The translations under genes and the position numbers were made by a program. Under the pieces are notes generated by a model. The model made no database searches. It was not told the origin of the DNA and worked only from the letters and a program-made list of their open reading frames with translations. From contig JBGATI010000001.1 in NCBI GenBank assembly GCA_044229245.1, forward strand, positions 130,346-194,345: DNA of 64,000 bases. The letters run 5' to 3'. The DNA comes from Gemmatimonadales bacterium (GTDB lineage Bacteria; Gemmatimonadota; Gemmatimonadetes; Gemmatimonadales; GWC2-71-9). Below, in pieces: positions 1 through 64,000 of this stretch; within the stretch, counting starts at the first letter, position 1; the number at the start of each line of letters is the position of its first letter.

Positions 1-840
1 GAGCGAGGCCACCGCGGCGAGCAGCCGCGGTGCCGCGGCCTTCAGGTCGCGCGGCACTTCCTGGCCGTCGGACATCCAGCGCATCGGCAGCCGGGACTCG
101 GCCGCCGCATCGAAGAGGCTCCAGTCATCGAGCGCCTCGTCGAGCTTGGTCGGCAGAAGGTGCGTGATGCCCTGGGAGCGGTAGGCGTCGATCGTCCGCC
201 GGACGTGGCTCTCCTGCATGCCGGCGGGGAGGACCAGGTGGACTTCGTGCGGCGCGAGCTGGGTCAGCCACTGCCGCACCTGCTGCGTGTCGGCGTGGAG
301 GCGGGGGCCGCGTCCCGGCGTGTCGACGAAGATCAGATCGCGGTCGGCAAGCCGGCGGAGCGCCAGCGTCAGGTCCGACGCCTCGTAGATCACCTCCAGC
401 GGCAGGCCGGCGATCTCGGCGTAGGTGCGGATCTGCTCCACCGCGCCGACCCGGTAGGTGTCGAGACAGAGGAAGCCGATCCGCTTGCGGCGGAAGTACT
501 CGGGATGCGTGGCGAGCTTGGCGATCGAGGTCGTCTTGCCGACGCCGGTCGGACCGACGAAGGCGATGACCCGCGGCGACGCATCGTTCTCACGGTGCCG
601 CGCGAAATCATCCGGGCCCGGCGCGCTCTTGAGCAGCGGATGGCTGCCGCCATCGGGCGCCATGCGGCGGCGCTCATCGGCCGCACTGACGGCATCGGTG
701 GCGAGGACCTGGTAGTAGGAGGAACCGTCCGGGGCGCGCAGCGTGCGCACCGCGATGATCTCGGCATCCGGCCCAAGCGCCTGACTGGCGCGCGACAGCA
801 GCATGTCGACGGCGTGGCCGGTGAAGGACTCAAGCGGCAC
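1..840 (-). CDS. flhF: Flagellar biosynthesis GTPase FlhF (3' end runs off the window)
   Basis: Not in the ORF track because there is no stop in the window. Hand translation of the minus frame gives VPLESFTGHAVDMLLSRASQALGPDAEIIAV... and the SRP-type P-loop VGPTGVGKTTSIAKLA (nt 529-558). A GTG at 840 overlaps the flhA stop. It sits directly downstream of flhA, as in fla/che operons. Confidence 0.85.
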   Translation of the reverse strand, partial: MPLESFTGHAVDMLLSRASQALGPDAEIIAVRTLRAPDGSSYYQVLATDAVSAADERRRMAPDGGSHPLLKSAPGPDDFARHRENDASPRVIAFVGPTGVGKTTSIAKLATHPEYFRRKRIGFLCLDTYRVGAVEQIRTYAEIAGLPLEVIYEASDLTLALRRLADRDLIFVDTPGRGPRLHADTQQVRQWLTQLAPHEVHLVLPAGMQESHVRRTIDAYRSQGITHLLPTKLDEALDDWSLFDAAAESRLPMRWMSDGQEVPRDLKAAAPRLLAAVASL

Positions 841-3010
841 GGGGAAGCTCCCAGGTGGCGATGCTGTGAACGGGTGTCTGGGCCGGCAGTTCGCCCAGCG
901 AGAGAATCGGCAGATTCGGCATGACCGGCTCCACCAGCCGGCGGACCCCGATACGGAGCGACGGCGGCGTGATCAGCGGGCGGAACTGGCCGTCCCGCTT
1001 GTGGAGCGTCATGAGGTCGTTGAGCGAGCGGAGCGCGGCGGTGAGATCCTCCGGCTCGAGCGCGCGGGCGCCTTCGCGCATGGGCCGCGGGCTGAAGAGC
1101 CCCATCAAGGCCGCCTCGAGACGCGGCCCCATCGTGATGCCGCTGATGGTGCCGTCGCCGTCGTCGTAGATCTGCACCAGCACGGTGGCGAGGGTGCGAC
1201 GGACCTGCTCGCACAGCGCCTCCGGATCCTTCGTGGTCTCGGCCGCGTCGGAGAGGGTCTCGAGGATGAGCGCGAGGTCGCGGATCGGGACGCCTTCCTT
1301 CAGCAGGCGCTGCAGCACGCGATGCACCGTGCCGAGGGACAGCTTGCCGGGGATGGTGTCGTCGACCAGGGCCGGGTGGGTCTCCTTCAGCGCGTCCAGC
1401 AGCTCGCGGACATTCTGGCGCGACAGCAGCTCGGCGGCGTGGTGCTTGATCGTCTCCATCAGGTGCGTGGAAAGCACCGTCTGCGGCTCGACGACGCTGT
1501 AGCCGTTCGCCTCCGCCTCGACCCGGCGATCGGGCATGATCCACACCGCCGCCAGGCCGAAACTCGGATCGGTGGTCCGGATGCCGTCGATCGGCGCCGC
1601 GATGCCGGTCGTGTCCAGCGCGAGCAGGTAGCGGGGGAGCACCTCGCCGCTCGCCACCCGCACGCCGCGGAGCTTGATGGCGTATTCGGTGGCCGGAAGC
1701 TGGATGTTGTCGCGGATGCGCGCCGGTGGTACGATGATGCCCATCTCGACCGCAAGCTGTTTCCGCATGAGGCCGATGCGCTGCAGCAGGTCGCCCTTCT
1801 GCGCCTCGTCCACCAGCGGGACCAGGGCGTATCCGACTTCGACCTCGAGCGGTTCCACCTGCAGCAGGTCCTTGATCGGCGAGCCCTCCGGCTTCGCCGA
1901 CGGCTTCACCTGGACCATCGCCTCCGGGGCCTTCTCGCGCTCTTCGCGGGCGCGCACCATCCACGCGGCACCGGCGAGCAGACCGGAGAGGAGGAAGAAC
2001 GGCAGCATCGGGAAGCCCGGCGCGAGACCCATCAGGCCGAGAATGCCGGACGAGATCCAGAGCGCGCCCTGGTGCCGCATCATCTGCGACGCGATTGCGG
2101 GACCGACGCGCGGACTCTTGGAGCCGTACGTGACGATGATGCCGGCGGCGGTGCTGACGATCAGCGCCGGGATCTGGGTGACGAGGCCGTCGCCCACGGT
2201 CAGGCTGGTGAAGGTGCCGAGGGCCTCCTTCGCGGTCATCCCCTGCTGGGTGATGCCGATGAGGAAGCCGCCCACCAGGTTGATGCCGGTGATCAGGAGG
2301 CCGGCGATGGCGTCGCCGCGGACGAACTTGGCGGAACCGTCCATCGCGCCATAGAAGTCGGCGTAGCGCTGGATCTCCTCGCGCCGGCGCCGCGCCTCGG
2401 CCTCGTCGATGAGGCCGGCGCCGAGGTCGGCGTCGATGCTCATCTGCCGGCCGGGCATGGCGTCGAGGGTGAACCGCGCCGCGACTTCGGCCACCCGCCC
2501 CGCGCCCTTCGTGATCACCATGAAGTTGATCACGACCAGGATCAGGAAGATCACCAGGCCGACGATGTAGTTGCCGCCGATCACCGCATTGCCGAACGCC
2601 GCGATGACCTCGCCGGCGTGGCCGTGGCTCAGGATGAGGCGGGTGCTGTTCACGTTGAGGCCGAGCCGGAGCAGCGTGACCAGCAGCAGCAGGCTCGGGA
2701 AGATGCTGAACTCGAGCGGATCGCTGACCGAGAGGGTCACCAGCAGGACCAGCACCGAGATGGCGAAGCTCGTGGCGAGCAGCGCGTCGAGCATGACGGC
2801 CGGCAGCGGCACGATCAGCAGGGCGACGACCACCACGACGGCGAGCGCCAGCCAGGTCTCGGCGCCGCCACCCATCTTGCTCATCAGCCCTTCGGCGGCG
2901 CCCAGCGAGCCACCACCGGCGGCCGTCTTGCCGCGCGACGATGCGCTGCCGCGGGAGGAGTTCTCGGTCACGATCGGCGCCGTGCTGACGGCGGCGGAGG
3001 GCGCGGTCAT
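830..3010 (-). CDS. flhA: Flagellar type III export apparatus protein FlhA
   Basis: 726 aa. Contains FHIPEP motifs (SIFPSLLLLVTLLRLGLNVNSTRLIL, VVINFMVITKGAGRVAEVAARFTLDAMPGRQMSIDAD) and a full cytoplasmic C-terminal domain. ATGA overlap with the flhB stop. Confidence 0.97.
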   Translation of the reverse strand: MTAPSAAVSTAPIVTENSSRGSASSRGKTAAGGGSLGAAEGLMSKMGGGAETWLALAVVVVVALLIVPLPAVMLDALLATSFAISVLVLLVTLSVSDPLEFSIFPSLLLLVTLLRLGLNVNSTRLILSHGHAGEVIAAFGNAVIGGNYIVGLVIFLILVVINFMVITKGAGRVAEVAARFTLDAMPGRQMSIDADLGAGLIDEAEARRRREEIQRYADFYGAMDGSAKFVRGDAIAGLLITGINLVGGFLIGITQQGMTAKEALGTFTSLTVGDGLVTQIPALIVSTAAGIIVTYGSKSPRVGPAIASQMMRHQGALWISSGILGLMGLAPGFPMLPFFLLSGLLAGAAWMVRAREEREKAPEAMVQVKPSAKPEGSPIKDLLQVEPLEVEVGYALVPLVDEAQKGDLLQRIGLMRKQLAVEMGIIVPPARIRDNIQLPATEYAIKLRGVRVASGEVLPRYLLALDTTGIAAPIDGIRTTDPSFGLAAVWIMPDRRVEAEANGYSVVEPQTVLSTHLMETIKHHAAELLSRQNVRELLDALKETHPALVDDTIPGKLSLGTVHRVLQRLLKEGVPIRDLALILETLSDAAETTKDPEALCEQVRRTLATVLVQIYDDGDGTISGITMGPRLEAALMGLFSPRPMREGARALEPEDLTAALRSLNDLMTLHKRDGQFRPLITPPSLRIGVRRLVEPVMPNLPILSLGELPAQTPVHSIATWELPRAA

Positions 3011-4095
3011 CTAGACCTCCGCGACGGCAGCTGGGTGCCCTTGCGCCGGAAGACGAAGGCGATCACTTCGGCGACGGCGACGTAGAGAGCCGGCGGAATC
3101 GGGGTGCCCACCTTGGCGGTGGCGAAGAGCGCCCGGGCCAGCGGCTTGTTCTCGATGATCGGCACGCCGGCCTTGATCGCGATCTCCCTGATGCGCTTGG
3201 CCAGCAGCCGCTCGCCCATGGCGAGCACGACCGGCGCCGGCGAGACGAGCGGATCGTACTTGAGCGCGACGGCGATGCGGGTCGGGTTGGTCACCACCAC
3301 GTCCGCGGTCGCGACGTTGGTCAGCATCCGCTTCCGGGCCATCGCCTTCTGCAACTGGCGGATCCGGCCCTTGACCATCGGGTCGCCTTCCGTCTGGCGA
3401 TGCTCCTGCACCACCTCCTGCTTGGTCATGCGCAGGCTCTTCTCGAACTGCCAGACCTGGAAGCCGTAGTCGAGGGCCGCGATCGCCAGGAAGACGAGCC
3501 CGACGAACATCGCCATGCGGATCGCGAGCTCGCGGGTGATCCCGAGGATCTGCTCGACGCCGGCGCCGCTGGTGGAGAGAATCTCCGGCCAGGCGCGATG
3601 CAGCACGCCCCAGGCGACGAAGGCGATGACGGCGAATTTGAGGATGGCCTTGAAGACGTTGAAGAGCGCCTGCGCGCTGAAGAGCCGGCCCATGCCGGCG
3701 ATCGGATCGATGTGCGAGAGCTTGGGGCTCAGCGCCTCCGGCGCGACGACGCCACGGGCCTGGATCGCGTTGACCAGGAGCGTGATCGCCATCAGCGCAC
3801 CGAAGAACGGCGCCAGCGCCACCAGCGTGGCCTGACCCACCTGCTGAAGGATCGTGACCGCGCCGTTGGCGGTCATCGGCACCGCCGTGAGCCAGCCGGC
3901 GCCGGCCTGCAGCATCGAGACGGCGTGATGCGCGAGCGTCGCGCCACCGGCCACGGCGAGGGTGAAGGTGCCCGCGATGAGCAGGGTCGCCGCGGACAGC
4001 TCCTGGCTCCGGGGCACCCGCCCTTCCTGCATCGCCTCTTCGCGGCGCTTGGGCGTTGCATCTTCGGTGCGTTCCTGGCCGTCGCTCTGTGCCAT
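3007..4095 (-). CDS. flhB: Flagellar export apparatus switch protein FlhB
   Basis: 362 aa. N-terminus MAQSDGQERTEDATPKRREEAMQEGRVPRSQEL, four TM segments, and an autocleavage-region context ...VVVTNPTRIAVALKY (NPTH-like NPTR). Confidence 0.95.
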   Translation of the reverse strand: MAQSDGQERTEDATPKRREEAMQEGRVPRSQELSAATLLIAGTFTLAVAGGATLAHHAVSMLQAGAGWLTAVPMTANGAVTILQQVGQATLVALAPFFGALMAITLLVNAIQARGVVAPEALSPKLSHIDPIAGMGRLFSAQALFNVFKAILKFAVIAFVAWGVLHRAWPEILSTSGAGVEQILGITRELAIRMAMFVGLVFLAIAALDYGFQVWQFEKSLRMTKQEVVQEHRQTEGDPMVKGRIRQLQKAMARKRMLTNVATADVVVTNPTRIAVALKYDPLVSPAPVVLAMGERLLAKRIREIAIKAGVPIIENKPLARALFATAKVGTPIPPALYVAVAEVIAFVFRRKGTQLPSRRSR

Positions 4096-4096
4096 G

Positions 4097-4903
4097 CTAT
4101 TTCACCGCGGGGCTGAGCGTGAAGGCCTGGATCGTCTGACCGACGAGACCCGGCAGCGTGTCGATGGAACCGGTGATGAACGACGCGAGGAACGGCAGCG
4201 TGGCGGCGAGTGCCACCATGCCGATGCTGATGGTGATCGGGAACGACACCATCATCACGTTGAGCTGCGGCACCGCCTTGCCGAGGATCGCCAGCGCGAG
4301 ATTGGCGAGCAGCAGGGCCACGATGATCGGGGCGGCCGCGCGGACGCCGGTGCTGAACACCGTCGAGGCGAGATCCACCGCCTGACGGGCCCCGCCGGCC
4401 CCGAGCCACGCCTGACCCGGCGGCACGGCGGCGAAGCTCGCGGCGAGTCCGCGATAGAGGGTCAGATGGCCGCCGACGCTCAGGTAGATCAGCATGCCGA
4501 AGTAGCCCTGCAGCTGGCCGATGCCGACGGTGGCGCCGGGCGGCAGCGATCCGAGCGCTTCGCCGAGGGAGAGCCCCATCTGGAGGGAGGCGACCTCGCC
4601 GGCGATCGAGATCCCGTGCAGCACCAGCGCGCCGGTGAGGCCGATCGCGATGCCCATCATCGTCTCGCCCGCCAGCACCAGGCTCATCGCCACCATGTCG
4701 TCGGGCAGCGGCGCGATGTGCGGCAGCGAGGGCAGCAGCACCACGCTGAGCAGCACCACGGCGGCACTCCGTACCGTCTTCGGCACCCCGGTCATCGACC
4801 AGAGCGGGGCCGCCAGGAAGAGCCCGCTCAGCCGGGCGCTCACCAGCACGAAGGTCGGCCAGTCCGAAAGCCCGATGAGCTCGAGAAGTCCGGGGGTCAT
4901 CAT
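4097..4903 (-). CDS. fliR: Flagellar export apparatus protein FliR
   Basis: Polytopic membrane protein (ARLSGLFLAAPLWS...). The start is placed at the ATG at 4903, which overlaps the fliQ stop (ATGATGA). The ORF-track start at 4969 would overlap fliQ by 70 nt. Confidence 0.9.
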   Translation of the reverse strand: MMTPGLLELIGLSDWPTFVLVSARLSGLFLAAPLWSMTGVPKTVRSAAVVLLSVVLLPSLPHIAPLPDDMVAMSLVLAGETMMGIAIGLTGALVLHGISIAGEVASLQMGLSLGEALGSLPPGATVGIGQLQGYFGMLIYLSVGGHLTLYRGLAASFAAVPPGQAWLGAGGARQAVDLASTVFSTGVRAAAPIIVALLLANLALAILGKAVPQLNVMMVSFPITISIGMVALAATLPFLASFITGSIDTLPGLVGQTIQAFTLSPAVK

Positions 4904-5169
4904 CCGACGAGCGTCGGCAGGAGGTTGATTGTCTGGGTGATGTAGCCGACCAGCTCGCGCACCATCCACGGCAGGCTGAGCAGCATCACGATCGCGACGG
5001 CGAGCAGCTTGGGAATGAAGGTCAGCGTCTGCTCCTGGATCTGGGTCAGCGCCTGGACCAGGCTGACCAGCACGCCGATGACGAGGGCGGTCACGAGCAG
5101 CGGCGCCGCCGTGAGGAGGGCCGTCATGACGGCGCGGTTGAGCAGTTCGATCGCGAAGCCGGGAGACAT
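4900..5169 (-). CDS. fliQ: Flagellar export apparatus protein FliQ
   Basis: 89 aa with two TM segments. Contains the typical FliQ core LVSLVQALTQIQEQTLTFIPKLLAV. Confidence 0.95.
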   Translation of the reverse strand: MSPGFAIELLNRAVMTALLTAAPLLVTALVIGVLVSLVQALTQIQEQTLTFIPKLLAVAIVMLLSLPWMVRELVGYITQTINLLPTLVG

Positions 5170-5173
5170 GGCG

Positions 5174-6274
5174 TCAGACCTGGAAGCCGGTGACGAGTCG
5201 CTGGACCACCAGACTCCAGCCGTCCGCGAGGACGAAGAGCATCAGCTTGAACGGCAGCGAGATCATCACGGGCGGGAGCATGAACATGCCCATGCTCATC
5301 AGCACCGAGGCGACGATCAGGTCGACCACCACGAAGGGGAGGAAGATCACGAAGCCCATCTGGAAGGCGGTGCGCAGCTCGCTGGTGACGAAGGCGGCGG
5401 TCACCGTCAGGACCGGGAGCGCCTCGAGGCTGTCCGCATCCTGCGCGTTGGTCAGCTCGGCGAAGGTGCCGAGATCCTTCTCCCGGGTGTTCGCCAGCAT
5501 GAAGTGCTTGAGCGGCACCAGCGCCTTCTTGTAGGCGTCGACCTGGCTGATCTGGCCGTTCAGGTAGGGCTGGATCGCGTCGTCGTTGGCGGTCTTCATC
5601 ACCGGCTGCATCACGACCCCGGTGAGCAGCACTGCGAGGGCGACCAGCAGCTGCCCCGGCGGGGCGGTCTGGGTGCCGATCGCCGTCCGGACGAAGTGCA
5701 GCACGATGACGATGCGGGTGAAGCTCGTCATCAGGAGGAAGACCGCGGGGAGCAGCGTCATCGCGCCCATGAAGACGACGATGCCGACGGCGCCGGAGAG
5801 CTGCAGCTGATCGGAGCCCTGCCCGATGGTGAGCGACACGCGCGGGGCGACTGGCCCCTGCACGGCGCCGGCCGGCGTCGCGCGGTGCTGGCTCGCCGCC
5901 GCCTGGGCGCGGGCCGCCATCGGCAGCACCGACAGCGCCAGGACCAGCGGGAGATAGCGGAGCAGTCCCGGACGCAGCTTGGCCCGCGCGGCCCGCGCCG
6001 TCGCCGGCGGCTCGAGGGCGATCTCGAGATCGGGACCGTCGAGCTCGGTCAGCAGCCGCGCCCCGTCGTCCCCGAGCGAGACGACCAGGACCCGCTCGCC
6101 GACCCGGACCAGGGCGACACCCTGCTTCGGGCCGGTGGCGATGCGGCGAATGACTTCGAGCGGCAGACGACTGTTCTGCGGACGCACCCCGCCGGGCGTG
6201 AAGCGCTTGAGCGCCCAGACCCCGAGGGCGAGCATGCCCAGGGTGAACAGCAGCGAAGCAAAGGCGCCGAGCAT
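5174..6274 (-). CDS. fliP: FliO-like N-terminal module fused in frame to FliP (export gate)
   Basis: 366 aa. Residues 1 to about 95 look like FliO (TM helix plus LEVIRRIATGPKQGVALVRVGERVLVVS). Residues about 99-125 look like a signal peptide (LRYLPLVLALSVLPMAARAQA). The rest is a complete FliP (MTSFTRIVIVLHFVR, GFVIFLPFVVVDLIVASVLMSMGM). There is no stop codon between the two parts. Confidence 0.9.
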   Translation of the reverse strand: MLGAFASLLFTLGMLALGVWALKRFTPGGVRPQNSRLPLEVIRRIATGPKQGVALVRVGERVLVVSLGDDGARLLTELDGPDLEIALEPPATARAARAKLRPGLLRYLPLVLALSVLPMAARAQAAASQHRATPAGAVQGPVAPRVSLTIGQGSDQLQLSGAVGIVVFMGAMTLLPAVFLLMTSFTRIVIVLHFVRTAIGTQTAPPGQLLVALAVLLTGVVMQPVMKTANDDAIQPYLNGQISQVDAYKKALVPLKHFMLANTREKDLGTFAELTNAQDADSLEALPVLTVTAAFVTSELRTAFQMGFVIFLPFVVVDLIVASVLMSMGMFMLPPVMISLPFKLMLFVLADGWSLVVQRLVTGFQV

Positions 6275-6666
6275 CAGACCAGCTCGCGCTGACTGACCGG
6301 CTGATCGGCCCCGGCGACGATGCGGGTGATGCGGACCCCGAAGTGCTCCCCGATGACGACCACTTCGCCCTCGGCCAGCTTGCGGTCGGAGACGTAGATG
6401 TCGATCGGCTCACCGACCATGCGGTCGAGCTGGATGACCGAGCCGCTGCCGAGCTCGAGCACTTCCTGCACCGTCATGTGGGTGCGGCCGAACTCGATCG
6501 CGACCGGCAGCGACATGTCGAGCAGGGTATCGAGCGAGCCACCGGTGCCAATCGGCATCGCGGCGGCCCGGCCACCCTGAGAGAGTTCGGAGAGATCCGG
6601 GGTCCGGGCCGCCGGCTCACCCTTCGCGCCACCCGCCATCATGCGGTTGATTTCGTCCTGATCCAT
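6274..6666 (-). CDS. fliN: Flagellar motor switch protein FliN
   Basis: 130 aa. C-terminal SpoA domain LPVAIEFGRTHMTVQEVLELGSGSVIQLDRMVGEPIDIYVSDRKLAEGEVVVIGEHFGVRI. Confidence 0.93.
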   Translation of the reverse strand: MDQDEINRMMAGGAKGEPAARTPDLSELSQGGRAAAMPIGTGGSLDTLLDMSLPVAIEFGRTHMTVQEVLELGSGSVIQLDRMVGEPIDIYVSDRKLAEGEVVVIGEHFGVRITRIVAGADQPVSQRELV

Positions 6667-6669
6667 GAC

Positions 6670-7677
6670 CTATACCAGCCTTCCGCGCGCGACTTTAGGG
6701 GTGCCTTCGGGACGCTGCGTCTGCAGGATGTTCGAGATACGGAGCCCCACGTAACGGCGACTCTGGCCGAGCGTGCCGAGGAAGCGGCGCTGGCCGCGCA
6801 CATGGAGTTCGACAGGGACGTCGGAGGCATGGCCGGTGTGGATCACCTGGCCGACTTCGAGGCGGCCGATATCGCGCGCCTTGAGATTGAAGAGCGGAAA
6901 CCGGGCCCGCAGATCCAGCCGCGACGCCCTGAGCGACTCCTCGATCGCGCGCCGTCCGGCGTCACGCTCGGCAGGACTCGCCTTGACGCTGTGGAAGTGC
7001 CGGGTCGGCTTTTCCTGCAGGAAGGTCTCGAGCGAGAGGAGCGGCACGCACATCGTGATGAGCCCGGAGAAGGAGCCGGCCCGCACCTCGATGTTGCTCA
7101 CGAGCACGTTGTCTTCCCGGTTCGCGATCTGGAGCGCGTCGGGCGAGGACTCGAAGCTCGCGTAGCTCGGGATGAAGTGGAGGTGCTCGACCCACGCCTC
7201 CTCCACCAGACCCCAGATGCGGTCCGCCATGCCGCGCACCACCGTCCGCTCGAGCAGCGTGAGCGGCCGCTTGATGTCCTGCGCATCGCCCGGGCCGCCG
7301 AACAGGCGGTCGAGCACGTAGTAGGAGAAGTCGGTCCCGAGATCGAGCGCGGCCTGCCCGCCGATCTTGTCGCCCAGCTCGTAGACGTAGGCCGCGCACG
7401 GCGTGGCCAGCGAGAAGATGAACTCGGCGAAGGTCGCCTGCTCCACGCTCGACAGCACCACGTCCACCGAGGTGCGAAGCCGCGACGAGAAGAGCGCCTG
7501 GAGCGAGACGGCGATGCGCTGATAGATCCCGTTCAGCAGCGCCTGCCGGTCCTTCGCGATGCGCGGAGGGCGGAGAAAGTTGTACGGAATGACTTCGACC
7601 GGGCTGTCCGCGGGCGACACCGGGGAGGCGCCCTTGAGCAGCGAGTCGATGTCCTTCTGGGAGAAGACGTCGGCCAT
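6670..7677 (-). CDS. fliM: Flagellar motor switch protein FliM
   Basis: 335 aa. CheY-P binding N-terminus MADVFSQKDIDSLL, a FliM middle domain and a C-terminal SpoA-like domain. Confidence 0.93.
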   Translation of the reverse strand: MADVFSQKDIDSLLKGASPVSPADSPVEVIPYNFLRPPRIAKDRQALLNGIYQRIAVSLQALFSSRLRTSVDVVLSSVEQATFAEFIFSLATPCAAYVYELGDKIGGQAALDLGTDFSYYVLDRLFGGPGDAQDIKRPLTLLERTVVRGMADRIWGLVEEAWVEHLHFIPSYASFESSPDALQIANREDNVLVSNIEVRAGSFSGLITMCVPLLSLETFLQEKPTRHFHSVKASPAERDAGRRAIEESLRASRLDLRARFPLFNLKARDIGRLEVGQVIHTGHASDVPVELHVRGQRRFLGTLGQSRRYVGLRISNILQTQRPEGTPKVARGRLV

Positions 7678-7684
7678 CAGAGTC

Positions 7685-8248
7685 TCACTGGATGACGAAC
7701 TGCGGGAGGAACACCTTGAGCGGCACCTTGGGCCCGACGATCGACCCCGCCGCCACCGCGATCTTGACCTTCAGGCTGTCCCGCGCCCCCGGCATCGTCA
7801 GCTGCGCCATCGTCTGACTCTCGAGGATCGAGGTCACCTTGTCCCGGAATTCCACCTCGTGATCGGTGAGGACCTTCTGGGCCTCCTCGTTCGCGATCGA
7901 CACCGCGACGCTCGCCATGAGGAACCGCGTGCCCTGGGACCCCGCCGGATTGACGATGATGTTGGAGAGCTGGACCATCTTCTTCTCGCCCCCCTCGCCT
8001 TCGCCGCCCTTGCCTTCGGCGGCGCCGGCTTCTCCCTCGGGCTTGCTCTCGCCCCCCGCCTCGGCAGAGTCGGCGTGGGCCGCCGCCGGGGCCTGACGGG
8101 CGATGATCTTCGGCGCGACGACGACCGCGGCGATCAGCCCGCCCGCCAGCGCGCCCACGAATGTCAGGGCGCCGATCAGCCCCGCCTTCTTGCCGCCCGC
8201 GGGGGCGGCCGCCGCCGCGCCTTCAGCCGCTGCTGCTGCTTCAGCCAT
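7685..8248 (-). CDS. fliL: Flagellar basal-body-associated protein FliL
   Basis: 187 aa. Ala-rich N-terminus with one TM segment. FliL core VQLSNIIVNPAGSQGTRFLMASVAVSI...LKVFLPQFVIQ. Located just before fliM. Confidence 0.85.
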   Translation of the reverse strand: MAEAAAAAEGAAAAAPAGGKKAGLIGALTFVGALAGGLIAAVVVAPKIIARQAPAAAHADSAEAGGESKPEGEAGAAEGKGGEGEGGEKKMVQLSNIIVNPAGSQGTRFLMASVAVSIANEEAQKVLTDHEVEFRDKVTSILESQTMAQLTMPGARDSLKVKIAVAAGSIVGPKVPLKVFLPQFVIQ

Positions 8249-8310
8249 TGCTGCTGCTCTCCTGGGATGGACAACTTCACCGGATCGGGATGCGCTTCGG
8301 GGGGGTCAAA

Positions 8311-8326
8311 GGCAACGCGCGTACCA
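8311..8326 (-). promoter_or_regulatory. Sigma54-type -24/-12 promoter upstream of fliL
   Basis: The minus strand reads TGGTACGCGCGTTGCC, against the consensus TGGCACG-N4-TTGCW (GG-N10-GC spacing is correct). It lies about 65 nt upstream of the fliL ATG. An AGGAGA Shine-Dalgarno sequence precedes the ATG. Confidence 0.6.
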
Positions 8327-8476
8327 TCCCGCGGCCTCCAGCTAGCTGTTTGTGATTGCACGAGTTAGGTCTGGCGTCCGCGATCGCGGGGAAGGAAACA
8401 GGAAGAAAGTGCCGAACCGCCAGACGGGAGTTGCCGGGCGGACGGGAAGGCTCCGACCACGGGGCTCGGCATGCGA

Positions 8477-8510
8477 AACGGCCCTCGCCACCGTCGTGGG
8501 GAGGGCCGTT
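8477..8510 (-). terminator. Intrinsic terminator hairpin downstream of flgE
   Basis: AACGGCCCTC...GAGGGCCGTT forms a 10-bp stem, with an inner CCAC/GTGG pairing. On the minus strand it is followed by TTTCGC. It lies about 55 nt after the flgE stop. Confidence 0.6.
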
Positions 8511-8562
8511 CCGTTCGCTCCGCTATGCTATGCTGCGGGTGCCACTACCGCTCCTGCCTGTC

Positions 8563-10644
8563 CTACCGCTTCAGGCTGACCAGCTCCTGCAGCATCTCGT
8601 CCGAGGTCGTGATCACGCGCGCATTCGCCTGGAACCCGCGCTGGGCGATGATCATGTCCGTGAACTCCTGCGACAGGTCGACGTTCGAGCTCTCCAGCGC
8701 GCCCGGCGTGATCGTGGACTGATTACTGGTCCCTGAGAAGCCGATGATCGCTCCGCCCGAGTTGGCCGATTCCGCGTACATGTTGTTGCCGGCGCGGATG
8801 AGGCCGCTCGGGTTGTTGAACGAGGCCATGGAGATCTGGGCCAGCGTCTGGTTGATGCCGTTCGTGAAGTACCCGGTGATGACGCCGCGGGAATCCACGC
8901 TGATGTCCTGCAGGTTGCCCATCGTGTAGCCGTCCTGGCTGCTGGCCACCGCGTTGGACGGACTCGCGAACTGGGACAGGCCGTTGATGTCGCCCAGCAC
9001 GCCGCTGTCCAGCTGGAGGTCCACCGGCGCCGTCGCGCCGCTGCCCGGATCGAACTGCAGGCTGTTGGCTCCGCCATTGTAGGCGAAGGTCTCGAGCCGG
9101 CCGTCGGTATCGAAGGTGACGAACCCGGTGCCGCCGCCGGTGATCGCGGCCGGGGCAGGCACGTTCGCCGTCCACAGCCAGCGGTTGGGCGAGGTCGGAT
9201 CCTTGGTGAAGTCCATCGACAGGCTGATCGGCGTGCCGATCGAGTCGTACACCGTGATCGCGGCCTGGTGGGTCACGTCGGTCGCCGCCTGGCGCTCGAC
9301 GTAGTTGCCCGCACGGCTGTCGAACACCGCATTGAACGCGGCCACGCCGCTCTTGATGTTGAGCCCGGACAGCGCGTTCACCGTCCCGCCATCGCCCTCG
9401 ATGGTCAGATTGCCGGTGGTCGGATCGATCGTCGCGCCGGTGATGTTGGTGATGCCGAGCGTGGTGTCGATGTTGGTCAGCAGCTGGCCGTAGGTCGAGC
9501 CGGCGCCGACGGTGAGACCACCCGTCGTGACGGCCGTGCCGCCCTTGTTGCCGTCCACGGTGATCGCCGCGCCCGCCGTCAGGCCCAGATTGGTCCCGGT
9601 GCCGTCCCGCAGGTTGGTCAGCAGGTCGGTGCTGGTGGCGATGTGGCTGAACTGGTCCGACGAGGCCGTCGCGGCCGCCGCGAGCGCACCATCCGCCGCC
9701 CCGAGCGCCTTGAGCAGCGCCGGGTTGGAACTGGTGATGCCGAGCGTGATGGCCGAGGTCGCGGTGAAATCGATCGCGCCGGTGCCGTTGTTCTGCGCGG
9801 CCGTCAGCGTGTTGAAGCCCGCGGCACCGAAGGTGTTGTTGATCTCGGCGACCAGGTCCTTCAGACTGTGGAAGTCGAAGGTACCGACACCGGTGTCCGC
9901 GGTCACGTAGGTGTAGGTCTGGCTGTTGGTGCCATCCGTCACCGTGATGGTGGTGCTGTCGGGAACCATGCCGAAGACGGAGGCATTCGCCGCGCCCTTG
10001 GCGAAGAGCCCGCTCATGTCGGAGCCCAGACCGGAATTGCTGGTCGCCTGCTCGACGCCGTACACCCGTCCCTGGGTGGCGAGGATCGTGCCCTGCGGCA
10101 CGGCCCGCGCATCGAGGTTGCCGGTCAGGACCACCTTGGAGGTGGCGCGCGCCGGCGACTTCTTGCCGAACGGCAGCGCGATATCCGTGACCGCCGAGCC
10201 CGTGGAGAGCACGCCGCTCGAATCGGCGTTGATGCCCTGCACCTTGAAGCCGTTGGCCGGCGATACCAGCTTGCCGTTGGCATCGAGCTGGAAGTTGCCC
10301 GCGCGGGTGTAGTACGAGCGCGTGCCATCGCTGACCACGAAGAGGCCGTCGCCCTGGATGGCGAGGTCGGTGCTCTGGCCGGTCGACTCCAGGTTGCCCT
10401 GGGCGAAGTTCTGGTCGATGGACCCGATCTTGGATCCCAGGCCGATCTGGATCGGGTTGATGCCACCGAGGTCACCCGGCGGACGGGAGGCGCCCTGCAG
10501 CAGCTGGGCGAAGGCCTCCGCGAAGGTCACACGGGACGACTTGTACGCCACCGTGTTGACGTTTGCGATGTTGTTGCCGATCACGTCCATCTTGGTCTGG
10601 TGATTCCGCAGACCAGAGACGCCGGCAAAGAGCGACCGCATCAT
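8563..10644 (-). CDS. flgE: Flagellar hook protein FlgE (long form)
   Basis: 693 aa. N-terminus [36 protein letters not shown]-terminus [42 protein letters not shown] large Ser/Thr/Gly-rich insert lies between them. Confidence 0.93.
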
Positions 10645-11387
10645 GGCTTTACAGACTCCACGGGTGAGGGAAGAATACGGGCCGCGCTGAGGGCGGCGAT
10701 GGCCGCCGCACCCGCGGACTGCTGATCGACTTCGACTACGTTGTCGAGCGGGATCGTGAGCTTGCCGGACTTGAGCACGACCGTGCCGCTCTGGAAGGCG
10801 ACACCGTCCACCGCCCCCCGGGTGTACGTCTGGACCGGGACGTCGGCACCGCTGGTCGACGTCACCGTGAGCTTGTAGGTGTAGCTGCCCGCCGGAAGCT
10901 TGCCGACGTTGATGTCCTGGCGCCCGCCGCTGCGGAAGCCGATATCGCTCTTGTAGACCTCGTTGCCGCTGCTGTCGAGCACGCTGAGCTCGGCCGTCCC
11001 GCCACCGGCGCCGATGTCCACCGTGACCCGGGACCCGGACGAGCCGTCCATCTCCAGCTGATTCCCCGCCGCGAGCACCGACCTGCCGATCATCGAGGTG
11101 CCGAGATTGCCCTTCGCCGCAAGCGTGTTGAGCTGGCCGGCCTGGGACTGGGAGGTCAGGATGGTCTGGATGTTCTGCATTCCCTCGAGACTGGAGAACT
11201 GGGCCAGCTGCGAGGCAAAGGCCGAGGCGTCCTGGGGCGAGGTCGGGTCCTGATAGCGGAGCTGCGTCACGAGCAGCTTCAGGAAGTCATCCTTCCCGAG
11301 CGTGCTCTTGCCCGTCCCCGTCGTGGTTGGGGGCGGGACCGTGGGAACCGCGGCGCCGATCGGGCCCTGCGTGATCGTAGTCATCAT
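10641..11387 (-). CDS. flgD: Flagellar hook capping/assembly protein FlgD
   Basis: 248 aa. FlgD signature [22 protein letters not shown] and a FLgD_ig-like C-terminus. 4-nt overlaps with both fliK and flgE. Confidence 0.92.
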
Positions 11388-14191
11388 GCGTCCTGGTTCT
11401 GGCGATCATCCCGATCGCGCTCGCGGAATCGCTGTTGAGGGTGGCGTTGTCCATCCCCACCGCGCTCCTGCTGCTGCCGGCCCGATCCCTGGCCCCGATC
11501 CTCCGCCGGCTGATCCGTGCCGCGGCCTGACGCGTTCTCGCCCTGCGCTCCCCCTGCACCGGCACCCCAGGCGACCTGGCTCCCGGCCGTGGAGGGAGAC
11601 TGCACACTCACCTTCGGATCCGCGAAGCCCTGCCTGACGAGTGCCGCCTGCAGGTCATCCATCCTGCGCTCGAGGTGCCGGGCCGATTCCTGGTCACTCG
11701 GCAGAATCACGGCGCGCACCTGATCGCCCTGCACCGTCACCCGGATCCGCGTCTCTCGTCCTTCGGCGTCCGCCACCTGCAGCGTGACGCGATCGGCAAG
11801 GCCTGCCGGACGTTCCTTCGTCTCAGCCCTATCGGGCATGTTGCGTGCCTCGCCGCCCGCGACCGCTTTCGCGCGCGCCTCGCCACGACCCGGCGACTCG
11901 GTCGGTGTCGGCATCGTCGCGGAAGCCCTGTTCTCCGAGTCACTTGGCTCAGTCCGCTCACGAGCCTCGGTCTTGCCCGCCTGCGGGGTCGCTCCGTCCT
12001 CACGATTCATCGAGGGAGGAAGCTCCTGCCGGGACGCCGGAAGAATCGGCGCCCGGGACGGCGCCGACGTGCGCGCAGCCGCCGGTTCATCGAGCGGCAT
12101 CGCCAGCGGCGCCGCGCGCTGAGGCGCCGGTTCCGCGACACGCACCCGCACCGACTCGCTTCGCGTCGTTCCACTGGACCGTGCCGGAGCGCCGTCGGCG
12201 GGATCATCGCCCGATACCGCTCGGCGCTGGTACGCCTCGGCGCGTGCGGCAATCGCGGGCTCCCGCGGTCCGGCGACGGCGCCACTCGGAACGGGCGACG
12301 CTCCACTGCGCAATGCCACCCGGTCGTCATCCATCACTGGAGTCGCTGCCGCACTGGGGACGGCGCGGGGCATTGTCGCCCTGGCTCCATCGGGACGCAC
12401 GCGGAGCGGGGCTCCACGTCCGGGAGCCGCAGGCGCCGGGTCCGGCAACGACATCGCGTCTGCATCCGGTCTCGCAGGCTCAGCGGCCCCTTCAGCCACC
12501 TGGCTGGCATCCTTCACCTGTGGTCCAATACGCTCGCGTGCCCCGACGCTCACCCGGAGACTGGTGATGTCGGCATCACCGAGCAGCGCGGCGAGTTCCT
12601 GGGCGAACGCCAGACCGCGACCGCTGCCAGCCGACATCGGTTCGGTCGGTACCTCGGAGGCCGCAGCCTCCGTCGTCGGCACTTCAGCCGTCGGCCCCTG
12701 GGCCGCCTCGGCCTCTCCGCGCGGCTCTTCGGCTTCGACCGCGTTTGGACTGTTCCCTGGTACGATCATCTGTGGCGGCACGGCCATGACGGGAACCGGC
12801 GGCGTCGGAGTCACCGTCGACGGCATCGCCGGAGTGCGACTCGTGTCCTTCTGCTCGTCCGCGGCATCCGACTTCCGCCGCGTGCCGCGACTCTCGCCAC
12901 TGGCTGTGCGCGTCGTGGATGCCGGCACGGCGACCGAGACCATCTTGATAGGCGCCGCGGTCACTCCACGAGGCTTCGGGACCTGGTCCGACGACGCGCG
13001 CACGATCTTCGGTGCCGCATCCGCGTCAGCCGTGCTCGCTGGCTTCCGGCTGGCATCATCAGAAGCCAGGGATGCATCCGCGGGAGCCATTGGTGCCGCC
13101 GGAGTCGGACTCGTCAGCGGCAGGGTGGGCGCAGCCGATCGAACGGAGCCCGCCGTCACGGGAGCGCCGGGCGCTGCAGCCCCCACGGGTTCACCGGCGG
13201 GCACGGTCGCCACCGCGTACTCCGAGTTCCCGGACGTCGGCGCTGACGAACTCTCGGCGCCGACACCCACGACCTCGGGGTCCGCAGGGGCTGTGACCGG
13301 AGCCTCCGCCCGCACGGCCGTGGTCGTCATCGGGATCGGGGCAGCGACGGTGCTCGACGGATTCGGCGCCGGTGCAAGGGAAACCGGCGCGGCGTCGCGA
13401 CGTGCGTCGGACAACGCCTTTGCCGTCCGCTGATTGGCGGACGCCTTGGCAACGGGACTCTCTTTCGGCGGCAACGGAGCGGGCTTCGCATCCGAGAGCG
13501 TACCCGACGGCTCGCTGGCCACCACGCGGCCCTGAAGCGGAGTCCGACCACCGGCCTGCGGCGGTCCATCGACAGGCGTCTCTCGGGATGCGGCGTCGCT
13601 GCCCGCTCCGGCGAGCCCGGGCGTCTCCGCCTCAGTCGCCATTCCATTCCGGTTGGGCACCGTCGTCGGGTCGGCCGCGCCGCCCTGGTTAGTGCCCACA
13701 CCCTCCGTGAGCACCCGTGTCTCGATGGCCGTCACGGCCATGACCGGTCTGACGGCCGGAACACGACCGGCATCCGCCGCCTTGGCAAGCCGGACGGCGT
13801 TGTTCACCGAGATCTTCGGCCCCGCGGTGACCACTGGCGTGGAAGCACGCCTGACGGCGGCCGCGGCGGTGAGCCGCTGCCCACGCTCGCGCGGGCCACG
13901 TGCCGCAGGGGCACTGGCCGTAGACGTGCTCTTGGCTTCCGAAGGCGTCGTCCCAGCCTCCGCGTCTCCCGCCGGTACCTCGGCCTGGCCCTCAGCCTGT
14001 GGTGTCGACGGCTGCTCGGCAGGCGTGGGCGCTGAGGTCGGCACCGGCGCCGGAGTCGGCACCGGAATCATGGCGGACTGAAGCGCGGCAACGAGCGCAG
14101 CACTGAAGAGCGCCGGGTCCTCGACCGTCGGCTGCGGTGCGGCCGGCTCGGCGCCACTGATCGGGAGAAGCAACGCGATCGGACTGGTCAC
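11384..14191 (-). CDS. fliK: Flagellar hook-length control protein FliK (very long, Ala/Pro-rich)
   Basis: 935 aa. Low-complexity A/P/T/S-rich body. C-terminal Flg_hook-like domain ([55 protein letters not shown]). Sits between the fliJ-side genes and flgD. Confidence 0.8.
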
Positions 14192-14745
14192 CGGCTCTGC
14201 CCCTTCGGAACGAGGAGCCGACGGCTGAGGCCGGCGGCGCGTTCCTTTGGAATGTTGGTGAGGAAGTCAGCCGCCTGACGAGGGCCCACGGCACGCAGCA
14301 GGCCCTCAACCTCTTCGTCCGACAGAAACGCCAGGACCTTCGCCGCTTCCACCGGCTTCATGGCGGAGAGGACGCGCGCGACCTGCTTGTACGCCGCGGC
14401 CTTCGCCGCCGGATCAACGGGCAGTGCCACGGGCCGTACCGGCGCCTGAGGCCCCGGCGTGGCCGACGCCTGCGCGGGGGCGACCCGCGCTGCTCCGGTA
14501 TCCGGCTTTGCAGCCACATGCGAGGAGTCGGTGCGGGTGGAGTCCTTCTTCGCGGTGGAGTCCTTCGACGCCAGGGCGTGCTTGAGCGTATCCACGGCGG
14601 CGGAATCCTTCGACGTGGAATCCTTGCCGGCATGCAGCGAGTCGGCGACGACCGGCTCCGGCTTGTGGGTCTTCACCAGATAGGCGGTCGTTGCCCCGAG
14701 CGAGATGAGGCAGGCCAGCACCGCGAAGATGATTGCCTTCTTCAT
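14188..14745 (-). CDS. Membrane-anchored MgtE_N-like flagellar operon protein (YlxF/MotE-like position)
   Basis: 185 aa. N-terminal TM segment (MKKAIIFAVLACLISLGATTAYLV), KDS(T/A) repeats, and C-terminal KPVEAAKVLAFLSDEEVEGLLRAV, which resembles an MgtE N-terminal domain. It occupies the ylxF slot between fliJ and fliK. Confidence 0.6.
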   Translation of the reverse strand: MKKAIIFAVLACLISLGATTAYLVKTHKPEPVVADSLHAGKDSTSKDSAAVDTLKHALASKDSTAKKDSTRTDSSHVAAKPDTGAARVAPAQASATPGPQAPVRPVALPVDPAAKAAAYKQVARVLSAMKPVEAAKVLAFLSDEEVEGLLRAVGPRQAADFLTNIPKERAAGLSRRLLVPKGQSR

Positions 14746-15197
14746 GACTCCCCTCCTTCGCGCGGCTGGGAGCGCTGCAGCGCAGTCTCGTCGCTGACAC
14801 CCTGCTCGTAGCGCGAAAGCTCCTCACCCCAGGCCAGCCGGCGGTGCTCGCGCAGCCGCTCGATCACCCGGCGCGCCATGCGCGCCTGCTCGAACTGCTG
14901 CCGCTCCGCCTCCAGCCGCTCCAGGCTCTGCTCGTGCGTCTCGCTCAGACGCCGGACGTTCTCCGAGAGCGACTCCATCGCCAGCTCGAGGTTCTGGAGT
15001 GTCCCCGCCTGCGAGAGCTCGCGGGGCGTGGTCTGGAACTGCTCTCGCGCCTCGATCAGCCGGGCTTCGCTCTCGAGCACGGCGGCCCGCCGCTGCTCCT
15101 CCTCCCGGCGCGCCTGACCCAGTTCGCGTGCCCGCTCCTTCTCCGAAGCCTCACGGAGCTGCAGCAGCCGCTCGAGGCGGAACGCGAAGCGCTTCAT
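14742..15197 (-). CDS. fliJ: Flagellar export chaperone/stalk protein FliJ
   Basis: 151 aa, coiled coil. Begins MKRFAFRLERLLQLRE... Lies directly after fliI with a 4-nt overlap. Confidence 0.8.
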   Translation of the reverse strand: MKRFAFRLERLLQLREASEKERARELGQARREEEQRRAAVLESEARLIEAREQFQTTPRELSQAGTLQNLELAMESLSENVRRLSETHEQSLERLEAERQQFEQARMARRVIERLREHRRLAWGEELSRYEQGVSDETALQRSQPREGGES

Positions 15198-16573
15198 GCG
15201 GACCTGGCCCCCTGGAGCGCGAGCGCCCGCTGACTGAGCGCGGACAGCCTGAGACGCGTCTCATCGAAGGTGGAACCCTCCTCAGCCCGCTGGCGGAGGA
15301 ACTGCAGGATGTCCTCACGCAGCGTGATGGCGGCGTCGACCAGGCGGTCGGCTCCGGCCTTGTAGGCCCCGACCGCGATCAGATCCTCGTTGGACCGGTA
15401 GGCCGCCTCGAGGCGGAGGAAGTTGTTCGCGGCGTTGAGGTGGTCCGCCGAAATCACGGCGTCGCGCACGCGGCTCACGCTGTCCAGCACGTCGATTGAC
15501 GGGAAGTGCTTCTGCGCCGCCAGCTTCCGGGTGAGCACGATGTGACCGTCGAGGATCGACCGCGCCGCGTCGGCGACCGGCTCATTGAAGTCGTCGCCCT
15601 CGACGAGGACGGTATACAGCCCGGTGATGCTGCCCCGGCGCCCGGTGCCGGCCCGCTCCAGCAGCCGCGGCAGATGCGCGAAGACCGAGGGCGGGTAGCC
15701 CTTCGTGGTCGGCGGCTCACCGACCGAGAGCCCCATTTCGCGCCACGCCATGCACACGCGCGTGACGGAATCCATCATCAGCAGCACATCCTTCCCCGCG
15801 TCGCGGAAGTACTCCGCCACCGCCGTGGCCACGTGGGCGCCGGTCGCGCGGATGACGGCGGGCTGGTCGCTGGTCGCCACAATGACCACCGAGCGCCGAA
15901 GCCCCTCCGGGCCCAGGTCCCGCTCGATGAATTCGCGCACTTCACGGCCACGTTCGCCCAGCAGGGCGATGACGTTGATGTCGGCGGTGGTGCGTCGCGC
16001 GATCATGCCGAGCAGCACGCTCTTGCCGACACCGGACCCGGCCATGATGCCGATACGCTGCCCGCGCCCCAGGGTGATGAGCCCGTCGATCGCGCGGACG
16101 CCGGTGCCGAGCGGCCGCTCGATGCGGCTGCGCTCCAGCGGATGCGGCGGCTCGGCGGACAGCGGATACCGGGTGGTCTGCCCGACCGGTCCGAGCCCGT
16201 CGATCGGCCGCCCGAGCCCGTCGACGACACGGCCAATGAGCCCGTCGCCGACGCGGACATCGAGTGCCCGGCGCAGCGGACGGACCGTTGCGCCCGGATG
16301 AATCCCCTCGAGATCGCCGAGCGGCATCAGCAGGACGCCACGCTCGTGGAAGCCGACGACCTGGGTCGTGACCCGGGGACGTCCGTGACTCTCGATCCGG
16401 CAGAGCTCACCGAGCGCAACGTCGAGCGACGAGGCCTCGACGACCTGCCCGATGACCCGAGTGACCCGGCCGTGCACGGCGAAGCGGGGCGACTCCTCGA
16501 CCCGGAGTACCGCAGCGGCGGCCCGTTCGCTGAGACTCGAGCCGGAACCCGGACTCTGGAGGAAGTCAGTCAT
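15194..16573 (-). CDS. fliI: Flagellum-specific ATPase FliI
   Basis: Walker A GSGVGKSVLLGMI and an F1-beta-like core. The start is placed at the ATG at 16573 (MTDFLQ...), which overlaps the fliH stop by 8 nt. The ORF-track start at 16660 adds an Arg/Ser-rich extension that lies inside fliH. Confidence 0.95.
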   Translation of the reverse strand: MTDFLQSPGSGSSLSERAAAAVLRVEESPRFAVHGRVTRVIGQVVEASSLDVALGELCRIESHGRPRVTTQVVGFHERGVLLMPLGDLEGIHPGATVRPLRRALDVRVGDGLIGRVVDGLGRPIDGLGPVGQTTRYPLSAEPPHPLERSRIERPLGTGVRAIDGLITLGRGQRIGIMAGSGVGKSVLLGMIARRTTADINVIALLGERGREVREFIERDLGPEGLRRSVVIVATSDQPAVIRATGAHVATAVAEYFRDAGKDVLLMMDSVTRVCMAWREMGLSVGEPPTTKGYPPSVFAHLPRLLERAGTGRRGSITGLYTVLVEGDDFNEPVADAARSILDGHIVLTRKLAAQKHFPSIDVLDSVSRVRDAVISADHLNAANNFLRLEAAYRSNEDLIAVGAYKAGADRLVDAAITLREDILQFLRQRAEEGSTFDETRLRLSALSQRALALQGARSA

Positions 16574-17198
16574 CGCGCAGCCGCTGGTAGAGGTCGCCGA
16601 GCGCGAGATCGACCCGTCCGTCGACGACCCGGTGCGGCGTCTCGAGGGTGCAGCCGCCACGTTCGATCGCCCCGTCGGCGACCCACTGCAGATCCGCAGC
16701 GCGACCGGCGGTGCCCGGCAGTCCGAACTGACTGCGGAGCGCGTTGAGGTCTTCAGGATTCAGATGGATTTCCACGCTCGAGCCGACGGGGAATGCCTCG
16801 AGACCGCGATTCACGAGGTCGCGGACGATCGTGGGATCCGCGGTGACCTCGCGCTGGATCAGATGCCGCGCGACGGCGAGCGCCAGCAGGTAGACACTGT
16901 CCTCGAGCTCGCGCACCACCCCGAGCCGGGCCGCGTCGAGCGCCTCTGCGGTGGAAACCAGCAGCCCCGCGGCGCGCTTGAGCGTCCGGTTGGCTTCGGC
17001 CGTCGCGTCCGCCTGACCCGCCGAGTAGCCGCGGGCGTAGGCCTCCTGTTCGCGGCTCGCCCCTTCCTCTTCCGGGGTCCGGGGCGCCGCCTCGGCCTGC
17101 ACGGCACGGCTCAGATCCGGCAGCGGCCAGAGCGAGAATTTCGCGACGGCCGCGGCGGCCCCTGGCCCGCGGACCGCCGGCTCAGGCGATGACTTCAT
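16566..17198 (-). CDS. fliH: Flagellar assembly protein FliH
   Basis: FliH-like C-terminus (LALAVARHLIQREVTADPTIVRDLV..., GGCTLETPHRVVDGRVDLAL). The start is taken at MKSSPEP (17198), which overlaps the fliG end. The exact start is uncertain. Confidence 0.8.
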   Translation of the reverse strand: MKSSPEPAVRGPGAAAAVAKFSLWPLPDLSRAVQAEAAPRTPEEEGASREQEAYARGYSAGQADATAEANRTLKRAAGLLVSTAEALDAARLGVVRELEDSVYLLALAVARHLIQREVTADPTIVRDLVNRGLEAFPVGSSVEIHLNPEDLNALRSQFGLPGTAGRAADLQWVADGAIERGGCTLETPHRVVDGRVDLALGDLYQRLRDD

Positions 17199-18204
17199 CG
17201 TCGCCGCCCCGGCCGCCCAGCACGATCTCGCCGGCCTCTTCGAGGGTGCGCACCGCGGAGATGATGCGGGTCTGGGCCGCCTCGACATCCTTCACCCGCA
17301 CGGGGCCGAGGTATTCCATCTCTTCCTGGAGCGCCGACGCCGCACGCTCCGACATGTTCTTCATGATGTGCTGCTTGAGTCCGTCGCTCGCGGCCTTGAG
17401 CGCCAGCGCCAGTTCCTTGCTGTCGACATCCCGCAGGATGCGCTGCATCGACTTGCCGTCGAGTGTGGTGAGATCCTCGAAGGCGAACATCAGGTTGGTG
17501 ATCTGCTGCGCGAGCTCGTGGCTCCGCTGCGTGATCGATTCGATGACCGCCTTCTCGACCGAGCCGCTGGCGAGGGTGAGCACCTTCGCGACGGCGGCGG
17601 GGCCGCCAGAGGCGGTCATCTCGGAGGACAGCGTCAGGTCGGTCTTGCTGGCGAGCCCCTGCTCCACCACCGCCAGCATCTCCGGCGAGACCTTCTCCAT
17701 CCGCGCCACACGATAGAGGACGTCACTCGCCAGCTCGTTGTCCATGACCTCGATGACCGTCGCCGCCTGCTTGCTGTCCAGGTGCGCGAGAATCAGCGCG
17801 AGCGTCTGGGGATGCTCACCACGGAGCACGGAGAGCAGCACCTCGGGCGCGGCCTTCTTGAGCTTCTTGAGTCCCGAATCGGTGAGCTGTTCCTTGATCT
17901 TCTCGAGGATCTGCTTGGCCTTCACCGGGCCGAACGACTGCTCCAGGATCTCGCTCGCGCGGAGCAGACCGCCCTCGGACAGCGACTGCACCGCGCGGGC
18001 GACCTGCCGGTACTCGAGCAGCACCCCTTCGACCGTGCGGGTGTCCGCCATCGGCATCGCGGCGATCTCGCGCGAGACGATCTCGACCTGTTCCGGCTGG
18101 AGCAGCTGCATGACCTTGGACGCCACGTCGGTGCCCAGCGACATGCAGAGCACCGCGGCCTTCTGCGCCCCCGTCAGCGTCTCCTTCTCCGTCGCGGTGG
18201 CCAT
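17182..18204 (-). CDS. fliG: Flagellar motor switch protein FliG
   Basis: 340 aa. LTGAQKAAVLCMSLG... near the N-terminus. C-terminal torque-helix region LKQHIMKNMSERAASALQEEME. Confidence 0.95.
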   Translation of the reverse strand: MATATEKETLTGAQKAAVLCMSLGTDVASKVMQLLQPEQVEIVSREIAAMPMADTRTVEGVLLEYRQVARAVQSLSEGGLLRASEILEQSFGPVKAKQILEKIKEQLTDSGLKKLKKAAPEVLLSVLRGEHPQTLALILAHLDSKQAATVIEVMDNELASDVLYRVARMEKVSPEMLAVVEQGLASKTDLTLSSEMTASGGPAAVAKVLTLASGSVEKAVIESITQRSHELAQQITNLMFAFEDLTTLDGKSMQRILRDVDSKELALALKAASDGLKQHIMKNMSERAASALQEEMEYLGPVRVKDVEAAQTRIISAVRTLEEAGEIVLGGRGGDDEVIA

Positions 18205-19733
18205 CAGGATCCCTCAGCCAGCCAGGCCTTCACCACCGACGCCGCCATCTCGGGCTTCTGCCCCGACTCCGCCTGGACCTCGTTCTTGAGCCGCGTCGCC
18301 GCGGCGTTGAGGGCGGGGACCTTCACCGCCGGGAGTTCCGGCTCGGCCGATTCGGACCCGATCGCCCCGTAGCTCGCCGACTCCGGCGTGCCGGGAAGGG
18401 TCCCGCCACCACCCCGCGGTGCCGGCGACTGCTTGAGCACCCGGAGCGCCAGAATGAGCGCCGCGAGGATGCCGACGATGCCGATCAGCGGCCGGCTGAA
18501 GCGCTCCACGACGACCAGGACCCGCTCGGTGCCGCCGCCGGTCTCGGGCGCCGAGTCAGGCACCGCGAGGGCACTGTCGAACTTCACCGCGCTCACCGTG
18601 ATCCGGTCCCCGCGGGTCGAGTCCATGCCGATCGCATCCCGCACCACCTGTTCGTAGCGCGCAATCTCCGACTGCACGCTGGCTCCGGCCCCTGCGGCCT
18701 TGCCGATCGCCGCCTCGTTGACCAGGACGGCGACGGTCAGCCGCTGAATCCCGCCGACCGAACCCGCGACCTTCTCCACCACGCGGGAGTTGAGATAGGT
18801 GTTGTTGACCACGGTCGAATTGCCGCCGGAGAGGCTGTCCGCGCCGGTCGTCTCGCTCCGCTGCTCGTTCTGCAGGACCGCACCGTCGGGATTGTAGGTC
18901 TCGACGGTCTTGTCGACCTGCTCGAAGTTGAGCCGGGCGTTGACCTGCACCTGCGCCTCACCGGCGCCCAGGGCGGTGGCCAGCATCCGCTCAGCGTTCT
19001 TGGCGAGATAGTCCTCGACCTTGTGCTGCATCTCGAGCTGCCGCGACGAGAGCCCGCCCACCGAGCCGTCGTTGGGCGCCGAGAGGAGCCGGCCATCGCT
19101 GTCGAGCAGCGCCACCTGGTCCGGCGAGAGCGCCGGCACCGCGTTGGCCACGAGATAGGTGATGCTGGCGACCTGTTCCGCGCTGAGCATGCCGGCACCG
19201 CGCACCGTCAGCACCACGGAGGCCTTTGCCGGCCGCTCCAGCTTGCGGAGCGGGCTCGATTCGGGAAGGCCGAGGTGCACCGAGGCCCGCTCGATCCCGT
19301 GGAGCTGCTCCAGGGTGCGGGCGAGTTCACCTTCGAGCGCGCGGCGCTCCAGCACCGCCATCTCGCGATCGGTCTTCCCCCAGGTCGGCGCATCGTACAG
19401 CTCGTTGCCCGGCTTCTCGCCGTCCGCCCGGATCCCTTCCTTGGCGATCGCGACCCGCGCGCGAGCCATGTCGCCGACCGGCACCATGATCTCGCTGCCG
19501 CCGGAGGTCAGTTCGTAGCGGATGCCCCCCTTCTGCAGCGCGTCGGCCATGCTGGCCGCCTCGCGCAGCTCGAGGCCGCGGTAGAGCGTGACCAGGTCGG
19601 GCGTCTGGGCGAAACGGGTGATCGCCCAGATGATCCCGAGCGCGATCACCAGGCCACCAATCGTGAGGAAACGGCGGGTGCCGTTCATGCGGCGCACGCC
19701 GTCGAGCATGGCCGGAGGAATCGCGCTGGTCAT
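18204..19733 (-). CDS. fliF: Flagellar MS-ring protein FliF
   Basis: 509 aa. YscJ/FliF family N-terminal region (LYRGLELREAASMADALQKGGIRYEL), a second TM segment near the C-terminus, and a FliG-binding tail. Confidence 0.93.
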   Translation of the reverse strand: MTSAIPPAMLDGVRRMNGTRRFLTIGGLVIALGIIWAITRFAQTPDLVTLYRGLELREAASMADALQKGGIRYELTSGGSEIMVPVGDMARARVAIAKEGIRADGEKPGNELYDAPTWGKTDREMAVLERRALEGELARTLEQLHGIERASVHLGLPESSPLRKLERPAKASVVLTVRGAGMLSAEQVASITYLVANAVPALSPDQVALLDSDGRLLSAPNDGSVGGLSSRQLEMQHKVEDYLAKNAERMLATALGAGEAQVQVNARLNFEQVDKTVETYNPDGAVLQNEQRSETTGADSLSGGNSTVVNNTYLNSRVVEKVAGSVGGIQRLTVAVLVNEAAIGKAAGAGASVQSEIARYEQVVRDAIGMDSTRGDRITVSAVKFDSALAVPDSAPETGGGTERVLVVVERFSRPLIGIVGILAALILALRVLKQSPAPRGGGGTLPGTPESASYGAIGSESAEPELPAVKVPALNAAATRLKNEVQAESGQKPEMAASVVKAWLAEGS

Positions 19734-19756
19734 GCGGAGAGGGGCTCAGGCACGGG

Positions 19757-20065
19757 TCAGACCTGCACGTTCATCACCGTGCGATACGCATCGGTGAGCT
19801 TGTTGCGCATTTCGACGAGGAATTCGAGCGCGATGCCCGCTTCCTCACTGGCCGCCATGACCTGATGGAGTTCCACGGGCTCACCCCGCACGAAGCGCCC
19901 GATGAGCGCGGTCGCATCCTCCTGCATCTGGCTCGTGTCGCCAACCACGCGCGCCAGGGTGTCGGCAAAGGACGGTCCGTCCTCCTGGCCCCTCGGCGCG
20001 AACTGATCCAGCGCGCGGTCGAGCGGCGTGAAGCGGGGGCCGTCGGGACGAATGGGGGCGGTCAT
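19757..20065 (-). CDS. fliE: Flagellar hook-basal body complex protein FliE
   Basis: 102 aa. C-terminal FliE signature HQVMAASEEAGIALEFLVEMRNKLTDAYRTVMNVQV. Confidence 0.88.
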   Translation of the reverse strand: MTAPIRPDGPRFTPLDRALDQFAPRGQEDGPSFADTLARVVGDTSQMQEDATALIGRFVRGEPVELHQVMAASEEAGIALEFLVEMRNKLTDAYRTVMNVQV

Positions 20066-20068
20066 GGC

Positions 20069-20335
20069 TCAGCCGGTCACGTCGAGACGAAGCCCGCGCG
20101 GTGCCGCCGGCGCCGTGCCGGGACGGCGCCCGGGGCCGTAGGTGATCGGGCCGAGGGCGGCGATCTGATCGAAGTACGCCTTCTCTTCCTCGTTCAGCAC
20201 CGCGCGAAGCCCCTCGGACGCCGTGGCCGTGGTTTCCTTTGCAGGAGCCGCGATGGGCTTGGGGGCAACACCGTAGGCCTTGGCCGCGCGGTCGATGGCA
20301 CGAGCTGCGGGAGGAAGCGAGCCGGGGATAGTCAT
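20069..20335 (-). CDS. Hypothetical 88-aa protein embedded between flgC and fliE
   Basis: The ORF exactly fills the flgC-fliE gap (14 nt after the flgC stop, and its stop lies 3 nt before the fliE start). I recognise no family. Confidence 0.55.
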   Translation of the reverse strand: MTIPGSLPPAARAIDRAAKAYGVAPKPIAAPAKETTATASEGLRAVLNEEEKAYFDQIAALGPITYGPGRRPGTAPAAPRGLRLDVTG

Positions 20336-20348
20336 GGATCAGTCTCGG

Positions 20349-20780
20349 TCAGATGTCGATGGCACGGCGGAGCATGGCCTTCGCGGCCTGGAACACGGTC
20401 GCGTTCGCCTCATGGACTCGGCGCGCGATCATCAGGTCGGTGATTTCAGTCTGGATGTCGACGTTCGGACGGGTGACGAACCCGTTGGCATCGGCGTCGG
20501 GATGCCCGGGCTCGTACTCCGAGGTGCCGGGTCGCGTGTCTTCGACGACCTGGGCCGCCTCGACGCCGCCGACCCCGTTCCGCTGGAAGACCACCACCTT
20601 CCGCTTGTACGGCCCGCCCTCGGGCGTGCGCGTCGTCTCGGCGTTGGCGATGTTCTCGGAGATCACATCGAGCGCCTTGTTCATCGCGCTCATGCCCGCC
20701 CCGCTGATGCCGAGCGGTCGGAGCAGCGAGCGGACGGGTCGGGGCGGCCAGGGGCCGCCGGCTCCGGTGATATCAGCCAT
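20349..20780 (-). CDS. flgC: Flagellar basal-body rod protein FlgC
   Basis: 143 aa. LDVISENIANAETTRTPEGGPYKRKVVVF at the N-terminus. C-terminus TDLMIARRVHEANATVFQAAKAMLRRAIDI. Confidence 0.92.
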   Translation of the reverse strand: MADITGAGGPWPPRPVRSLLRPLGISGAGMSAMNKALDVISENIANAETTRTPEGGPYKRKVVVFQRNGVGGVEAAQVVEDTRPGTSEYEPGHPDADANGFVTRPNVDIQTEITDLMIARRVHEANATVFQAAKAMLRRAIDI

Positions 20781-21066
20781 TGCTCTTCAGCGCGGTACGG
20801 AGTTGCTGATAGGCGGACTGCAGCAGCTTGGCGTTGGCGTCGAACCGGAGCTGGGTGCTCGCGAGGTCGACCATCTCCTGCTGGATGTCCACCTGAGGCT
20901 TCTTCCCCTGCTGGCCGGCCAGGGCCTGGCTGAAATCGGTGTTCCCGCTCGCATCGAGCGCCCCCGCCACACGGGCAGCGATCGCCTTATGGGTGCGAGT
21001 GGAGTCGTCCAGACTCCAGCGCAGATTCCCGATTCTCGTCTGATTGCCGAACAGCGCCGAGAACAT
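20773..21066 (-). CDS. flgB: Flagellar basal-body rod protein FlgB (short, divergent N-terminus)
   Basis: C-terminal VDIQQEMVDLASTQLRFDANAKLLQSAYQQLRTAL matches the FlgB tail. The start is placed at ATG 21066 (MFSALFGN), preceded by a GAGG Shine-Dalgarno sequence. The canonical IANxxTPGY motif is degenerate (IAARVAGA). Confidence 0.75.
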   Translation of the reverse strand: MFSALFGNQTRIGNLRWSLDDSTRTHKAIAARVAGALDASGNTDFSQALAGQQGKKPQVDIQQEMVDLASTQLRFDANAKLLQSAYQQLRTALKSNG

Positions 21067-21105
21067 TGCCGCCTCGCAGTGGTGTAAGGGTCCGCCGCGA
21101 TGGAA

Positions 21106-21120
21106 AGCAATCGGCATACC
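21106..21120 (-). promoter_or_regulatory. Sigma54-type -24/-12 promoter upstream of flgB
   Basis: The minus strand reads GGTATGCCGATTGCT (GG-N10-GC, with TTGCT at -12). It lies about 40 nt upstream of the flgB ATG and just downstream of the regulator's terminator. Confidence 0.5.
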
Positions 21121-21197
21121 GCACTCGGATTGCCGCTCGGGCAATCGAGGCAAGCCATTGCGCACGTTCGAGTTCGGAGGGGGAGAAGAAACGCGAA

Positions 21198-21219
21198 CGG
21201 CCCGCGAAAACGCGGGCCG
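21198..21219 (-). terminator. Intrinsic terminator after the sigma54 activator gene
   Basis: Perfect 9-bp stem CGGCCCGCG / CGCGGGCCG with a 4-nt loop. On the minus strand it is followed by TTCGCGTTTCTTCTCCC. Confidence 0.65.
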
Positions 21220-21261
21220 AGCGGAAAGAAGTTCCGGCTGAGGGGGAGCCGACTTGCCGGA

Positions 21262-22716
21262 CTATTCGGCTACGGCGGATTCTTCCTTGGGACCATTCAG
21301 CTTGTTGCGGAGCGTGCGCTCACTGATTCCGAGCAGCTTGGCGGCGCGGGTCCGATTTCCGCCAGTCTCGACCAGGGCGCGCTGGATCGCCACCCGCTCC
21401 AGGTCGTCGAGATTGAAGGAGTCGGGCGCGGCCTGACCGGTCGTCTCGGCCGCGGGTACGGCAGCGCTGGACCTGACTGCGGGAGCCGAGGGGAGCGGCG
21501 TTGCTCCGATACCGGCGATGGGCGCCATCGTCGCCGGCCTGATGGAGACCGCCTCGAGGATGCCCTGAAAGACCTCGGGACGCAGCACCCCGCCGCGCGA
21601 AAGGATCACGGCACGCTCCACCGCATTGCCGAGCTCGCGGACGTTGCCGGGCCAGGAGTGGCGCATCAGCAGGTCGGTCGTCTCACTGGCGACGCCCTGC
21701 ACCGAGACGCCGATCTCCTCCGCCGCGCGCCGGGCGAAGTGCTGCACCAGCATCGGGATGTCTTCCTTCCGCTCGCGCAGGGGCGGGGTGCGGATCGGCA
21801 TCACGTTGAGCCGGTAATACAGGTCGCTCCGGAACCGGCCCGCCTCGGCCTCATGCCGGAGATCGCGGTTGGTCGTCGCGATCAGACGCACGTCCACCCG
21901 GATCGCCTGGTGGCCGCCCACCCGCTCGAACTCATGCTCCTGCAGTACACGGAGCAGCTTCGACTGCAGGTCGAGCCGCATCTCCGAAATTTCGTCCAGC
22001 AGCAGGGTCCCGCCGTGAGCGCGTTCGAAGGCGCCGGCGGACCGCATGGTGGCACCGGTGAAGGATCCCTTCTCGTGGCCGAAGAGCGCGCTCTCGACGA
22101 GGCCCTCGGGCATCGCGGCGCAGTTGAGGCTGATGAAGGGGCCGTCGTGGCGCGGGCTCTGATCGTGGATGGCGCGAGCGAAGAGTTCCTTGCCGGTCCC
22201 GGATTCTCCCTCGAGCAGCACCGTCGCCTTGGTCGGCGCCACGGTGGCGATGGTCTCCATCACGCGGCGGAACTGCACGCTCTCGCCCACGAGGGCGCGA
22301 GTCGAGCGGAACTTGTTGATCTCCCGGCGGAACTGCTCGTTCTCGCGGCGAAGCCGGACGACTTCGAGCGCCTGGGTGACGGCGATCTCCAGCGTCTCCG
22401 GACGGATCGGCTTGGTGAGGTAGTCGATCGCACCCGACTTAATCGAAATGACGGCGTGTTCGATACTGGAGTAGCCGGTCATGATGATGACCGGGACCTG
22501 ATAGCCCTCTTTTTCGAGCAGACTGAGGAGGTCCAGGCCGGTGGCCTTGGGCATCCGATAGTCCGCGATGATCAGATCGACTGGGGTCCGGGTGACCGTC
22601 TTGATGGCTTCCTCGACGCTGGTGGCGAGGAGCGGACGATGCCCGATCTTGGAGAGATGGTGTTCGAGCACGACCCCGGTAGCGGGTTCGTCGTCGACAC
22701 AAAGGATGGTTGCCAT
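21262..22716 (-). CDS. Sigma54-dependent response regulator (NtrC/FlbD/FleR-like enhancer-binding protein)
   Basis: REC domain (ILCVDDEP...DLIIADYRMP), an AAA+ sigma54-interaction domain (GESGTGKELFARAIH, a GAFTGA-type EKGSFTGA, GGTLLLDEI) and a C-terminal Fis-type HTH (AAKLLGISERTLRNKL). The start at ATG 22716 has a GAGGGGGG Shine-Dalgarno sequence. The ORF-track start is 22749. Confidence 0.92.
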   Translation of the reverse strand: MATILCVDDEPATGVVLEHHLSKIGHRPLLATSVEEAIKTVTRTPVDLIIADYRMPKATGLDLLSLLEKEGYQVPVIIMTGYSSIEHAVISIKSGAIDYLTKPIRPETLEIAVTQALEVVRLRRENEQFRREINKFRSTRALVGESVQFRRVMETIATVAPTKATVLLEGESGTGKELFARAIHDQSPRHDGPFISLNCAAMPEGLVESALFGHEKGSFTGATMRSAGAFERAHGGTLLLDEISEMRLDLQSKLLRVLQEHEFERVGGHQAIRVDVRLIATTNRDLRHEAEAGRFRSDLYYRLNVMPIRTPPLRERKEDIPMLVQHFARRAAEEIGVSVQGVASETTDLLMRHSWPGNVRELGNAVERAVILSRGGVLRPEVFQGILEAVSIRPATMAPIAGIGATPLPSAPAVRSSAAVPAAETTGQAAPDSFNLDDLERVAIQRALVETGGNRTRAAKLLGISERTLRNKLNGPKEESAVAE

Positions 22717-22825
22717 AGCCCCCCTCGACAGCGAAATGATCCCGGACATCGCAGGCCTCAGGGCTCGACCGGGACAGGGAGGGGGGCCCCGAATGCCGTT
22801 CGATGGTGTCTGCGAATGTCTGGCC

Positions 22826-22853
22826 TAAAGTTCGCCTCTAATGTAGCCGATAC
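22826..22853 (+). promoter_or_regulatory. Sigma28 (FliA)-type promoter upstream of flgL
   Basis: TAAAGTTCGCC...N16 total...GCCGATAC, against the consensus TAAA-N15-GCCGATAA. It lies 35 nt upstream of the flgL ATG. Confidence 0.6.
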
Positions 22854-22887
22854 GGAAAATATTGCCACCCTCCTTCCGGGTCGTCGC

Positions 22888-23760
22888 ATGCGGATTTCGA
22901 ACAGCCTCCTTCAGTCCCGGGTCCTTCGCGACCTCCAGGGCAACCTCGCCAACCTGGCGCAGACCCAGGCGCAAGTCTCTTCTGGCAAACGATTTGAGCG
23001 AATGTCCGAGGACCCGTTGGCGGGGACCCAGGTGCTCAGCGCCGACCGGGGACTCCGGGCGATCGAGCAGTATCGGAGGAATTCCTCCAGCGCCCGGGCC
23101 CGGACCGACGCCGAGGAGTCGGTGCTCTCCCAGATGACCGACCTGATCTCCCGGGCTAAGCAACTGGCGCTCCAGGAAGGCTCTGCCGGGGGAAGCGCAT
23201 TGACCCGGTCGGCCGCGAAGGCCGAGGTGGACCGGATCATTGAGCAGGTCGTCGCGCTCGGGAATACCCAGGTCGGCAGCGAGTACCTCTTCGCCGGCAA
23301 TCAGACCACGACCAAGCCATTCGACGCCGCCGGCCTCTACTACGGCGACAACGGGACCCGTCAGGCCGAGATCGGCCAGAACTACAAGCTTACGACCAAC
23401 CACACCGGCCAGGAGCTGCTGGTCTCGAGCGGGGTGCTGTCCTCCCTGCAGGGGCTGAGCACCGCGCTCAACGCCGGCATCCCCAGCACCATCGGCGCGA
23501 GCGCTTTCGCCTTGGACAGCGCCTTCGATGCCACTCAGACCATGCTGGCCACCAACGGCGCGCGCGTGCGCCAGATCGAGTCCGCCATGCAGAACACGGA
23601 TGCGCTGGAAACCAGCTTCACCGCGAAGAAGAGCGATGCCCAGGGGATCGACCTCGAGGTGGCTACGACCAAGTTCGTCGGGGCACAGAACACGCTGCAG
23701 GCGGCGCTGCTCTCGACCTCGAAGATCCTCAACACCTCGCTGACGGATTACCTCCGGTGA
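22888..23760 (+). CDS. flgL: Flagellar hook-filament junction protein FlgL (HAP3)
   Basis: 290 aa. MRISNSLLQSRVLRDLQGNLANLAQTQAQVSSGKRFERMSEDP (flagellin_N-like) and a C-terminal flagellin_C-like helix. This is the last third of the 886-aa track ORF. The upstream part of that ORF is antisense to the regulator gene. Confidence 0.88.
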   Translation: MRISNSLLQSRVLRDLQGNLANLAQTQAQVSSGKRFERMSEDPLAGTQVLSADRGLRAIEQYRRNSSSARARTDAEESVLSQMTDLISRAKQLALQEGSAGGSALTRSAAKAEVDRIIEQVVALGNTQVGSEYLFAGNQTTTKPFDAAGLYYGDNGTRQAEIGQNYKLTTNHTGQELLVSSGVLSSLQGLSTALNAGIPSTIGASAFALDSAFDATQTMLATNGARVRQIESAMQNTDALETSFTAKKSDAQGIDLEVATTKFVGAQNTLQAALLSTSKILNTSLTDYLR

Positions 23761-24224
23761 CCGCTCCCACCCAGCCGGCCGCGCCGGCCGGTGAGACGCT
23801 GTTCATCGCCTCGCGCCTCTTCGGCCCGCTCCAGGTCCCGCGCAGCGACGTCATCGTCATGCCGGAGGGGATGCTCGGCTTCGCCGGCGAGCGCCGCTTC
23901 ATCATGCTCCCCGCCGCGCCGGACGGCATCTTCTGGCTGCAGAGCATCGACGAAGGGGGGCTCGTCTTCCTGCTGGTCGATCCATTCATCTACTTCCCGG
24001 GCTACGTGGTCGACCTCCCCGAGACGCCGGATCCCGCACCGGGCGAGGAAGTGGCCGTCCTCGCGATCGTCACCCTTCCGCGGGGCGACACCGACATGTG
24101 CACGGCCAACCTGCAGGGCCCGCTGGTCATCCACTTCCCGACCCGGATCGCTCGTCAGGTCGTGCTGCCCGACAGCCACTACCACACGAAGCACCCGCTC
24201 GACCTGCGCGAGAAGCTCGGATGA
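23757..24224 (+). CDS. fliW: Flagellar assembly factor FliW
   Basis: 155 aa. FliW-family features (MPEGMLGFAGERRFIML, FWLQSIDEGGLVFLLVDPF, ANLQGPLVI). GTGA overlap with the flgL stop. Confidence 0.9.
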   Translation: MTAPTQPAAPAGETLFIASRLFGPLQVPRSDVIVMPEGMLGFAGERRFIMLPAAPDGIFWLQSIDEGGLVFLLVDPFIYFPGYVVDLPETPDPAPGEEVAVLAIVTLPRGDTDMCTANLQGPLVIHFPTRIARQVVLPDSHYHTKHPLDLREKLG

Positions 24225-25486
24225 AGTCGACCGGAACGCGACCGGTGCCCGCAGCGAGCACGGTGCGTCCGTCCCCCGACCCGGCGCCACTCACGCAGGG
24301 CCTCCTGCCCGAAGCCGTCGTCCTCGACTGGCCGATCGGCACCGGCACGGGGTGGCAGGTCTTCGGGCTGAATCTCGCGCTGGAGCTGGTGCGGGACGGC
24401 CGGGTGACCCCGCTGCTGCTCGAACCCGCGGACCCGGCCGCGCTCCATCCCCTGCACCGCTTCGCGCTGACACTGCCACTCGCCCAGCAGACCGAGCTGC
24501 GCGACCTGCTCCATTCGGCCGGCCCGGCCGGGCTGCGGACCGACTTCCCTGTGCTCCGCGCGCTCGGCAACGGCTTCCAGGGCAACGACGCGGGCCTGCG
24601 CCTCACAAGTCCCCGCAATCTCGGCGTGATTTTCTTCGAGGACACCGCCCTCGGCCCCGAGGCGCTCGCCCGCGCCCGGAGCCACGACGCGATCGTGGCC
24701 GGCTCGGCCTGGAACGGCGCAGTGCTGCGCGCCGCCGGCCTCTCCGCCGTGCACGTGATTCCGCAGGGCATCGACCCGGCCGTCTTCCACCCGGCACCTC
24801 GCAGCGGACTGCTGCGCGACCGCTTCGTGGTCTTCAGCGGAGGAAAGCTCGAGTACCGCAAGGGACAGGATCTGGTGGTCGCGGCCTTCCGGGAATTCTC
24901 CTCCCGTCACCGCGACGCCCTCCTGGTCACGGCATGGCACAACCCGTGGCCGCAAACCATGGTCGGAATCGACAGCGCCGGCCACGTGCGCGGCCTGCCA
25001 GCACTGGACGGACGCGGGCGGCTGGCCCTCGCTCCATGGCTGGTCGCGAATGGACTGCGTCCCGAGGCCGTCCTCGATCTCGGCGCCCTGCCCAATCAGC
25101 AGATGGCGCAGACCATCCGGGAGTGCGATGTCGCCCTCTTCCCGAATCGCTGCGAGGGCGGCACCAATCTCGTCGCGATGGAAACGATGGCCTGTGGTGT
25201 TCCGGTGATTCTTTCCGCCAATACCGGGCACCTGGATCTGCTCGCGGAGTCCGGCGCCGCGATCCCTCTCACCCGGCAGCAGCCGGTCCGCGGGCGCTGC
25301 CCGCTGTTCCGGGGCACCGAGGGGTGGGGCGAGAGTGATGTGGCGGAGATGGTCGAGCGGCTGGAGGAGGCGTATCGCGACCGCAACGCCATTCGGGAGC
25401 GCGGGGCCCGTGGTGCGGGATTCCTGCACCGGGCCTGGACCTGGCGGCAGCGTACCGCGGAGATGCTCGAGGTCCTCGCCGGCTGA
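24221..25486 (+). CDS. GT4-type (GT-B) glycosyltransferase, translationally coupled to fliW
   Basis: 421 aa from ATG 24221 (ATGA overlap with the fliW stop). Contains an EX7E-type motif FPNRCEGGTNLVAMETMACGVPVILSANTGH. Confidence 0.8.
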   Translation: MKSTGTRPVPAASTVRPSPDPAPLTQGLLPEAVVLDWPIGTGTGWQVFGLNLALELVRDGRVTPLLLEPADPAALHPLHRFALTLPLAQQTELRDLLHSAGPAGLRTDFPVLRALGNGFQGNDAGLRLTSPRNLGVIFFEDTALGPEALARARSHDAIVAGSAWNGAVLRAAGLSAVHVIPQGIDPAVFHPAPRSGLLRDRFVVFSGGKLEYRKGQDLVVAAFREFSSRHRDALLVTAWHNPWPQTMVGIDSAGHVRGLPALDGRGRLALAPWLVANGLRPEAVLDLGALPNQQMAQTIRECDVALFPNRCEGGTNLVAMETMACGVPVILSANTGHLDLLAESGAAIPLTRQQPVRGRCPLFRGTEGWGESDVAEMVERLEEAYRDRNAIRERGARGAGFLHRAWTWRQRTAEMLEVLAG

Positions 25487-25494
25487 GGTGTCGC

Positions 25495-25516
25495 CACGCC
25501 GCGCCGCCGCGGCGTG
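25495..25516. terminator. GC-rich hairpin between convergent GT4 and TPR-GT genes (possible bidirectional terminator)
   Basis: CACGCCGCG-ccgc-CGCGGCGTG, a perfect 9-bp stem. There is no U-tract on either side. Confidence 0.4.
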
Positions 25517-25519
25517 ATG

Positions 25520-27672
<2,153 letters not shown>

Positions 27673-27676
<4 letters not shown>

Positions 27677-29175
27677 ACCGGCACCGGGGCGTCGGTGAAG
27701 AGCACGTTGTAGACGTATTCGAAGGTGTGGGTCTCCTCGGGCGGGAACGGGATCAGGAACGGCGCCTCGGGGATCATGCGATAGCAGCCGTATCCGCAGG
27801 CCTGCATGAAGGCCCGCATCCCCTGCCCGCTGGTGCCCATCTTCTGGAGCGCAAACTCGTTGATCTCGCAGATCACGTACGGGACCTTGCGCGCCATCAG
27901 CAGCAGCATCGCCCCCTTGAGTACCCGGTGTTCCGAACCTTCCGCGTCCACCTTCACCAGCCGGACCCGCTGTCCGGCGGTCGCGGCAAGGAGCTGTCCC
28001 AGGGTCCCCCGGCGCACCGTCTTCACTTCGTGATGCTCACGGCTCCGGCTGTTGAACGGATGCTCGCCCACATCCCAGAGGGCGTGCCCGCCGGTATTGT
28101 CGGCATTCACGTGCAGTTCGGCCTCGCCCTCCTGGTCCCCGACCGCCTCCTCGAAGAGCTCGACATTGCCCACGCCGTTCAGGGCGATGTGCTCGCGGAT
28201 GTGGCTGGCATTTCGTGGCTCGGGCTCGAAGGTGTAGACGTGTCCTTCCGCCCCGACCGCATGGGCGGCGAGCATGGAGAAGTATCCCACGTGGCCGCCG
28301 ACATCGATGAAGGTGTCGCCCTCCTCGAGCACGTTGGTGATGAAGTAGGACACCTCCGGCTCGTAGAACTCGCCCGCGGCGAGGGCCTGCAGCATCGGCC
28401 CCTCGCTGGCCTCGCCCGAGTCGAGCCGCAGCGTGAGCGCGAGCTGGCGTCCGGAGGCCTGGAACGACACTTCGACCTCCTGCACCGGGTCGGCGGGCCG
28501 TTCCTGAGCCGGCGCGGAGCGCGGACGCGGCGCCGACACCTCGCGCTTCCGGAGCACGAAGCCCCAGTACATGTCCGGGCCGGCGGGCACCTGCAGATCG
28601 ATGCGGATGCCGTCGACGAGATCGAAGCCCGCGCGCTCCATCAGGCTGAGCCACGCCGCCTGACCGAGGACGCTGTAGTGGTTCGGATTCAGCTCATGGT
28701 GGCAGGCGGTCTCGGGCGCCGGGACTTCCACGTACAGCGCGCCCCCCGGGGCGAGCACGCGGGCAAATTCCGTCAGCGTGAAGTACGGCGCCACACTGTG
28801 CTCGAGGGCGTGGCGGCACCAGATCAGGTCGAAGCTCCCGGCCTCGTACTCGAGGAAGGACTGGTCCATCTCGGCCACGTCGAACCCGCGTGCCTGACAC
28901 GCCGTCAGGTCATCCTGCCCGATCGTGATGCCGATGGCCTGCAGTCCGGCCGCACGGAAGAGCTCGAGCGCCAGGCCCTGGCCGCAGCCGACGTCGAGCA
29001 CCCGGGCTCCTGGGGCGAGCGGCACGGTCGCGCGTACCCGCTCCCACATCTGCCGGGTGATGTCGGTGTGCTGCTGCGACGGCAGTTCGGGATAGACGTC
29101 GTCCCGCAGCCGGGCCAGGAACTCGGTGAAGCGGGCAGCCTGCTGGTCGGCGACGGGGATGGAACTGGCGGTCAT
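27673..29175 (-). CDS. Fused double methyltransferase (class I SAM-MTase domain plus FkbM-family MTase domain)
   Basis: 500 aa. N-terminal domain has VLDVGCGQGLALELF...DLIWCRHALEH. C-terminal domain has TFIDVGGHVGYFS...LVKVDAEGSEHRVLKG (FkbM-type). ATGA overlap with the upstream gene's stop. Confidence 0.8.
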
Positions 29176-31259
29176 GGAGCGCTCTCCTCGAGGGCGGCGC
29201 GGATGGTGGAGACAACCGAGCCCCAGTCACCGGGAGACGGCTGGCGAAACAGTCGGGCAGTCGGGTACCAGGGGCTGTCGGGGCGGTCCAGCAGATAGCG
29301 CCAGCAGCAGGTGTGGGAGAGCATCAGCCAGACGGGGCGCGCGAGGGCCCCGGCGAGGTGCGCGACCGAGGTATCGATGGTGATGATGAGATCGAGTTCC
29401 TGCATGAGCGCCGCCGTGTCGGCGAAGTCGCCGAGTCGCGCCGTCGGATCGAGCATGCGCGCCGCGTCAGGCACCGCCGCGAGTTCGGCGGCCGTGGAGC
29501 CCACCTGCAGGTTGACCCAGTCGATCCCTGTCATGGCAAGGAGCGGAGCCAGTGCCGGGAACGGCACCGAGCGGAACCGGTTGTTCGACTGCGCGGGAGA
29601 CCCCGACCAGACCAGCCCGACACGACGCCGGCCGGAGGCGGGAGGAAGCTGAGGCGCCGCCGCCTCTGGAGCACGCAGATAGGGCACGGCGTTGGGAATC
29701 GTGTCGAGGGTCGTGCCGAAGAGATGCGGCAGGCTCATCATCGCGACCTGATAGTCCGCCTGTACCTCGGTCGCCCCGGGCTCGACGAACTCCGCGACGC
29801 CGGCCAGGCTCTCGAACAGCCGGCGCAGCGGCGACTGCACCTGCAGCAGGACCTTCGCGCCGTGCCCGGCCAGCATCGGGAGGTAGCGGGCGAAGTGGAT
29901 GCTGTCGCCGAATCCCTGCTCCCAGAACACCAGCAGGCGCTTGCCCGCGAGGGGTTCACCCATCCAGCGCGGGAGGCGATAGGGCATCGGACGCAGGCGG
30001 CGCCGCTGGGCCTGGAAGCGCCACTCGAATTCGCGCCACCCTTCCTCATACCTGCCGAGACGCAGGAGCGGCAGCGCGAGATTCCAGTGCGCCTCGCTGT
30101 TGCCCGGCTGCCCGGCGATCGCCTCCCGGCAGGCGCTGATGGCCTGCTCCGCCTTCCCTACTTCGCTGAGCGCGCGACCGAGGGCCGAGAGCGCCGTGGG
30201 CATGCCGGGATTGATCGAGAGCGCCCGCTCGGCTGCCGGGATGGCTTCCTCGTAGCGTCCCATGTCGCAGAGGGCGCAGGCGCGATTGACGTGCGCCTCC
30301 GCCGCGCGTGGGTTGCTGGCACAGGCGCGATCGAAACAGGTGAGCGCATCGGCGGCACGGCCGAGATCGAGATAGACCGCGCCGAGGTTGCACAGCGCCA
30401 TCACGTGACGCGGGTCGCGCGCGACCACCGATTCGAGGATCGGGAGCGCGTCGGCGTGCCGGTCGAGCGCACGGAGGGCCGCGCCGAGATTCGAGGCGGC
30501 GAGAACCGACGAGGGATCGGCGCGCGTGGCGATCTCGAAGTAGCGCAGCGCCGCCGCCGGATCGCCGCGCCGGAGCGCGAGGACGCCGAGGCCGGTGTTC
30601 GCCTCGAAATCGGCGGGAGCGAGCCGCGCCGCGGCGTGATAGCTCGCGAGTGCCGCCTCCGGTTTGCCCCGGTCGAGCTGCACCCCGCCGAGCACGCCCA
30701 GCGCGGTCACATCGCGGGGCGCCAGGGCGAGCAGCGCTTCGAGCTCTGCCTCCCCCGAGGCCAGATCTCCTACCGCGCAGAGGGCACGCGCCAGCGCGAG
30801 CCGGGAGGCGTGCTGCGACGGCCGCGCGGCGAGCGCCTGACGATAGGCCGCGATCGCCTCGGTGAGCGCCCCGGACGCGACGAGGCCGCCGGCGAGATTG
30901 TGTAGCATCTCCGGCTCGCCCGGGGCGGAGGCGAGCGCGCGGCGGTAGGCGGTGACGGCATCCTTGGGCCGTCCCTGTGCGAGGCGAATGTTCCCGAGGG
31001 TCGTCAGCGCGGCCGGGAAATCGGTCCGCCAGTTGAGGGCGCGGCGAACCAGATCGGCCGCTGCCCCCTGATCGCCGCGCTGGTGCGCCGCGAGTCCGAG
31101 CAGGTGGAGTGCATCGGCCTGCCGGGGGTCCTCGAGGAGGATGCTTCTATAGAGGTCCTCCGCGTCGGCGAGGCGGCCGGCCTGATGATGCGCCACGCCC
31201 TCCATGAGGAGCGCAGCGATTCTGGCAGGATCCCGATTGGCGGCAACTTGTGATGGCAT
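29172..31259 (-). CDS. TPR-repeat protein with C-terminal GT9-like glycosyltransferase domain, paralog 2
   Basis: About 695 aa from ATG 31259 (the ORF track uses a TTG at 31307). TPR repeats, then FEWRFQ...RWMGEPLAGKRLLVFWEQGFGDSIHFARYLP...VGLVWSGS...DLIITIDTSVAHLAGALARPVWLML...PWYPTARLFRQ. The start is uncertain. Confidence 0.75.
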   Translation of the reverse strand: MPSQVAANRDPARIAALLMEGVAHHQAGRLADAEDLYRSILLEDPRQADALHLLGLAAHQRGDQGAAADLVRRALNWRTDFPAALTTLGNIRLAQGRPKDAVTAYRRALASAPGEPEMLHNLAGGLVASGALTEAIAAYRQALAARPSQHASRLALARALCAVGDLASGEAELEALLALAPRDVTALGVLGGVQLDRGKPEAALASYHAAARLAPADFEANTGLGVLALRRGDPAAALRYFEIATRADPSSVLAASNLGAALRALDRHADALPILESVVARDPRHVMALCNLGAVYLDLGRAADALTCFDRACASNPRAAEAHVNRACALCDMGRYEEAIPAAERALSINPGMPTALSALGRALSEVGKAEQAISACREAIAGQPGNSEAHWNLALPLLRLGRYEEGWREFEWRFQAQRRRLRPMPYRLPRWMGEPLAGKRLLVFWEQGFGDSIHFARYLPMLAGHGAKVLLQVQSPLRRLFESLAGVAEFVEPGATEVQADYQVAMMSLPHLFGTTLDTIPNAVPYLRAPEAAAPQLPPASGRRRVGLVWSGSPAQSNNRFRSVPFPALAPLLAMTGIDWVNLQVGSTAAELAAVPDAARMLDPTARLGDFADTAALMQELDLIITIDTSVAHLAGALARPVWLMLSHTCCWRYLLDRPDSPWYPTARLFRQPSPGDWGSVVSTIRAALEESAP

Positions 31260-31428
31260 GCCCTCGGAAAGGCAAGCGGCGTACCGCCTGTACCGGGCGC
31301 CCGACAATCACGCAACTCGTTGCCAGTCAGAGGCTTGCCCGTTTGCCTTCGACCCCGGGTGGGGCCCCCTCCCACGGTACAATTTGCCGCTCCGGCCGGC
31401 GCACCCGGCGGAAAGGACCTGATGGGCC

Positions 31429-31455
31429 TCAAGTTCGCGGCGGCTGCGCCGATAC
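31429..31455 (+). promoter_or_regulatory. Sigma28 (FliA)-type promoter of the flagellin gene
   Basis: TCAAGTTCGCG...N15...GCCGATAC. The -10 element ends 85 nt upstream of the fliC ATG. The extended -35 (AAGTTCGC) is shared with the flgL promoter. Confidence 0.7.
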
Positions 31456-31539
31456 ATCTCTCTGACGGTCACTACGGACCGCTCATCGAAGTACCGGAGC
31501 AGGGAAGCCCCGGACCGCAAGACCAGGAGATGTACCCGT

Positions 31540-32652
31540 ATGAAGATCCAGACCAACGTCGCCGCCAACAACGCGTACGGCAACCTCGCCAAGACCGGCA
31601 TGGCCCTCGAGAAGAGCATCGCCAAGCTGTCCAGCGGTTTCCGTATCAACCGTTCGGCCGACGACGCCGCGGGCCTCGCCATCGCGAACAAGCTGCGCAG
31701 TGACGTGCGTTCGCTCCAGGCGGCTCAGCGGAACGCCGCGCAGGGCACCGCGATGCTGCAGATCGCCGACGGCGCGATCGGCACCATCTCGGGCATGCTG
31801 GACCGGCTCAAGGAACTCGCGACCCAGGCCAACTCGGCCAGCATCGGCAGCGAGGCTCCGAAGCTTTCGGCGGAGTACCAGAAGATCACGCAGGAAATCG
31901 ACCGCATCGTGAGCACCACCAAGTATCAGGGCGCGAGCCTGGTCGATGGCACCTTCGGCGCGACGGTCAACACCTCCTCCACCGCCCTGGCGGCGGCGGG
32001 CGTGTCGAACATCAACCTGAACGGCGCAGCGGCCGGGTCGTACACCCTGGCCTCGGCAGCGACGGCGGCCACGCTTACCGCGGCCACCGGCAGCCAGATC
32101 GTCACCGGTATCTCCACCAGCGCGTCTGGCTCGGTGACGTTCAGCAACTTCGGCGTGACGGTCAACGGTGGTTCGAGCTGGGTCGGGGCGCTGAGCCTCA
32201 ACGGCACGAACGTCACTGTCGGCGCGACCACCACGGCCGATTTCATGGTCAGCTCCAGCGGCTCGTACGGCGTTGGCGGCAACGACCGCGTGTCTGTCTC
32301 GGCGGGCAACCTGAATCTGGCCGTGGCTGGCCTGGGCCTCACCACCGGCGGCACGGTCCTGGACACCCAGGCCGGCGCAGCGGCGGAGCTCACCAAGATC
32401 GACACCGCCATCTCGAAGGTGAACGCGGCCATCGGCGACGTGGGTGCGGCGCTGAACCGGTTCGACTACGCGACGGCGAACACCTCTTCGGCCATCCAGA
32501 ACTTCACGGCCGCTGAGAGCACGATTCGCGACGCCGACATGGCGGCGGAAATGACGACCTTCACCAAGAACCAGATCCTGCAGCAGGCTGGTACGGCCAT
32601 GCTCGCCCAGGCCAACCAGGCGCCGCAGACGATCCTCAAGCTGATCCAGTAA
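31540..32652 (+). CDS. fliC: Flagellin
   Basis: 370 aa. MKIQTNVAANNAYGNLAKTGMALEKSIAKLSSGFRINRSADDAAGLAIANKL at the N-terminus. C-terminus AESTIRDADMAAEMTTFTKNQILQQAGTAMLAQANQAPQTILKLIQ. The central region is rich in Ser/Thr/Gly/Asn. Confidence 0.96.
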   Translation: MKIQTNVAANNAYGNLAKTGMALEKSIAKLSSGFRINRSADDAAGLAIANKLRSDVRSLQAAQRNAAQGTAMLQIADGAIGTISGMLDRLKELATQANSASIGSEAPKLSAEYQKITQEIDRIVSTTKYQGASLVDGTFGATVNTSSTALAAAGVSNINLNGAAAGSYTLASAATAATLTAATGSQIVTGISTSASGSVTFSNFGVTVNGGSSWVGALSLNGTNVTVGATTTADFMVSSSGSYGVGGNDRVSVSAGNLNLAVAGLGLTTGGTVLDTQAGAAAELTKIDTAISKVNAAIGDVGAALNRFDYATANTSSAIQNFTAAESTIRDADMAAEMTTFTKNQILQQAGTAMLAQANQAPQTILKLIQ

Positions 32653-32767
32653 TCAGCCGCAGGACGAGGGTCGGACCGAAGGACATTGACGCACGACCCC
32701 CGGAGGCCAGCTCATCGGTCCCCGGGGGATCGTCTTCCAGCAGGACCAGCACGAGCGGGAGGTCAGC

Positions 32768-35149
32768 ATGGCGACGACATCAGGCAGCTCCGCATCGCCG
32801 GCCAGCGCGGTCACCGGCATCATCAGCGGCATCGACTACCGCTCGCTCATCGACCAGATCATCCAGGCCGAAAGCGCGCCGGCGACCCGGCTGCGCAACC
32901 AGGAAACGAAGTTCAACGACCAGCTCAAGGCCTTCGCGACCTACCGCGGACTGCTCGCCGCGGTCCAGTCGGCGGCCGCGACGCTCCAGGACGGCACCGC
33001 CTTCGACGGCGTGTCCGCCACCACCTCCGCGATCTCCGGTACCCGGGCGCTCCTGAGCGCCAGCGGCGGACGCACCGCCGCGACCGGCAGCTATCGCGTC
33101 GAGGTCTCGACGCTTGCCAAGGCGCAGAAGCTTGGCAGCACCAGCTTCGCCAGCGCGAACACCGCGCTGGCAATGACGCAGGGCAGCTTCACGTTGAACG
33201 GCGCCACGATCTCGGTGGACGCCAACGACACGCTGCTCTCCATCCGCGACAAGATCAACAACACCAACACCGGCGCCAGCGCGAGCAAGGTCTCCGCCTC
33301 GGTGCTGCAGGTCGATGCCACCCACTTCCGCCTGGTGCTGACCAGCGAGGCCACTGGGGCGGCGGGCATGACGTTCGCCAATGTGTCGGGCGGTATTCCC
33401 CAGGCGCTCGGCCTGACGAACGGCAGCAACGTGATCCAGGCCGGCGCCGTGCTGGTAGCCGGGGCCGATGCCAGCTTCAAGGTGGACGGCATCGCGATGA
33501 CGCGGACGTCCAACACGGTGACCGACGCGATCCAGGGCGTGACGCTCAACCTCTCCGCCGAGGAGACGGGGGCCGTCACGATGGTCACCATCGAGCATTC
33601 GGGGGACCAGGCGCAGAAGGCGATGCAGAGTTTCGCCGACGCCTGGAACAAGATGGTCGACTTCGTGAAGACCCAGCAGACCGCCCCCAAGAGCGGTGCG
33701 GCCGCGCCGGCGCTCTACAACGATGCCTTTGTCCGCACCGTGTCCGGCACCCTGTCGCGGACCCTGCTGCAGACCATCGGGGGCGCAGCAGCCGATCTCT
33801 CGACTGCGGGCCTCGCGGGGCTGAGCCTCGATCAGACCGGGAAGCTCACCTTCGATTCCACCAAGTTCGGTGCGGCCTTTTCCGGGCGGCTCAGCGACAT
33901 CCGGACCCTGTTCAGCCAGGTCGGCTACACCACCGACTCGCGGGTGAGCTACCTGACTTCGTCGTCGGCCACGGTCGCGGGCACCTACGCGGTCAACATC
34001 ACCCAGGCCGCAACCCAGGCGACGCTCCTCGGCACCGGCTTCAGCGGCACCTACGCCGACGACGCGACGCCGGACACGATGTCGATCACCGAGACGCAGA
34101 GCGGGGCCACCGCCACGATCTCGCTCGCGAACGGCGCGACGACCGACTCGATCGTGAGCGCGCTCAACATCGCCTTCGCCGCCGCGACCAAGCACAAGGT
34201 CGGCACCGGGACCGTGCTCTACGGCGATGTCGCCGGCACCGTCCCGATGACGGCGACCACGACCTTCGCCTCGCTGCGCGCGGCGGGGGGCGGAAGCTTC
34301 GGCGTCGTCAACGGGCAGAGTGTGTCTTACAGCGGCAAGCGCGGCGACGGCTCCACGTTCTCCAGCAGCTTCACGATCACCGACGCCAGCACGAAGACCA
34401 TCGGGGATCTCGTAGGGCAGATCCAGGCCGCCTACGGGTCGACCGGCAATGTCAGCGTCGTCAACGGCACCATCGTGGTCGAGGACAGTCAGGCCCGCAC
34501 CTCCGCGCTCGACCTGACGCTGACCGCCAACAACGAAGGGGGCGGGACACTCAGCTTCGGCGCCACCTCCGTGCTCGCGACCGGGCGCCCCGCGCTGAGC
34601 CTCACCGCCACCAACGTCGGCGGGCAGGTGCAGGTCGCGACGACGAGCTATGGCAGCGCCTCGGGCTTCACCGTGGCCTACACGCCGGGCGGCGCCGACG
34701 GCACCGCGCAGCTCGGCATGGCGACGGGGGCCGTCGCCGGCCTCGACGTGCAGGGCACCCTCGGCGGCTTCGCCGCCACGGGGAGCGGCCGGACACTGCT
34801 CGGCGCCACCGGCACCGCGGTCGACGGCCTGGCGGTGCTCTACTCGGGAACCACGACCGGGGCCGCCGGCGACACCACCATGACCCTGGGGACCGGCGCC
34901 CTGCTGCAGCGCTCGCTCGATACCTGGCTTGCGGCCACCTCCGGAACGCTTGCCACCAAGGAGACCTCGCTCACGACCCGGGCGAAATCGCTCGAGGACC
35001 GCGCGCTGCAGGTCGACGACCGCCTCTCCCGGCGGCGCGAGAGCCTGCTCAAGCAGTATGCCGCAATGGAGACCGCGCTCGCGCGCTTCCAGTCGCAGTC
35101 GAGCAGCATCACCGCGCTGTTCAACAGCACCACGAAGTCCAATGGCTGA
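32768..35149 (+). CDS. fliD: Flagellar filament cap protein FliD (long form)
   Basis: 793 aa. N-terminus ITGIISGIDYRSLIDQIIQAESAPATRLRNQETKFNDQLKAF. C-terminus RRESLLKQYAAMETALARFQSQSSSITALFN. GGGAGG Shine-Dalgarno sequence. Confidence 0.9.
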   Translation: MATTSGSSASPASAVTGIISGIDYRSLIDQIIQAESAPATRLRNQETKFNDQLKAFATYRGLLAAVQSAAATLQDGTAFDGVSATTSAISGTRALLSASGGRTAATGSYRVEVSTLAKAQKLGSTSFASANTALAMTQGSFTLNGATISVDANDTLLSIRDKINNTNTGASASKVSASVLQVDATHFRLVLTSEATGAAGMTFANVSGGIPQALGLTNGSNVIQAGAVLVAGADASFKVDGIAMTRTSNTVTDAIQGVTLNLSAEETGAVTMVTIEHSGDQAQKAMQSFADAWNKMVDFVKTQQTAPKSGAAAPALYNDAFVRTVSGTLSRTLLQTIGGAAADLSTAGLAGLSLDQTGKLTFDSTKFGAAFSGRLSDIRTLFSQVGYTTDSRVSYLTSSSATVAGTYAVNITQAATQATLLGTGFSGTYADDATPDTMSITETQSGATATISLANGATTDSIVSALNIAFAAATKHKVGTGTVLYGDVAGTVPMTATTTFASLRAAGGGSFGVVNGQSVSYSGKRGDGSTFSSSFTITDASTKTIGDLVGQIQAAYGSTGNVSVVNGTIVVEDSQARTSALDLTLTANNEGGGTLSFGATSVLATGRPALSLTATNVGGQVQVATTSYGSASGFTVAYTPGGADGTAQLGMATGAVAGLDVQGTLGGFAATGSGRTLLGATGTAVDGLAVLYSGTTTGAAGDTTMTLGTGALLQRSLDTWLAATSGTLATKETSLTTRAKSLEDRALQVDDRLSRRRESLLKQYAAMETALARFQSQSSSITALFNSTTKSNG

Positions 35150-35504
35150 GCCTTCCGTCCGGCAGGCGGGCACCGACGCGGCGCCAACGCCCATCGCACG
35201 ATTCGAGCAGCTCATCGAATCGGCGATGCAGCTCGCCCGGAGCGGGGCCGGCGAGTCGCTGGCCGAAGTGCTGCGGGAAGCGGATCGCCTGCTCGCCCGC
35301 GAACGCGAACGGCTGGATCGGGACGGGAGCGCGGAGCCCGTGCTGCGCACGATGCAGCGGCGCCTGCTCGAGGTCAGCCGGATCCTCGAGACGGAGCAGC
35401 AGCGCATCGGGCGCGACCTTGCCGCGCTGGCGCAGTCGGCCCAGGGCGACAGTCTGTACGGCGCGGTGCGGCCGGTCACCCTCGCGCTCGACCGCCGGGG
35501 CTAG
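35142..35504 (+). CDS. Hypothetical helical 120-aa protein coupled to fliD (possible FliT/FlaG-like accessory factor)
   Basis: The ATG at 35142 overlaps the fliD stop (35147-35149). The composition suggests an all-helical protein. I recognise no family. The ORF-track start at 34929 lies inside fliD. Confidence 0.5.
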   Translation: MAEPSVRQAGTDAAPTPIARFEQLIESAMQLARSGAGESLAEVLREADRLLARERERLDRDGSAEPVLRTMQRRLLEVSRILETEQQRIGRDLAALAQSAQGDSLYGAVRPVTLALDRRG

Positions 35505-35546
35505 CTCCACCGCTCCACCCGGCGGCCGGCGAACATGAAGCCGCCC

Positions 35547-35573
35547 TCAACGCGCCGCGCCACCTGCCGATAC
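35547..35573 (+). promoter_or_regulatory. Sigma28-type promoter upstream of fliS
   Basis: TCAA-N15-GCCGATAC. It lies 55 nt upstream of the fliS GTG, which has an AGGAGG Shine-Dalgarno sequence. Confidence 0.65.
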
Positions 35574-35628
35574 TCAACCTGTACGCCGGTGCTACCCTGA
35601 TCCCCGGCATCCTTTCAGGAGGTCGCCA

Positions 35629-36033
35629 GTGAGTTACGCCGCGGTCGCCCGCTACCAGCACAACGACGTCTTCTCCATGTCACCCGCCCGGCGGGTGGTG
35701 TTCCTCTACGGCCAGACACTCGCGAGTCTCCGCCAGGCGAGCCGTTATCTCGAGAAGGGGGACATCGAGCAGCGCTCCCGCTGCATGATGCGGGCGAGTG
35801 AGATCGTCGCGGAGCTGCTCTGCTCGCTCGACTTCGAGGCGGGTGGGGAGATCTCCACCAATCTGGCGAAGCTGTATACCTGGATGATGAGCGAGATCTT
35901 CGAGGTCGACCGGCTCCGGGATGCGAAGCGCCTCGACAAGCTGACCAACATCGTCGCCGAGCTGCACGCCGCCTGGAACCAGGCCGCGACGCAGGTGGCG
36001 GATGTGGCGCCCGCGGCGGCCGGGGGCGAGTGA
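35629..36033 (+). CDS. fliS: Flagellin-specific export chaperone FliS
   Basis: 134 aa. YQHNDVFSMSPARRVVFLYGQTLASLRQA...EISTNLAKLYTWMMSEI is a typical FliS four-helix bundle sequence. Confidence 0.92.
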   Translation: MSYAAVARYQHNDVFSMSPARRVVFLYGQTLASLRQASRYLEKGDIEQRSRCMMRASEIVAELLCSLDFEAGGEISTNLAKLYTWMMSEIFEVDRLRDAKRLDKLTNIVAELHAAWNQAATQVADVAPAAAGGE

Positions 36034-36437
36034 GCGACCTGCCCGACGCGCTGCACGAGCGGGCGGCTCGCGCGCTGGTCGGCAGCCGGGTCAACTATGC
36101 ACGATACCTGCAGCTGCTCGAAGCCCAGCGCGCCGCGCTCAGGGCCGACGACATCGACCTCCTCGCCCAGCTCGCGGCCGAGGGGGTCGCGCTGCTTGGA
36201 ACGCTGGAACAGAGCATCCAGCTCCCCCGGGAGCTGGTCGAGGCGCTGAGCCGGTCGGAGGGTCCGCTCCGCGACGACGTGGAGCGGCTGCTGGAGACGG
36301 TTCAGCTCGAGGTGGGCGCTGCGCACGCCGAGATTCGGCGGTTCGCCACGGCGCTGGAGGCCCGGAAGACGGTCATGCTGGCCACGCTCAACAAGCTGCA
36401 CGGTCCCGGCCAGCCCCCACCCCTGGCCACCCCGTAG
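36030..36437 (+). CDS. FlgN/FliT-like flagellar export chaperone (putative)
   Basis: 135 aa. GTGA overlap with the fliS stop. Helical. YARYLQLLEAQRAALRADDIDLLAQLAAEGVALLGTLEQ resembles the FlgN family. Its position matches fliT. Confidence 0.55.
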   Translation: MSDLPDALHERAARALVGSRVNYARYLQLLEAQRAALRADDIDLLAQLAAEGVALLGTLEQSIQLPRELVEALSRSEGPLRDDVERLLETVQLEVGAAHAEIRRFATALEARKTVMLATLNKLHGPGQPPPLATP

Positions 36438-36507
36438 CCCGGGGATGGAATACCGGTCCCGACCCGGCTGATTCTGCCCCCCTCCCCCCACCCGGTCGTT
36501 TCTACCC

Positions 36508-36534
36508 TAAAGGTTTGCCGCCCCCGGACGATAG
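36508..36534 (+). promoter_or_regulatory. Sigma28-type promoter upstream of the first FlgM-like gene
   Basis: TAAAGGTTT...N15...GACGATAG (6 of 8 matches in the -10 element). Confidence 0.5.
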
Positions 36535-36572
36535 TGACTGGGAGAAGGACTTTGACCAGTCTGGAGGGCTAT

Positions 36573-36863
36573 ATGTCAGTACAGTCGGTGCAGTTGCACG
36601 GACTCGAGCAGGTCCCCCCGGTGCGGATAGCCGGGCCCGCGGGCTCTGCCCAGTCCAGAATGGCGGAGGAGCAGCGCGGGCCGTCGCAGCCGCAGGACCA
36701 GGTGATCGTTTCCGAGCAGGCCCGGAAACTGTCGGCCGGGACCGGCAGCGGGCAGAGCACGGGGAGTGGAGCTGACGGCGAAGTCGAACTGCAGCTCGAC
36801 TTCCGCAAGCTTCGCGAGCTCGCCGCCGCCAGTTCGTCCGACGAGCAGACTCAGAGCGCCTGA
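36573..36863 (+). CDS. Small acidic/Ser-Gly-rich protein with partial FlgM-like segment
   Basis: 96 aa from ATG 36573 (GGAGGG Shine-Dalgarno sequence). QDQVIVSEQARKLSA parallels DDQVSISAEARAAGG of the adjacent FlgM. It lacks the FlgM C-terminal GxY motif. Confidence 0.45.
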   Translation: MSVQSVQLHGLEQVPPVRIAGPAGSAQSRMAEEQRGPSQPQDQVIVSEQARKLSAGTGSGQSTGSGADGEVELQLDFRKLRELAAASSSDEQTQSA

Positions 36864-36934
36864 TTCGGCAGGGGCGGCGGCGGGGCAGCGGACCGGATCC
36901 AGCGGGATACCGGCCGGCGTTCCGAAGTCCGTCC

Positions 36935-36961
36935 TCAAGTCCCAATCGGACCGGCCGAAAA
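36935..36961 (+). promoter_or_regulatory. Sigma28-type promoter upstream of flgM
   Basis: TCAA-N15-GCCGAAAA. It lies 24 nt upstream of the flgM ATG, which has a GAGGAG Shine-Dalgarno sequence. Confidence 0.6.
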
Positions 36962-36984
36962 TCAATTGAAGAACGAGGAGCCAC

Positions 36985-37326
36985 ATGTCCATTGATCCCA
37001 CGAAGTCCAGCGGCGCCAATCCCCTGAGCGGCGCACGCCTCGACCAGACCGGCGCCAATCAGTCGGCCCGGCAGTCCGGCCAGGTGAAGCCGGTCGCTCC
37101 GCAGGCGGTGCGCGATGCCTCGCCGGGTGACGACCAGGTTTCGATCTCGGCCGAGGCGCGTGCCGCCGGTGGCACCGAGGCGGGCACCAGCGCGACCGGG
37201 ATCCCGGCGGAGCGGCTGCGCGGCATTCTGAAGCGCATCTCCTCGGGCTACTACGACACCCCGCAGGTCCGCGACCGAATCGCCCAGAAGCTCCAGGCGG
37301 AGCTGGGGACGAAGCCGACGCAGTGA
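36985..37326 (+). CDS. flgM: Anti-sigma-28 factor FlgM
   Basis: 113 aa. Disordered N-terminus, DQVSISAEA, and C-terminal ERLRGILKRISSGYYDTPQVRDRIAQKL, which is a typical FlgM C-terminal helix region. Confidence 0.8.
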   Translation: MSIDPTKSSGANPLSGARLDQTGANQSARQSGQVKPVAPQAVRDASPGDDQVSISAEARAAGGTEAGTSATGIPAERLRGILKRISSGYYDTPQVRDRIAQKLQAELGTKPTQ

Positions 37327-37351
37327 CACCTGAGCTCACGGAGCGAGCCCA

Positions 37352-37729
37352 ATGAAGTGCCTGGTTGTGGATGACAGCGCCACCATGCGGCGGATCGTGG
37401 TCAATGCCCTGAAGAGCATTGGATACGACCATGTCGTGGAGGCCGGCGACGGCAGCGATGCCCTGCAGAAGTGTGATCCGTCGATCGAACTGGTGATCAC
37501 CGACTGGAACATGCCGGTGATGGGCGGGCTCGACTTCGTGAAGGGTGTCCGCGCGAACCCGCAGCATGCCAAGACGCCGATCCTGATGGTGACGACCCGC
37601 AGCGTGAAAGAGGACATCATGCAGGCGGTCGAGGCCGGCGTCTCCGGATACATCCTCAAGCCGTTCACGCCCCAGGTGCTGAAGGAGAAGATCGACCAGA
37701 TCCTCTCGCTCACCTCCGGGTCGGCCTGA
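37352..37729 (+). CDS. cheY: CheY-like single-domain response regulator
   Basis: 125 aa. Has DD (VVDDSATMRR), the phospho-Asp context VITDWNMPVMGG, Thr (MVTTRS) and Lys (YILKPF). Confidence 0.9.
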   Translation: MKCLVVDDSATMRRIVVNALKSIGYDHVVEAGDGSDALQKCDPSIELVITDWNMPVMGGLDFVKGVRANPQHAKTPILMVTTRSVKEDIMQAVEAGVSGYILKPFTPQVLKEKIDQILSLTSGSA

Positions 37730-37754
37730 GCCACGCCAGACCACGGAGGGTGTC

Positions 37755-38501
37755 ATGGATGCCGCCCAGGTCAAGGCGCTCGCGACCGAGCTGGAGACCA
37801 CGCTCGGACTGCTGGGTGACCTGATCGCCGAATTGAAGAGCCACAAGGAGGAATGGCAGAGTTCCGGCCGCGTGGCCGAACTCGTCAGCCGGCTCGCGAG
37901 CCAGCCCAATCTGGCCGAGCTGCCGGCCGTCCTGCTCCGCGCCCACGCCGAGATCAGCGAGATCCTCGGCGGCATCCGCCTGACACGGGAAGCGATCGAG
38001 GCGCACGCCGTCGAGCGGATCCGCGACACCAAGGACAAGCTCTCCGACGTCACCACGACGACCGAATCCGCGACCCTCGAGCTGATGAACGGGCTCGACC
38101 GCTCGCTCGAGCTGATCACCACCCTGGAGACGCAGGCCAAGGGGTCCGCGCCCGCGGACGGCTTCGACAGCCTCCGGGAGGAAGTCAGCACGCTGTACAA
38201 CCACCTCCAGTTCCAGGACATCACTGCCCAGCAGTTGCAGGGTGTCGGGGCGGCCCTTCTCGATCTCGAGACCCGCGTCTCGGCGGTCGCGGCCCTCTTC
38301 GATAGCGCGCTGGGCCACGGCCCACGGGCGGAGATCCTGCTCCGCGCCATGGACGCGTCGTCGGTCCATCTGCCGTTCAATCCGGACGCGACCATGAAGC
38401 GCTCGCACGCGGATCAGGCCACCATCGATGAAGCCTTCAAGGGGGCCCGGAATGGGAACGCCAGCGACACCGGATGCGCCGTTCCCGGCGCCCGGCCCTG
38501 A
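37755..38501 (+). CDS. CheZ-like phosphatase (putative)
   Basis: 248 aa, helical. Contains LQFQDITAQQLQ, which matches the CheZ catalytic D-x3-Q motif (E. coli FQDLTGQ). It lies directly downstream of cheY. Confidence 0.65.
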   Translation: MDAAQVKALATELETTLGLLGDLIAELKSHKEEWQSSGRVAELVSRLASQPNLAELPAVLLRAHAEISEILGGIRLTREAIEAHAVERIRDTKDKLSDVTTTTESATLELMNGLDRSLELITTLETQAKGSAPADGFDSLREEVSTLYNHLQFQDITAQQLQGVGAALLDLETRVSAVAALFDSALGHGPRAEILLRAMDASSVHLPFNPDATMKRSHADQATIDEAFKGARNGNASDTGCAVPGARP

Positions 38502-39834
38502 GCCCCCGCCCGAGGCGGAAGCCCACGCCCTGCTGGACGGCATTCAGCGGGACAAGCTTTCGCTCATCGGGCACATGGCCTCAAGCATCGCCCACGAGCT
38601 GAGTAATCCGCTCGCGACCATCGTCGCGAGTACCCAGGCCATTCTGTCCTTCTGGCCGCGCCCCGGCATGCCCGGGGCCCCCAGCGGCACGAGCCGCGAT
38701 CCGTGGAGCCCGCCGCCGGAATTTTCGGCCCAGGGCGTGCCGCTCCGCCAGCTGCGCGAGGACCTGGAGCTCGTCCTCGAGGAGGCCCGCCGGGCCGGCG
38801 ACATCGTCCACGGCCTGCTCGCCAGCGCCCGTTGTCATCCGCCCGAGTGGCGCATCTGCTCCGCGGCGGACGTGGTCCGGCGCACCGTCGCGCTCTGCCG
38901 CCACCACCTGAAGCTGCACAACATCTCGCTGCAGGCGCCGTTCTTCGACCCGCACGAGGGCTTTCCCCTCTGGAGCCGGGTGCGGGGCGATGCCAATCAG
39001 CTGCAGCAGGTGTTGCTCAACCTGATCATCAACGCCCAGCAGGCGATCACCGCCCATCGCGGCTACGGCACCGTGCGGGTGACCCTGACCGCTGACGGCA
39101 CCGACCGGGTCGTGCTGACGGTGGAGGATGACGGGCCGGGCGTCCCCGAAGGCCTCCGCGACGCGATCTTCCGCCCCTTCTACACCACCAAGCCCGCGGG
39201 CCAGGGCACCGGCCTCGGCCTCTCGATCTCGGCTGGCATCATCCGCGCGCATGGAGGCGACATCCAGGTGGGCACGCATCCGACCGGCGGCGCCGTCTTC
39301 CGGGTGATCCTGCCGTCACTCGCGGCCAGCGATCGCCTGACACAGACCGCGCCCAGTCCGGAAGACACGGCAGGCACCGCGACCGCGGTCCAGCCGATCC
39401 TCACCCTCCCGGGCGAGGCCGACCGGGAATCGACGCAGCTGCGCCGGGTCCTGCTGGTGGACGATGAGGTCGGCATCCGGCGCAGCGTGGGGCGGTTCCT
39501 GCGGCGCTACGGCTACCAGGTCACCGACGTCCCGAGCGGGCAGGCGGCGCTCAATGCCCTGAGCAGCGGCCGGTATGACGTCGTCGTCTCCGACCTGCGC
39601 ATGCCGGGGCTCTCCGGCGAGGAGTTCTTCCAGCTGGTCCGTCGCGATTTCCCGGAGATGACGACGCGGGTGGTCTTCACCAGCGGCGACATCCTGCGGG
39701 AGGAAACCCAGGACTTCCTCGCCCGGAGCGGCTGCCCTTCCCTGCAGAAGCCCTACGAGCTCTCCGAACTCGTGCGGGTGCTGGCCGACCTCTGTCCTCC
39801 GCTGCCGGCGACCGATCGCCGCGCGACGGCCTGA
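38428..39834 (+). CDS. Cytoplasmic hybrid histidine kinase (DHp-CA-REC) without a recognisable sensor domain
   Basis: H-box MASSIAHELSNPLATI, N-box LLNLIINAQQA, G1 VEDDGPGVPE, G2 GTGLGLSIS, and REC VLLVDDE...VVVSDLRMPGLSG. Alternative start at 38452. The ORF overlaps the end of the cheZ-like gene. Confidence 0.88.
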   Translation: MKPSRGPGMGTPATPDAPFPAPGPEPPPEAEAHALLDGIQRDKLSLIGHMASSIAHELSNPLATIVASTQAILSFWPRPGMPGAPSGTSRDPWSPPPEFSAQGVPLRQLREDLELVLEEARRAGDIVHGLLASARCHPPEWRICSAADVVRRTVALCRHHLKLHNISLQAPFFDPHEGFPLWSRVRGDANQLQQVLLNLIINAQQAITAHRGYGTVRVTLTADGTDRVVLTVEDDGPGVPEGLRDAIFRPFYTTKPAGQGTGLGLSISAGIIRAHGGDIQVGTHPTGGAVFRVILPSLAASDRLTQTAPSPEDTAGTATAVQPILTLPGEADRESTQLRRVLLVDDEVGIRRSVGRFLRRYGYQVTDVPSGQAALNALSSGRYDVVVSDLRMPGLSGEEFFQLVRRDFPEMTTRVVFTSGDILREETQDFLARSGCPSLQKPYELSELVRVLADLCPPLPATDRRATA

Positions 39835-41448
39835 ATGATGGCCAGCCGCGACCCGCGCGAAGCCCTGCTCGCCCCCTATCCGATGCCCTCCATCGATCCG
39901 TCGTCCTCCTCGATGAGCAGCGAGCGCCTCGTGCTCGCCGCCCTGCCTGACGCGATCCTCGTCCTGGATCCCCTCGGCGTCGTCCGCGAGGCCAACCCCG
40001 CGGCCGAGCGACTCTTCGCGCGGACGCATGACGCGCTGCGCAGCGCGCCGGTCGACAAGCTCCTGATCATCACCGATGGCGGGCCGGGCACCGGGGGGCT
40101 CGCCGCCTGGCTGCGCACGGCGCGGATCCCGGGCGCGCAGCGCTGGAGCGGGTGTCGCGGCCGGCTGCCCGACGGAGGGGAGTTCACCTGCGACGCGAGC
40201 CTCGCGCCCATCGCGGGCGCCGGGGCCCCAGGCCGCTGGGTGCTCTCGATCGTGGAAACGGGGAACCGCGAGTTCCAGACGACCCAGCGGCGCGAATCGG
40301 CGAAGATGGCTGCGATCGCCACGCTCGCGTCTGGCATCGCGAACGATTTCAACAACGCGCTCGCCGCCATCACCGGCAGCATCGAGGCGGCCCGCCTCCG
40401 GATCGTGTCGCAGGATCGGGTGCCGCCACGGGAGCTGCTCGAGGCGAAGGAAGCCACCCGCGGCGCGGCCCGCCTGGTCCGCCGACTGCTGAACTTCGCC
40501 CGGCCCTCCCCCGGCACGCGCCGGACCATCGAGCCCGGCCAGCTGATCGAGGAGACCGCGCAGGTCCTGCGGCGCGACCTCGATCCGCGGATCACGCTCG
40601 TCACCCGGCTCGATCACGGCGACTGGCGGCTGCACGCCGACATGGAGCAGCTCACCGACCTGCTCGTCAGCCTGGGCCACAATGCGATCGAAGCAATGCC
40701 GCTCGGCGGGGTCCTCACCCTCAGCACCGCGCGGGTCGCGGGGGGCTGGGGCGCGGGTGCCCCCGAGGCACTGGCCGGACGGGAATTCCTGCGGATCGAG
40801 GTGAAGGACACCGGGACCGGCATCCCGGCCGAGATCCTTCCCCGCATCTTCGAGCCGTTCTTCACCACCAAGGAAGCGGGTCGCGGCTCGGGACTCGGGC
40901 TCGCGACCGCCTACGCCGTCCTGCGCCAGCACGAGGGCGGGATCACCGTGGAGAGCGCCCCCGGCGCGGGGTCGACATTCCAGATCTACCTGCCGCGCAC
41001 GATGGAGCCGCAGACCGTCTCCGGCCCCACCCTCGTCCTGGAGCCAGGCAGCGGTACGGGAAACATCCTGCTGGTCGACGACGAGTCCGCCGTCCGCCGG
41101 CCGCTCCGTCAGGCGCTCGGACTGTGCGGCTATGTCGTGCTCGAGGCCCGCGATGGTCTCGAGGCGCTCCGGATTCACGGCCAGAGCGACACCCCGGTCG
41201 ACCTGGTGATCCTCGACGTCAAGATGCCCGGGATGTCGGGCTGGGATGTGCTGGCGGAGCTCAAACGGCGTGCGCCAACCCTGCCGGTGATCCTCACGAG
41301 CGGCTACACGAAGGAAGACAGCACCCCGCCGGCCGCCCCGGCGGCGCCCGACGCCTATCTCCCGAAGCCGTACGACCTCGCGGAACTGACCGAGCAGGTG
41401 CGCCGGCTCCTGAAACCGCGCCGGCCGGCCGATACTTCACGATCATGA
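39835..41448 (+). CDS. PAS-containing hybrid histidine-kinase-like protein with Asn replacing the H-box histidine
   Basis: 537 aa. PAS-like N-terminus. DHp reads LASGIANDFNNALAAITGS (the canonical motif is GIAHDFNN). The HATPase domain is intact (GSGLGLATAYAVLRQHEGGITVES) and so is the REC domain (ILLVDDES...DLVILDVKMPGMSG). Confidence 0.88.
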   Translation: MMASRDPREALLAPYPMPSIDPSSSSMSSERLVLAALPDAILVLDPLGVVREANPAAERLFARTHDALRSAPVDKLLIITDGGPGTGGLAAWLRTARIPGAQRWSGCRGRLPDGGEFTCDASLAPIAGAGAPGRWVLSIVETGNREFQTTQRRESAKMAAIATLASGIANDFNNALAAITGSIEAARLRIVSQDRVPPRELLEAKEATRGAARLVRRLLNFARPSPGTRRTIEPGQLIEETAQVLRRDLDPRITLVTRLDHGDWRLHADMEQLTDLLVSLGHNAIEAMPLGGVLTLSTARVAGGWGAGAPEALAGREFLRIEVKDTGTGIPAEILPRIFEPFFTTKEAGRGSGLGLATAYAVLRQHEGGITVESAPGAGSTFQIYLPRTMEPQTVSGPTLVLEPGSGTGNILLVDDESAVRRPLRQALGLCGYVVLEARDGLEALRIHGQSDTPVDLVILDVKMPGMSGWDVLAELKRRAPTLPVILTSGYTKEDSTPPAAPAAPDAYLPKPYDLAELTEQVRRLLKPRRPADTSRS

Positions 41449-41840
41449 AAGCGCTGATCATCGAAGACGAGCCGATGACCCGGCTCCTGCTCAAGCGGCT
41501 CCTCACCCGCTTCTTTCCGCACAACGTGCTCGAGGCCTCGGATGGGGAGGAAGGCCTCGCCGTGGTCGAGAAGGAGCGGCCGGTCATCGTGTTCTGCGAT
41601 CTCTACATGCCGAAACTCGATGGCATCGGGTTCCTCGAGCGGCTCCGGGCCAATCCCGAGTTCGCCGAGCTGCCGGTCGTGGCGATTTCCTCCGCCAAAG
41701 ACCGGGATGTGGTGCTGAAGCTGGTCGATCTCCGCATCGTCGACTACCTCATGAAGCCGATCGATCTCGAACAGACCTTCAAGCGCCTCGAAAAGCTGAT
41801 CCCCCTCGTCGTTGCCCCGAAGGAAGCCGCCAAGCCGTAG
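41445..41840 (+). CDS. Single-domain response regulator
   Basis: 131 aa from ATG 41445 (ATGA overlap with the upstream stop). MKALIIEDEP...VFCDLYMPKLDG...DYLMKP. It is the last part of an out-of-frame 562-aa track ORF. Confidence 0.88.
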   Translation: MKALIIEDEPMTRLLLKRLLTRFFPHNVLEASDGEEGLAVVEKERPVIVFCDLYMPKLDGIGFLERLRANPEFAELPVVAISSAKDRDVVLKLVDLRIVDYLMKPIDLEQTFKRLEKLIPLVVAPKEAAKP

Positions 41841-41873
41841 CGCCACCCGGGCTGGACGCGGTACGTTACGGAC

Positions 41874-42260
41874 ATGCCACGCCAGAACATCTCCGGCGGT
41901 GCCCCCTGGGAACCGATTGTCGGGTATTCCCGCGCTGTTCGCGTCGGTAACCACATTCACGTCTCCGGCACGACCGCGGTCGGGCCCGATGGCAGCGTGG
42001 TCGGGCCGGGCGATCCGTACGCGCAGACCGTCCACGCCATTCGCCTCATCGAGCGCGCGCTGCAGCAGGCCGGCGCCGGGCTGAGCCACGTGGTCCGTAC
42101 CCGCATCTATACCACCGACATCTCGCAGTGGGAGGCTATCGGCCGCGCCCACGGCGAATTCTTCCGTGACATCCGCCCGGCGGCCACCATGGTCGAAGTG
42201 AAAGCACTCATCGACCCTGCCCTGCTGGTGGAAATCGAGGCCGAAGCGATCCTGCCATGA
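41874..42260 (+). CDS. RidA/YjgF/TdcF family protein
   Basis: 128 aa. [18 protein letters not shown]...RTRIYTTD...[24 protein letters not shown]. Confidence 0.88.
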
Positions 42261-43051
42261 CCACCGCGATCACCGTCGTCGATGCCTTCACCGACCTGCC
42301 CTTCGCCGGCAACCCGGCCGCCGTCTGCGTGCTGCCCCGTCCCGCCACGGAGTCGTGGATGCGAGATGTCGCCCGGGAGATGAACCTCTCGGAGACCGCC
42401 TTCCTGCATCGGGTGGAAGATGGATTCTCGCTCCGGTGGTTCACGCCGACCGTGGAGGTCGACCTCTGCGGGCACGCCACCCTCGCGAGCGCGCATGTGC
42501 TCTGGAAGCAGGCCTACCTGCCGCCGCACGCAGTGGCGCGGTTCCACACCCGGAGCGGACTGCTCACCGCGACCTACGCGACGGACCGGATCACGCTCGA
42601 CTTCCCGGCCAAGCTCGCGGTCGCGGCCGAGGCCCCGCCGGCGCTGCTGAGCGCGCTAGGTGTGACCGGGGCGGTCTGGATCGGGAAGAACCAGTTCGAC
42701 TATCTCGTCGAAGTGAGCAGCGAAGCGGCGGTTCGCAAGCTCACGCCGGATCATGGCCGGCTCGCGACCCTCCCGGTCCGCGGGGTGATCGTGACGAGCA
42801 GGGCGGATACGGGGAGCCCCTTCGACTTCGTCTCCCGCTTCTTTGCCCCTGGCAGCGGCGTGGCCGAAGATCCCGTCACCGGCTCGGCCCACTGCGCCCT
42901 CGCCCCGTACTGGCGCGGCAAAATCGGCCGCGACGCGATGACCGGCTATCAGGCCTCGGCCCGGGGCGGCACGGTCTACGTCGAGTGCCGCGGTGACCGC
43001 GTCCTGCTCGGCGGCCAGGCGGTCACGGTGCTGCGGGGCACGCTGGTCTAG
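42257..43051 (+). CDS. PhzF-family isomerase
   Basis: 264 aa. [37 protein letters not shown] and a second-half pseudo-repeat with GSAHCAL. Confidence 0.88.
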
Positions 43052-43108
43052 GCTGCGACGCACCCGGCATCGTGGGAATCTTCCTCCCGATTCCCAAACG
43101 AGGCCCTG

Positions 43109-44419
43109 ATGCGCGTCGCTCTCGCTGCCCTGCTCCTGCTGGCCCGGCCCCTCGCGGCCCAGGAGCCGGTACCCGCCCTCCTCACCGCTTTCGACCGCAT
43201 GGCGGCCCGGCCCCTCTGGCCGGGCTTCACTCCGGCGTCCACTCCCCTCGCCATCTACGACGGCCAGCGCACCTGGCTGATTCGCCACCCCGCCCCTCCG
43301 GCGGAGTTCGCGACCGTGGATGGAGCGCCTGACACTCGCGTGATGGCTGGGCGCTACCCGGAGGTCTCCGCCAACACCCACGCGATGATCGGCGGGGTGC
43401 CGACCGCCACGCTCTTCCTGCCCGAGCACCCCAGCGACCCGAGGCATCTCGCAGCCACGCTGCTCCACGAGGTGTTCCACGTCTATCAGTCGCAGGCCCA
43501 CCCCGGCTGGTTCGGCAACGAAGCAACCCTCTTCACCTATCCCGTGACCGACTCGGCCGCGCAGCAGCTGCAGCGGCTGGAGACCGAGGCCTTCCGTCGC
43601 GCCCTACTGGCGCATTCAGCGCTGGGGTGCTGGGCCTCTCGAGCGATGACGCTCCGGGAGGCACGGGCGGCCCGCGTGGGCGCGGAAGCGATCGCGTATG
43701 AGCGGGGGAATGACTTGAACGAGGGACTCGCAACCTGGATCGGGTGGCGCGGCGCCGGGGATCAGCCCGATTCACTCGTCCCGAGCAAGGGGTTCGCCCC
43801 TGATGGCGTGCGGCTCCGCGCCTACGCGGTCGGACCGGCGCAGGCCGCTGTGCTCGACCGCCTGCGCCCGGCGTGGCAGGCAGAACTCAGCGCGGATACG
43901 ACGCTCACTCTCGACGCACTGCTCGGCAGAGCGACCGCCTCACTCAGCTGCCGCGCCGACTTCACGAGGCGCGAAGTCGATTCTGTCGGGGCGCTCGCCG
44001 GAGAAGAGACTGGGCAGGTACTGGGCAAGCGGGCCGCGCTTCGGACCGAGTTCCTCGCGAGACAGGGCTGGCAAGTGCTGATCGAGGTGCCGGTGACCGC
44101 GCCGTTCTGGCCGGAGCAGTTCGATCCGTGGAACGTCGTGCCGCTCGCCGATGGGGAGATCCTGCATCAGCGGCACGTTCGCCTGGGCGGGAATCACGGC
44201 CGCATCGACGTGCTCGGGCACTGGGCACTCACCAGTGCCGCGGGGGCGCATCCGCTCTTCAACGGTCTTCGGCGGGTGCTGCTCGCCGGGCTGGCGGCCG
44301 CGCCCTCGGTCACGCAGCGGGGCGACTCATTGCTCGTCGCGGGCGAGGGCATCGACGGTCACTTCAAAGGAATGACCGTCGATACGGCCGGGCAACGGAT
44401 CACGCTGCGCGCGAAGTGA
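43109..44419 (+). CDS. Secreted hypothetical protein with an HExxH motif
   Basis: 436 aa. Signal peptide MRVALAALLLLARPLAAQ. Contains LLHEVFHVYQ. I recognise no family. Confidence 0.6.
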   Translation: MRVALAALLLLARPLAAQEPVPALLTAFDRMAARPLWPGFTPASTPLAIYDGQRTWLIRHPAPPAEFATVDGAPDTRVMAGRYPEVSANTHAMIGGVPTATLFLPEHPSDPRHLAATLLHEVFHVYQSQAHPGWFGNEATLFTYPVTDSAAQQLQRLETEAFRRALLAHSALGCWASRAMTLREARAARVGAEAIAYERGNDLNEGLATWIGWRGAGDQPDSLVPSKGFAPDGVRLRAYAVGPAQAAVLDRLRPAWQAELSADTTLTLDALLGRATASLSCRADFTRREVDSVGALAGEETGQVLGKRAALRTEFLARQGWQVLIEVPVTAPFWPEQFDPWNVVPLADGEILHQRHVRLGGNHGRIDVLGHWALTSAAGAHPLFNGLRRVLLAGLAAAPSVTQRGDSLLVAGEGIDGHFKGMTVDTAGQRITLRAK

Positions 44420-44453
44420 GCGTGGGCCGCCGCCAGCCGAACAGAGCACGACC

Positions 44454-46883
44454 TCAGGGCTGGCCCATCACCTTCACGGGATATGGGACACCACCCTGCA
44501 ACACCCCGGCGGCGCCGAGTTGCCCGGAGCTGTTGTCTCCCCAGCAGTACGCAACGCCCCCGCTCGTGAGACCGCAGGCGTGAGCAAACCCTGCCGCGAT
44601 GGTCGCGAACTGGAACCCGCCGGTGACGAGCTGGGGCTTGCCGAAGCCATTGCCGGGAGGACTGACGGACCCGGTGCCCAGTTGCCCCTGGTCGTTGGTG
44701 CCCCAGCAGTACCCTTCGCCGGCCAGCGCGACGCCGCAGAGGAGCGTGCCCCCGGCCTCGAGCGAACCGAAGGACACACCGCCCGGGAACAGTATCGGAG
44801 TGCGCGAATTGGCGTAGGGCCAGCAATAGACATCGCCGCCGGCGATCAGGCCGCACGCGGCACCGCTGGTCGCCGCACCGACCGCGAGATCGGTAAAGCT
44901 CAATCCACCCACGACCGCGAGAGGAATCGGGCTGTCGGTATGGACGCCGTCGCCGAGCATGCCGCTGTACTGGGAGCCCCAGCACTGGATCTGACCCGCG
45001 GCCGTCAATCCGCAGGTGTGCATGTCACCGACGGCGACATCCACGAACGCCGGTCCGCCGCTGACGGGAACGGGAGTGGTCCGCAGCGTGACGGTGCCGT
45101 CACCGAGCTCGCCGGAGCTGTTGTACCCCCAGCAGGAGGTCCCGCCGCTGGTGATAATGACGCAGCTGTGCGATGAGCCCACCGCAAGCCTGGAGTAGGT
45201 CTGTCCCCCGCTGACATCCAGGGGAACATCCGAGGCATACGTGACTCCGTCGCCGAGACTCCGGGCGCCACCATATCCCCAGCAGTAGAGCGCGCCCGTC
45301 GTCGTAAGCCCGCAGGAGAGTGAGGACCCGAGGTCGATGCGGCTGAAGCTGAGCCCGCCGGCGACCGCGACGGGCGCCAGCCGCCGGGTATGCGAGTTAT
45401 CGCCGAGTTCTCCGCTGTTGTTGTCCCCCCAGCACCATGCGGCGCCGGCGGTGTCGATGCCGCAGCTGCGGAAGTCGCCCGCGGCAAGGCGGGTGAACTG
45501 ATGACCGCCGGCGACCTGAACCGGCACCGCGGCGTTGGTCCCGTTTCCGTCCCCCAGCGAGCCGTCGGTTCCGTAGCCCCAGCACCATGCGGCACCGCCC
45601 GCGGTGAGTCCGCAGGAATGGTACGCGCCGACGACCAGACTGGTGAACGTCAAGCTGCCCGACACGGCGATGGCCGGGTTCTCGATGTCCAACTGATCGA
45701 ACCCGCCGCTGGCCAGCTGGCCATACCGGTTCCCTCCCCAGCACCAGGCGTGGCCTTGCGCGTCGAGTCCGCAGGCATGCTCCTCGCCTTCGTCGATCGC
45801 GGTGTACGTGGTAGGCCCGCCCTCGGACACCGGCACGTAGTTCTGGACGCCGCCCTCACCGACGCGCCGGAATCCCCAGCATTCCACCGCGCCGCCTGTC
45901 AGGAGCCCGCAGCTGCGCGAGGACTTCACGGTGAGCGCGGTGTAGGTATGGCCTCCGCTCACGGAAGCCGGTGAGGTGCGGTAATAGACGGTGTCATTGC
46001 CCAGCTGGCTCTGCGCATTGTCGCCCCAGCACCACGCCGCCCCCGCCGCGGTCACTCCGCAGCTCCAGGAGCCGGCGGCATGAATGCTGGTGAGCGGGGG
46101 TGCCCCCGTCACGGCCACCGGCGTCAGGCGCTGGAGCCGCGTCCCGTCGCCTAACTCTCCCGTCGGGTTGTATCCCCAGCAATAGGACTGTCCGCCTGCA
46201 ATCGCACAGGCATGGCCGTCGGGCTTCGTGACCACGGAGGCGCCTGCCAGGCCGGCCACCGCGACTGGAGCCCGCCGGGTGATGGTGGTGCCGTCACCCA
46301 GTTGGCCGGTATCGTTGTTCCCCCAGCAGTACACTGCACCCCCGATCGCCACGCCACACACGGCGTTGAACCCGCTCGCCAGGGAGGTGAAGCGCACGCT
46401 CCCGGCCACGGGATGCGGCACCAGCACGGAACGGGTCGAGTCCGAGGATCCGGTTCCCAGCTCGCCCCAGTAGTTGGAGCCCCAGCACCAGGCCTCCCCC
46501 GTCGTGGTGAGTCCACACGTGAAGGTTCCTCCGGGCCGGAGCATCGTGAACTGCAGGGTCCGGATGGTGAGTGGCCGGCTGCCGCTGACTCCACCGATGG
46601 TGGCGACAATCGCCGTGCTTCCAGCGGCGTGCGCCGTCACCTGCCCGCCGGCGGAGACACTGGCGATCGCCGGGTCACCAGAACTCCAGAGGATCTGGCG
46701 ACCGGGCAGCGTGTCACCCTGGGCGCTGAGCGCGAAGGCCGTGAGCGGCACCGTCTCCGAGAGGATGAGGGTGTCCTGCGGCGTGCCGACGATCACGCTG
46801 GCGACCGGCGTGAGATCAGGCGGCGTCAGGGCATCCTCGCCACAGGCGGCGAGCAGCAACAGGATCGGCAGGAGGCGTCTCAT
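44454..46883 (-). CDS. Lipoprotein with Big_2 (Ig-like) domain and about 14 RCC1-like beta-propeller repeats
   Basis: 809 aa. Lipobox LLLLAAC, a Big_2-like segment (ILWSSGDPAIASVSAGGQVTAHAAGSTAIVA), and repeated CWG-N-x-GQLGDG motifs. Confidence 0.85.
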   Translation of the reverse strand: MRRLLPILLLLAACGEDALTPPDLTPVASVIVGTPQDTLILSETVPLTAFALSAQGDTLPGRQILWSSGDPAIASVSAGGQVTAHAAGSTAIVATIGGVSGSRPLTIRTLQFTMLRPGGTFTCGLTTTGEAWCWGSNYWGELGTGSSDSTRSVLVPHPVAGSVRFTSLASGFNAVCGVAIGGAVYCWGNNDTGQLGDGTTITRRAPVAVAGLAGASVVTKPDGHACAIAGGQSYCWGYNPTGELGDGTRLQRLTPVAVTGAPPLTSIHAAGSWSCGVTAAGAAWCWGDNAQSQLGNDTVYYRTSPASVSGGHTYTALTVKSSRSCGLLTGGAVECWGFRRVGEGGVQNYVPVSEGGPTTYTAIDEGEEHACGLDAQGHAWCWGGNRYGQLASGGFDQLDIENPAIAVSGSLTFTSLVVGAYHSCGLTAGGAAWCWGYGTDGSLGDGNGTNAAVPVQVAGGHQFTRLAAGDFRSCGIDTAGAAWCWGDNNSGELGDNSHTRRLAPVAVAGGLSFSRIDLGSSLSCGLTTTGALYCWGYGGARSLGDGVTYASDVPLDVSGGQTYSRLAVGSSHSCVIITSGGTSCWGYNSSGELGDGTVTLRTTPVPVSGGPAFVDVAVGDMHTCGLTAAGQIQCWGSQYSGMLGDGVHTDSPIPLAVVGGLSFTDLAVGAATSGAACGLIAGGDVYCWPYANSRTPILFPGGVSFGSLEAGGTLLCGVALAGEGYCWGTNDQGQLGTGSVSPPGNGFGKPQLVTGGFQFATIAAGFAHACGLTSGGVAYCWGDNSSGQLGAAGVLQGGVPYPVKVMGQP

Positions 46884-48241
46884 GAGGCGTGCACCAGTGT
46901 AGGTGTCAGGCGGAGGATCGTGGTGCCATCGCCGAGGCTGCCCACGTCATTGTTCCCCCAGCAATAGACTCGGCCGTCGAGCGCGACACCGCAGGTGTGC
47001 GCCGCCCCCGCCGCGAGCTGGCTGAATCGGAGGGCACCGCCGACGCTCACCGGCTGCGGTCGTTGGGTCGTGGTCCCGTCACCGAGCTGGCCGCTCGAGT
47101 TGTCGCCCCAGCACCAGGCAACGCCGGCGCTCGTCAGTCCGCAGGTGTGCGTGTCCCCGGCGGCGAGCGACGTGAACACCGGCGCCGCGCTCACGGCAAC
47201 AGGGTGGCCACGATCGGTCGTTGACCCATCGCCGAGCGCGCCCTGGGAGTTGTTGCCCCAGCACCAGCTGCCACCGATGGAGTCGATGCCGCAGGAGTGC
47301 CGACCGCCGAGACTGAGCGACGTGAAGTGCTGCCCTCCAGCGACCGCCACTGGTACGACCTGGTAGCCGGCTCCGTCATCGCCGAGCTGGCCGTTGAAGT
47401 CCGAGCCGACACACCATGCCGTGCCGTCGTCCATCAGGGCGCAACTGTGCGATTCGCCGACCGCAAGACCGTGGTAGGACCCGGCGGCGATCGGCGCCGG
47501 CGCGCGCGACGAAGGGACGATGTTACCCCAGCACAGCCACTCATTGGGGCGGAGACCGCAGCTGATCGATCGGCCCGCACCGATCGCCGTGAACCCCCCT
47601 CCACTCTTCACGGCGACCGGCTGTACTCGCGTCAGCAGGCTGCTGTCGCCGACCTCGCCCCAGAGGTTCTGCCCCCAGCAACGGACGTCCCCATTCGGGG
47701 CCAGGCTGCAGCCATGCGCTTCCCCCAGGGCATCGGATTGGACCGGGCCGCCCTGCTGGAGCACCGGGATCAGGAAGAATCCGCCAGTCACCCCGATCCC
47801 GATTGCGGCACCGGTGTTCTGCCCCCAGCACCGGACACTGCCGCCCGCCAGCTTGGCGCAGGATCCGAAGCTCGCGCTGCCGGAATACACCTCTGTGGCC
47901 GTGAGCGGAGCGACGATCGTGACAGGCACGGAGCCGGCGATCGCCTCAGTCGCGGCCGAGATGGTTGCGGTACCTCCGGCGACCGCCGTGATCAGCCCGC
48001 TCGGGGAGACGGTCGCGACCCCGGGATCGCTCGAGGCCCATGCTACGATCCGGCCCTTCAGCGTATCCCCCTGGGCGTCGAGCACCGTCGCCTGGAGACG
48101 GAGCGTATCGCCCAGCACCAGGCCGGCCGGGGCGGGAGTCACGATAAGCCCTGCCGCTGGGGCCAGGGGCGCCTGACTGTCCTGACAGCCCGGAGCTGCC
48201 AGAATGCCAAGCAGCAGGGCTCGCGAAAGCCGACTGCGCAT
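46880..48241 (-). CDS. Lipoprotein with Big_2 domain and RCC1-like repeats (shorter paralog)
   Basis: 453 aa. Lipobox-like LGILAAPGC, WASSDPGVATVSPSGLITAVAGGTATISA, and repeats CWGNNSQGALGDG / CWGDNSSGQLGDG. 4-nt overlap with the downstream paralog. Confidence 0.85.
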   Translation of the reverse strand: MRSRLSRALLLGILAAPGCQDSQAPLAPAAGLIVTPAPAGLVLGDTLRLQATVLDAQGDTLKGRIVAWASSDPGVATVSPSGLITAVAGGTATISAATEAIAGSVPVTIVAPLTATEVYSGSASFGSCAKLAGGSVRCWGQNTGAAIGIGVTGGFFLIPVLQQGGPVQSDALGEAHGCSLAPNGDVRCWGQNLWGEVGDSSLLTRVQPVAVKSGGGFTAIGAGRSISCGLRPNEWLCWGNIVPSSRAPAPIAAGSYHGLAVGESHSCALMDDGTAWCVGSDFNGQLGDDGAGYQVVPVAVAGGQHFTSLSLGGRHSCGIDSIGGSWCWGNNSQGALGDGSTTDRGHPVAVSAAPVFTSLAAGDTHTCGLTSAGVAWCWGDNSSGQLGDGTTTQRPQPVSVGGALRFSQLAAGAAHTCGVALDGRVYCWGNNDVGSLGDGTTILRLTPTLVHAS

Positions 48242-48419
48242 GGTCTGCCTCTACTCTTGTTAAGCGGTCTGCTGAAGGGGACACCGTCCGGCCAGGGCGG
48301 TGCTCCCCTGAATGACGATTCCCATTGCGGCTGCCACACACCGGGGTCCCCGGCGAGGCGCTCCTGACCGCCGCCGCCGGGATTGGCCCGGAGCCTTGCG
48401 GCACGCTACCTTGTCCGCC

Positions 48420-49262
48420 ATGCGCGTCTATCTCTCTATTGATATGGAAGGGATCGCCGGGGTGGTCCACGAGGACCAGACCAACCCCATCGACCCCCGC
48501 TGTGCTTCCGAATACGCCCGGTTCCGCCGGCTCATGACCCGCGAAGCCAACGCCGCCATCGAAGGCGCCCTCGCGGGCGGAGCGACCAAGGTCCTGGTGA
48601 ACGACAGCCACTGGACGATGCGGAATCTGCTGGCGGAAGAACTGCATCCTGCGGCCGAGTTGCTCTCTGGCGGGCCCAAGATCTGGTCGATGATGGAAGG
48701 TATCGACCGCGGGTGGGATCTCGCCGGGCTCATCGGCTACCATGCCAAGGCCGGAACGGTCAAGGCGATCCTCGACCACACCTACACGAGCCGGATCCTC
48801 GACGTCCGGCTGAACGGCCTCTCGGTCGGCGAATTAGGCATCAATGCCGCACTCGCCGGCACGTTCGGCGTCCCGATCGCCTTCCTCTCGGGGGACGATG
48901 CGATCGCGGCCGAGGCGCATTCGCTGCTGGGAGACGGGGTGCGGACCGTCACGGTCAAGGAAGCGGTGAGCCGCCACTCGGCACGGAGCGTCGCGCCCGA
49001 GGTGGCCTGCACCATGATCCGGGATGCGATGCAGGAGGTGGTGACCGCGCACCGCGCGGGAGTGTCCGGAGCCCACCTCTTCAAGCTCACCACCCCGGTG
49101 CACCTCGAGGTCGATTTCACCCTGACGGTGGAGGCCGACCACGCCGCGATGGTGCCCGGCTTCGTCCGGTCGGGTCCACGCTCGGTTGCCTTCACACACG
49201 AAGACTTCCGCGAAGTCTTCCGCGCGTTCCGGACGATGTTCAATCTCGGCAGCACCGAGTGA
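48420..49262 (+). CDS. D-aminopeptidase DppA-like (peptidase M55 family)
   Basis: 280 aa from ATG 48420. MRVYLSIDMEGIAGVV...KVLVNDSHWTMRNL...GYHAKAG is typical of M55. Confidence 0.85.
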   Translation: MRVYLSIDMEGIAGVVHEDQTNPIDPRCASEYARFRRLMTREANAAIEGALAGGATKVLVNDSHWTMRNLLAEELHPAAELLSGGPKIWSMMEGIDRGWDLAGLIGYHAKAGTVKAILDHTYTSRILDVRLNGLSVGELGINAALAGTFGVPIAFLSGDDAIAAEAHSLLGDGVRTVTVKEAVSRHSARSVAPEVACTMIRDAMQEVVTAHRAGVSGAHLFKLTTPVHLEVDFTLTVEADHAAMVPGFVRSGPRSVAFTHEDFREVFRAFRTMFNLGSTE

Positions 49263-49423
49263 GCGGCTGAGACCCGAGCACACCCCGGCCCGGGCACGTT
49301 TCATCGTGCCATTCCGGCGGATGCCCCTCGATTCCGCAGCCTGAAACGATTGGCCGATTTCTTCGTCCCAGTTGTCCAACCCCATTTATAGTCGTCCCGT
49401 CCTGCCCCTCCCTCGGAGTCCGG

Positions 49424-52400
49424 ATGCTGATCTCTGCGCTGGCCATCATCACGACGCTGCACGCCGACACCACCAGGAAGAAGATCGACAGCCTTCCCCT
49501 CGTCCCGACCCGCACCGTCGCCTATGAGACCAGCGAAGGGACCTGGATGTCCCTCGACGTCTCGCCCGACGGGCGGACCATCGTCTTCGAACTCGTCGGC
49601 GACATCTACACGATGCCGATCACCGGCGGCCCGGCGACCCCGATCACCAGCGGACCGGCCTTCGATTCCCAGCCACGCTGGTCGCCCGACGGGACGCGGG
49701 TCGTCTTCCTGAGCGATCGAGATGGTGGCGAGAACGTCTGGACGATGGACCCCGACGGCTCGAAAACCAGGGCGGTGAGCAAGGGAGAGAACAACCTCTA
49801 CGCCTCCCCGGAGTGGACGCCGGACGGCCAGTACATCGTCGTCTCCCGGACCAGCGCCCCGCTCGGCAGCAACTACCAGCTCTGGATGTTCCACAAGGAT
49901 GGCGGTCCCGGGATCAGCCTCACCAAGGACGACAAGGGCCAGGGCGCCCTCGGCAGCGGCCGGGGAGCGACGATCAACAGCCTCGGCGCCGCCTTCGGCC
50001 CCGACGGACGCTATCTCTGGTACGCCCGGAAGCGGGGCGGGTTCGGCTACAACATCGACATCACCCAGTGGCAGCTGGCCATCTTCGACCGGACGAACGG
50101 GAAGATCTTCCCCCAGACCGACGTCTACGGCAGCGCCATGCGGCCCGTTCTCTCCCCCGATGGGCGCTGGCTGGTGTACGCCGTCCGCCACGACGCCGAG
50201 ACCGGCCTCCGGCTCCGCGATCTCACCAGCGGCGATGAGCGCTGGCTCCGCTACCCGGTCCAGCGCGACGATCAGGAATCACGCTTCACCCGCGACCTGA
50301 TGCCCGGATCGTCCTTCACGCCGGACAGCAAGTCGCTGGTCACCACCTGGGGTGGCCACTTCTGGAAGGTGTCGGTCACCGACACGACGGCGACCGAGAT
50401 TCCGTTCACCGCTCCGGTGCATCTCGATCTCGGTCCGCTGGTCCAGTTCGTCAACCGGACCGACACCGGCGACATCCTGGTCAAGCAGGTCCGCGACGTC
50501 TCGCTGTCCCCCGATGGCCGGAGCCTGGTCTTCACCGCCCTCGACCGGCTCTACCGGATGGATCTGCCCAACGGCACGCCGAAGCGCCTGACGAGTGATA
50601 CCGTCCACGAGCAGCACCCCTCCTGGGCGCCGGATGGCAAGTCGATCGCCTACATCACGTGGGGCATCGAGGGAGGCTACATCCAGTCGGTGAGCGCCAC
50701 CGGGGGCAAGCCGCAGCGCCTCGTCTCGGCGCCGGCCTTCTACATGTATCCCGCCTGGTCCCCCGACGGACAGCGCATCGTCGCGCTGCGCGGGCCGCGC
50801 GAGGCCCGGATCCGCGAGGGCTTCGGTCCCGGCTACGACCTGGTCTGGCTGCCGGCGAAAGGGGGAGCGGTCCAGCGTGTCGCCCCGATCAATCCGAATG
50901 GCCGGCCCCACTTCTCCCGCGACCCCAACCGGATCTATCTCTACGACGCGGGTGAGGGCCTGCTCTCGATGCGCTTCGACGGGACCGACCGGAAAGCCAT
51001 CCTCAAGATCACCGGCTTCACGGTGAACTCGCCGGGCGCCGAGCCCAATGCGGCCGACGAGATCCTCATCTCGCCCGACAGCCAGCAAGCCCTCGCGCTC
51101 GTCAACAACTACGTCTACCTCGTCAACCTGCCCATGACGGGGCAGCTCCCGCTCACGATCAATATCGCAGACCCGACTGCGGCGGTCTTCCCGGCGAAGC
51201 GCCTCACCAAGGTCGGCGGCGACTTCATCGGCTGGGCGGCCGACGGCCGGAGCGTCACCTGGGCGCTGGGCCGGAGCGTGTTCCGCTACGAGATGGCCCG
51301 CGCCGACTCCCTCGGCAGGCTCAAGACCACCGCCGATTCGTTGCGTGCCGATTCGCTCAAGTCCCTCGGCGCCAAAGCGGACTCCGCGACCAAGGCGCGC
51401 TACGATTCGCTCGCGAAGGCGCCGGCCTACGAGGCCGCCCGTCTCGACATCGCCGTGACGGTGCCCCGCGACGTGCCCCGCGGAACCGTCGTGCTCGCCG
51501 GCGCCCGGATCATCAGCATGAAGGGCGACGAGCTCATCGAACGGGGCGACGTGGTCATCACCGACAACCGCATCGTCTGCGTCGCGGCCACCGGGTGTGA
51601 ACGGCCGGCCGGCGCCAAGATCATCGACGTGAGCGGCAAGACGATCATGCCCGGCATGGTGGACATCCATGCGCACCCGTGGCCGACCTTCGGCGTCCAC
51701 GCGACCCAGGTGTGGAAGTATCTCGCCAACCTCGCGTACGGCGTGACCACGACGCGCGACCCGCAGACCTCCACGACCGACGTCCTCACCTACGCCGACC
51801 AGGTCGAGGCGGGATCGCTCATCGGCCCGCGCATCTACCACACCGGCCCCGGCGTATTCGGGCCCTACATCGAGGAGCCGTTCGCGAGCCTGGACGACGT
51901 GCGAAACGCCCTCAAGCGCTACAGCGAGTTCTATCATACCGGCACGATCAAGCAGTACATGGCGGGCAACCGGAAGCAACGGCAGTGGGTCATCATGGCG
52001 GCGAAAGAGCAGCGCCTCATGCCGACCACCGAGGGCGGGCTCGACTTCAAGATGAACCTCACCTTCGCCCTCGACGGCTACCCCGGCCACGAACACGCGC
52101 TGCCCATCATGCCGATCTACAGGGACGTGGTGGAGCTGTATGCGAAGTCCGGGATCACCTGGACCCCGACGCTGCTGGTCTCCTACGGCGGTCCCTTCAG
52201 CGAGAACTACTTCTACGAGCACTACGACATCCACGACATGCCCAAGGTCCGCCGCTTCTTCCCCCACTCGGAAATCGATGGGCGGGCGGAACGGCGTCCC
52301 TGGTTCCGCGACAATCAGTACGTCTTCACCCGCATCGCCGAAGGGGTCCGCAAGGTGGTCGAGGCCGGCGGCAAGATCGGCCTCGGCGGACATGGCCAGA

Positions 52401-52771
52401 TGGACGGACTCGGCGACCACTGGGAACTCTGGGCGATTGCCTCGGGCGGGATGAAGCCGCACGACGTGCTGCGGGTGGCAACCCTCTTCGGCGCCCAGGC
52501 CATCGGCATGGACCAGGACCTCGGCTCCCTCGAGCCCGGCAAGCTGGCCGACCTGATCGTCCTGGACAAGAATCCGCTGGACGACATCCACAACTCCACC
52601 GCCATTCACTACGTGATGAAGAATGGCCGGCTCTATGACGGCGAGACGCTCGACGAGGTCTATCCGCGCGCCCGCAAGCTGGAGCCGCAGTGGTGGTGGA
52701 ACCGCGAATCCAGCGATGTCGGCGCTCCCCCGGCCATCGACGCCGACGATCCCGGAGCGGGGCTCCCCTGA
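49424..52771 (+). CDS. TolB-like beta-propeller / amidohydrolase fusion protein
   Basis: 1115 aa. Repeated PD40-type blades (SPDGRTIVF, WSPDGTRVVF, SPDGRWLVY, WAPDGKSIAY, WSPDGQRIVA). C-terminal metal-dependent hydrolase domain (IMPGMVDIHAHPW...GHGQMDG...ADLIVLDKNPLDDI). Confidence 0.85.
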   Translation: MLISALAIITTLHADTTRKKIDSLPLVPTRTVAYETSEGTWMSLDVSPDGRTIVFELVGDIYTMPITGGPATPITSGPAFDSQPRWSPDGTRVVFLSDRDGGENVWTMDPDGSKTRAVSKGENNLYASPEWTPDGQYIVVSRTSAPLGSNYQLWMFHKDGGPGISLTKDDKGQGALGSGRGATINSLGAAFGPDGRYLWYARKRGGFGYNIDITQWQLAIFDRTNGKIFPQTDVYGSAMRPVLSPDGRWLVYAVRHDAETGLRLRDLTSGDERWLRYPVQRDDQESRFTRDLMPGSSFTPDSKSLVTTWGGHFWKVSVTDTTATEIPFTAPVHLDLGPLVQFVNRTDTGDILVKQVRDVSLSPDGRSLVFTALDRLYRMDLPNGTPKRLTSDTVHEQHPSWAPDGKSIAYITWGIEGGYIQSVSATGGKPQRLVSAPAFYMYPAWSPDGQRIVALRGPREARIREGFGPGYDLVWLPAKGGAVQRVAPINPNGRPHFSRDPNRIYLYDAGEGLLSMRFDGTDRKAILKITGFTVNSPGAEPNAADEILISPDSQQALALVNNYVYLVNLPMTGQLPLTINIADPTAAVFPAKRLTKVGGDFIGWAADGRSVTWALGRSVFRYEMARADSLGRLKTTADSLRADSLKSLGAKADSATKARYDSLAKAPAYEAARLDIAVTVPRDVPRGTVVLAGARIISMKGDELIERGDVVITDNRIVCVAATGCERPAGAKIIDVSGKTIMPGMVDIHAHPWPTFGVHATQVWKYLANLAYGVTTTRDPQTSTTDVLTYADQVEAGSLIGPRIYHTGPGVFGPYIEEPFASLDDVRNALKRYSEFYHTGTIKQYMAGNRKQRQWVIMAAKEQRLMPTTEGGLDFKMNLTFALDGYPGHEHALPIMPIYRDVVELYAKSGITWTPTLLVSYGGPFSENYFYEHYDIHDMPKVRRFFPHSEIDGRAERRPWFRDNQYVFTRIAEGVRKVVEAGGKIGLGGHGQMDGLGDHWELWAIASGGMKPHDVLRVATLFGAQAIGMDQDLGSLEPGKLADLIVLDKNPLDDIHNSTAIHYVMKNGRLYDGETLDEVYPRARKLEPQWWWNRESSDVGAPPAIDADDPGAGLP

Positions 52772-54453
52772 TGTTCGCGGCCCGTCGCCGCACGGCGGTG
52801 ACCATGGCGCCCGCTGCACGGGCGCCACGGTCACTCGCCGCCGGACTCGCACTCGCCGGCATCTGCCTGATTGGGCGAACGGAACACGCCCAGGCCCAAT
52901 CGCCGCTTCGCACCGGCTCACCGCTGTCGGCGGCGGAAGCAGCCTTCCAGCAGGCGCGCTACTGGCACGACCAGCTGCGCCTGACCGAGTCGCTCGGGAG
53001 CGATACCACGCCGTCGGGATTGACGAGGCAGACCATCTCGGACAGCCTCCGACTCTACCGCGGGGTCTTCCGCGCCCGGCTCGACGAGGACTCGTCGCGC
53101 GCGCTCCCGCTGGAGGACCGCGCGGCGTTGCAGGTGCTGCGTGGTACCGCGGGCGAATTCCTGCCGCCAACGGCCGGGGCGGTGCAGCCGTCCGGGCAAT
53201 CGCCGCTCGTCCTGCTGACGGACAGCGTGCTGGCGCACTATAGTACCGCCACGAGCAGCATCGTCGTGGAGGGGGACACGCTCAATCGGCTCGCGGTCCT
53301 CGCCCGCCTCGCGCGGACGCCAGACGCCGTGCGCCGCCGCGCGCTCTTTCTCGCGCTCGAGCCGGTCTGGCGGAGCGTCAACGCCGGCAACGAACCGGGC
53401 AGCCCCTACCGCACCCTGGTGCGACTGCGGCGGGCCGCCTGGGGCGACTCAGTCTCCCCGATCGAAGCGAAGGGACCCGCCTTCGGGCTCCGCACGGCGG
53501 CGCTCGAGGAGTGGCTCACCCGCGCCCTCGATCGCTGGCGGGTCGCCACGCCGGACACGCTCCTCGAACCCTGGGACTGGTACTACTTCGCGGGGGCGGC
53601 GAGCCGGCGCCTGAGCAATCGGGTCCCCACGATTGCCGACATGCTGCGGGTGAACGATGCCTTCTACAGCGCCATCGGCGCCTCGCCCGTGCGCCTGCAC
53701 GTCCGGTACGATCTCGGGGCCAGGCCGGGAAAGTACCCGGTCGCCTACACCGACTTTGCGTCCCGCAACCGGTGGATCGACGGCAAGCTGATCGAGGGCG
53801 AGCCCGCGGTCTTCACCAGCTATCTCGACGGCAATCTCGACAATCTCGCCGAGCTGCTGCACGAGAGCGGTCACGCGATCCACATCGCAGCAATCCGGAC
53901 CCGCCCTGCGCTGCTCGACTGGCCAGACAACGACACCTTCACCGAGGCGCTCGCGGATCTGCCGGCCCTCGAACTGTACGAACCGGCCTGGCAATGGCGC
54001 TTCCTCGGCGACAGCGTTCCGCTCGCCGAATCGCTGCGAGCCAAATACGCGAGCATCGTCCTCGACCTGGCCTGGGCGCTCCTGGAGATCCGGGTGCATC
54101 GAACGCCCGACGCGGACCCCAACCTCATCTGGAGCGAGATCACCTCGCGCTACCTCCATATCCGGCCCCATCCCGAATGGTCCTGGTGGGCCATGCGCGG
54201 CCAGCTGATCGATGGCCCCGGCTACCTGGTCAACTATGCACTCGGCGCCTTTCTCGTCGCGGACATGCGGGCCCGGGTCGCCGAGCGCTGGGGACCATTC
54301 ACCCGCGCAGATTCGACCCTGTATCCCCATCTCAGCGAGACGATCTACCGCTTCGGCCTCGAGCGGCCCTCGCGCCGCGTGCTCGAGGACTTCCTCGGTC
54401 GCCCGGCGCGCCCCGATGCCCTCCTCGAGGACATGAAGCGGATGTCCCGGTGA
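52771..54453 (+). CDS. Putative secreted zinc metallopeptidase (HExxH)
   Basis: About 560 aa from ATG 52771 (overlaps the upstream stop). Signal-like LAAGLALAGICLIGRTEHAQAQ. Contains LAELLHESGHAIH. The family assignment (M2/M3-like) is tentative. Confidence 0.65.
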   Translation: MFAARRRTAVTMAPAARAPRSLAAGLALAGICLIGRTEHAQAQSPLRTGSPLSAAEAAFQQARYWHDQLRLTESLGSDTTPSGLTRQTISDSLRLYRGVFRARLDEDSSRALPLEDRAALQVLRGTAGEFLPPTAGAVQPSGQSPLVLLTDSVLAHYSTATSSIVVEGDTLNRLAVLARLARTPDAVRRRALFLALEPVWRSVNAGNEPGSPYRTLVRLRRAAWGDSVSPIEAKGPAFGLRTAALEEWLTRALDRWRVATPDTLLEPWDWYYFAGAASRRLSNRVPTIADMLRVNDAFYSAIGASPVRLHVRYDLGARPGKYPVAYTDFASRNRWIDGKLIEGEPAVFTSYLDGNLDNLAELLHESGHAIHIAAIRTRPALLDWPDNDTFTEALADLPALELYEPAWQWRFLGDSVPLAESLRAKYASIVLDLAWALLEIRVHRTPDADPNLIWSEITSRYLHIRPHPEWSWWAMRGQLIDGPGYLVNYALGAFLVADMRARVAERWGPFTRADSTLYPHLSETIYRFGLERPSRRVLEDFLGRPARPDALLEDMKRMSR

Positions 54454-55106
54454 TCGACCACCCGCTCTTCTCGAAGGACAGCGGCGACAAGGCCCAGTTC
54501 CTCAAGCTCTTCGTGAGGACGGCCATCGCCGGCTTCCCCGTCCTGGCGATGGGTCAGGCCTTCGGTGCGGCCAAGGGGTGGTACGGCGGCGGCACCTTCC
54601 TGCTGCTGCTTCTCCTCGATATCCCGTTCGTCTTCCTGCTGTCCACCGCGTTGTGGTTTGTCATGCAGAGCACCGCGCAGGGCTTCGCCAACACGGTCCT
54701 GGGCGCGGGCAACCTGAAACCGGATCCGGCGCATTCCGGCTGCGAGTCGCTCGTCGCGCGCGGATTCTATCCTGAGGCCGCCGACTGCTTCCGGGCGATG
54801 ATCGCGGAGCATCCCGGGGACGATCTCGCGAAGATCAAGCTCGCGCAGGTCTGCCGCGATCATCTGAACGATCCCGCGTCGGCGGAATCGCTCCTGGTGG
54901 ACGTCCGCGCGCGAGGCACCGACCCGCGTCAGGCGGTGATGGCCGCGAACCTGCTCATCGAGCTGTATCGGGCGACGGGGAGAAAGGACCGGCTGATGGT
55001 GGAGCTGGCGCGCTTCGCCGATCGCTACAAGGGATCACGCGCGGGCAGCGAGGCCGCCAGGACCCTGCGGGAGCTGAAGCAACAGCTCGGTGACACCGAG
55101 CGATGA
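54450..55106 (+). CDS. Hypothetical membrane protein with helical (TPR-like) C-terminal domain
   Basis: The GTG at 54450 overlaps the upstream stop (GTGA). Two or three hydrophobic helices, followed by a soluble helical region. It is the last part of an out-of-frame 531-aa track ORF. Confidence 0.45.
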   Translation: MIDHPLFSKDSGDKAQFLKLFVRTAIAGFPVLAMGQAFGAAKGWYGGGTFLLLLLLDIPFVFLLSTALWFVMQSTAQGFANTVLGAGNLKPDPAHSGCESLVARGFYPEAADCFRAMIAEHPGDDLAKIKLAQVCRDHLNDPASAESLLVDVRARGTDPRQAVMAANLLIELYRATGRKDRLMVELARFADRYKGSRAGSEAARTLRELKQQLGDTER

Positions 55107-55124
55107 GCCGACGGGGCCTGGCGC

Positions 55125-55970
55125 TCAGGCCCCTCGCAGCGTGAAGAGTCCCACCTCGGGGGGACAGCGGAAGCGGGCCCGAATGCCGCTGGTACCGATG
55201 CCCCTGCTCACGAAGAGCGGCGCGAAGGTATCCCGGTACCACCCTGAGACGAAACGGCCGCTCGCCGGCGGCGTGATCGCGGGAAGCAGCGGGGGCCGGA
55301 TCTGCCCACCGTGGGTATGTCCCGAGAGCATCAGCGCCGGTTTGGGATAGGGACGTCCGACGAGTTGATCGGCGTAGCCCGGCGCGTGAAAGCCCCAGAC
55401 CGGGAGCGCAGAGTCCGAGACGCCGCGCAGCGCGCGCTCCGGATCGGGGATGCCCGCACGAGGATCATCGAGGCCCACCAGCGCCAGCATCGTATCACCG
55501 ACCGCCACGACCTGCGACTCGTTGTAGAGCAGAGCGGCTCCTGCCGCGGAGCAGATCCGGGCCAGCGCGCCAGGGGTCACCCCCACCTGGATCTCCCAGT
55601 TGCCCATCGTCACCACGGTGGCCAGCCTGCCCCGGCACGCCGCCAGCAGCGGGCCGAGCTCGGTGAGCTGCCGCTGGTTCTCGACGAGGTCTCCCGTGAT
55701 CATGGTGATGTCGGGGCTGCTCGAACTCACCAGCTCCATCGCGCGCCGGGCCGCCCCGTGGATGCCGGCATAGAGATGGATATCGCTGACGTGGGCGATG
55801 GTGACCCCCTCGAGTCCCCGCGGAAGTCGGGGGACCGGGACGTCATGCCGATTCAGTTCGACCCGTCGCAGCGCACCGGTGAAGGCATCCGTCCCGGCCG
55901 CCGCGAGCCCGACGGCCGCGCCGCCGGCCACGACCAGAAATGCGCGCCGTGACATGGGGCGGAAGGGCAT
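55125..55970 (-). CDS. Tat-signal metallophosphoesterase (calcineurin-like)
   Basis: 281 aa. Twin-arginine-like MSRRAFLVVAGGAAVGLAA. Motifs HVSDIHL, GDLV, GNWE and SGHTHGG. Confidence 0.8.
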   Translation of the reverse strand: MPFRPMSRRAFLVVAGGAAVGLAAAGTDAFTGALRRVELNRHDVPVPRLPRGLEGVTIAHVSDIHLYAGIHGAARRAMELVSSSSPDITMITGDLVENQRQLTELGPLLAACRGRLATVVTMGNWEIQVGVTPGALARICSAAGAALLYNESQVVAVGDTMLALVGLDDPRAGIPDPERALRGVSDSALPVWGFHAPGYADQLVGRPYPKPALMLSGHTHGGQIRPPLLPAITPPASGRFVSGWYRDTFAPLFVSRGIGTSGIRARFRCPPEVGLFTLRGA

Positions 55971-56000
55971 CGAGCTGACTCGGCCTGAAGAGAGAATGCG

Positions 56001-58628
56001 CTACTGCTGCCGGAGCGCGTGCATCGGATCGACCTTCGAGGCGCGCAGCGCCGGCACGTAACTCACGACGCCCGCGACGAGCAGCAGCAGGATGCCCGCG
56101 CCCGCAAAGGCCAACGTATCGGCAGGGGTGATGCCGAAGAGCATGCTCGCCAGCAGCCGCCCAAGCGCGAGCGCGCCCAGTGCACCGATGCAGACGCCGA
56201 TCGCGGTGGTCGACAACCCCCGGCGGAGAATCATCCACCGGACCGCGCGCGGCTCCGCACCGAGAGCCAGACGCACGCCGATTTCCTGGCGCCGCTGTGC
56301 CACATCGCCCGAGAGCACGCCATAGAGTCCGATGGCGGCCAGCAAGAGGGCCGTGAGCGCGAAGACGCTGACCAGACCGGCGCGGACCCCATCGGCGGCG
56401 GTGAAGCCACCCAGCTCCTCCTCGAGCGGCGCAATCTGATCGATGATGATATTCGGGTCGACCCCCGCGAGCGCGCGCCGGATCGTCGCCGCCATCTCCC
56501 CGGGCGCCGCATTGGTTCGGATCACGAAAACGCTGAGGGGCCAATAGGTCGACTCAAAGGGGACGAAGACCTCCGGCGGCTGCACCGGCTGATTCGGGCG
56601 CTGCCGGACATCCCCGACAACACCGACGACCTCATACCAGCGCGGTGCAGCGCCCGCCTCCGGGTGGACATCGAACGTCAGCGCAGCACCGATCCCCTGC
56701 CCCGACCCGAGAAACCTCCGCGCGAATTCCTGGTTGACCACGATCTCCTTCGGCCCGTTCGAACCGGTGGGAGGTGACCAGAGCCGGCCGGCGCGGAGCG
56801 GGATCCCGAGGGTGCTGAAGTACCCGGAACTCACCGCCCGAAAGGAGACGTCGGGAATTTCTGGCCCTTCCTCCGGCTGCCGGCCAACACGAACCCGAAG
56901 TGGACGGCTCTGTGAACCTCCCTCGAGGGGGAGTCGGTCGGTTAGCCCGACCTGCTGCACCCCCGGCAGCGCGGCGAGCGCCTCGAGACCCTGGCGATAA
57001 AACGCCAGCAGCCGGGTCTGGTCCATGCCCCACGAGAGCGGCGCGCGCACGGCGATCACCCGCTCCGGCAGGATGCCGAGCGGCGACCGGCGCACCAGAT
57101 AGAGGCTCCGTCCCAACAAGCCAGCCCCCACAAGCAGCAGCATGGACAGCACCACCTGGGACACGACGAAGATCCGGCGGCTCAGCACCCGGGAGGTGCC
57201 CATGGTGTTGCGCCCGCCCTCGCGCAACGTCGTTGGTCCCGCGGTCACGCCAGCCGCCTGCCACGCGGGCACGAGGCCGAAGAGGAGGCCGCACACCGCC
57301 GTGACGAGCAACGCGAAAATCACCACGCGCCAGTCGAGCTCCGCCGATGCAAGTCGCGGGAGGCCTGCCGGCAGCAGTCGCTGCAGCAGCGGCACGGCGA
57401 GCCACGCGAGGAGCAGCCCGCCAACACCGCCCGCGAGCGCGAGCAGCATGCTCTCGACGAGATAGAGGCGGAGCAGACTCGCGCGACCGGCGCCGAGCGC
57501 CACCCGCACCGCGGCTTCGTGCCGACGCTCATCGGCGCGGGCCAGGAGCAGGGTCGCGAGATTCACGCAGGCGATCATGAGGACCAGCCCGATGGCACCG
57601 AGCAGGAGCAGCAGCGGCCGCCGGGCCTCCCCCGTCTCCTCGGATTGCAGCGAGACGAGGCGGGCCCGGAGTCCTGCGTCGGTCGCCGGGTATTCCTGCT
57701 CGAACCGCTTCACGACCGCATCGAGTTCAGCCTGCGCGCGCTCCACCGGCATGCCGGGCTTGAGCCGGCCGACGATCCCCATGTAGCTCGGCCTCCGGTC
57801 CGCCGACTGGAACTCGGCAGGCGCGGGACTGATGAGGTCGATCCCCTCGGGGTAAGCAAACCCAGCGGGGAGCACTCCGATCACCGTGTAGCTGCGCCCC
57901 TCGAGCACGAGTGGACGCCCCAGCGCGTCGGGTGCGGCCCCGAAATACCGCTGCCACGTGGCCTGCGTCACTACCGCCACCAATCCGCCCCGCCCCGCCG
58001 TCTCCTCCTCCGTGAACCCCCGACCCAGGGCCGGGACCGCGCCGAGAAGCTCGAGCGCCGGTCCGAAGGTTCGAAGCGCCTTGAGTCGCGTGGGACCTTC
58101 GGTCGCGACCAGTGTGACATCTTCGCTGTAGAAGCCGGAGAGCTGGTCGATGCTCGCCAGCTGTTCGCGATAGTCGCGGTAGCGGGCCGGGTTACCGCCC
58201 AGTCCCTGATCCCGCTTCGACTCCTTGAGCGCGAAGACCCGTCCAGCCTCGGGAAGCGGGAGCGGTTTGAGCAGGACCGCGTCGACCACGCTGAAGATCG
58301 CGCTGGTCGCCCCGATGCCGAGGGAGAGCGACAGCAGCGCCGTCGCGACGAGCCCCGGTCGCTTGCCCAGGCTCCGCACAGCCTGGCGTCCTTCGCGCAT
58401 CAGGTCGTCCAGCCAGCCGAGCACATCGGCGTCGCGCGTCTGTTCGCGCAGTGAGGCGGCATGGCCGAACCGCTCCCGCGCATCGCGCTCCGCCGCCGCT
58501 GGCGACATGCCGGCTGCGAGGTTCTCGCGGATCCGCTCCTCGACATGGAAGCGCATCTCCTCGGCGAGCTCCGCGGCATGCCGCTCTCTGCGCCAGAGCG
58601 TGGTCGCGATTCGGGTCATCCAGCCCAT
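56001..58628 (-). CDS. Duplicated FtsX/MacB-type ABC permease (ADOP-like)
   Basis: 875 aa. N-terminal regulatory helix region (AEEMRFHVEERIRENLAAGMSPAAAERDARERFG). Two MacB_PCD plus FtsX modules. Confidence 0.9.
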   Translation of the reverse strand: MGWMTRIATTLWRRERHAAELAEEMRFHVEERIRENLAAGMSPAAAERDARERFGHAASLREQTRDADVLGWLDDLMREGRQAVRSLGKRPGLVATALLSLSLGIGATSAIFSVVDAVLLKPLPLPEAGRVFALKESKRDQGLGGNPARYRDYREQLASIDQLSGFYSEDVTLVATEGPTRLKALRTFGPALELLGAVPALGRGFTEEETAGRGGLVAVVTQATWQRYFGAAPDALGRPLVLEGRSYTVIGVLPAGFAYPEGIDLISPAPAEFQSADRRPSYMGIVGRLKPGMPVERAQAELDAVVKRFEQEYPATDAGLRARLVSLQSEETGEARRPLLLLLGAIGLVLMIACVNLATLLLARADERRHEAAVRVALGAGRASLLRLYLVESMLLALAGGVGGLLLAWLAVPLLQRLLPAGLPRLASAELDWRVVIFALLVTAVCGLLFGLVPAWQAAGVTAGPTTLREGGRNTMGTSRVLSRRIFVVSQVVLSMLLLVGAGLLGRSLYLVRRSPLGILPERVIAVRAPLSWGMDQTRLLAFYRQGLEALAALPGVQQVGLTDRLPLEGGSQSRPLRVRVGRQPEEGPEIPDVSFRAVSSGYFSTLGIPLRAGRLWSPPTGSNGPKEIVVNQEFARRFLGSGQGIGAALTFDVHPEAGAAPRWYEVVGVVGDVRQRPNQPVQPPEVFVPFESTYWPLSVFVIRTNAAPGEMAATIRRALAGVDPNIIIDQIAPLEEELGGFTAADGVRAGLVSVFALTALLLAAIGLYGVLSGDVAQRRQEIGVRLALGAEPRAVRWMILRRGLSTTAIGVCIGALGALALGRLLASMLFGITPADTLAFAGAGILLLLVAGVVSYVPALRASKVDPMHALRQQ

Positions 58629-58643
58629 GGGTGTTCGCTTTCT

Positions 58644-58982
58644 TCAGGCGCCTGTGAAGGCGAGAACCTGGTTGACGCCGACCGTGAGCCGCTTCCAGTG
58701 CTGGGCCTCCTCCGCGAGCTGACGGCGACCCGCGGCGGTCAGGGCATAGAACCGGGCCCGGCGATTGGTGTCGGTGAGTCCCCACTCGGAGCGGATCCAG
58801 CCGTCCTGCTCCATGCGGTGCAGCGCCGGGTAGAGCGAGCCCTCCTCGACCCGCAGGACATCACGTGACACCCGCTGGATATGACTCGTGATGCCATACC
58901 CGTGGCGTGGCCCCTCGTTCAGCGTCTTGAGGACCAGCAGACTCAAGGTCCCCTGCAGGACGTCACTCTTCGTCTTGGCCAT
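58644..58982 (-). CDS. PadR-family transcriptional regulator
   Basis: 112 aa. LQGTLSLLVLKTLNEGPRHGYGI...EGSLYPALHRMEQDGWI. Confidence 0.92.
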   Translation of the reverse strand: MAKTKSDVLQGTLSLLVLKTLNEGPRHGYGITSHIQRVSRDVLRVEEGSLYPALHRMEQDGWIRSEWGLTDTNRRARFYALTAAGRRQLAEEAQHWKRLTVGVNQVLAFTGA

Positions 58983-58996
58983 CGTGCCTCTCCATT

Positions 58997-59017
58997 ACCT
59001 AGACTCCTACACCTAGG
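58997..59017. promoter_or_regulatory. Candidate operator/promoter element upstream of padR (ACCTAG repeat / CCTAG-N10-CTAGG inverted repeat)
   Basis: ACCTAGACTCCTACACCTAGG lies in a locally AT-richer stretch, 15-35 nt upstream of the padR ATG. No function has been demonstrated. Confidence 0.3.
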
Positions 59018-59116
59018 AATCTATGCATGCTCGTCGATCACGCAACCTCGAGGGGTCGGCCTGCGCCCCTCCTGCACAAACCTTCGACAGGGCGCTGACC
59101 GAATGCTGGATGGCGA

Positions 59117-59260
59117 TCAACGCACGAGGAAAGCGAGCACGGCGGCGACCAGCCAGAGGGCGCGCTCGTCCCGTTCGCGGGGTAGCGCCGAGAGGCTGGA
59201 CGGGGAGGAGTGAACGAGCAGGGCGGCCATCGCCGCCGCGAGCAGGGGAATGGCGCTCAT
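59117..59260 (-). CDS. Possible 47-aa two-helix membrane peptide
   Basis: The ATG at 59260 forms an ATGA overlap with the stop of the upstream gene. It has two hydrophobic stretches. This is very short and weakly supported. Confidence 0.3.
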   Translation of the reverse strand: MSAIPLLAAAMAALLVHSSPSSLSALPRERDERALWLVAAVLAFLVR

Positions 59261-59940
59261 GATCTCACGGCGGGAACCGGGAGCAGGACCTTGCCGTGCC
59301 ACGGGCTCTCTTCGCTTCCAATGACGAGGGTGTTGATCCAGTCCGCATCCTCCACCAGCAGGTTGGCCGGTGTGGTCGCGACAGGCAGATCGAACAGGAG
59401 CGTCGTGGTGTAGGAGTCCCCCGGGCGGAGTTCCTGGGAGAGCGGGACCGAGTGCACGCCATGATCCCTGAACCAGCCGTCAATTCCCGCCATCGGGTCG
59501 TAGGCCTCGCCGCGTGCGTCCCGGAGCTCCACCCGTCGGGGCGAGGGCCAGAGCGGCGCCTCCTTCCCCCGCCGCGGCGAGATCGTGATCTCATCGAACC
59601 GCGTGCGCAGCTCGACCGCCCACACCCGCCCCGATGCCCCCGGGACCTGCTCGGCGGGCCAGATCGCCACCACGCGGTAGGCGAGATGACAGTCGATCTC
59701 GCAGAAGTACTTCTCCTCCTCGGCGCCCTTCACGGTGTCGCGGCTCAGAAGCCCCGCTCCAAGCCATAGGGCGCCATAGATGCCGGCGAGCAGTGCCATC
59801 GCTCCGCTCGCGCGCTTCACGAGATGTCCGTTGCCACGAAGTGTGCTCCACACGGTCACCAGAATCAGGAGCACAAGCAGCAACACCGTACCAATCAGTC
59901 CGAGCGTGCCCAGGATGACGGCCAACTGGTTCGACACCAT
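59257..59940 (-). CDS. Hypothetical membrane-anchored protein
   Basis: 227 aa from ATG 59940 (AGGAGG Shine-Dalgarno sequence). Two N-terminal TM helices followed by a soluble domain. I recognise no family. Confidence 0.6.
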   Translation of the reverse strand: MVSNQLAVILGTLGLIGTVLLLVLLILVTVWSTLRGNGHLVKRASGAMALLAGIYGALWLGAGLLSRDTVKGAEEEKYFCEIDCHLAYRVVAIWPAEQVPGASGRVWAVELRTRFDEITISPRRGKEAPLWPSPRRVELRDARGEAYDPMAGIDGWFRDHGVHSVPLSQELRPGDSYTTTLLFDLPVATTPANLLVEDADWINTLVIGSEESPWHGKVLLPVPAVRS

Positions 59941-59968
59941 CGGAACCTCCTGAGGGGCAGGAGCGGAT

Positions 59969-61429
59969 TCAATCGAGCCGCGCGACCAGCGCACCCGCCA
60001 CGGCCCGGCCGAAGTGCCAGGCACGCCAGTTGGACTCCACGGAGGCCTCCCGCCGCCGAAGCGCGAGCTTGACCTCCTCCTGCTGGGCGGCCGGCATCCG
60101 GCGCATCTCGTGGATCAGCGCCGGTGTCGCATCGCTCGTGAGCCGCGTCAGGTAGGCAGCGTCGAGCGGCTTTCCCGCCTCGGCCCGCGCGATGTTCGTC
60201 TCCACGATGACGCGTTCGGGGTTGATGGCATGCAGCAGAACCAGCCAGCCCGCCCAGGCGACCACGGCACCACCGACGAACCGATCGGCCCGGCCGCGAA
60301 GCACCGTCCCGGCGAACCAGCAGAACGTCACCGCGAGCCCGCCCATGAAGCCCGAGGCGAAGAAGCGGTCCTCCGTGAGACCGAACTCGCGCTGGTAGAG
60401 CGCCATCCGATGGATGGCGGACGCCATCATGGTCAGCACCAGGACGACCTGCCATGCCGCGAGAGAATGGAAGAGCCGGAGTCCGCCGCCCTCTCCCGGG
60501 CGCAGCCGGGCATGCAGGATGAGCAGCAGCGGCAGCACCAGTGCGGACACGACGACGAGTTCGAAGAATCCCTGCCGGGCATATTCGGCGAGGGTGATTC
60601 CGGCCGTCCGTTCCACCCAGGCCGAGCCGCCGAACAGATACGGCAGCTGAAAGGCGATGAAGCCGGCGAACAGCAGGTTGAGCAAGCCCAGCAGCATGCC
60701 AATCTCCACTCGGCCGAGGCCACCGGGCGGAAGCGCCGGCTCGTGCTCCACGGCCGCGCGTTCCCCCGCCAGCGCTCCTCCGAGAGCCGCGGCCGCCAGC
60801 CAGCTCGCGGCGAGAATCGCGAGTGAGTGTCCAACCAGGCGATCGAGATCGACCCGGACCAGTCCTTCCAGGAAGTCTCCATAGACCCGGTCGGCATGCC
60901 CCAGCAGCCCCCCGAACAGGAGGAGAGCCGGAATCGTCAGAACGGTGCCGCGGAGCACCGACGCCATCGTCGGGCCGACTCCGGAGCCCCGTTCCCGCGA
61001 GGAGCGACTCGCATCGAAGACGACGGGGATCAGGCCCAGCAGCGTGCGGCGAATCAGCCGGAGCACGCCCATCGCAAGACGCACGACCGACAGATTCCAG
61101 AATGCGGCCGCCCCATCCGGCGCGGCGACCAGCGGCAGCAGCGCAGCCAGTGCGACGAGCGCGGCCCCGTTGAGCAATCGCAGCGATTCGTTCTCACGCC
61201 ACATCGTCGCCAGCCCGAGCCCGAGAATCCCGAGCAGGACGACCCGCTCCGCGATGCCCGGCGACTCACCGTCGCGGATCCGCTGGGTCCACCATGCCAG
61301 CACGGCGGCGGCAAGCCAGAGCGCAACGTTGAGCCCGACGTCATCGGCCCGGAAGAGGATGTCGGCGAGCACACCCATCGTCAGCGCCGGCCAGAGGAGC
61401 CTCCCGATCCCTCCACGAGGCGCCGTCAT
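59969..61429 (-). CDS. Polytopic membrane protein (DUF4153/DUF4173-like, from memory)
   Basis: 486 aa with about 10 or more hydrophobic helices and a soluble C-terminal tail. 4-nt overlap with the uppS stop. Confidence 0.7.
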
Positions 61430-62139
61430 GCTCCCCTCCCTTCCGCAACCTGCCCGAAACGGCGATCGCGCCGGTGGAACTCTGTCAGGGCCGCTTCCAG
61501 GTCTCCGGGACCGAAAGCAGGCCAGGGCTTCTCCATGAAGACGAGTTCCGCGTAGGCGGCCTCCCAGAGCAGAAAGTCGCTGAGGCGCCGTTCTCCTCCG
61601 GTACGGATGAGGAGGTCGAGATCGGGCGCCCCCCCGAGGGCGGACTGAAAACGGGTCCGACTGATTCCCGCCGGTCCTCGGGCGCGCCCCGTCGTGGTCG
61701 GCGTCACCTCCGCCGCGGCGCGCAGAATTTCGTCGCGAGCCGAGTAATCGATCGCAAGGCGCAGCCAGAGGCGACTGCCACTGCGGGTCGCCCGCTCGGC
61801 GGCGGCAAGCGCGCCACGCAAGGCGAGGGGAAGCCGATCACGCCGGCCGATCGCAGTGAGCCGCACTCCAGCCTCGCGGCAGCGCACGGTCTCCTCACGC
61901 AGGTAGCGGATGAAGAGCGCCAGCAGCGCCGACACCTCCGTCTGGGGCCTTCGCCAGTTATCCGACGAGAAGGCGTAGAGGGTCAGGGCCGAGATGCCGA
62001 GTGCCGGCGCCGATCGGACGACCTCGCGCACGACCTCCGCACCGGCGACGTGGCCCTCGCTGCGGGGCCGGCCCTGGCGCTCGGCCCAGCGCCCGTTGCC
62101 GTCCATGATGATACCGACGTGAAGTGAAGTACTTTGCAT
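61426..62139 (-). CDS. uppS: Isoprenyl transferase (undecaprenyl-diphosphate synthase)
   Basis: 237 aa from ATG 62139. [52 protein letters not shown]. The ORF-track start at 62340 adds an Arg/Ser-rich artefact. Confidence 0.92.
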
Positions 62140-62149
62140 TGTAAAGCAC
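62129..62149. promoter_or_regulatory. 21-bp AT-rich imperfect palindrome GTACTTT-N7-AAAGCAC spanning the uppS start codon (copy A)
   Basis: GTACTTTGCATTGTAAAGCAC. The flanking GTGAA matches the GTCAA of copy B. The uppS ATG is the central CAT on the plus strand. Confidence 0.45.
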
Positions 62150-62216
62150 GACCTCCAAAGAGAGGGCGATCCAGAGGATCGCCCGTCGCGGCGCGAGGCG
62201 CCGTCGCGTGAACGGC

Positions 62217-62591
62217 TCAGCCCCGCGTGACGCGGATGAGAGCTTCCATGTGATCGAGATAGCGCTCGAACGCCTTCCGGCCGGCCGGGGTGAGACGGAA
62301 CTCGGTCCTGGGGACCCGGCCTTCGAATGACTTGATGCACGTGACGTAGCCCGCGTCCTCCAGCTTTCGCGCATGGACGCTCAGGTTGCCGTCGCTGGTA
62401 TCAAGCAGCGCCTTGAGCTCGTTGAAGGTGAGCTCCTCGTTGACCGCCAGCGCGCTGACGATCGCGAGACGCAGCCGCTCATGGATGACCCGATCGAAAT
62501 CGGGTGCGATCGACGATCGCCCGCCGGCCACCCCCTTGAGCCCGGGCCCCCGGGACTCGCCGCCGGCGCGGGCCGCATTCGACTTAGCCAC
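62217..62591 (-). CDS. Winged-helix (ArsR/MarR-like) transcriptional regulator
   Basis: 124 aa. [48 protein letters not shown]...[11 protein letters not shown]. Confidence 0.8.
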
Positions 62592-63195
62592 CGTACCTCC
62601 TTGCGATCCATGCCCCGAACCCCATGTGCAGCAGGCCGAAGCCTGCGGCCATGAGCGGGTCTCCCCACGATGCCGGCACGAACAGCGCCAGCGTGCCCAG
62701 CACGATGAAACAGGCGCCCATCACCGGCACGATCGGTACCGACAGTGCACCACCGGTCATCACACCGGCACCGTAGAGCAGGAGCCAGACCGCCGGCAGC
62801 ATGCTGGTGAGCCCCGCCCGGTAGAGGGCCAGGGTCAGGAGCCCCCCCACGAGAATCGGCGGGGAATACGCGAGCGCGAAGCGCCGACCCGGGCGCGACG
62901 TCAGCGGTGTGTCTCCCGCGCTCGCCTTGCGCACCATCGCCATGCCGCCGATCGCGAAGGCGAGCCACCCTTCCGCGAGCCAGGTCAGAAGCCACCGCTC
63001 GACCGTCGGCTGCTGGTGCGCGACCCAAGCCGCGAGGAGAGCCGTCACGCCCATGCCGACCCCGCCCCACCCCGGGACCCCCGTGAAGGCGCCGGCGCGT
63101 TCCATGGTGTCCCGGATGAACCGGAGATTCTCGATCGCGCGGTCCTGCAGCGGGAACTCTTCCGCGGGCGGACGCTGGGGACGTGGAGCAGGCAT
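62584..63195 (-). CDS. Hypothetical 5-6 TM membrane protein, co-operonic with the wHTH regulator
   Basis: 203 aa from ATG 63195 (the ORF-track start at 63252 lies inside the palindromic motif). 8-nt overlap with the regulator's start. Confidence 0.65.
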   Translation of the reverse strand: MPAPRPQRPPAEEFPLQDRAIENLRFIRDTMERAGAFTGVPGWGGVGMGVTALLAAWVAHQQPTVERWLLTWLAEGWLAFAIGGMAMVRKASAGDTPLTSRPGRRFALAYSPPILVGGLLTLALYRAGLTSMLPAVWLLLYGAGVMTGGALSVPIVPVMGACFIVLGTLALFVPASWGDPLMAAGFGLLHMGFGAWIARRYGG

Positions 63196-63231
63196 GGGAG
63201 ACACTATACGACCGGGACACGCGTTCGTCAA

Positions 63232-63252
63232 GTACTTTATGTCACAAAGCAC
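63232..63252. promoter_or_regulatory. 21-bp AT-rich imperfect palindrome GTACTTT-N7-AAAGCAC upstream of the membrane protein/wHTH operon (copy B)
   Basis: GTACTTTATGTCACAAAGCAC, 37-57 nt upstream of ATG 63195. Confidence 0.45.
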
Positions 63253-63337
63253 AATCTTCCCATAGGGGCACTGAAAAGGGATCCCCCCTGCTCTCTGGAG
63301 AGGATCCCTGGTCAGCCGGGAGCGATTCGCGCCGAAC

Positions 63338-64000
63338 CTACTGGATCGTCACGCTCTGGGTCGAACTCGGGATAACCCTGAATCCGGGAATCGTCACGCT
63401 GACTGCCGTCTGCCCCGGTGCCAGCGGATCGAACTCGATGCCGCCCGAGGCGACGCCATTGGGAGACCGCGCCGAGCCAATCGGGATCACGGTCTGCACG
63501 GTGAGTCCGCTCCCGAGCGAGTTCACCAGTAGGCCGGCCGTCGAGTTGGTCGTGCTCACCGTCGCCGTTGCTGCGCTGCCGCCGAAGCGGATCGCCTGCT
63601 CCTGCGAAATGCTGTTCCCGAGCGCGTCCGGCGTGCCGGTGCGGACCTGGAAGGCAACGTTGGCAGCCGTGGAAGCAATGGTCGTCGGAAGGAAGATGAT
63701 ATCGACGGACGGCTGCACGACGGTTTCCGTTGCCACACCGTTCGTATATCCAGGCGCGGAGATGGTCACCGACGCCGAACCGGTGACACCCTCCAATCCC
63801 TGCACCACGAAGCTGACGCCGGTGTTGCCGTTGGCCAGTGGGACATCGATGAACGCGGACCCCGCGGTCGTCGCATTCGGTGCGATCAGGAAGAGCGACG
63901 GATCGTTGCTCGCCACCCGCACCGTGGTCCCGCCGTGGTTGGAGGCACCCAGCGAGGCGAAGCTCCCGATCTGCAATCCGGCGCCGACCGTGACACTCGA
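63338..64000 (-). CDS. Secreted/cell-surface repeat protein, C-terminal part (5' end beyond the window)
   Basis: The frame stays open to position 64000. The track's M at 63976 is a TTG. The sequence is Thr/Ser/Gly/Val-rich and looks like a beta-sandwich. I recognise no family. Confidence 0.5.
   Translation of the reverse strand, partial: SSVTVGAGLQIGSFASLGASNHGGTTVRVASNDPSLFLIAPNATTAGSAFIDVPLANGNTGVSFVVQGLEGVTGSASVTISAPGYTNGVATETVVQPSVDIIFLPTTIASTAANVAFQVRTGTPDALGNSISQEQAIRFGGSAATATVSTTNSTAGLLVNSLGSGLTVQTVIPIGSARSPNGVASGGIEFDPLAPGQTAVSVTIPGFRVIPSSTQSVTIQ

Follow-up and report, generated by a model that had tools for sequence, protein, structure and literature searches.

Gene content and transcription of the locus

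We analysed a stretch of 64,000 nucleotides from a Gemmatimonadales bacterium (the window hereafter), where the interval between fliW and fliC (24221-31307) encodes four soluble enzymes according to gene calls and Pfam. The features of the locus are as follows.

22826-22852, plus strand: sigma28-type promoter TAAA-N16-GCCGATA upstream of flgL-fliW-GT4 (exact pattern match)
22888-23760, plus strand: flgL, hook-filament junction protein, 290 aa (Flagellin_N Pfam match)
23757-24224, plus strand: fliW, flagellin-binding assembly factor, 155 aa (PF02623 FliW, E 1e-28; NCBIfam FliW models)
24221-25486, plus strand: GT4-type retaining GT-B glycosyltransferase, 421 aa (Pfam and Foldseek)
25520-27676, minus strand: TPR-GT B (TPR Pfam matches, BLASTP to FlmG)
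27673-29175, minus strand: double methyltransferase, 500 aa (Pfam PF13489/PF08241 and PF05050)
29172 to 31205, 31259 or 31307, minus strand: TPR-GT A, with an ambiguous start codon (BLASTP to FlmG, hhalign, AF2/Foldseek)
31429-31454, plus strand: sigma28-like promoter TCAA-N15-GCCGATA, read directly in the divergent intergenic region upstream of fliC, with GCCGATA at 31448-31454
31540-32652, plus strand: fliC, flagellin, 370 aa (Flagellin_N and Flagellin_C Pfam matches)

The four genes and their coordinates agree with the original prediction, as do the two transcription units that it proposed. The first unit opens with flgL and ends with the GT4 gene. Its promoter pattern has an expectation of 0 in shuffled sequence, flgL and fliW overlap by 4 bp, and the ATG of the GT4 gene overlaps the fliW stop codon (ATGA, 4 bp), which points to translational coupling. 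The second unit lies on the minus strand, in the order A, methyltransferase, B, with both junctions overlapping by 4 bp (ATGA and GTGA), and is divergent from fliC across a gap of 280-334 bp. No transmembrane segment is predicted in any of the four enzymes, and neither Pfam nor the gene calls revealed a flippase, oligosaccharyltransferase (OTase), polyprenyl-phosphate glycosyltransferase, transporter or polymerase within the island. The central region of FliC (residues 141-285) has 29% Ser+Thr and no Lys, and the Ser+Thr content is 26% for FliD and 20% for FlgE. The Ser/Thr richness that had been remarked upon is therefore real, but it is ordinary for flagellins.

The island enzymes and their relation to FlmG

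In Caulobacter crescentus and Brevundimonas subvibrioides, flagellin is O-glycosylated by FlmG (Ardissone et al. 2020, PMC7591256; Kint et al. bioRxiv 2022). As a reference we used the Caulobacter FlmG (596 aa), recovered as L006:1354-3144 via primer NK-74 of PMC7591256. TPR-GT A matches it with a BLASTP E-value of 1e-42 and 28% identity over 501 aa, covering both the TPR and the GT regions, and TPR-GT B does so at 1e-31, again spanning both domains. B consists of about 430 aa of N-terminal TPR followed by a C-terminal GT9-like GT-B domain. When residues 299-596 of FlmG were compared with the family profile of the C-terminal domain (A1), hhalign gave a probability of 99.9% and an E-value of 3e-31 over 268 columns. 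The C-terminal domains of A and B are about 31-33% identical to that of FlmG (about 33% for B) and 40% identical to each other; over their length the two proteins are paralogues with 33% identity over 670 aa (E 3e-89). The original prediction had compared their modular logic to that of FlmG. These alignments strengthen the comparison, since they show that both proteins are true homologues of FlmG in both domains and not mere analogues.

The fold of the C-terminal domain is also in line with what had been proposed, namely a GT9-like rather than a Maf-like enzyme. The domain of A matches PF01075 (GT9) with an E-value of 2e-5, a match that is partial and at threshold, and the same part of this profile is faintly matched by the C-terminal domains of FlmG and of the window proteins. 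The AF2 model of the A domain (pLDDT 94) has as best Foldseek matches the GT9 heptosyltransferases and TibC (TM 0.5-0.6, E 6e-8 to 1e-5, sequence identity 12-16%), and no Maf or GT41 Pfam match to the TPR-GT proteins was found at E<=0.01. The model thus suggests a GT9/TibC-like GT-B fold. TibC, a BAHT protein O-heptosyltransferase, exemplifies the ability of such a fold to O-glycosylate Ser residues of proteins. However, unlike the window proteins, WaaC/WaaF and TibC carry no TPR fusion, the GT9 Pfam match is only partial here, and we have no evidence for ADP-heptose as the donor. The Maf glycosyltransferases of Campylobacter, Aeromonas, Magnetospirillum and Clostridium O-glycosylate flagellin in the cytoplasm before export, which is the job that we propose for this island, but they form an unrelated family with no Pfam match in any island protein.

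The two other enzymes were assigned by the same means. Residues 276-417 of the GT4 enzyme match the Pfam families GT4-conflict, Glyco_trans_1_4 and Glycos_transf_1, and the top PDB matches of its AF2 model (pLDDT 91) in Foldseek are all GT4 enzymes (GlgM, SPS, PimA/PimB', MshA and BshA, with E-values down to 6e-15). The methyltransferase joins a class-I SAM domain (residues 48-187, PF13489/PF08241) to an FkbM domain (residues 291-462, PF05050; TIGR01444, E 5e-28), and has a weak match to RfbT of V. cholerae.

The window and the FlmG systems thus share an N-terminal TPR region and a C-terminal GT-B domain with homology across both, soluble proteins, a location adjoining flagellin genes and the same faint GT9 signal. 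They differ in several respects: identity to FlmG is only about 28-34%, the lineage is Gemmatimonadota rather than Alphaproteobacteria, two paralogues are present without Pse/Leg genes in view, the GT4 and double methyltransferase partners fall outside the described FlmG system, and fliW is found where the FlmG-type loci seen have FlbT/FlaF.

Distribution of the enzyme set

Full-length orthologues of the methyltransferase (P0121-P0133) are 58-97% identical to it. The best database match, P0121, is 97% identical and has 502 aa against 500 aa in the window, the same difference as in assembly GCA_044229445.1, where FliC is identical to that of the window; that assembly and the window are thus close but not the same sequence. 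P0133, the orthologue named by its source, belongs to Gemmatimonadota, and the contexts examined for P0122 and P0133 are flagellar and of the Gemmatimonadota type. In three other Gemmatimonadota lineages, with methyltransferase identities of 86%, 58% and 45%, the island still lies between flgL-fliW-GT4 and fliC-fliD-fliS. None of the Gemmatimonadota relatives that were examined has the cassette outside the flagellar locus, although these cases share descent and are not independent of each other. All of them retain the GT4 enzyme and the double methyltransferase along with one or more TPR-GT proteins, while the fourth slot holds B, nothing or an extra methyltransferase. The presence of two substrate-recognition enzymes, which had been singled out, is therefore not a special trait: two related lineages have a single TPR-GT (B is missing in the L008 lineage), and several FlmG-like paralogues beside flagellin are common in other loci.

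The same enzyme types are found beside flagellin in L096, from an unrelated lineage of the FlbT/FlaF type with a GC content of 50%. It encodes a triple fusion of GT4, TPR and FlmG-like domains directly upstream of flagellin, a second FlmG-like TPR-GT, and a homologue of the methyltransferase N-domain with 53% identity. Elsewhere this N-domain is fused to the GT4 clade (P0147) and to TPR-GT9-like proteins (P0158), and GT4 is fused to GT9-like domains in P0292, P0294 and P0297.

At E<=1e-3, 41,039 clusters belong to the FlmG-type domain family, which makes it a very large one. Among the metagenome loci of the 80 closest relatives of the C-terminal domain, only 6 have a flagellin, which in three of them (L044, L048 and L059) is adjacent and divergent as in the window; in the other 74, the retrieved sequence (757 kb overall) contains none. 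Flagellin_N and FlbT are the only recurrent specific neighbours in these loci. Given the 74 loci, membership in the FlmG family does not by itself predict the acceptor. Non-flagellated cyanobacteria (L098 and L094) have the same toolkit too, and in L091 it adjoins type I secretion genes.

The pathway had been regarded as possibly uncharacterised, but in comparative genomics, islands that combine glycosylation and methylation are a familiar theme (PMC4875605). Enterobacteriaceae and Geobacillus have flagellin glycosylation islands (FGIs) that include methyltransferases (De Maayer & Cowan 2016, PMC4875605, PMC5109656). Like the window island, they are variable gene islands inserted among late flagellar genes, with glycosyltransferases, FkbM and AdoMet methyltransferases, and among them fusions of the two enzyme types. 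However, FGIs usually encode sugar biosynthesis along with GT41 or GT2 enzymes, whereas the glycosyltransferase here is of the FlmG type (GT9-like) and has no linked sugar-synthesis genes. What is new is the lineage and the combination of genes, not the kind of system.

Proposed function and alternative readings

Taken together, these results make it probable that the island belongs to the FlmG class and serves to O-glycosylate flagellin in the cytoplasm without a lipid carrier. What its enzymes attach to flagellin is most likely a methylated glycan. The TPR arrays of A and B would dock unfolded or chaperone-free flagellin, as shown for FlmG, and the GT9-like GT-B domain would move a nucleotide-activated sugar to Ser/Thr residues of the surface-exposed centre of FliC; A and B would differ in site, donor or both. 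Expression of the sigma28 flgL-fliW operon would supply the GT4 enzyme together with FliW, a partner of flagellin, and the most probable task of this GT4 enzyme is to add a hexose-type residue to the sugar already attached to the protein. Methylation of the glycan is the likeliest role of the class-I/FkbM enzyme, and the flagellar type III system would export the flagellin once it is modified. In this scheme we infer that flagellin is the acceptor, in which order the enzymes act, which sugars are used and that sugar rather than protein is methylated.

A possible but less likely alternative differs in the donor only: as in the canonical FlmG system, the TPR-GT proteins would transfer pseudaminic or legionaminic acid made elsewhere, and the GT4 enzyme and methyltransferases would only modify that sugar further or have another target. 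CMP-Pse and CMP-Leg are the donors for the sole characterised members of the family, FlmG of Caulobacter and of Brevundimonas (PMC7591256; bioRxiv 10.1101/2022.03.25.485807). We found no pse, leg or neu gene, nor any other sugar-nucleotide gene, within the 64 kb, as originally noted for the former. However, in Caulobacter the only neighbours of flmG are flmH and flagellin genes; flmA/B, flmC/D and neuB are not linked to it, and the Pse pathway is encoded at three distant loci (PMC7591256; L006). The lack of linkage is therefore uninformative on the donor, and the "ordinary nucleotide sugar" deduced from it, which this alternative contradicts, is unsupported. Against nonulosonic acids, an identity of about one third to the FlmG domain leaves room for another donor specificity, the related cassette L043 is instead linked to two NDP-sugar 4,6-dehydratase/epimerase genes, and Brevundimonas FlmG has some Pse/Leg-independent modification (bioRxiv 10.1101/2022.03.25.485807). 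Either a common NDP-sugar or, as in Caulobacter, a nonulosonic acid from a pathway encoded elsewhere in the genome could serve as the donor.

It is unlikely that the flagellar location is incidental and that the enzymes serve a non-flagellar glycoconjugate, for instance by making or modifying a methylated polysaccharide or by acting on a different secreted or surface protein. The rarity of flagellin near the closest relatives, the presence of the toolkit in cyanobacteria and near type I secretion genes, and the frequency of FkbM and GT4 enzymes in polysaccharide pathways would fit such a target. The coupling of the GT4 gene to fliW behind a sigma28-type promoter, the island position kept down to 45% methyltransferase identity, the independent lineage L096, the homology of both TPR-GT proteins to a proven flagellin glycosyltransferase, and the solubility of all four enzymes in an island lacking transporter, flippase and polymerase argue for flagellin instead.

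We also consider it improbable that the double methyltransferase acts on amino-acid side chains of flagellin in the manner of FliB. Flagellin methylation islands are known (PMC4875605) and class-I methyltransferases are chemically versatile, but the enzyme has no similarity to FliB, its FkbM and RfbT-like matches point to sugar O-methylation, and its N-domain is repeatedly fused to glycosyltransferases. The lack of lysine in the surface-exposed centre of FliC also argues against a FliB-type methylation of surface lysines.

Finally, GmaR, at once a glycosyltransferase and an anti-repressor, would be a precedent for TPR-GT proteins acting mainly as flagellin-binding chaperones or regulators. In B the EQGxGD motif is degenerate (it reads ASMPAD, Asp retained), an Asp replaces the His of VDTSVAHLAG, and the protein is dispensable in the L008 lineage. 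This role is very improbable for either protein, however, since the His position also deviates in FlmG, B keeps every invariant column of the 66-sequence alignment A1 (including Asp49 in A numbering), and its C-terminal domain is 79% conserved between the window and L007.

Gene content and flagellar setting of the island

The genes between fliW and fliC and those flanking them are arranged in the window as follows.

1-20,800, minus strand: long flagellar operon with flhA, flhB, fliP/O, fliM, fliL, flgE, fliK, fliI, fliG and fliF
21262-22749, minus strand: sigma54-type response regulator
22888-23760, plus strand: flgL
23757-24224, plus strand: fliW
24221-25486, plus strand: GT4 glycosyltransferase gene
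25520-27676, minus strand: TPR glycosyltransferase B (N-terminal TPR, C-terminal GT-B domain)
27673-29175, minus strand: double methyltransferase
29172 to 31205, 31259 or 31307 (alternative starts), minus strand: TPR glycosyltransferase A, paralogous to B
31540-32652, plus strand: fliC, then fliD and fliS

Overlaps of 4 bp join fliW to the GT4 gene, A to the methyltransferase and the methyltransferase to B. None of the four island proteins has a transmembrane segment, and no sugar-nucleotide biosynthesis genes were found within the 64 kb. The gene flgL is preceded by a sigma28-type promoter (TAAA-N16-GCCGATA), a site of which none is expected by chance, and fliC by a TCAA-N15-GCCGATA site. The original prediction's account of the island is therefore accurate. 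The antisense frames preferred by a crude GC3 gene caller for the GT4 gene and B were rejected and the Pfam-supported frames taken instead. The G+C content is about 69% across the window, and the best non-self matches of its proteins carry the names Gemmatimonadales or Gemmatimonadota. Exact-sequence look-ups with three of the window's proteins gave no match, owing to differences in start codon or strain. Assembly GCA_044229445.1 encodes a FliC identical to the one studied here and a methyltransferase of 502 aa, compared with 500 aa in the window; the best database match of the window's double methyltransferase is 97% identical. The window is therefore from a close relative of that assembly, not from the assembly itself.

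Other regulatory signals were sparse. No site fitting the sigma54 consensus TGGCAC-N5-TTGC occurs in the window, and a sigma70 scan of 22600-32800 found no promoter, including for the minus-strand operon. A regular-expression search of the window also failed to find a CsrA-like motif, although fliW is present. In the Bacillus-type order flgL-fliW-csrA, csrA follows fliW, and here the GT4 gene sits in that slot. Between the GT4 gene and B, whose stops converge, lie 33 bp (25487-25519) that include a GC-rich inverted repeat, CACGCCGCG...CGCGGCGTG. The repeat lacks a T-tract and may form a bidirectional terminator hairpin. Upstream, the sigma54-dependent response regulator (21262-22888 region) separates the flgB-side operon from flgL, and flgK is not beside flgL. 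The axial proteins are unusually long (8563-14191 and 32768-35149), with an FlgE ORF of 693-907 aa, a FliK-like ORF of 935 aa and a FliD of 793 aa; Ser and Thr together make up 26% of FliD and 20% of FlgE. Downstream of the flagellar/chemotaxis-like region, the minus strand encodes two adjoining proteins with RCC1 repeats and Big_2 domains (44454-48241; 830 and 453 aa).

Relationship of the island enzymes to FlmG and other families

Judged by their sequences, A and B are homologues of the Caulobacter flagellin glycosyltransferase FlmG, beyond the shared domain logic. They are themselves collinear paralogues (33% identical, E 3e-89). To obtain a comparison sequence, we used the flmG primer NK-74 (PMC7591256 supplement) to locate the Caulobacter vibrioides locus and its 596-aa FlmG ORF. 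The homology follows from BLASTP, a profile comparison, a common GT9 signal and the modelled fold. FlmG matches A at 1e-42 and B at 1e-31 in BLASTP. Both alignments take in the TPR region as well as the C-terminal domain in full, and the motifs shared in them are GW..YE.R, EQG.GD, VGL.W, D.AAL...DLVI, LAGA.G.P and WYP..R.F. Aligned by hhalign with a 66-sequence profile of the window's C-terminal glycosyltransferase domain, FlmG residues 299-596 matched over 268 columns with a probability of 99.9% (E 3e-31), and a phmmer search with the FlmG C-terminal domain recovers all modules of the family. The TPR matches in Pfam lie at about residues 30-430, N-terminal to the GT-B domain, which is the architecture of the FlmG class. 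The FlmG-type logic proposed earlier for these proteins is thus upheld and extended to sequence homology. The genetic linkage to flagellin is also that of the FlmG class: A diverges from fliC, and the Caulobacter flmG lies beside three flagellin genes.

The AlphaFold2 model of the C-terminal 290 aa of A (pLDDT 94) is a two-lobed Rossmann GT-B fold. Its nearest structures in Foldseek are the GT9 heptosyltransferases (WaaC/WaaF) and TibC, a protein O-heptosyltransferase (top matches 3tov, 1psw, 2h1h and 4rap/4rb4). At the sequence level there is no full-length GT9 match: PF01075 covers only about 75 residues, scoring 24.3 bits in A (cut-off 22), with E-values of 0.22 for B and 0.065 for FlmG, so that FlmG and the window's domains have the same partial, near-threshold signal. 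With the NCBIfam heptosyltransferase I model the score was 20.9 bits (cut-off 185). No Pfam match to the Maf domain MAF_flag10 was found in any of the four island proteins at E<=0.01. The description of the C-terminal domains as GT9-like rather than Maf-like stands. Neither A nor B matches Glyco_transf_41 (PF13844).

The GT4 protein matches PF20706, PF13692 and PF00534, and is modelled as a complete GT-B enzyme (pLDDT 91). Its top 50 Foldseek matches are almost all of the GT4 type, the best being GlgM, sucrose-phosphate synthase, PimA/PimB', MshA and BshA. An anti-phage defence role, suggested by the Pfam name "GT4-conflict", was rejected: PADLOC returned only generic TPR and methyltransferase matches, and none for the GT4 protein. 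The gene at 27673-29175 encodes two methyltransferase domains in one polypeptide, the class-I SAM-type PF13489 (residues 48-187, E 6e-21) and the FkbM-type PF05050 (residues 291-462, E 4e-21). It scores 98 bits against TIGR01444 (cut-off 37.7) and carries a weak RfbT-like signal. [quoted passage not shown]

Conservation, fusions and flagellin linkage

In Gemmatimonadota relatives, the double methyltransferase has orthologues with 86%, 58% and 45% identity, each located between flgL-fliW-GT4 and fliC-fliD-fliS. The island thus keeps its position in the flagellar locus in these relatives (L007-L010), and the divergent arrangement of the TPR glycosyltransferase and fliC is likewise conserved. Every version has the GT4 gene, the double methyltransferase and one or more FlmG-like enzymes; what occupies the fourth slot varies, as is typical of glycosylation islands.

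Composition of the island in Gemmatimonadota relatives (methyltransferase identity to the window; TPR glycosyltransferases; fourth slot)
L007: 86%; A and B; B
L008/L009: 58%; A-like only; empty
L010: 45%; one, with a B-like TPR domain; extra class-I methyltransferase

Since these genomes are kin, we sought support from an unrelated lineage. This came from L096, a locus with 50% G+C that has FlbT and FlaF. Its 17-kb island ends directly upstream of a flagellin gene and encodes an FlmG-like TPR glycosyltransferase as well as a homologue of the methyltransferase N-domain with 53% identity. Directly before the flagellin-FlbT-FlaF cluster lies an 899-aa fusion of a GT4 of the same clade, TPR and an FlmG-like domain (L096:14569-18152). 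Further fusions join the methyltransferase N-domain to a GT4 (P0147), a TPR-GT9-like protein to the methyltransferase N-domain (P0158) and, in Microcoleus, a GT4 to a GT9-like domain. Together, the fusions and the independent lineage are evidence that the FlmG-type enzyme, the GT4 clade and the methyltransferase act together. The L096 island also holds GT41-TPR, GT2, Methyltransf_24 and glycosyltransferase-methyltransferase fusion genes, and it was only here, in a different protein, that a GT41 match was seen.

The FlmG-type family as a whole is not very specific for flagellin. The C-terminal domain of A (29172-30050, minus strand) matches 41,039 clusters at 50% identity with E<=1e-3, and 19,275 with E<=1e-30. 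A flagellin gene is present in only six of the 80 best-matching metagenome loci, which have 39-51% identity and span 757 kb in total. In three of the six (L044, L048 and L059), the TPR glycosyltransferase adjoins and diverges from flagellin, as in the window. L077 and L082 have three paralogues in an FlbT/FlaF/FlgI cluster. The 149 nearest neighbouring ORFs have matches to 157 Pfam families without any prevailing theme, the only specific recurrent ones being Flagellin_N (3) and FlbT (2). Because the family is so little tied to flagellin, FliC is assigned as the probable acceptor in the window from context, not from family membership. To our knowledge, FlmG is the only characterised member, described solely in two alphaproteobacteria and with no donors but pseudaminic or legionaminic acid.

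Two other loci carry the same kinds of enzyme in different surroundings. In GCA_947445715.1 (L091:4305-10739), a GT4, a fusion of the methyltransferase N-domain with a GT4, FlmG-like TPR glycosyltransferases and an FkbM methyltransferase adjoin type I secretion ABC and HlyD/AprE-like genes; the 10.7-kb contig has no flagellar genes. This set may serve to glycosylate a type I secretion substrate. [Phormidium] sp. ETS-05 (CP051168.1, L098:5614-11815), a cyanobacterium without flagella, has three apparently split or frameshifted FlmG-like modules that lead into a GT4 sharing 50% identity with that of the window, followed by Hsp70 and DnaJ genes.

Proposed pathway, donor sugar and novelty

The best-supported reading is that FliC is O-glycosylated in the cytoplasm by the FlmG-like enzymes, after which the GT4 would extend the FliC-linked glycan and the methyltransferase would methylate it; the sugars and the order of the steps are inferred. 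In FlmG, flagellin is bound by the TPR domain, while the choice of donor lies with the glycosyltransferase domain (PMC7591256; bioRxiv 10.1101/2022.03.25.485807), and by analogy the domains of A and B would do the same. Methylation of sugar is favoured over that of protein because the C-terminal methyltransferase domain is FkbM/RfbT-like, methyltransferase-glycosyltransferase fusions are repeatedly found and the surface-exposed part of FliC (141-285) has no lysine.

The original prediction had suggested an ordinary nucleotide sugar because nonulosonic acid genes were missing, which does not follow. We also found no pseudaminic or legionaminic acid pathway genes in the 64-kb window, and their linkage to flmG-type genes is not expected: in Caulobacter, flmG lies beside flmH and the flagellin genes, and is equally unlinked to flmA/B, flmC/D and neuB, which are at three other loci (PMC7591256; our comparison locus L006). 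A weak hint of a deoxyhexose donor comes from L043:2-13864 (59% G+C), where a GT4 orthologue (E 4e-101), two FlmG-like TPR glycosyltransferases, a Methyltransf_24 and a radical-SAM protein are linked to two NDP-sugar 4,6-dehydratase/epimerase genes, with no flagellar genes in view.

Comparative genomics of Enterobacteriaceae and Geobacillus has already described flagellin glycosylation islands that contain FkbM and AdoMet methyltransferases as well as glycosyltransferase-methyltransferase fusions (PMC4875605, PMC5109656), and FlmG-class enzymes using pseudaminic and legionaminic acid are known in Caulobacter and Brevundimonas (PMC7591256; bioRxiv 10.1101/2022.03.25.485807). A literature search for flagellin glycosylation in Gemmatimonadetes and for TPR or O-methyl flagellin glycosyltransferases gave nothing relevant. 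The new elements are the phylum, the combination in which a specific GT4 clade and a double methyltransferase accompany FlmG-type enzymes, and the evidence from fusions and an independent lineage that the trio works together; in other respects, this is an ordinary and plausible flagellin glycosylation island. The island puts true FlmG homologues inside a flagellar regulon in a distant phylum, where the GT4 and methyltransferases are consistent partners that are physically fused elsewhere. If the glycan is a methylated oligosaccharide, the chemistry of the FlmG class would be widened, and glyco-engineers would gain a soluble modular system in which the TPR part sets the acceptor and the glycosyltransferase part the donor.

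A broader reading, which we regard as rather unlikely, is that the FlmG-type enzyme, the GT4 clade and the methyltransferase domain form a widespread, portable toolkit for cytoplasmic protein O-glycosylation and methylation without nonulosonic acids. The TPR array would set the target. This would be flagellin in the window and in L096, and some other secreted or surface protein in cyanobacteria that lack flagella and where type I secretion genes are next to the enzymes. Were it true, the island would be the first tractable case of an FlmG-class enzyme initiating a methylated hexose or deoxyhexose oligosaccharide.

For annotation, proteins named "TPR-containing glycosyltransferase family 9 protein" should be read with care, as they include flagellin glycosyltransferases. 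Some members of the domain family (P0361-P0510) are giant proteins, 1,200-3,140 aa long, in which the domain is repeated in tandem 3-6 times.

Follow-up and report, generated by a model that had tools for sequence, protein, structure and literature searches.

HK1, a hybrid histidine kinase, and HK2N, a histidine pseudokinase, form a pair that is locked to cheY-cheZ in a predicted late flagellar operon of a Gemmatimonadales bacterium from an uncultured family, at the place occupied by cheA in relatives, and this arrangement is conserved family-wide. The reading that we prefer, and to which the sequence data lead us to give roughly even chances, is that HK1 and HK2N constitute an accessory kinase/pseudokinase module beside an ordinary CheY/CheZ pair, CheY itself being served by CheA. 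Such a module would be made only in flagellated cells, and its probable role there is to adjust CheY-P or the motor. The data for this genome do not support chemotaxis that bypasses CheA. The window, that is the whole stretch of DNA analysed, is 64,000 nt long (GCA_044229245.1 JBGATI010000001.1:130346-194345) and contains the cassette at positions 37352-41840 (Table 1).

Table 1. Features of the cassette and of its immediate surroundings, numbered from the first nucleotide of the window.
Feature	Position	Strand	Basis
sigma28-type promoter motif TCAA-N15-GCCGAAA	36935..36960	+	pattern scan; last such motif before the cassette, ahead of flgM
flgM (anti-sigma28 factor), first gene of the transcription unit	36985..37326	+	named by position and C-terminal helices
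cheY, single-domain chemotaxis response regulator	37352..37729	+	Pfam REC, E=6e-26
divergent cheZ, predicted CheY-P phosphatase	37755..38501	+	FQDITAQ (D155/Q159), conserved C-terminal helix ADQAxIDEAFKGAR
HK1, soluble sensor-less hybrid histidine kinase	38452..39834	+	HisKA + HATPase_c + REC; alternative start 38428
HK2N, PAS-DHp-CA-REC hybrid pseudokinase	39835..41448	+	PAS + HATPase_c + REC; HisKA E=0.006 only
single-domain response regulator (RR), translationally coupled to HK2N (ATGA)	41445..41840	+	REC, E=1.7e-23
ridA and phzF-like genes	41874..43051	+	Pfam Ribonuc_L-PSP, PhzC-PhzF; 33-nt gap, then 4-nt overlap

Operon layout, CheY and CheZ

The genes of the unit are tightly packed on the plus strand in the order flgM, cheY, cheZ-like, HK1, HK2N and RR. 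Gaps of 25 nt separate flgM from cheY and cheY from cheZ, cheZ and HK1 overlap by 50-74 nt depending on the start of HK1 (38452 or 38428), HK1 and HK2N are joined with a gap of 0 nt, and HK2N and RR share an ATGA overlap. The product of flgM has no match in Pfam or in NCBIfam; its orthologues lie directly 5' of cheY in 17 of 18 close loci. We scanned the whole window with the sigma28-type pattern T[AC]AA-N14-17-G[AC]CGA[AT]A, using shuffling to obtain the expected number of sites. Five sites were found, at 22826, 31429, 35547, 36508 and 36935, all on the plus strand, while 0.18 were expected. None was detected between 36960 and 43051. No sigma70-like site was found in 35000-44500, and the promoter and terminator scan gave nothing beyond chance. 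The first-pass annotation had described five signalling genes following flgM with gaps of at most 25 nt or overlaps, without any intervening promoter, and had regarded them as probably sigma28-dependent. The spacing and the scans agree with this description, the sole nearby sigma28-type motif being the one that precedes flgM, at 36935. These data support a tight unit of five signalling genes behind a putative sigma28-type flgM promoter, and the location of the sigma28 motifs solely upstream of the cassette counts in favour of its late expression.

CheY is a protein of 125 aa with one REC domain in Pfam. Its residues D7, D8, D51, T81, Y100 and K103 align with D12, D13, D57, T87, Y106 and K109 of E. 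coli CheY; it carries the motif DWNMP and every catalytic residue is present. The two proteins are 50% identical over 120 residues, and the α1 surface of the cassette protein (TMRRIVxNxLKxxG) is almost the same as α1 of E. coli CheY. The cassette CheY is the top CheY match in its own genome. Its best NCBIfam match is the CheY equivalog NF007901, with 129.3 bits, below the cut-off of 189; this model is tuned to enteric CheY. Among cassette-bearing relatives, CheY is 89-98% identical. On the side of the motor, FliM (6670-7677, minus strand) starts with MADVFSQKDIDSLL, a CheY-P-binding peptide of the LSQxxIDxLL type, and thus retains the N-terminus that had been recognized at first reading.

The product of the next gene is a very divergent CheZ. 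CheZ (PF04344) is the top Pfam family for 16 of 16 orthologues, below the cut-off in each case (best E=9.5e-7), and the cassette protein scores 20.9 bits for a gathering cut-off of 30.7. PF04344 is listed for many cheZ orthologues in precomputed Pfam annotations, and some are named CheZ by JGI. The catalytic motif of CheZ is Asp-x3-Gln, preceded by xxFQ, on the second helix of a hairpin (PMC7750401). An Asp-x3-Gln preceded by FQ is found here in LQFQDITAQQ, and D155 and Q159 are invariant in the orthologues. Alignment to E. coli CheZ with hhalign places FQDITAQ over FQDLTGQ and RIRDTKDKL over IPDARDRL, with a probability of 2% that gives motif-level support only. In the AF2 model, a long helical hairpin (H56-128 and H134-181, pLDDT 80-90) is followed by a low-confidence linker and by a helix (218-232) over the conserved C-terminal motif. 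Foldseek comparison of this model with the PDB returned generic coiled coils alone (E>0.5) and was uninformative, and a PDB sequence-profile search with the CheZ alignment gave zero matches at E<=1. CheZ is usually described as proteobacterial, according to a statement in PMC7750401 that cites Wuichet 2007, and our literature search combining Gemmatimonadetes and CheZ found nothing relevant. The present protein would extend CheZ-type phosphatases to Gemmatimonadota. The sequences of the two proteins are best explained if CheY is an ordinary flagellar switch regulator and CheZ its dedicated phosphatase.

The hybrid kinases HK1 and HK2N

HK1 is composed of a DHp domain with the motif H-E-L-S-N, a variable loop insert, a CA domain and a REC domain. 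Its start is more likely at 38452, where the ATG is preceded by AAGGGGG and aligned with the starts of the orthologues. The His of HELSNPL is located about 40-48 residues from the start and only a variable Pro-rich tail lies ahead of it, as expected from the initial description of a sensor-less kinase with about 45 residues before its DHp. Without exception, 17 orthologues conserve the H, N, G1, F and G2 boxes as well as the REC Asp, with the shared motifs HELSNPL, NLIINAQQA, DDGPGV, FRPFYTTK, GTGLGLS and SDLRMPG. The top NCBIfam names of HK1 are EspC and EspA, with 195 bits for an equivalog cut-off of 1200.

HK1 is soluble and sensor-less, like FlgS, and the window contains an orphan sigma54-dependent receiver-activator (21262-22749, minus strand; REC, Sigma54_activat and HTH_8) that has no adjacent kinase. 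HK1 could be the FlgS/FleS-type kinase of this activator, a reading that we consider very improbable and have rejected. Of the 23 flagellated genomes searched, 22 keep the activator, at 58-95% identity, and some of these belong to lineages that lack HK1. Moreover, HK1 is a hybrid kinase encoded in a late operon, whose expression would come after the stage at which sigma54-dependent genes are needed, and another small kinase adjoins motAB at C34:120643-121401.

In HK2N, Asn replaces the phospho-acceptor His (GIANDFNN where homologues read HDFNN) and no other His is present in the DHp, so that the first-pass view of a PAS-containing kinase-like protein devoid of its phospho-acceptor is confirmed. 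The boxes of the ATP-binding (CA) domain and the receiver Asp are intact. The Asn is invariant in 16 orthologues. Among database homologues at 47% identity or above whose H-box is readable, all 74 have it, whereas homologues at 43% identity or less have His at this position. Judged by this motif, the His-to-Asn clade is old and monophyletic, and it adds a well-defined group of histidine pseudokinases to the few known cases (DivL, PsmA). The DHp is the best conserved domain of HK2N, with 90% mean pairwise identity and 73% invariant columns. The Asn codon, AAC, is one base away from CAC (His), as would suit a pseudogene in decay or an ordinary kinase that recently acquired a point mutation. The fixation of Asn across orthologues and homologues, an open frame with a GC3 of 0.90 and the invariant columns of the DHp led us to reject this explanation, whose probability is negligible.

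The DHp subtypes of HK1 and HK2N differ (HELSNPL and NDFNNAL) and heterodimerisation is therefore not expected. With the REC domains of HK1 and HK2N and the stand-alone RR, the cassette contains three receivers besides CheY, the number given in the initial description. RR is 38-98% identical in relatives; its gene is missing in two loci (L015 and L022), and deeper lineages have a large PAS hybrid kinase in its place. No output domain or target is identifiable in the HK1-HK2N-RR module. The synteny of ridA and phzF is retained in most relatives, and both genes are probably outside the signalling unit.

The slot after cheZ and the phosphodonor of CheY

HK1 and HK2N lie side by side in 16 of 18 close loci, as they do in three far more distant contigs (HK2N identity 49-53%), so that the synteny check proposed in the first-pass annotation, retention of the cassette beside flagellar genes in relatives, gave a positive result. 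In all contexts examined, HK2N directly follows cheY-cheZ and HK1 or, in genus g23, cheZ and an HK1-type receiver standing alone. This linkage of HK2N to cheY-cheZ persists over CheZ divergence down to about 48%. In some lineages, cheZ is followed only by REC, by REC*-REC, by DHp*-CA or by nothing. These reduced lineages have kept cheY-cheZ, with a CheY identity of 68-82%, and the reduced forms retain a receiver at exactly this place. In the Gemmatimonas-like relatives, which are sister lineages, the same slot is occupied by cheA-cheW-cheR-cheD. These lineages provide a clean comparative series for the exchange and reduction of signalling modules, which comprises the full pair, forms reduced to the receiver, degenerate remnants, and cheA at this position.

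The constant position of HK2N bears on the possibility that HK1, HK2N and RR share a transcript with late flagellar genes without acting on CheY or the motor, their output (gene expression, a second messenger or a motile-to-sessile decision) being relayed by an Hpt protein or a response regulator encoded elsewhere. The genome indeed holds 11 Hpt domains, one of them a short stand-alone frame at C34:91271-91510, and the module has no motor-related domain; in addition, RR is variable or absent in relatives, and the genes that come next on the strand, ridA and phzF, are unrelated. However, the persistence of HK2N at its place in 16 of the 18 close loci and in each of the three distant contigs examined, its position in genus g23 and the receiver kept in reduced forms speak against such an output, since lasting linkage of this kind usually reflects joint function. 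We regard it as unlikely.

A tree built on CheY and CheZ places the state with HK1 and HK2N at the base of the f1-type clade, and lineages lacking the HK1 kinase domains or both kinases are nested within this clade. The HK1-HK2N state therefore would have arisen when the neighbouring cheA was lost. The type of CheA that adjoins cheY-cheZ in the sister lineages has no orthologue in any genome of family f1, including the present one.

The 64-kb window contains no cheA, cheW, MCP, cheB or cheR, as had been stated initially. Beyond the window, the search for canonical che genes gave a different picture. The genome encodes two canonical CheA with Hpt, H-kinase_dim, HATPase_c and CheW domains. The gene of one of them belongs to a complete che cluster that lies in the same flagellar/motility super-locus, 22 kb upstream of the window. 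CheW, about 14 MCPs, CheB, CheR and CheX are also present. The CheA type of this cluster, the C34 type, was found in 3 of 3 other cassette-bearing genomes of the genus that were searched (G025, G045 and G122) and altogether in 11 of the 12 family-f1 genomes searched. Every cassette-bearing genome searched has a CheA. The lack of an Hpt partner, considered as an argument for the use of CheA P1, was rejected in view of the Hpt domains of the genome.

The first-pass annotation had proposed that CheY is fed by the hybrid kinases instead of CheA. On such a model, HK1, regulated by HK2N, would be the main phosphodonor and functionally replace the CheA once encoded after cheY-cheZ, CheZ would reset the signal, and motor control would come from a cytoplasmic two-component input in place of a receptor array. 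The content of the slot in outgroup lineages, the absence of the slot-type CheA from f1 genomes and the basal HK1-HK2N state all fit this proposal, as do the CheY2 and CheX owned by the remaining flagellar-linked che cluster and the 50-nt overlap of cheZ and HK1, which suggests coupled expression. Yet cheY-cheZ is conserved in several nested lineages from which the kinase domains of HK1, or both kinases, have disappeared, the docking surface of CheY is unchanged from that of CheA-served CheYs, and hybrid kinases normally hand phosphate to their own receiver. Given also the CheA genes described above, the proposal is not supported, being unproven rather than refuted, and we hold it to be doubtful. 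The same low probability is given to a broader version, in which the family ancestor lost cheA-cheW-cheR-cheD and HK1 and HK2N took the slot as a receptor-array-independent kinase system for CheY, acting directly or by reverse transfer via CheA P1/Hpt; switching would then be at least partly driven by cytoplasmic two-component input, with reset by CheZ.

CheA appears to be the likelier phosphodonor of the cassette CheY because the genome has two CheA, CheY is half identical to its E. coli counterpart and CheY orthologues outlast the kinase part of HK1. Several observations run against the accessory-module reading. The C34 che cluster may be self-contained, with its own CheY2 and CheX, and the cassette CheY would therefore be left without a dedicated CheA. 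The presence of HK1-HK2N in the slot of the lost sister-type cheA also fits a kinase replacement. The different DHp subtypes of HK1 and HK2N and the lack of an identifiable output domain or target count against the reading as well.

From the observed gene content, motifs, conservation, synteny and presence of CheA, we infer for the accessory module the following phosphotransfer steps and output. CheY and CheZ would be made as products of late sigma28-dependent genes together with flgM, and the most likely kinase of CheY would be the canonical CheA encoded 22 kb upstream, in the che cluster. HK1 and HK2N would form a conserved two-protein signalling module co-translated with CheZ, in which HK1 is predicted to be the sole protein able to autophosphorylate, HK2N being unable to do so. 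HK1 may load its own receiver, the receiver of HK2N and, where present, the small RR. HK2N, in which a strongly constrained DHp with the phosphatase motif D-x-x-N is kept together with an ATP-binding domain and a receiver, could serve as a regulatory partner, a phosphatase or a phospho-sensor, comparable to what is found in EspA/EspC or DivL/CckA, and would add a PAS input in this genus. The module would finally tune the level of CheY-P or the behaviour of the motor, in flagellated cells only.

Comparison with known systems

CheY/CheZ pairs are found in proteobacterial flagellar regulons, such as tar-tap-cheRBYZ in E. coli and fliA-cheY-cheZ-cheA-cheB in Pseudomonas and Vibrio. The cassette resembles them by its single-domain CheY with a neighbouring DxxxQ phosphatase and by its predicted late, sigma28-linked expression, and the order cheY-cheZ-cheA-cheW of the Gemmatimonas-like relatives is the same as in Pseudomonas and Vibrio. 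In contrast to the proteobacterial pairs, its CheZ is so divergent that it falls below the Pfam cut-off and has no PDB profile match, the lineage lies outside Proteobacteria, and HK1-HK2N replaces cheA at the slot.

In the DivL-CckA-DivK system of Caulobacter, the pseudokinase DivL has Tyr in place of His; its DHp serves to sense DivK-P, and a hybrid kinase is under its control (PMC4211667, PMC5361649). HK2N is likewise a PAS kinase-like protein that has lost its acceptor His, conserves its DHp and has a hybrid kinase as partner, and the single-domain receivers nearby (CheY and RR) are, by analogy, candidates for the sensed ligand. However, HK2N has Asn rather than Tyr and possesses its own receiver domain, which DivL does not. 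The cassette also lacks an output of the ChpT/CtrA type and lies in a flagellar operon. The resemblance is one of logic only, and the NCBIfam matches to CckA reach 283 bits, far under the cut-off of 1000.

Another hybrid kinase pair is EspA/EspC of Myxococcus xanthus, reportedly described by Schramm, Lee and Higgs in J Biol Chem in 2012. Here too, two hybrid kinases would work as one unit; in the Esp pair, only one protein autophosphorylates, and it phosphorylates both receivers, which may be a model for HK1 and HK2N. The scores of HK1 far under the equivalog cut-offs indicate that the proteins are not orthologues, EspC keeps its His, and the Esp output is MrpC proteolysis in development, not motility. 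Rhodobacter sphaeroides has a split CheA3/CheA4 kinase, in which complementary defects are linked to CheY control, and in RetS/GacS of Pseudomonas one kinase-like protein modulates another. HK1-HK2N differs from both pairs in that HK1 is complete alone, neither protein is a CheA and the DHp subtypes are different.

Chemotaxis is usually considered to act on the flagellar switch through CheA alone. Even in an accessory role, HK1-HK2N would represent a naturally occurring second input, placed next to CheY and independent of the receptor array. What is new here is the old His-to-Asn clade, the constant position of HK2N and the presence of cheA-cheW-cheR-cheD in the same slot of relatives.

Gene layout and promoters of the cassette

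The window lies on contig C34 of a 4.8-Mb Gemmatimonadales genome. As described in the first-pass annotation, five signalling genes are tightly packed behind flgM. Gaps of 25 nt separate flgM from cheY and cheY from the cheZ-like gene, which overlaps the hybrid histidine kinase gene HK1 by 50-74 nt; HK1 and HK2, the latter encoding a PAS kinase-like protein, are contiguous (0 nt), and HK2 overlaps the response regulator gene RR at ATGA. The likely HK1 start codon (38452), served by an AAGGGGG ribosome-binding site, is located 50 nt inside the cheZ 3' end (38452-38501). A similar overlap is found in relatives; the stretch of the CheZ tail that it covers is where the protein varies. Most relatives, including those with reduced kinases, also keep the position of ridA and the PhzF-family gene.

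A pattern scan of the window for the sigma28-type motif returned five sites (0.18 expected), each preceding late genes on the + strand. The last one before the cassette, at 36935, is 5' of flgM and none occurs within the cassette, while a scan for sigma70 promoters and terminators gave nothing above chance. These results agree with the earlier statement that no promoter intervenes.

Coordinates of the cassette, neighbouring flagellar genes and related loci (window positions unless a contig or locus is named)
Feature	Location	Strand	Remarks
sigma54-dependent activator	21262-22749	-	receiver domain, FleR/FlgR-like; adjoins flgB, no adjacent kinase
fliC	31540-32652	+	late flagellar string
fliD	32768-35149	+	late flagellar string
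fliS	35629-36033	+	late flagellar string
FlgN-like gene	36030-36437	+	late flagellar string
FlgM-like gene	36534-36863	+	late flagellar string, separate from flgM
flgM	36985-37326	+	directly before cassette
cheY	37352-37729	+	single receiver
cheZ-like	37755-38501	+	weak Pfam CheZ match
HK1	38428 or 38452 to 39834	+	HisKA, HATPase_c, REC
HK2	39835-41448	+	PAS, HATPase_c, REC; HisKA match only E=0.006
RR	41445-41840	+	single REC
ridA and PhzF-family isomerase	41874-43051	+	3' of RR
CheA	C34:105886-108252		22 kb upstream of window; Hpt, H-kinase_dim, HATPase_c, two CheW domains
Hpt-rich region	C34:81000-92000		just beyond che cluster
second che cluster	C39:73900-91200		cheW-cheY-cheA-cheC, TPR proteins, cheR, cheB, two cheW
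third, very large multi-PAS HATPase-REC protein	L077 9310-12243; L078 9634-13107		deep-branching lineages; replaces small RR after HK2N
kinase and RR insertion (L073)	G283:C1:146000-165500		one sister-family genome

Proteins of the cassette

Along its entire length, the CheY shows 50% identity to the E. coli protein, by far the best match in the genome (runner-up 40%). Residues D7, D8, D51, T81, Y100 and K103 and the DWNMP motif are present. FliM starts with MADVFSQKDIDSLL and thus retains the CheY-P-binding N-terminus that had been attributed to it. The 248-aa cheZ-like product is a putative remote CheZ. Pfam CheZ is the top family for 16/16 orthologues, all below cut-off, and some are already named CheZ by JGI. 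The segment LQFQDITAQQ, with D155 and Q159, is invariant in the orthologue alignment; profile comparison with E. coli CheZ, at low probability, places FQDITAQ over FQDLTGQ and RIRDTKDKL over IPDARDRL. The AF2 model forms the long hairpin expected of CheZ, and a conserved C-terminal helix (ADQAxIDEAFKGAR) is similar to the tail with which E. coli CheZ binds CheY. Neither the profile search nor the fold search of the PDB was informative.

Both kinases conform to their initial description. HK1 has no sensor domain, only a variable, Pro-rich stretch of about 35-45 residues ahead of a normal H-box (HELSNPL). Its H-box, N, G1, F and G2 boxes and receiver are intact and invariant across 17 orthologues. 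A variable Pro/Gly/Ser-rich insert of ~28 residues in the DHp interhelix loop (HK1 residues about 77-104; window 38650-38740) is 49% identical among relatives, whereas the DHp helices reach about 90%. In HK2 the H-box reads GIANDFNN, without a His anywhere in the DHp; the ATP-binding boxes are intact, as is the receiver Asp. When 5.8 billion proteins were searched, Asn was found in all 74 homologues with >=47% identity and a readable H-box; at <=43% identity essentially all have His (HDFNN). This Asn form, HK2N, constitutes an old, discrete pseudokinase clade. Its DHp is its most conserved part despite lacking the His (90% mean pairwise identity, 73% invariant columns); conservation is lowest in the PAS domain (60%), which is absent from some deep members. 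HK2N also keeps the D-x-x-N positions beside the missing His, which in HisKA kinases are required for phosphatase activity.

Conservation and origin of HK1-HK2N

The cassette is conserved beside flagellar genes in relatives. The order fliC-fliD-fliS-...-flgM-cheY-cheZ-HK1-HK2N is kept in 16 of 18 related Gemmatimonadales loci, and one further locus has it with disrupted frames. Three far more distant HK2N-clade members (49-53% identity) share the context: a 124-125-aa CheY, a 236-252-aa CheZ-like protein, an HK1-type kinase, HK2N and a third large PAS hybrid kinase, for which no HisKA match is listed in L077.

In other genera of the window's family the genes after cheZ are reduced to a single receiver akin to that of HK1 (g30), such a receiver plus HK2N with its Asn (g23), a pseudo-receiver-receiver protein (g4), a DHp*-CA remnant (g28) or nothing of the kinases (g10). 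Both the sister family, complete genomes among them, and one more distant family have cheA-cheW-cheR-cheD after cheZ. Orthologues of this cheA type (56-64% identity) occur only in those families and none was found in the window's family, which is apparently known from metagenome-assembled genomes only. The CheA type encoded upstream of the window on C34 is present in 11 of 12 searched genomes of the window's family and in some sister-family genomes, two of which carry both types.

When a tree of CheY+CheZ is rooted on the forms adjacent to cheA, the window's family is a fully supported clade. HK1+HK2N lineages stand at the base and crown of this clade with the reduced forms nested between, so HK1-HK2N arose once, upon loss of the adjacent cheA set, and were later trimmed in several genera.

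Hybrid kinases have become associated with cheY-cheZ a second time, independently: in one sister-family genome (L073), an insertion separates cheZ from cheA and encodes a 488-aa HisKA-HATPase-REC-Hpt hybrid kinase, whose Hpt is C-terminal, together with a 249-aa RR.

CheA and the role of HK1-HK2N

The first-pass annotation had noted the absence of CheA from the window and proposed that CheY is fed by the hybrid kinases instead. The absence holds for the window but not for the genome: che clusters were located on C34 and C39, and the genome totals two CheA and seven CheW-domain matches. The C34 CheA neighbours cheW, several MCPs, two cheB/cheR pairs, cheX and a second cheY; motAB, flgK and other flg genes, fliA and flhG follow, running into the window. 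This CheA carries two CheW-like (P5) domains in tandem, and a long linker rich in Ala, Pro and Lys stands in place of an obvious P2. Just beyond the cluster, the contig end is a dense signalling region with several very large Hpt-bearing hybrid kinases (895-1274 aa frames) and a short stand-alone Hpt frame. The C39 cluster, interspersed with genes for an MglA-like small GTPase and for a roadblock-like protein, recalls Frz-type, non-flagellar systems.

The strongest point for a supply of phosphate by HK1-HK2N is their position in the place of cheA. However, cheY-cheZ are well conserved where the HK1 kinase part or both kinases are lost, the CheY alpha1 docking surface is the same in cheA-adjacent and cassette forms and close to that of E. 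coli CheY, CheA is present in every cassette genome searched, and hybrid kinases normally pass phosphate to their own receivers. For these reasons CheA seems likely to be the main phosphodonor of the cassette CheY; the proposed replacement of CheA is not supported and we regard it as less likely. The next rival, a role unrelated to CheY or the motor, is compatible with the genome's 11 Hpt domains. HK1 might also be the kinase of the orphan sigma54 activator, which 22 of 23 flagellated Gemmatimonadota genomes conserve at 58-95% identity. This is unlikely, since the activator is kept in lineages with and without HK1.

With CheA as main donor, HK1-HK2N would constitute an accessory module of a kinase and a pseudokinase, coupled to CheZ in translation and produced in flagellated cells only, with the modulation of CheY-P or of the motor as its probable role. 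In this module HK2N may serve as partner, phosphatase or phospho-sensor, in the style of EspA/EspC or of DivL/CckA (PMC4211667).
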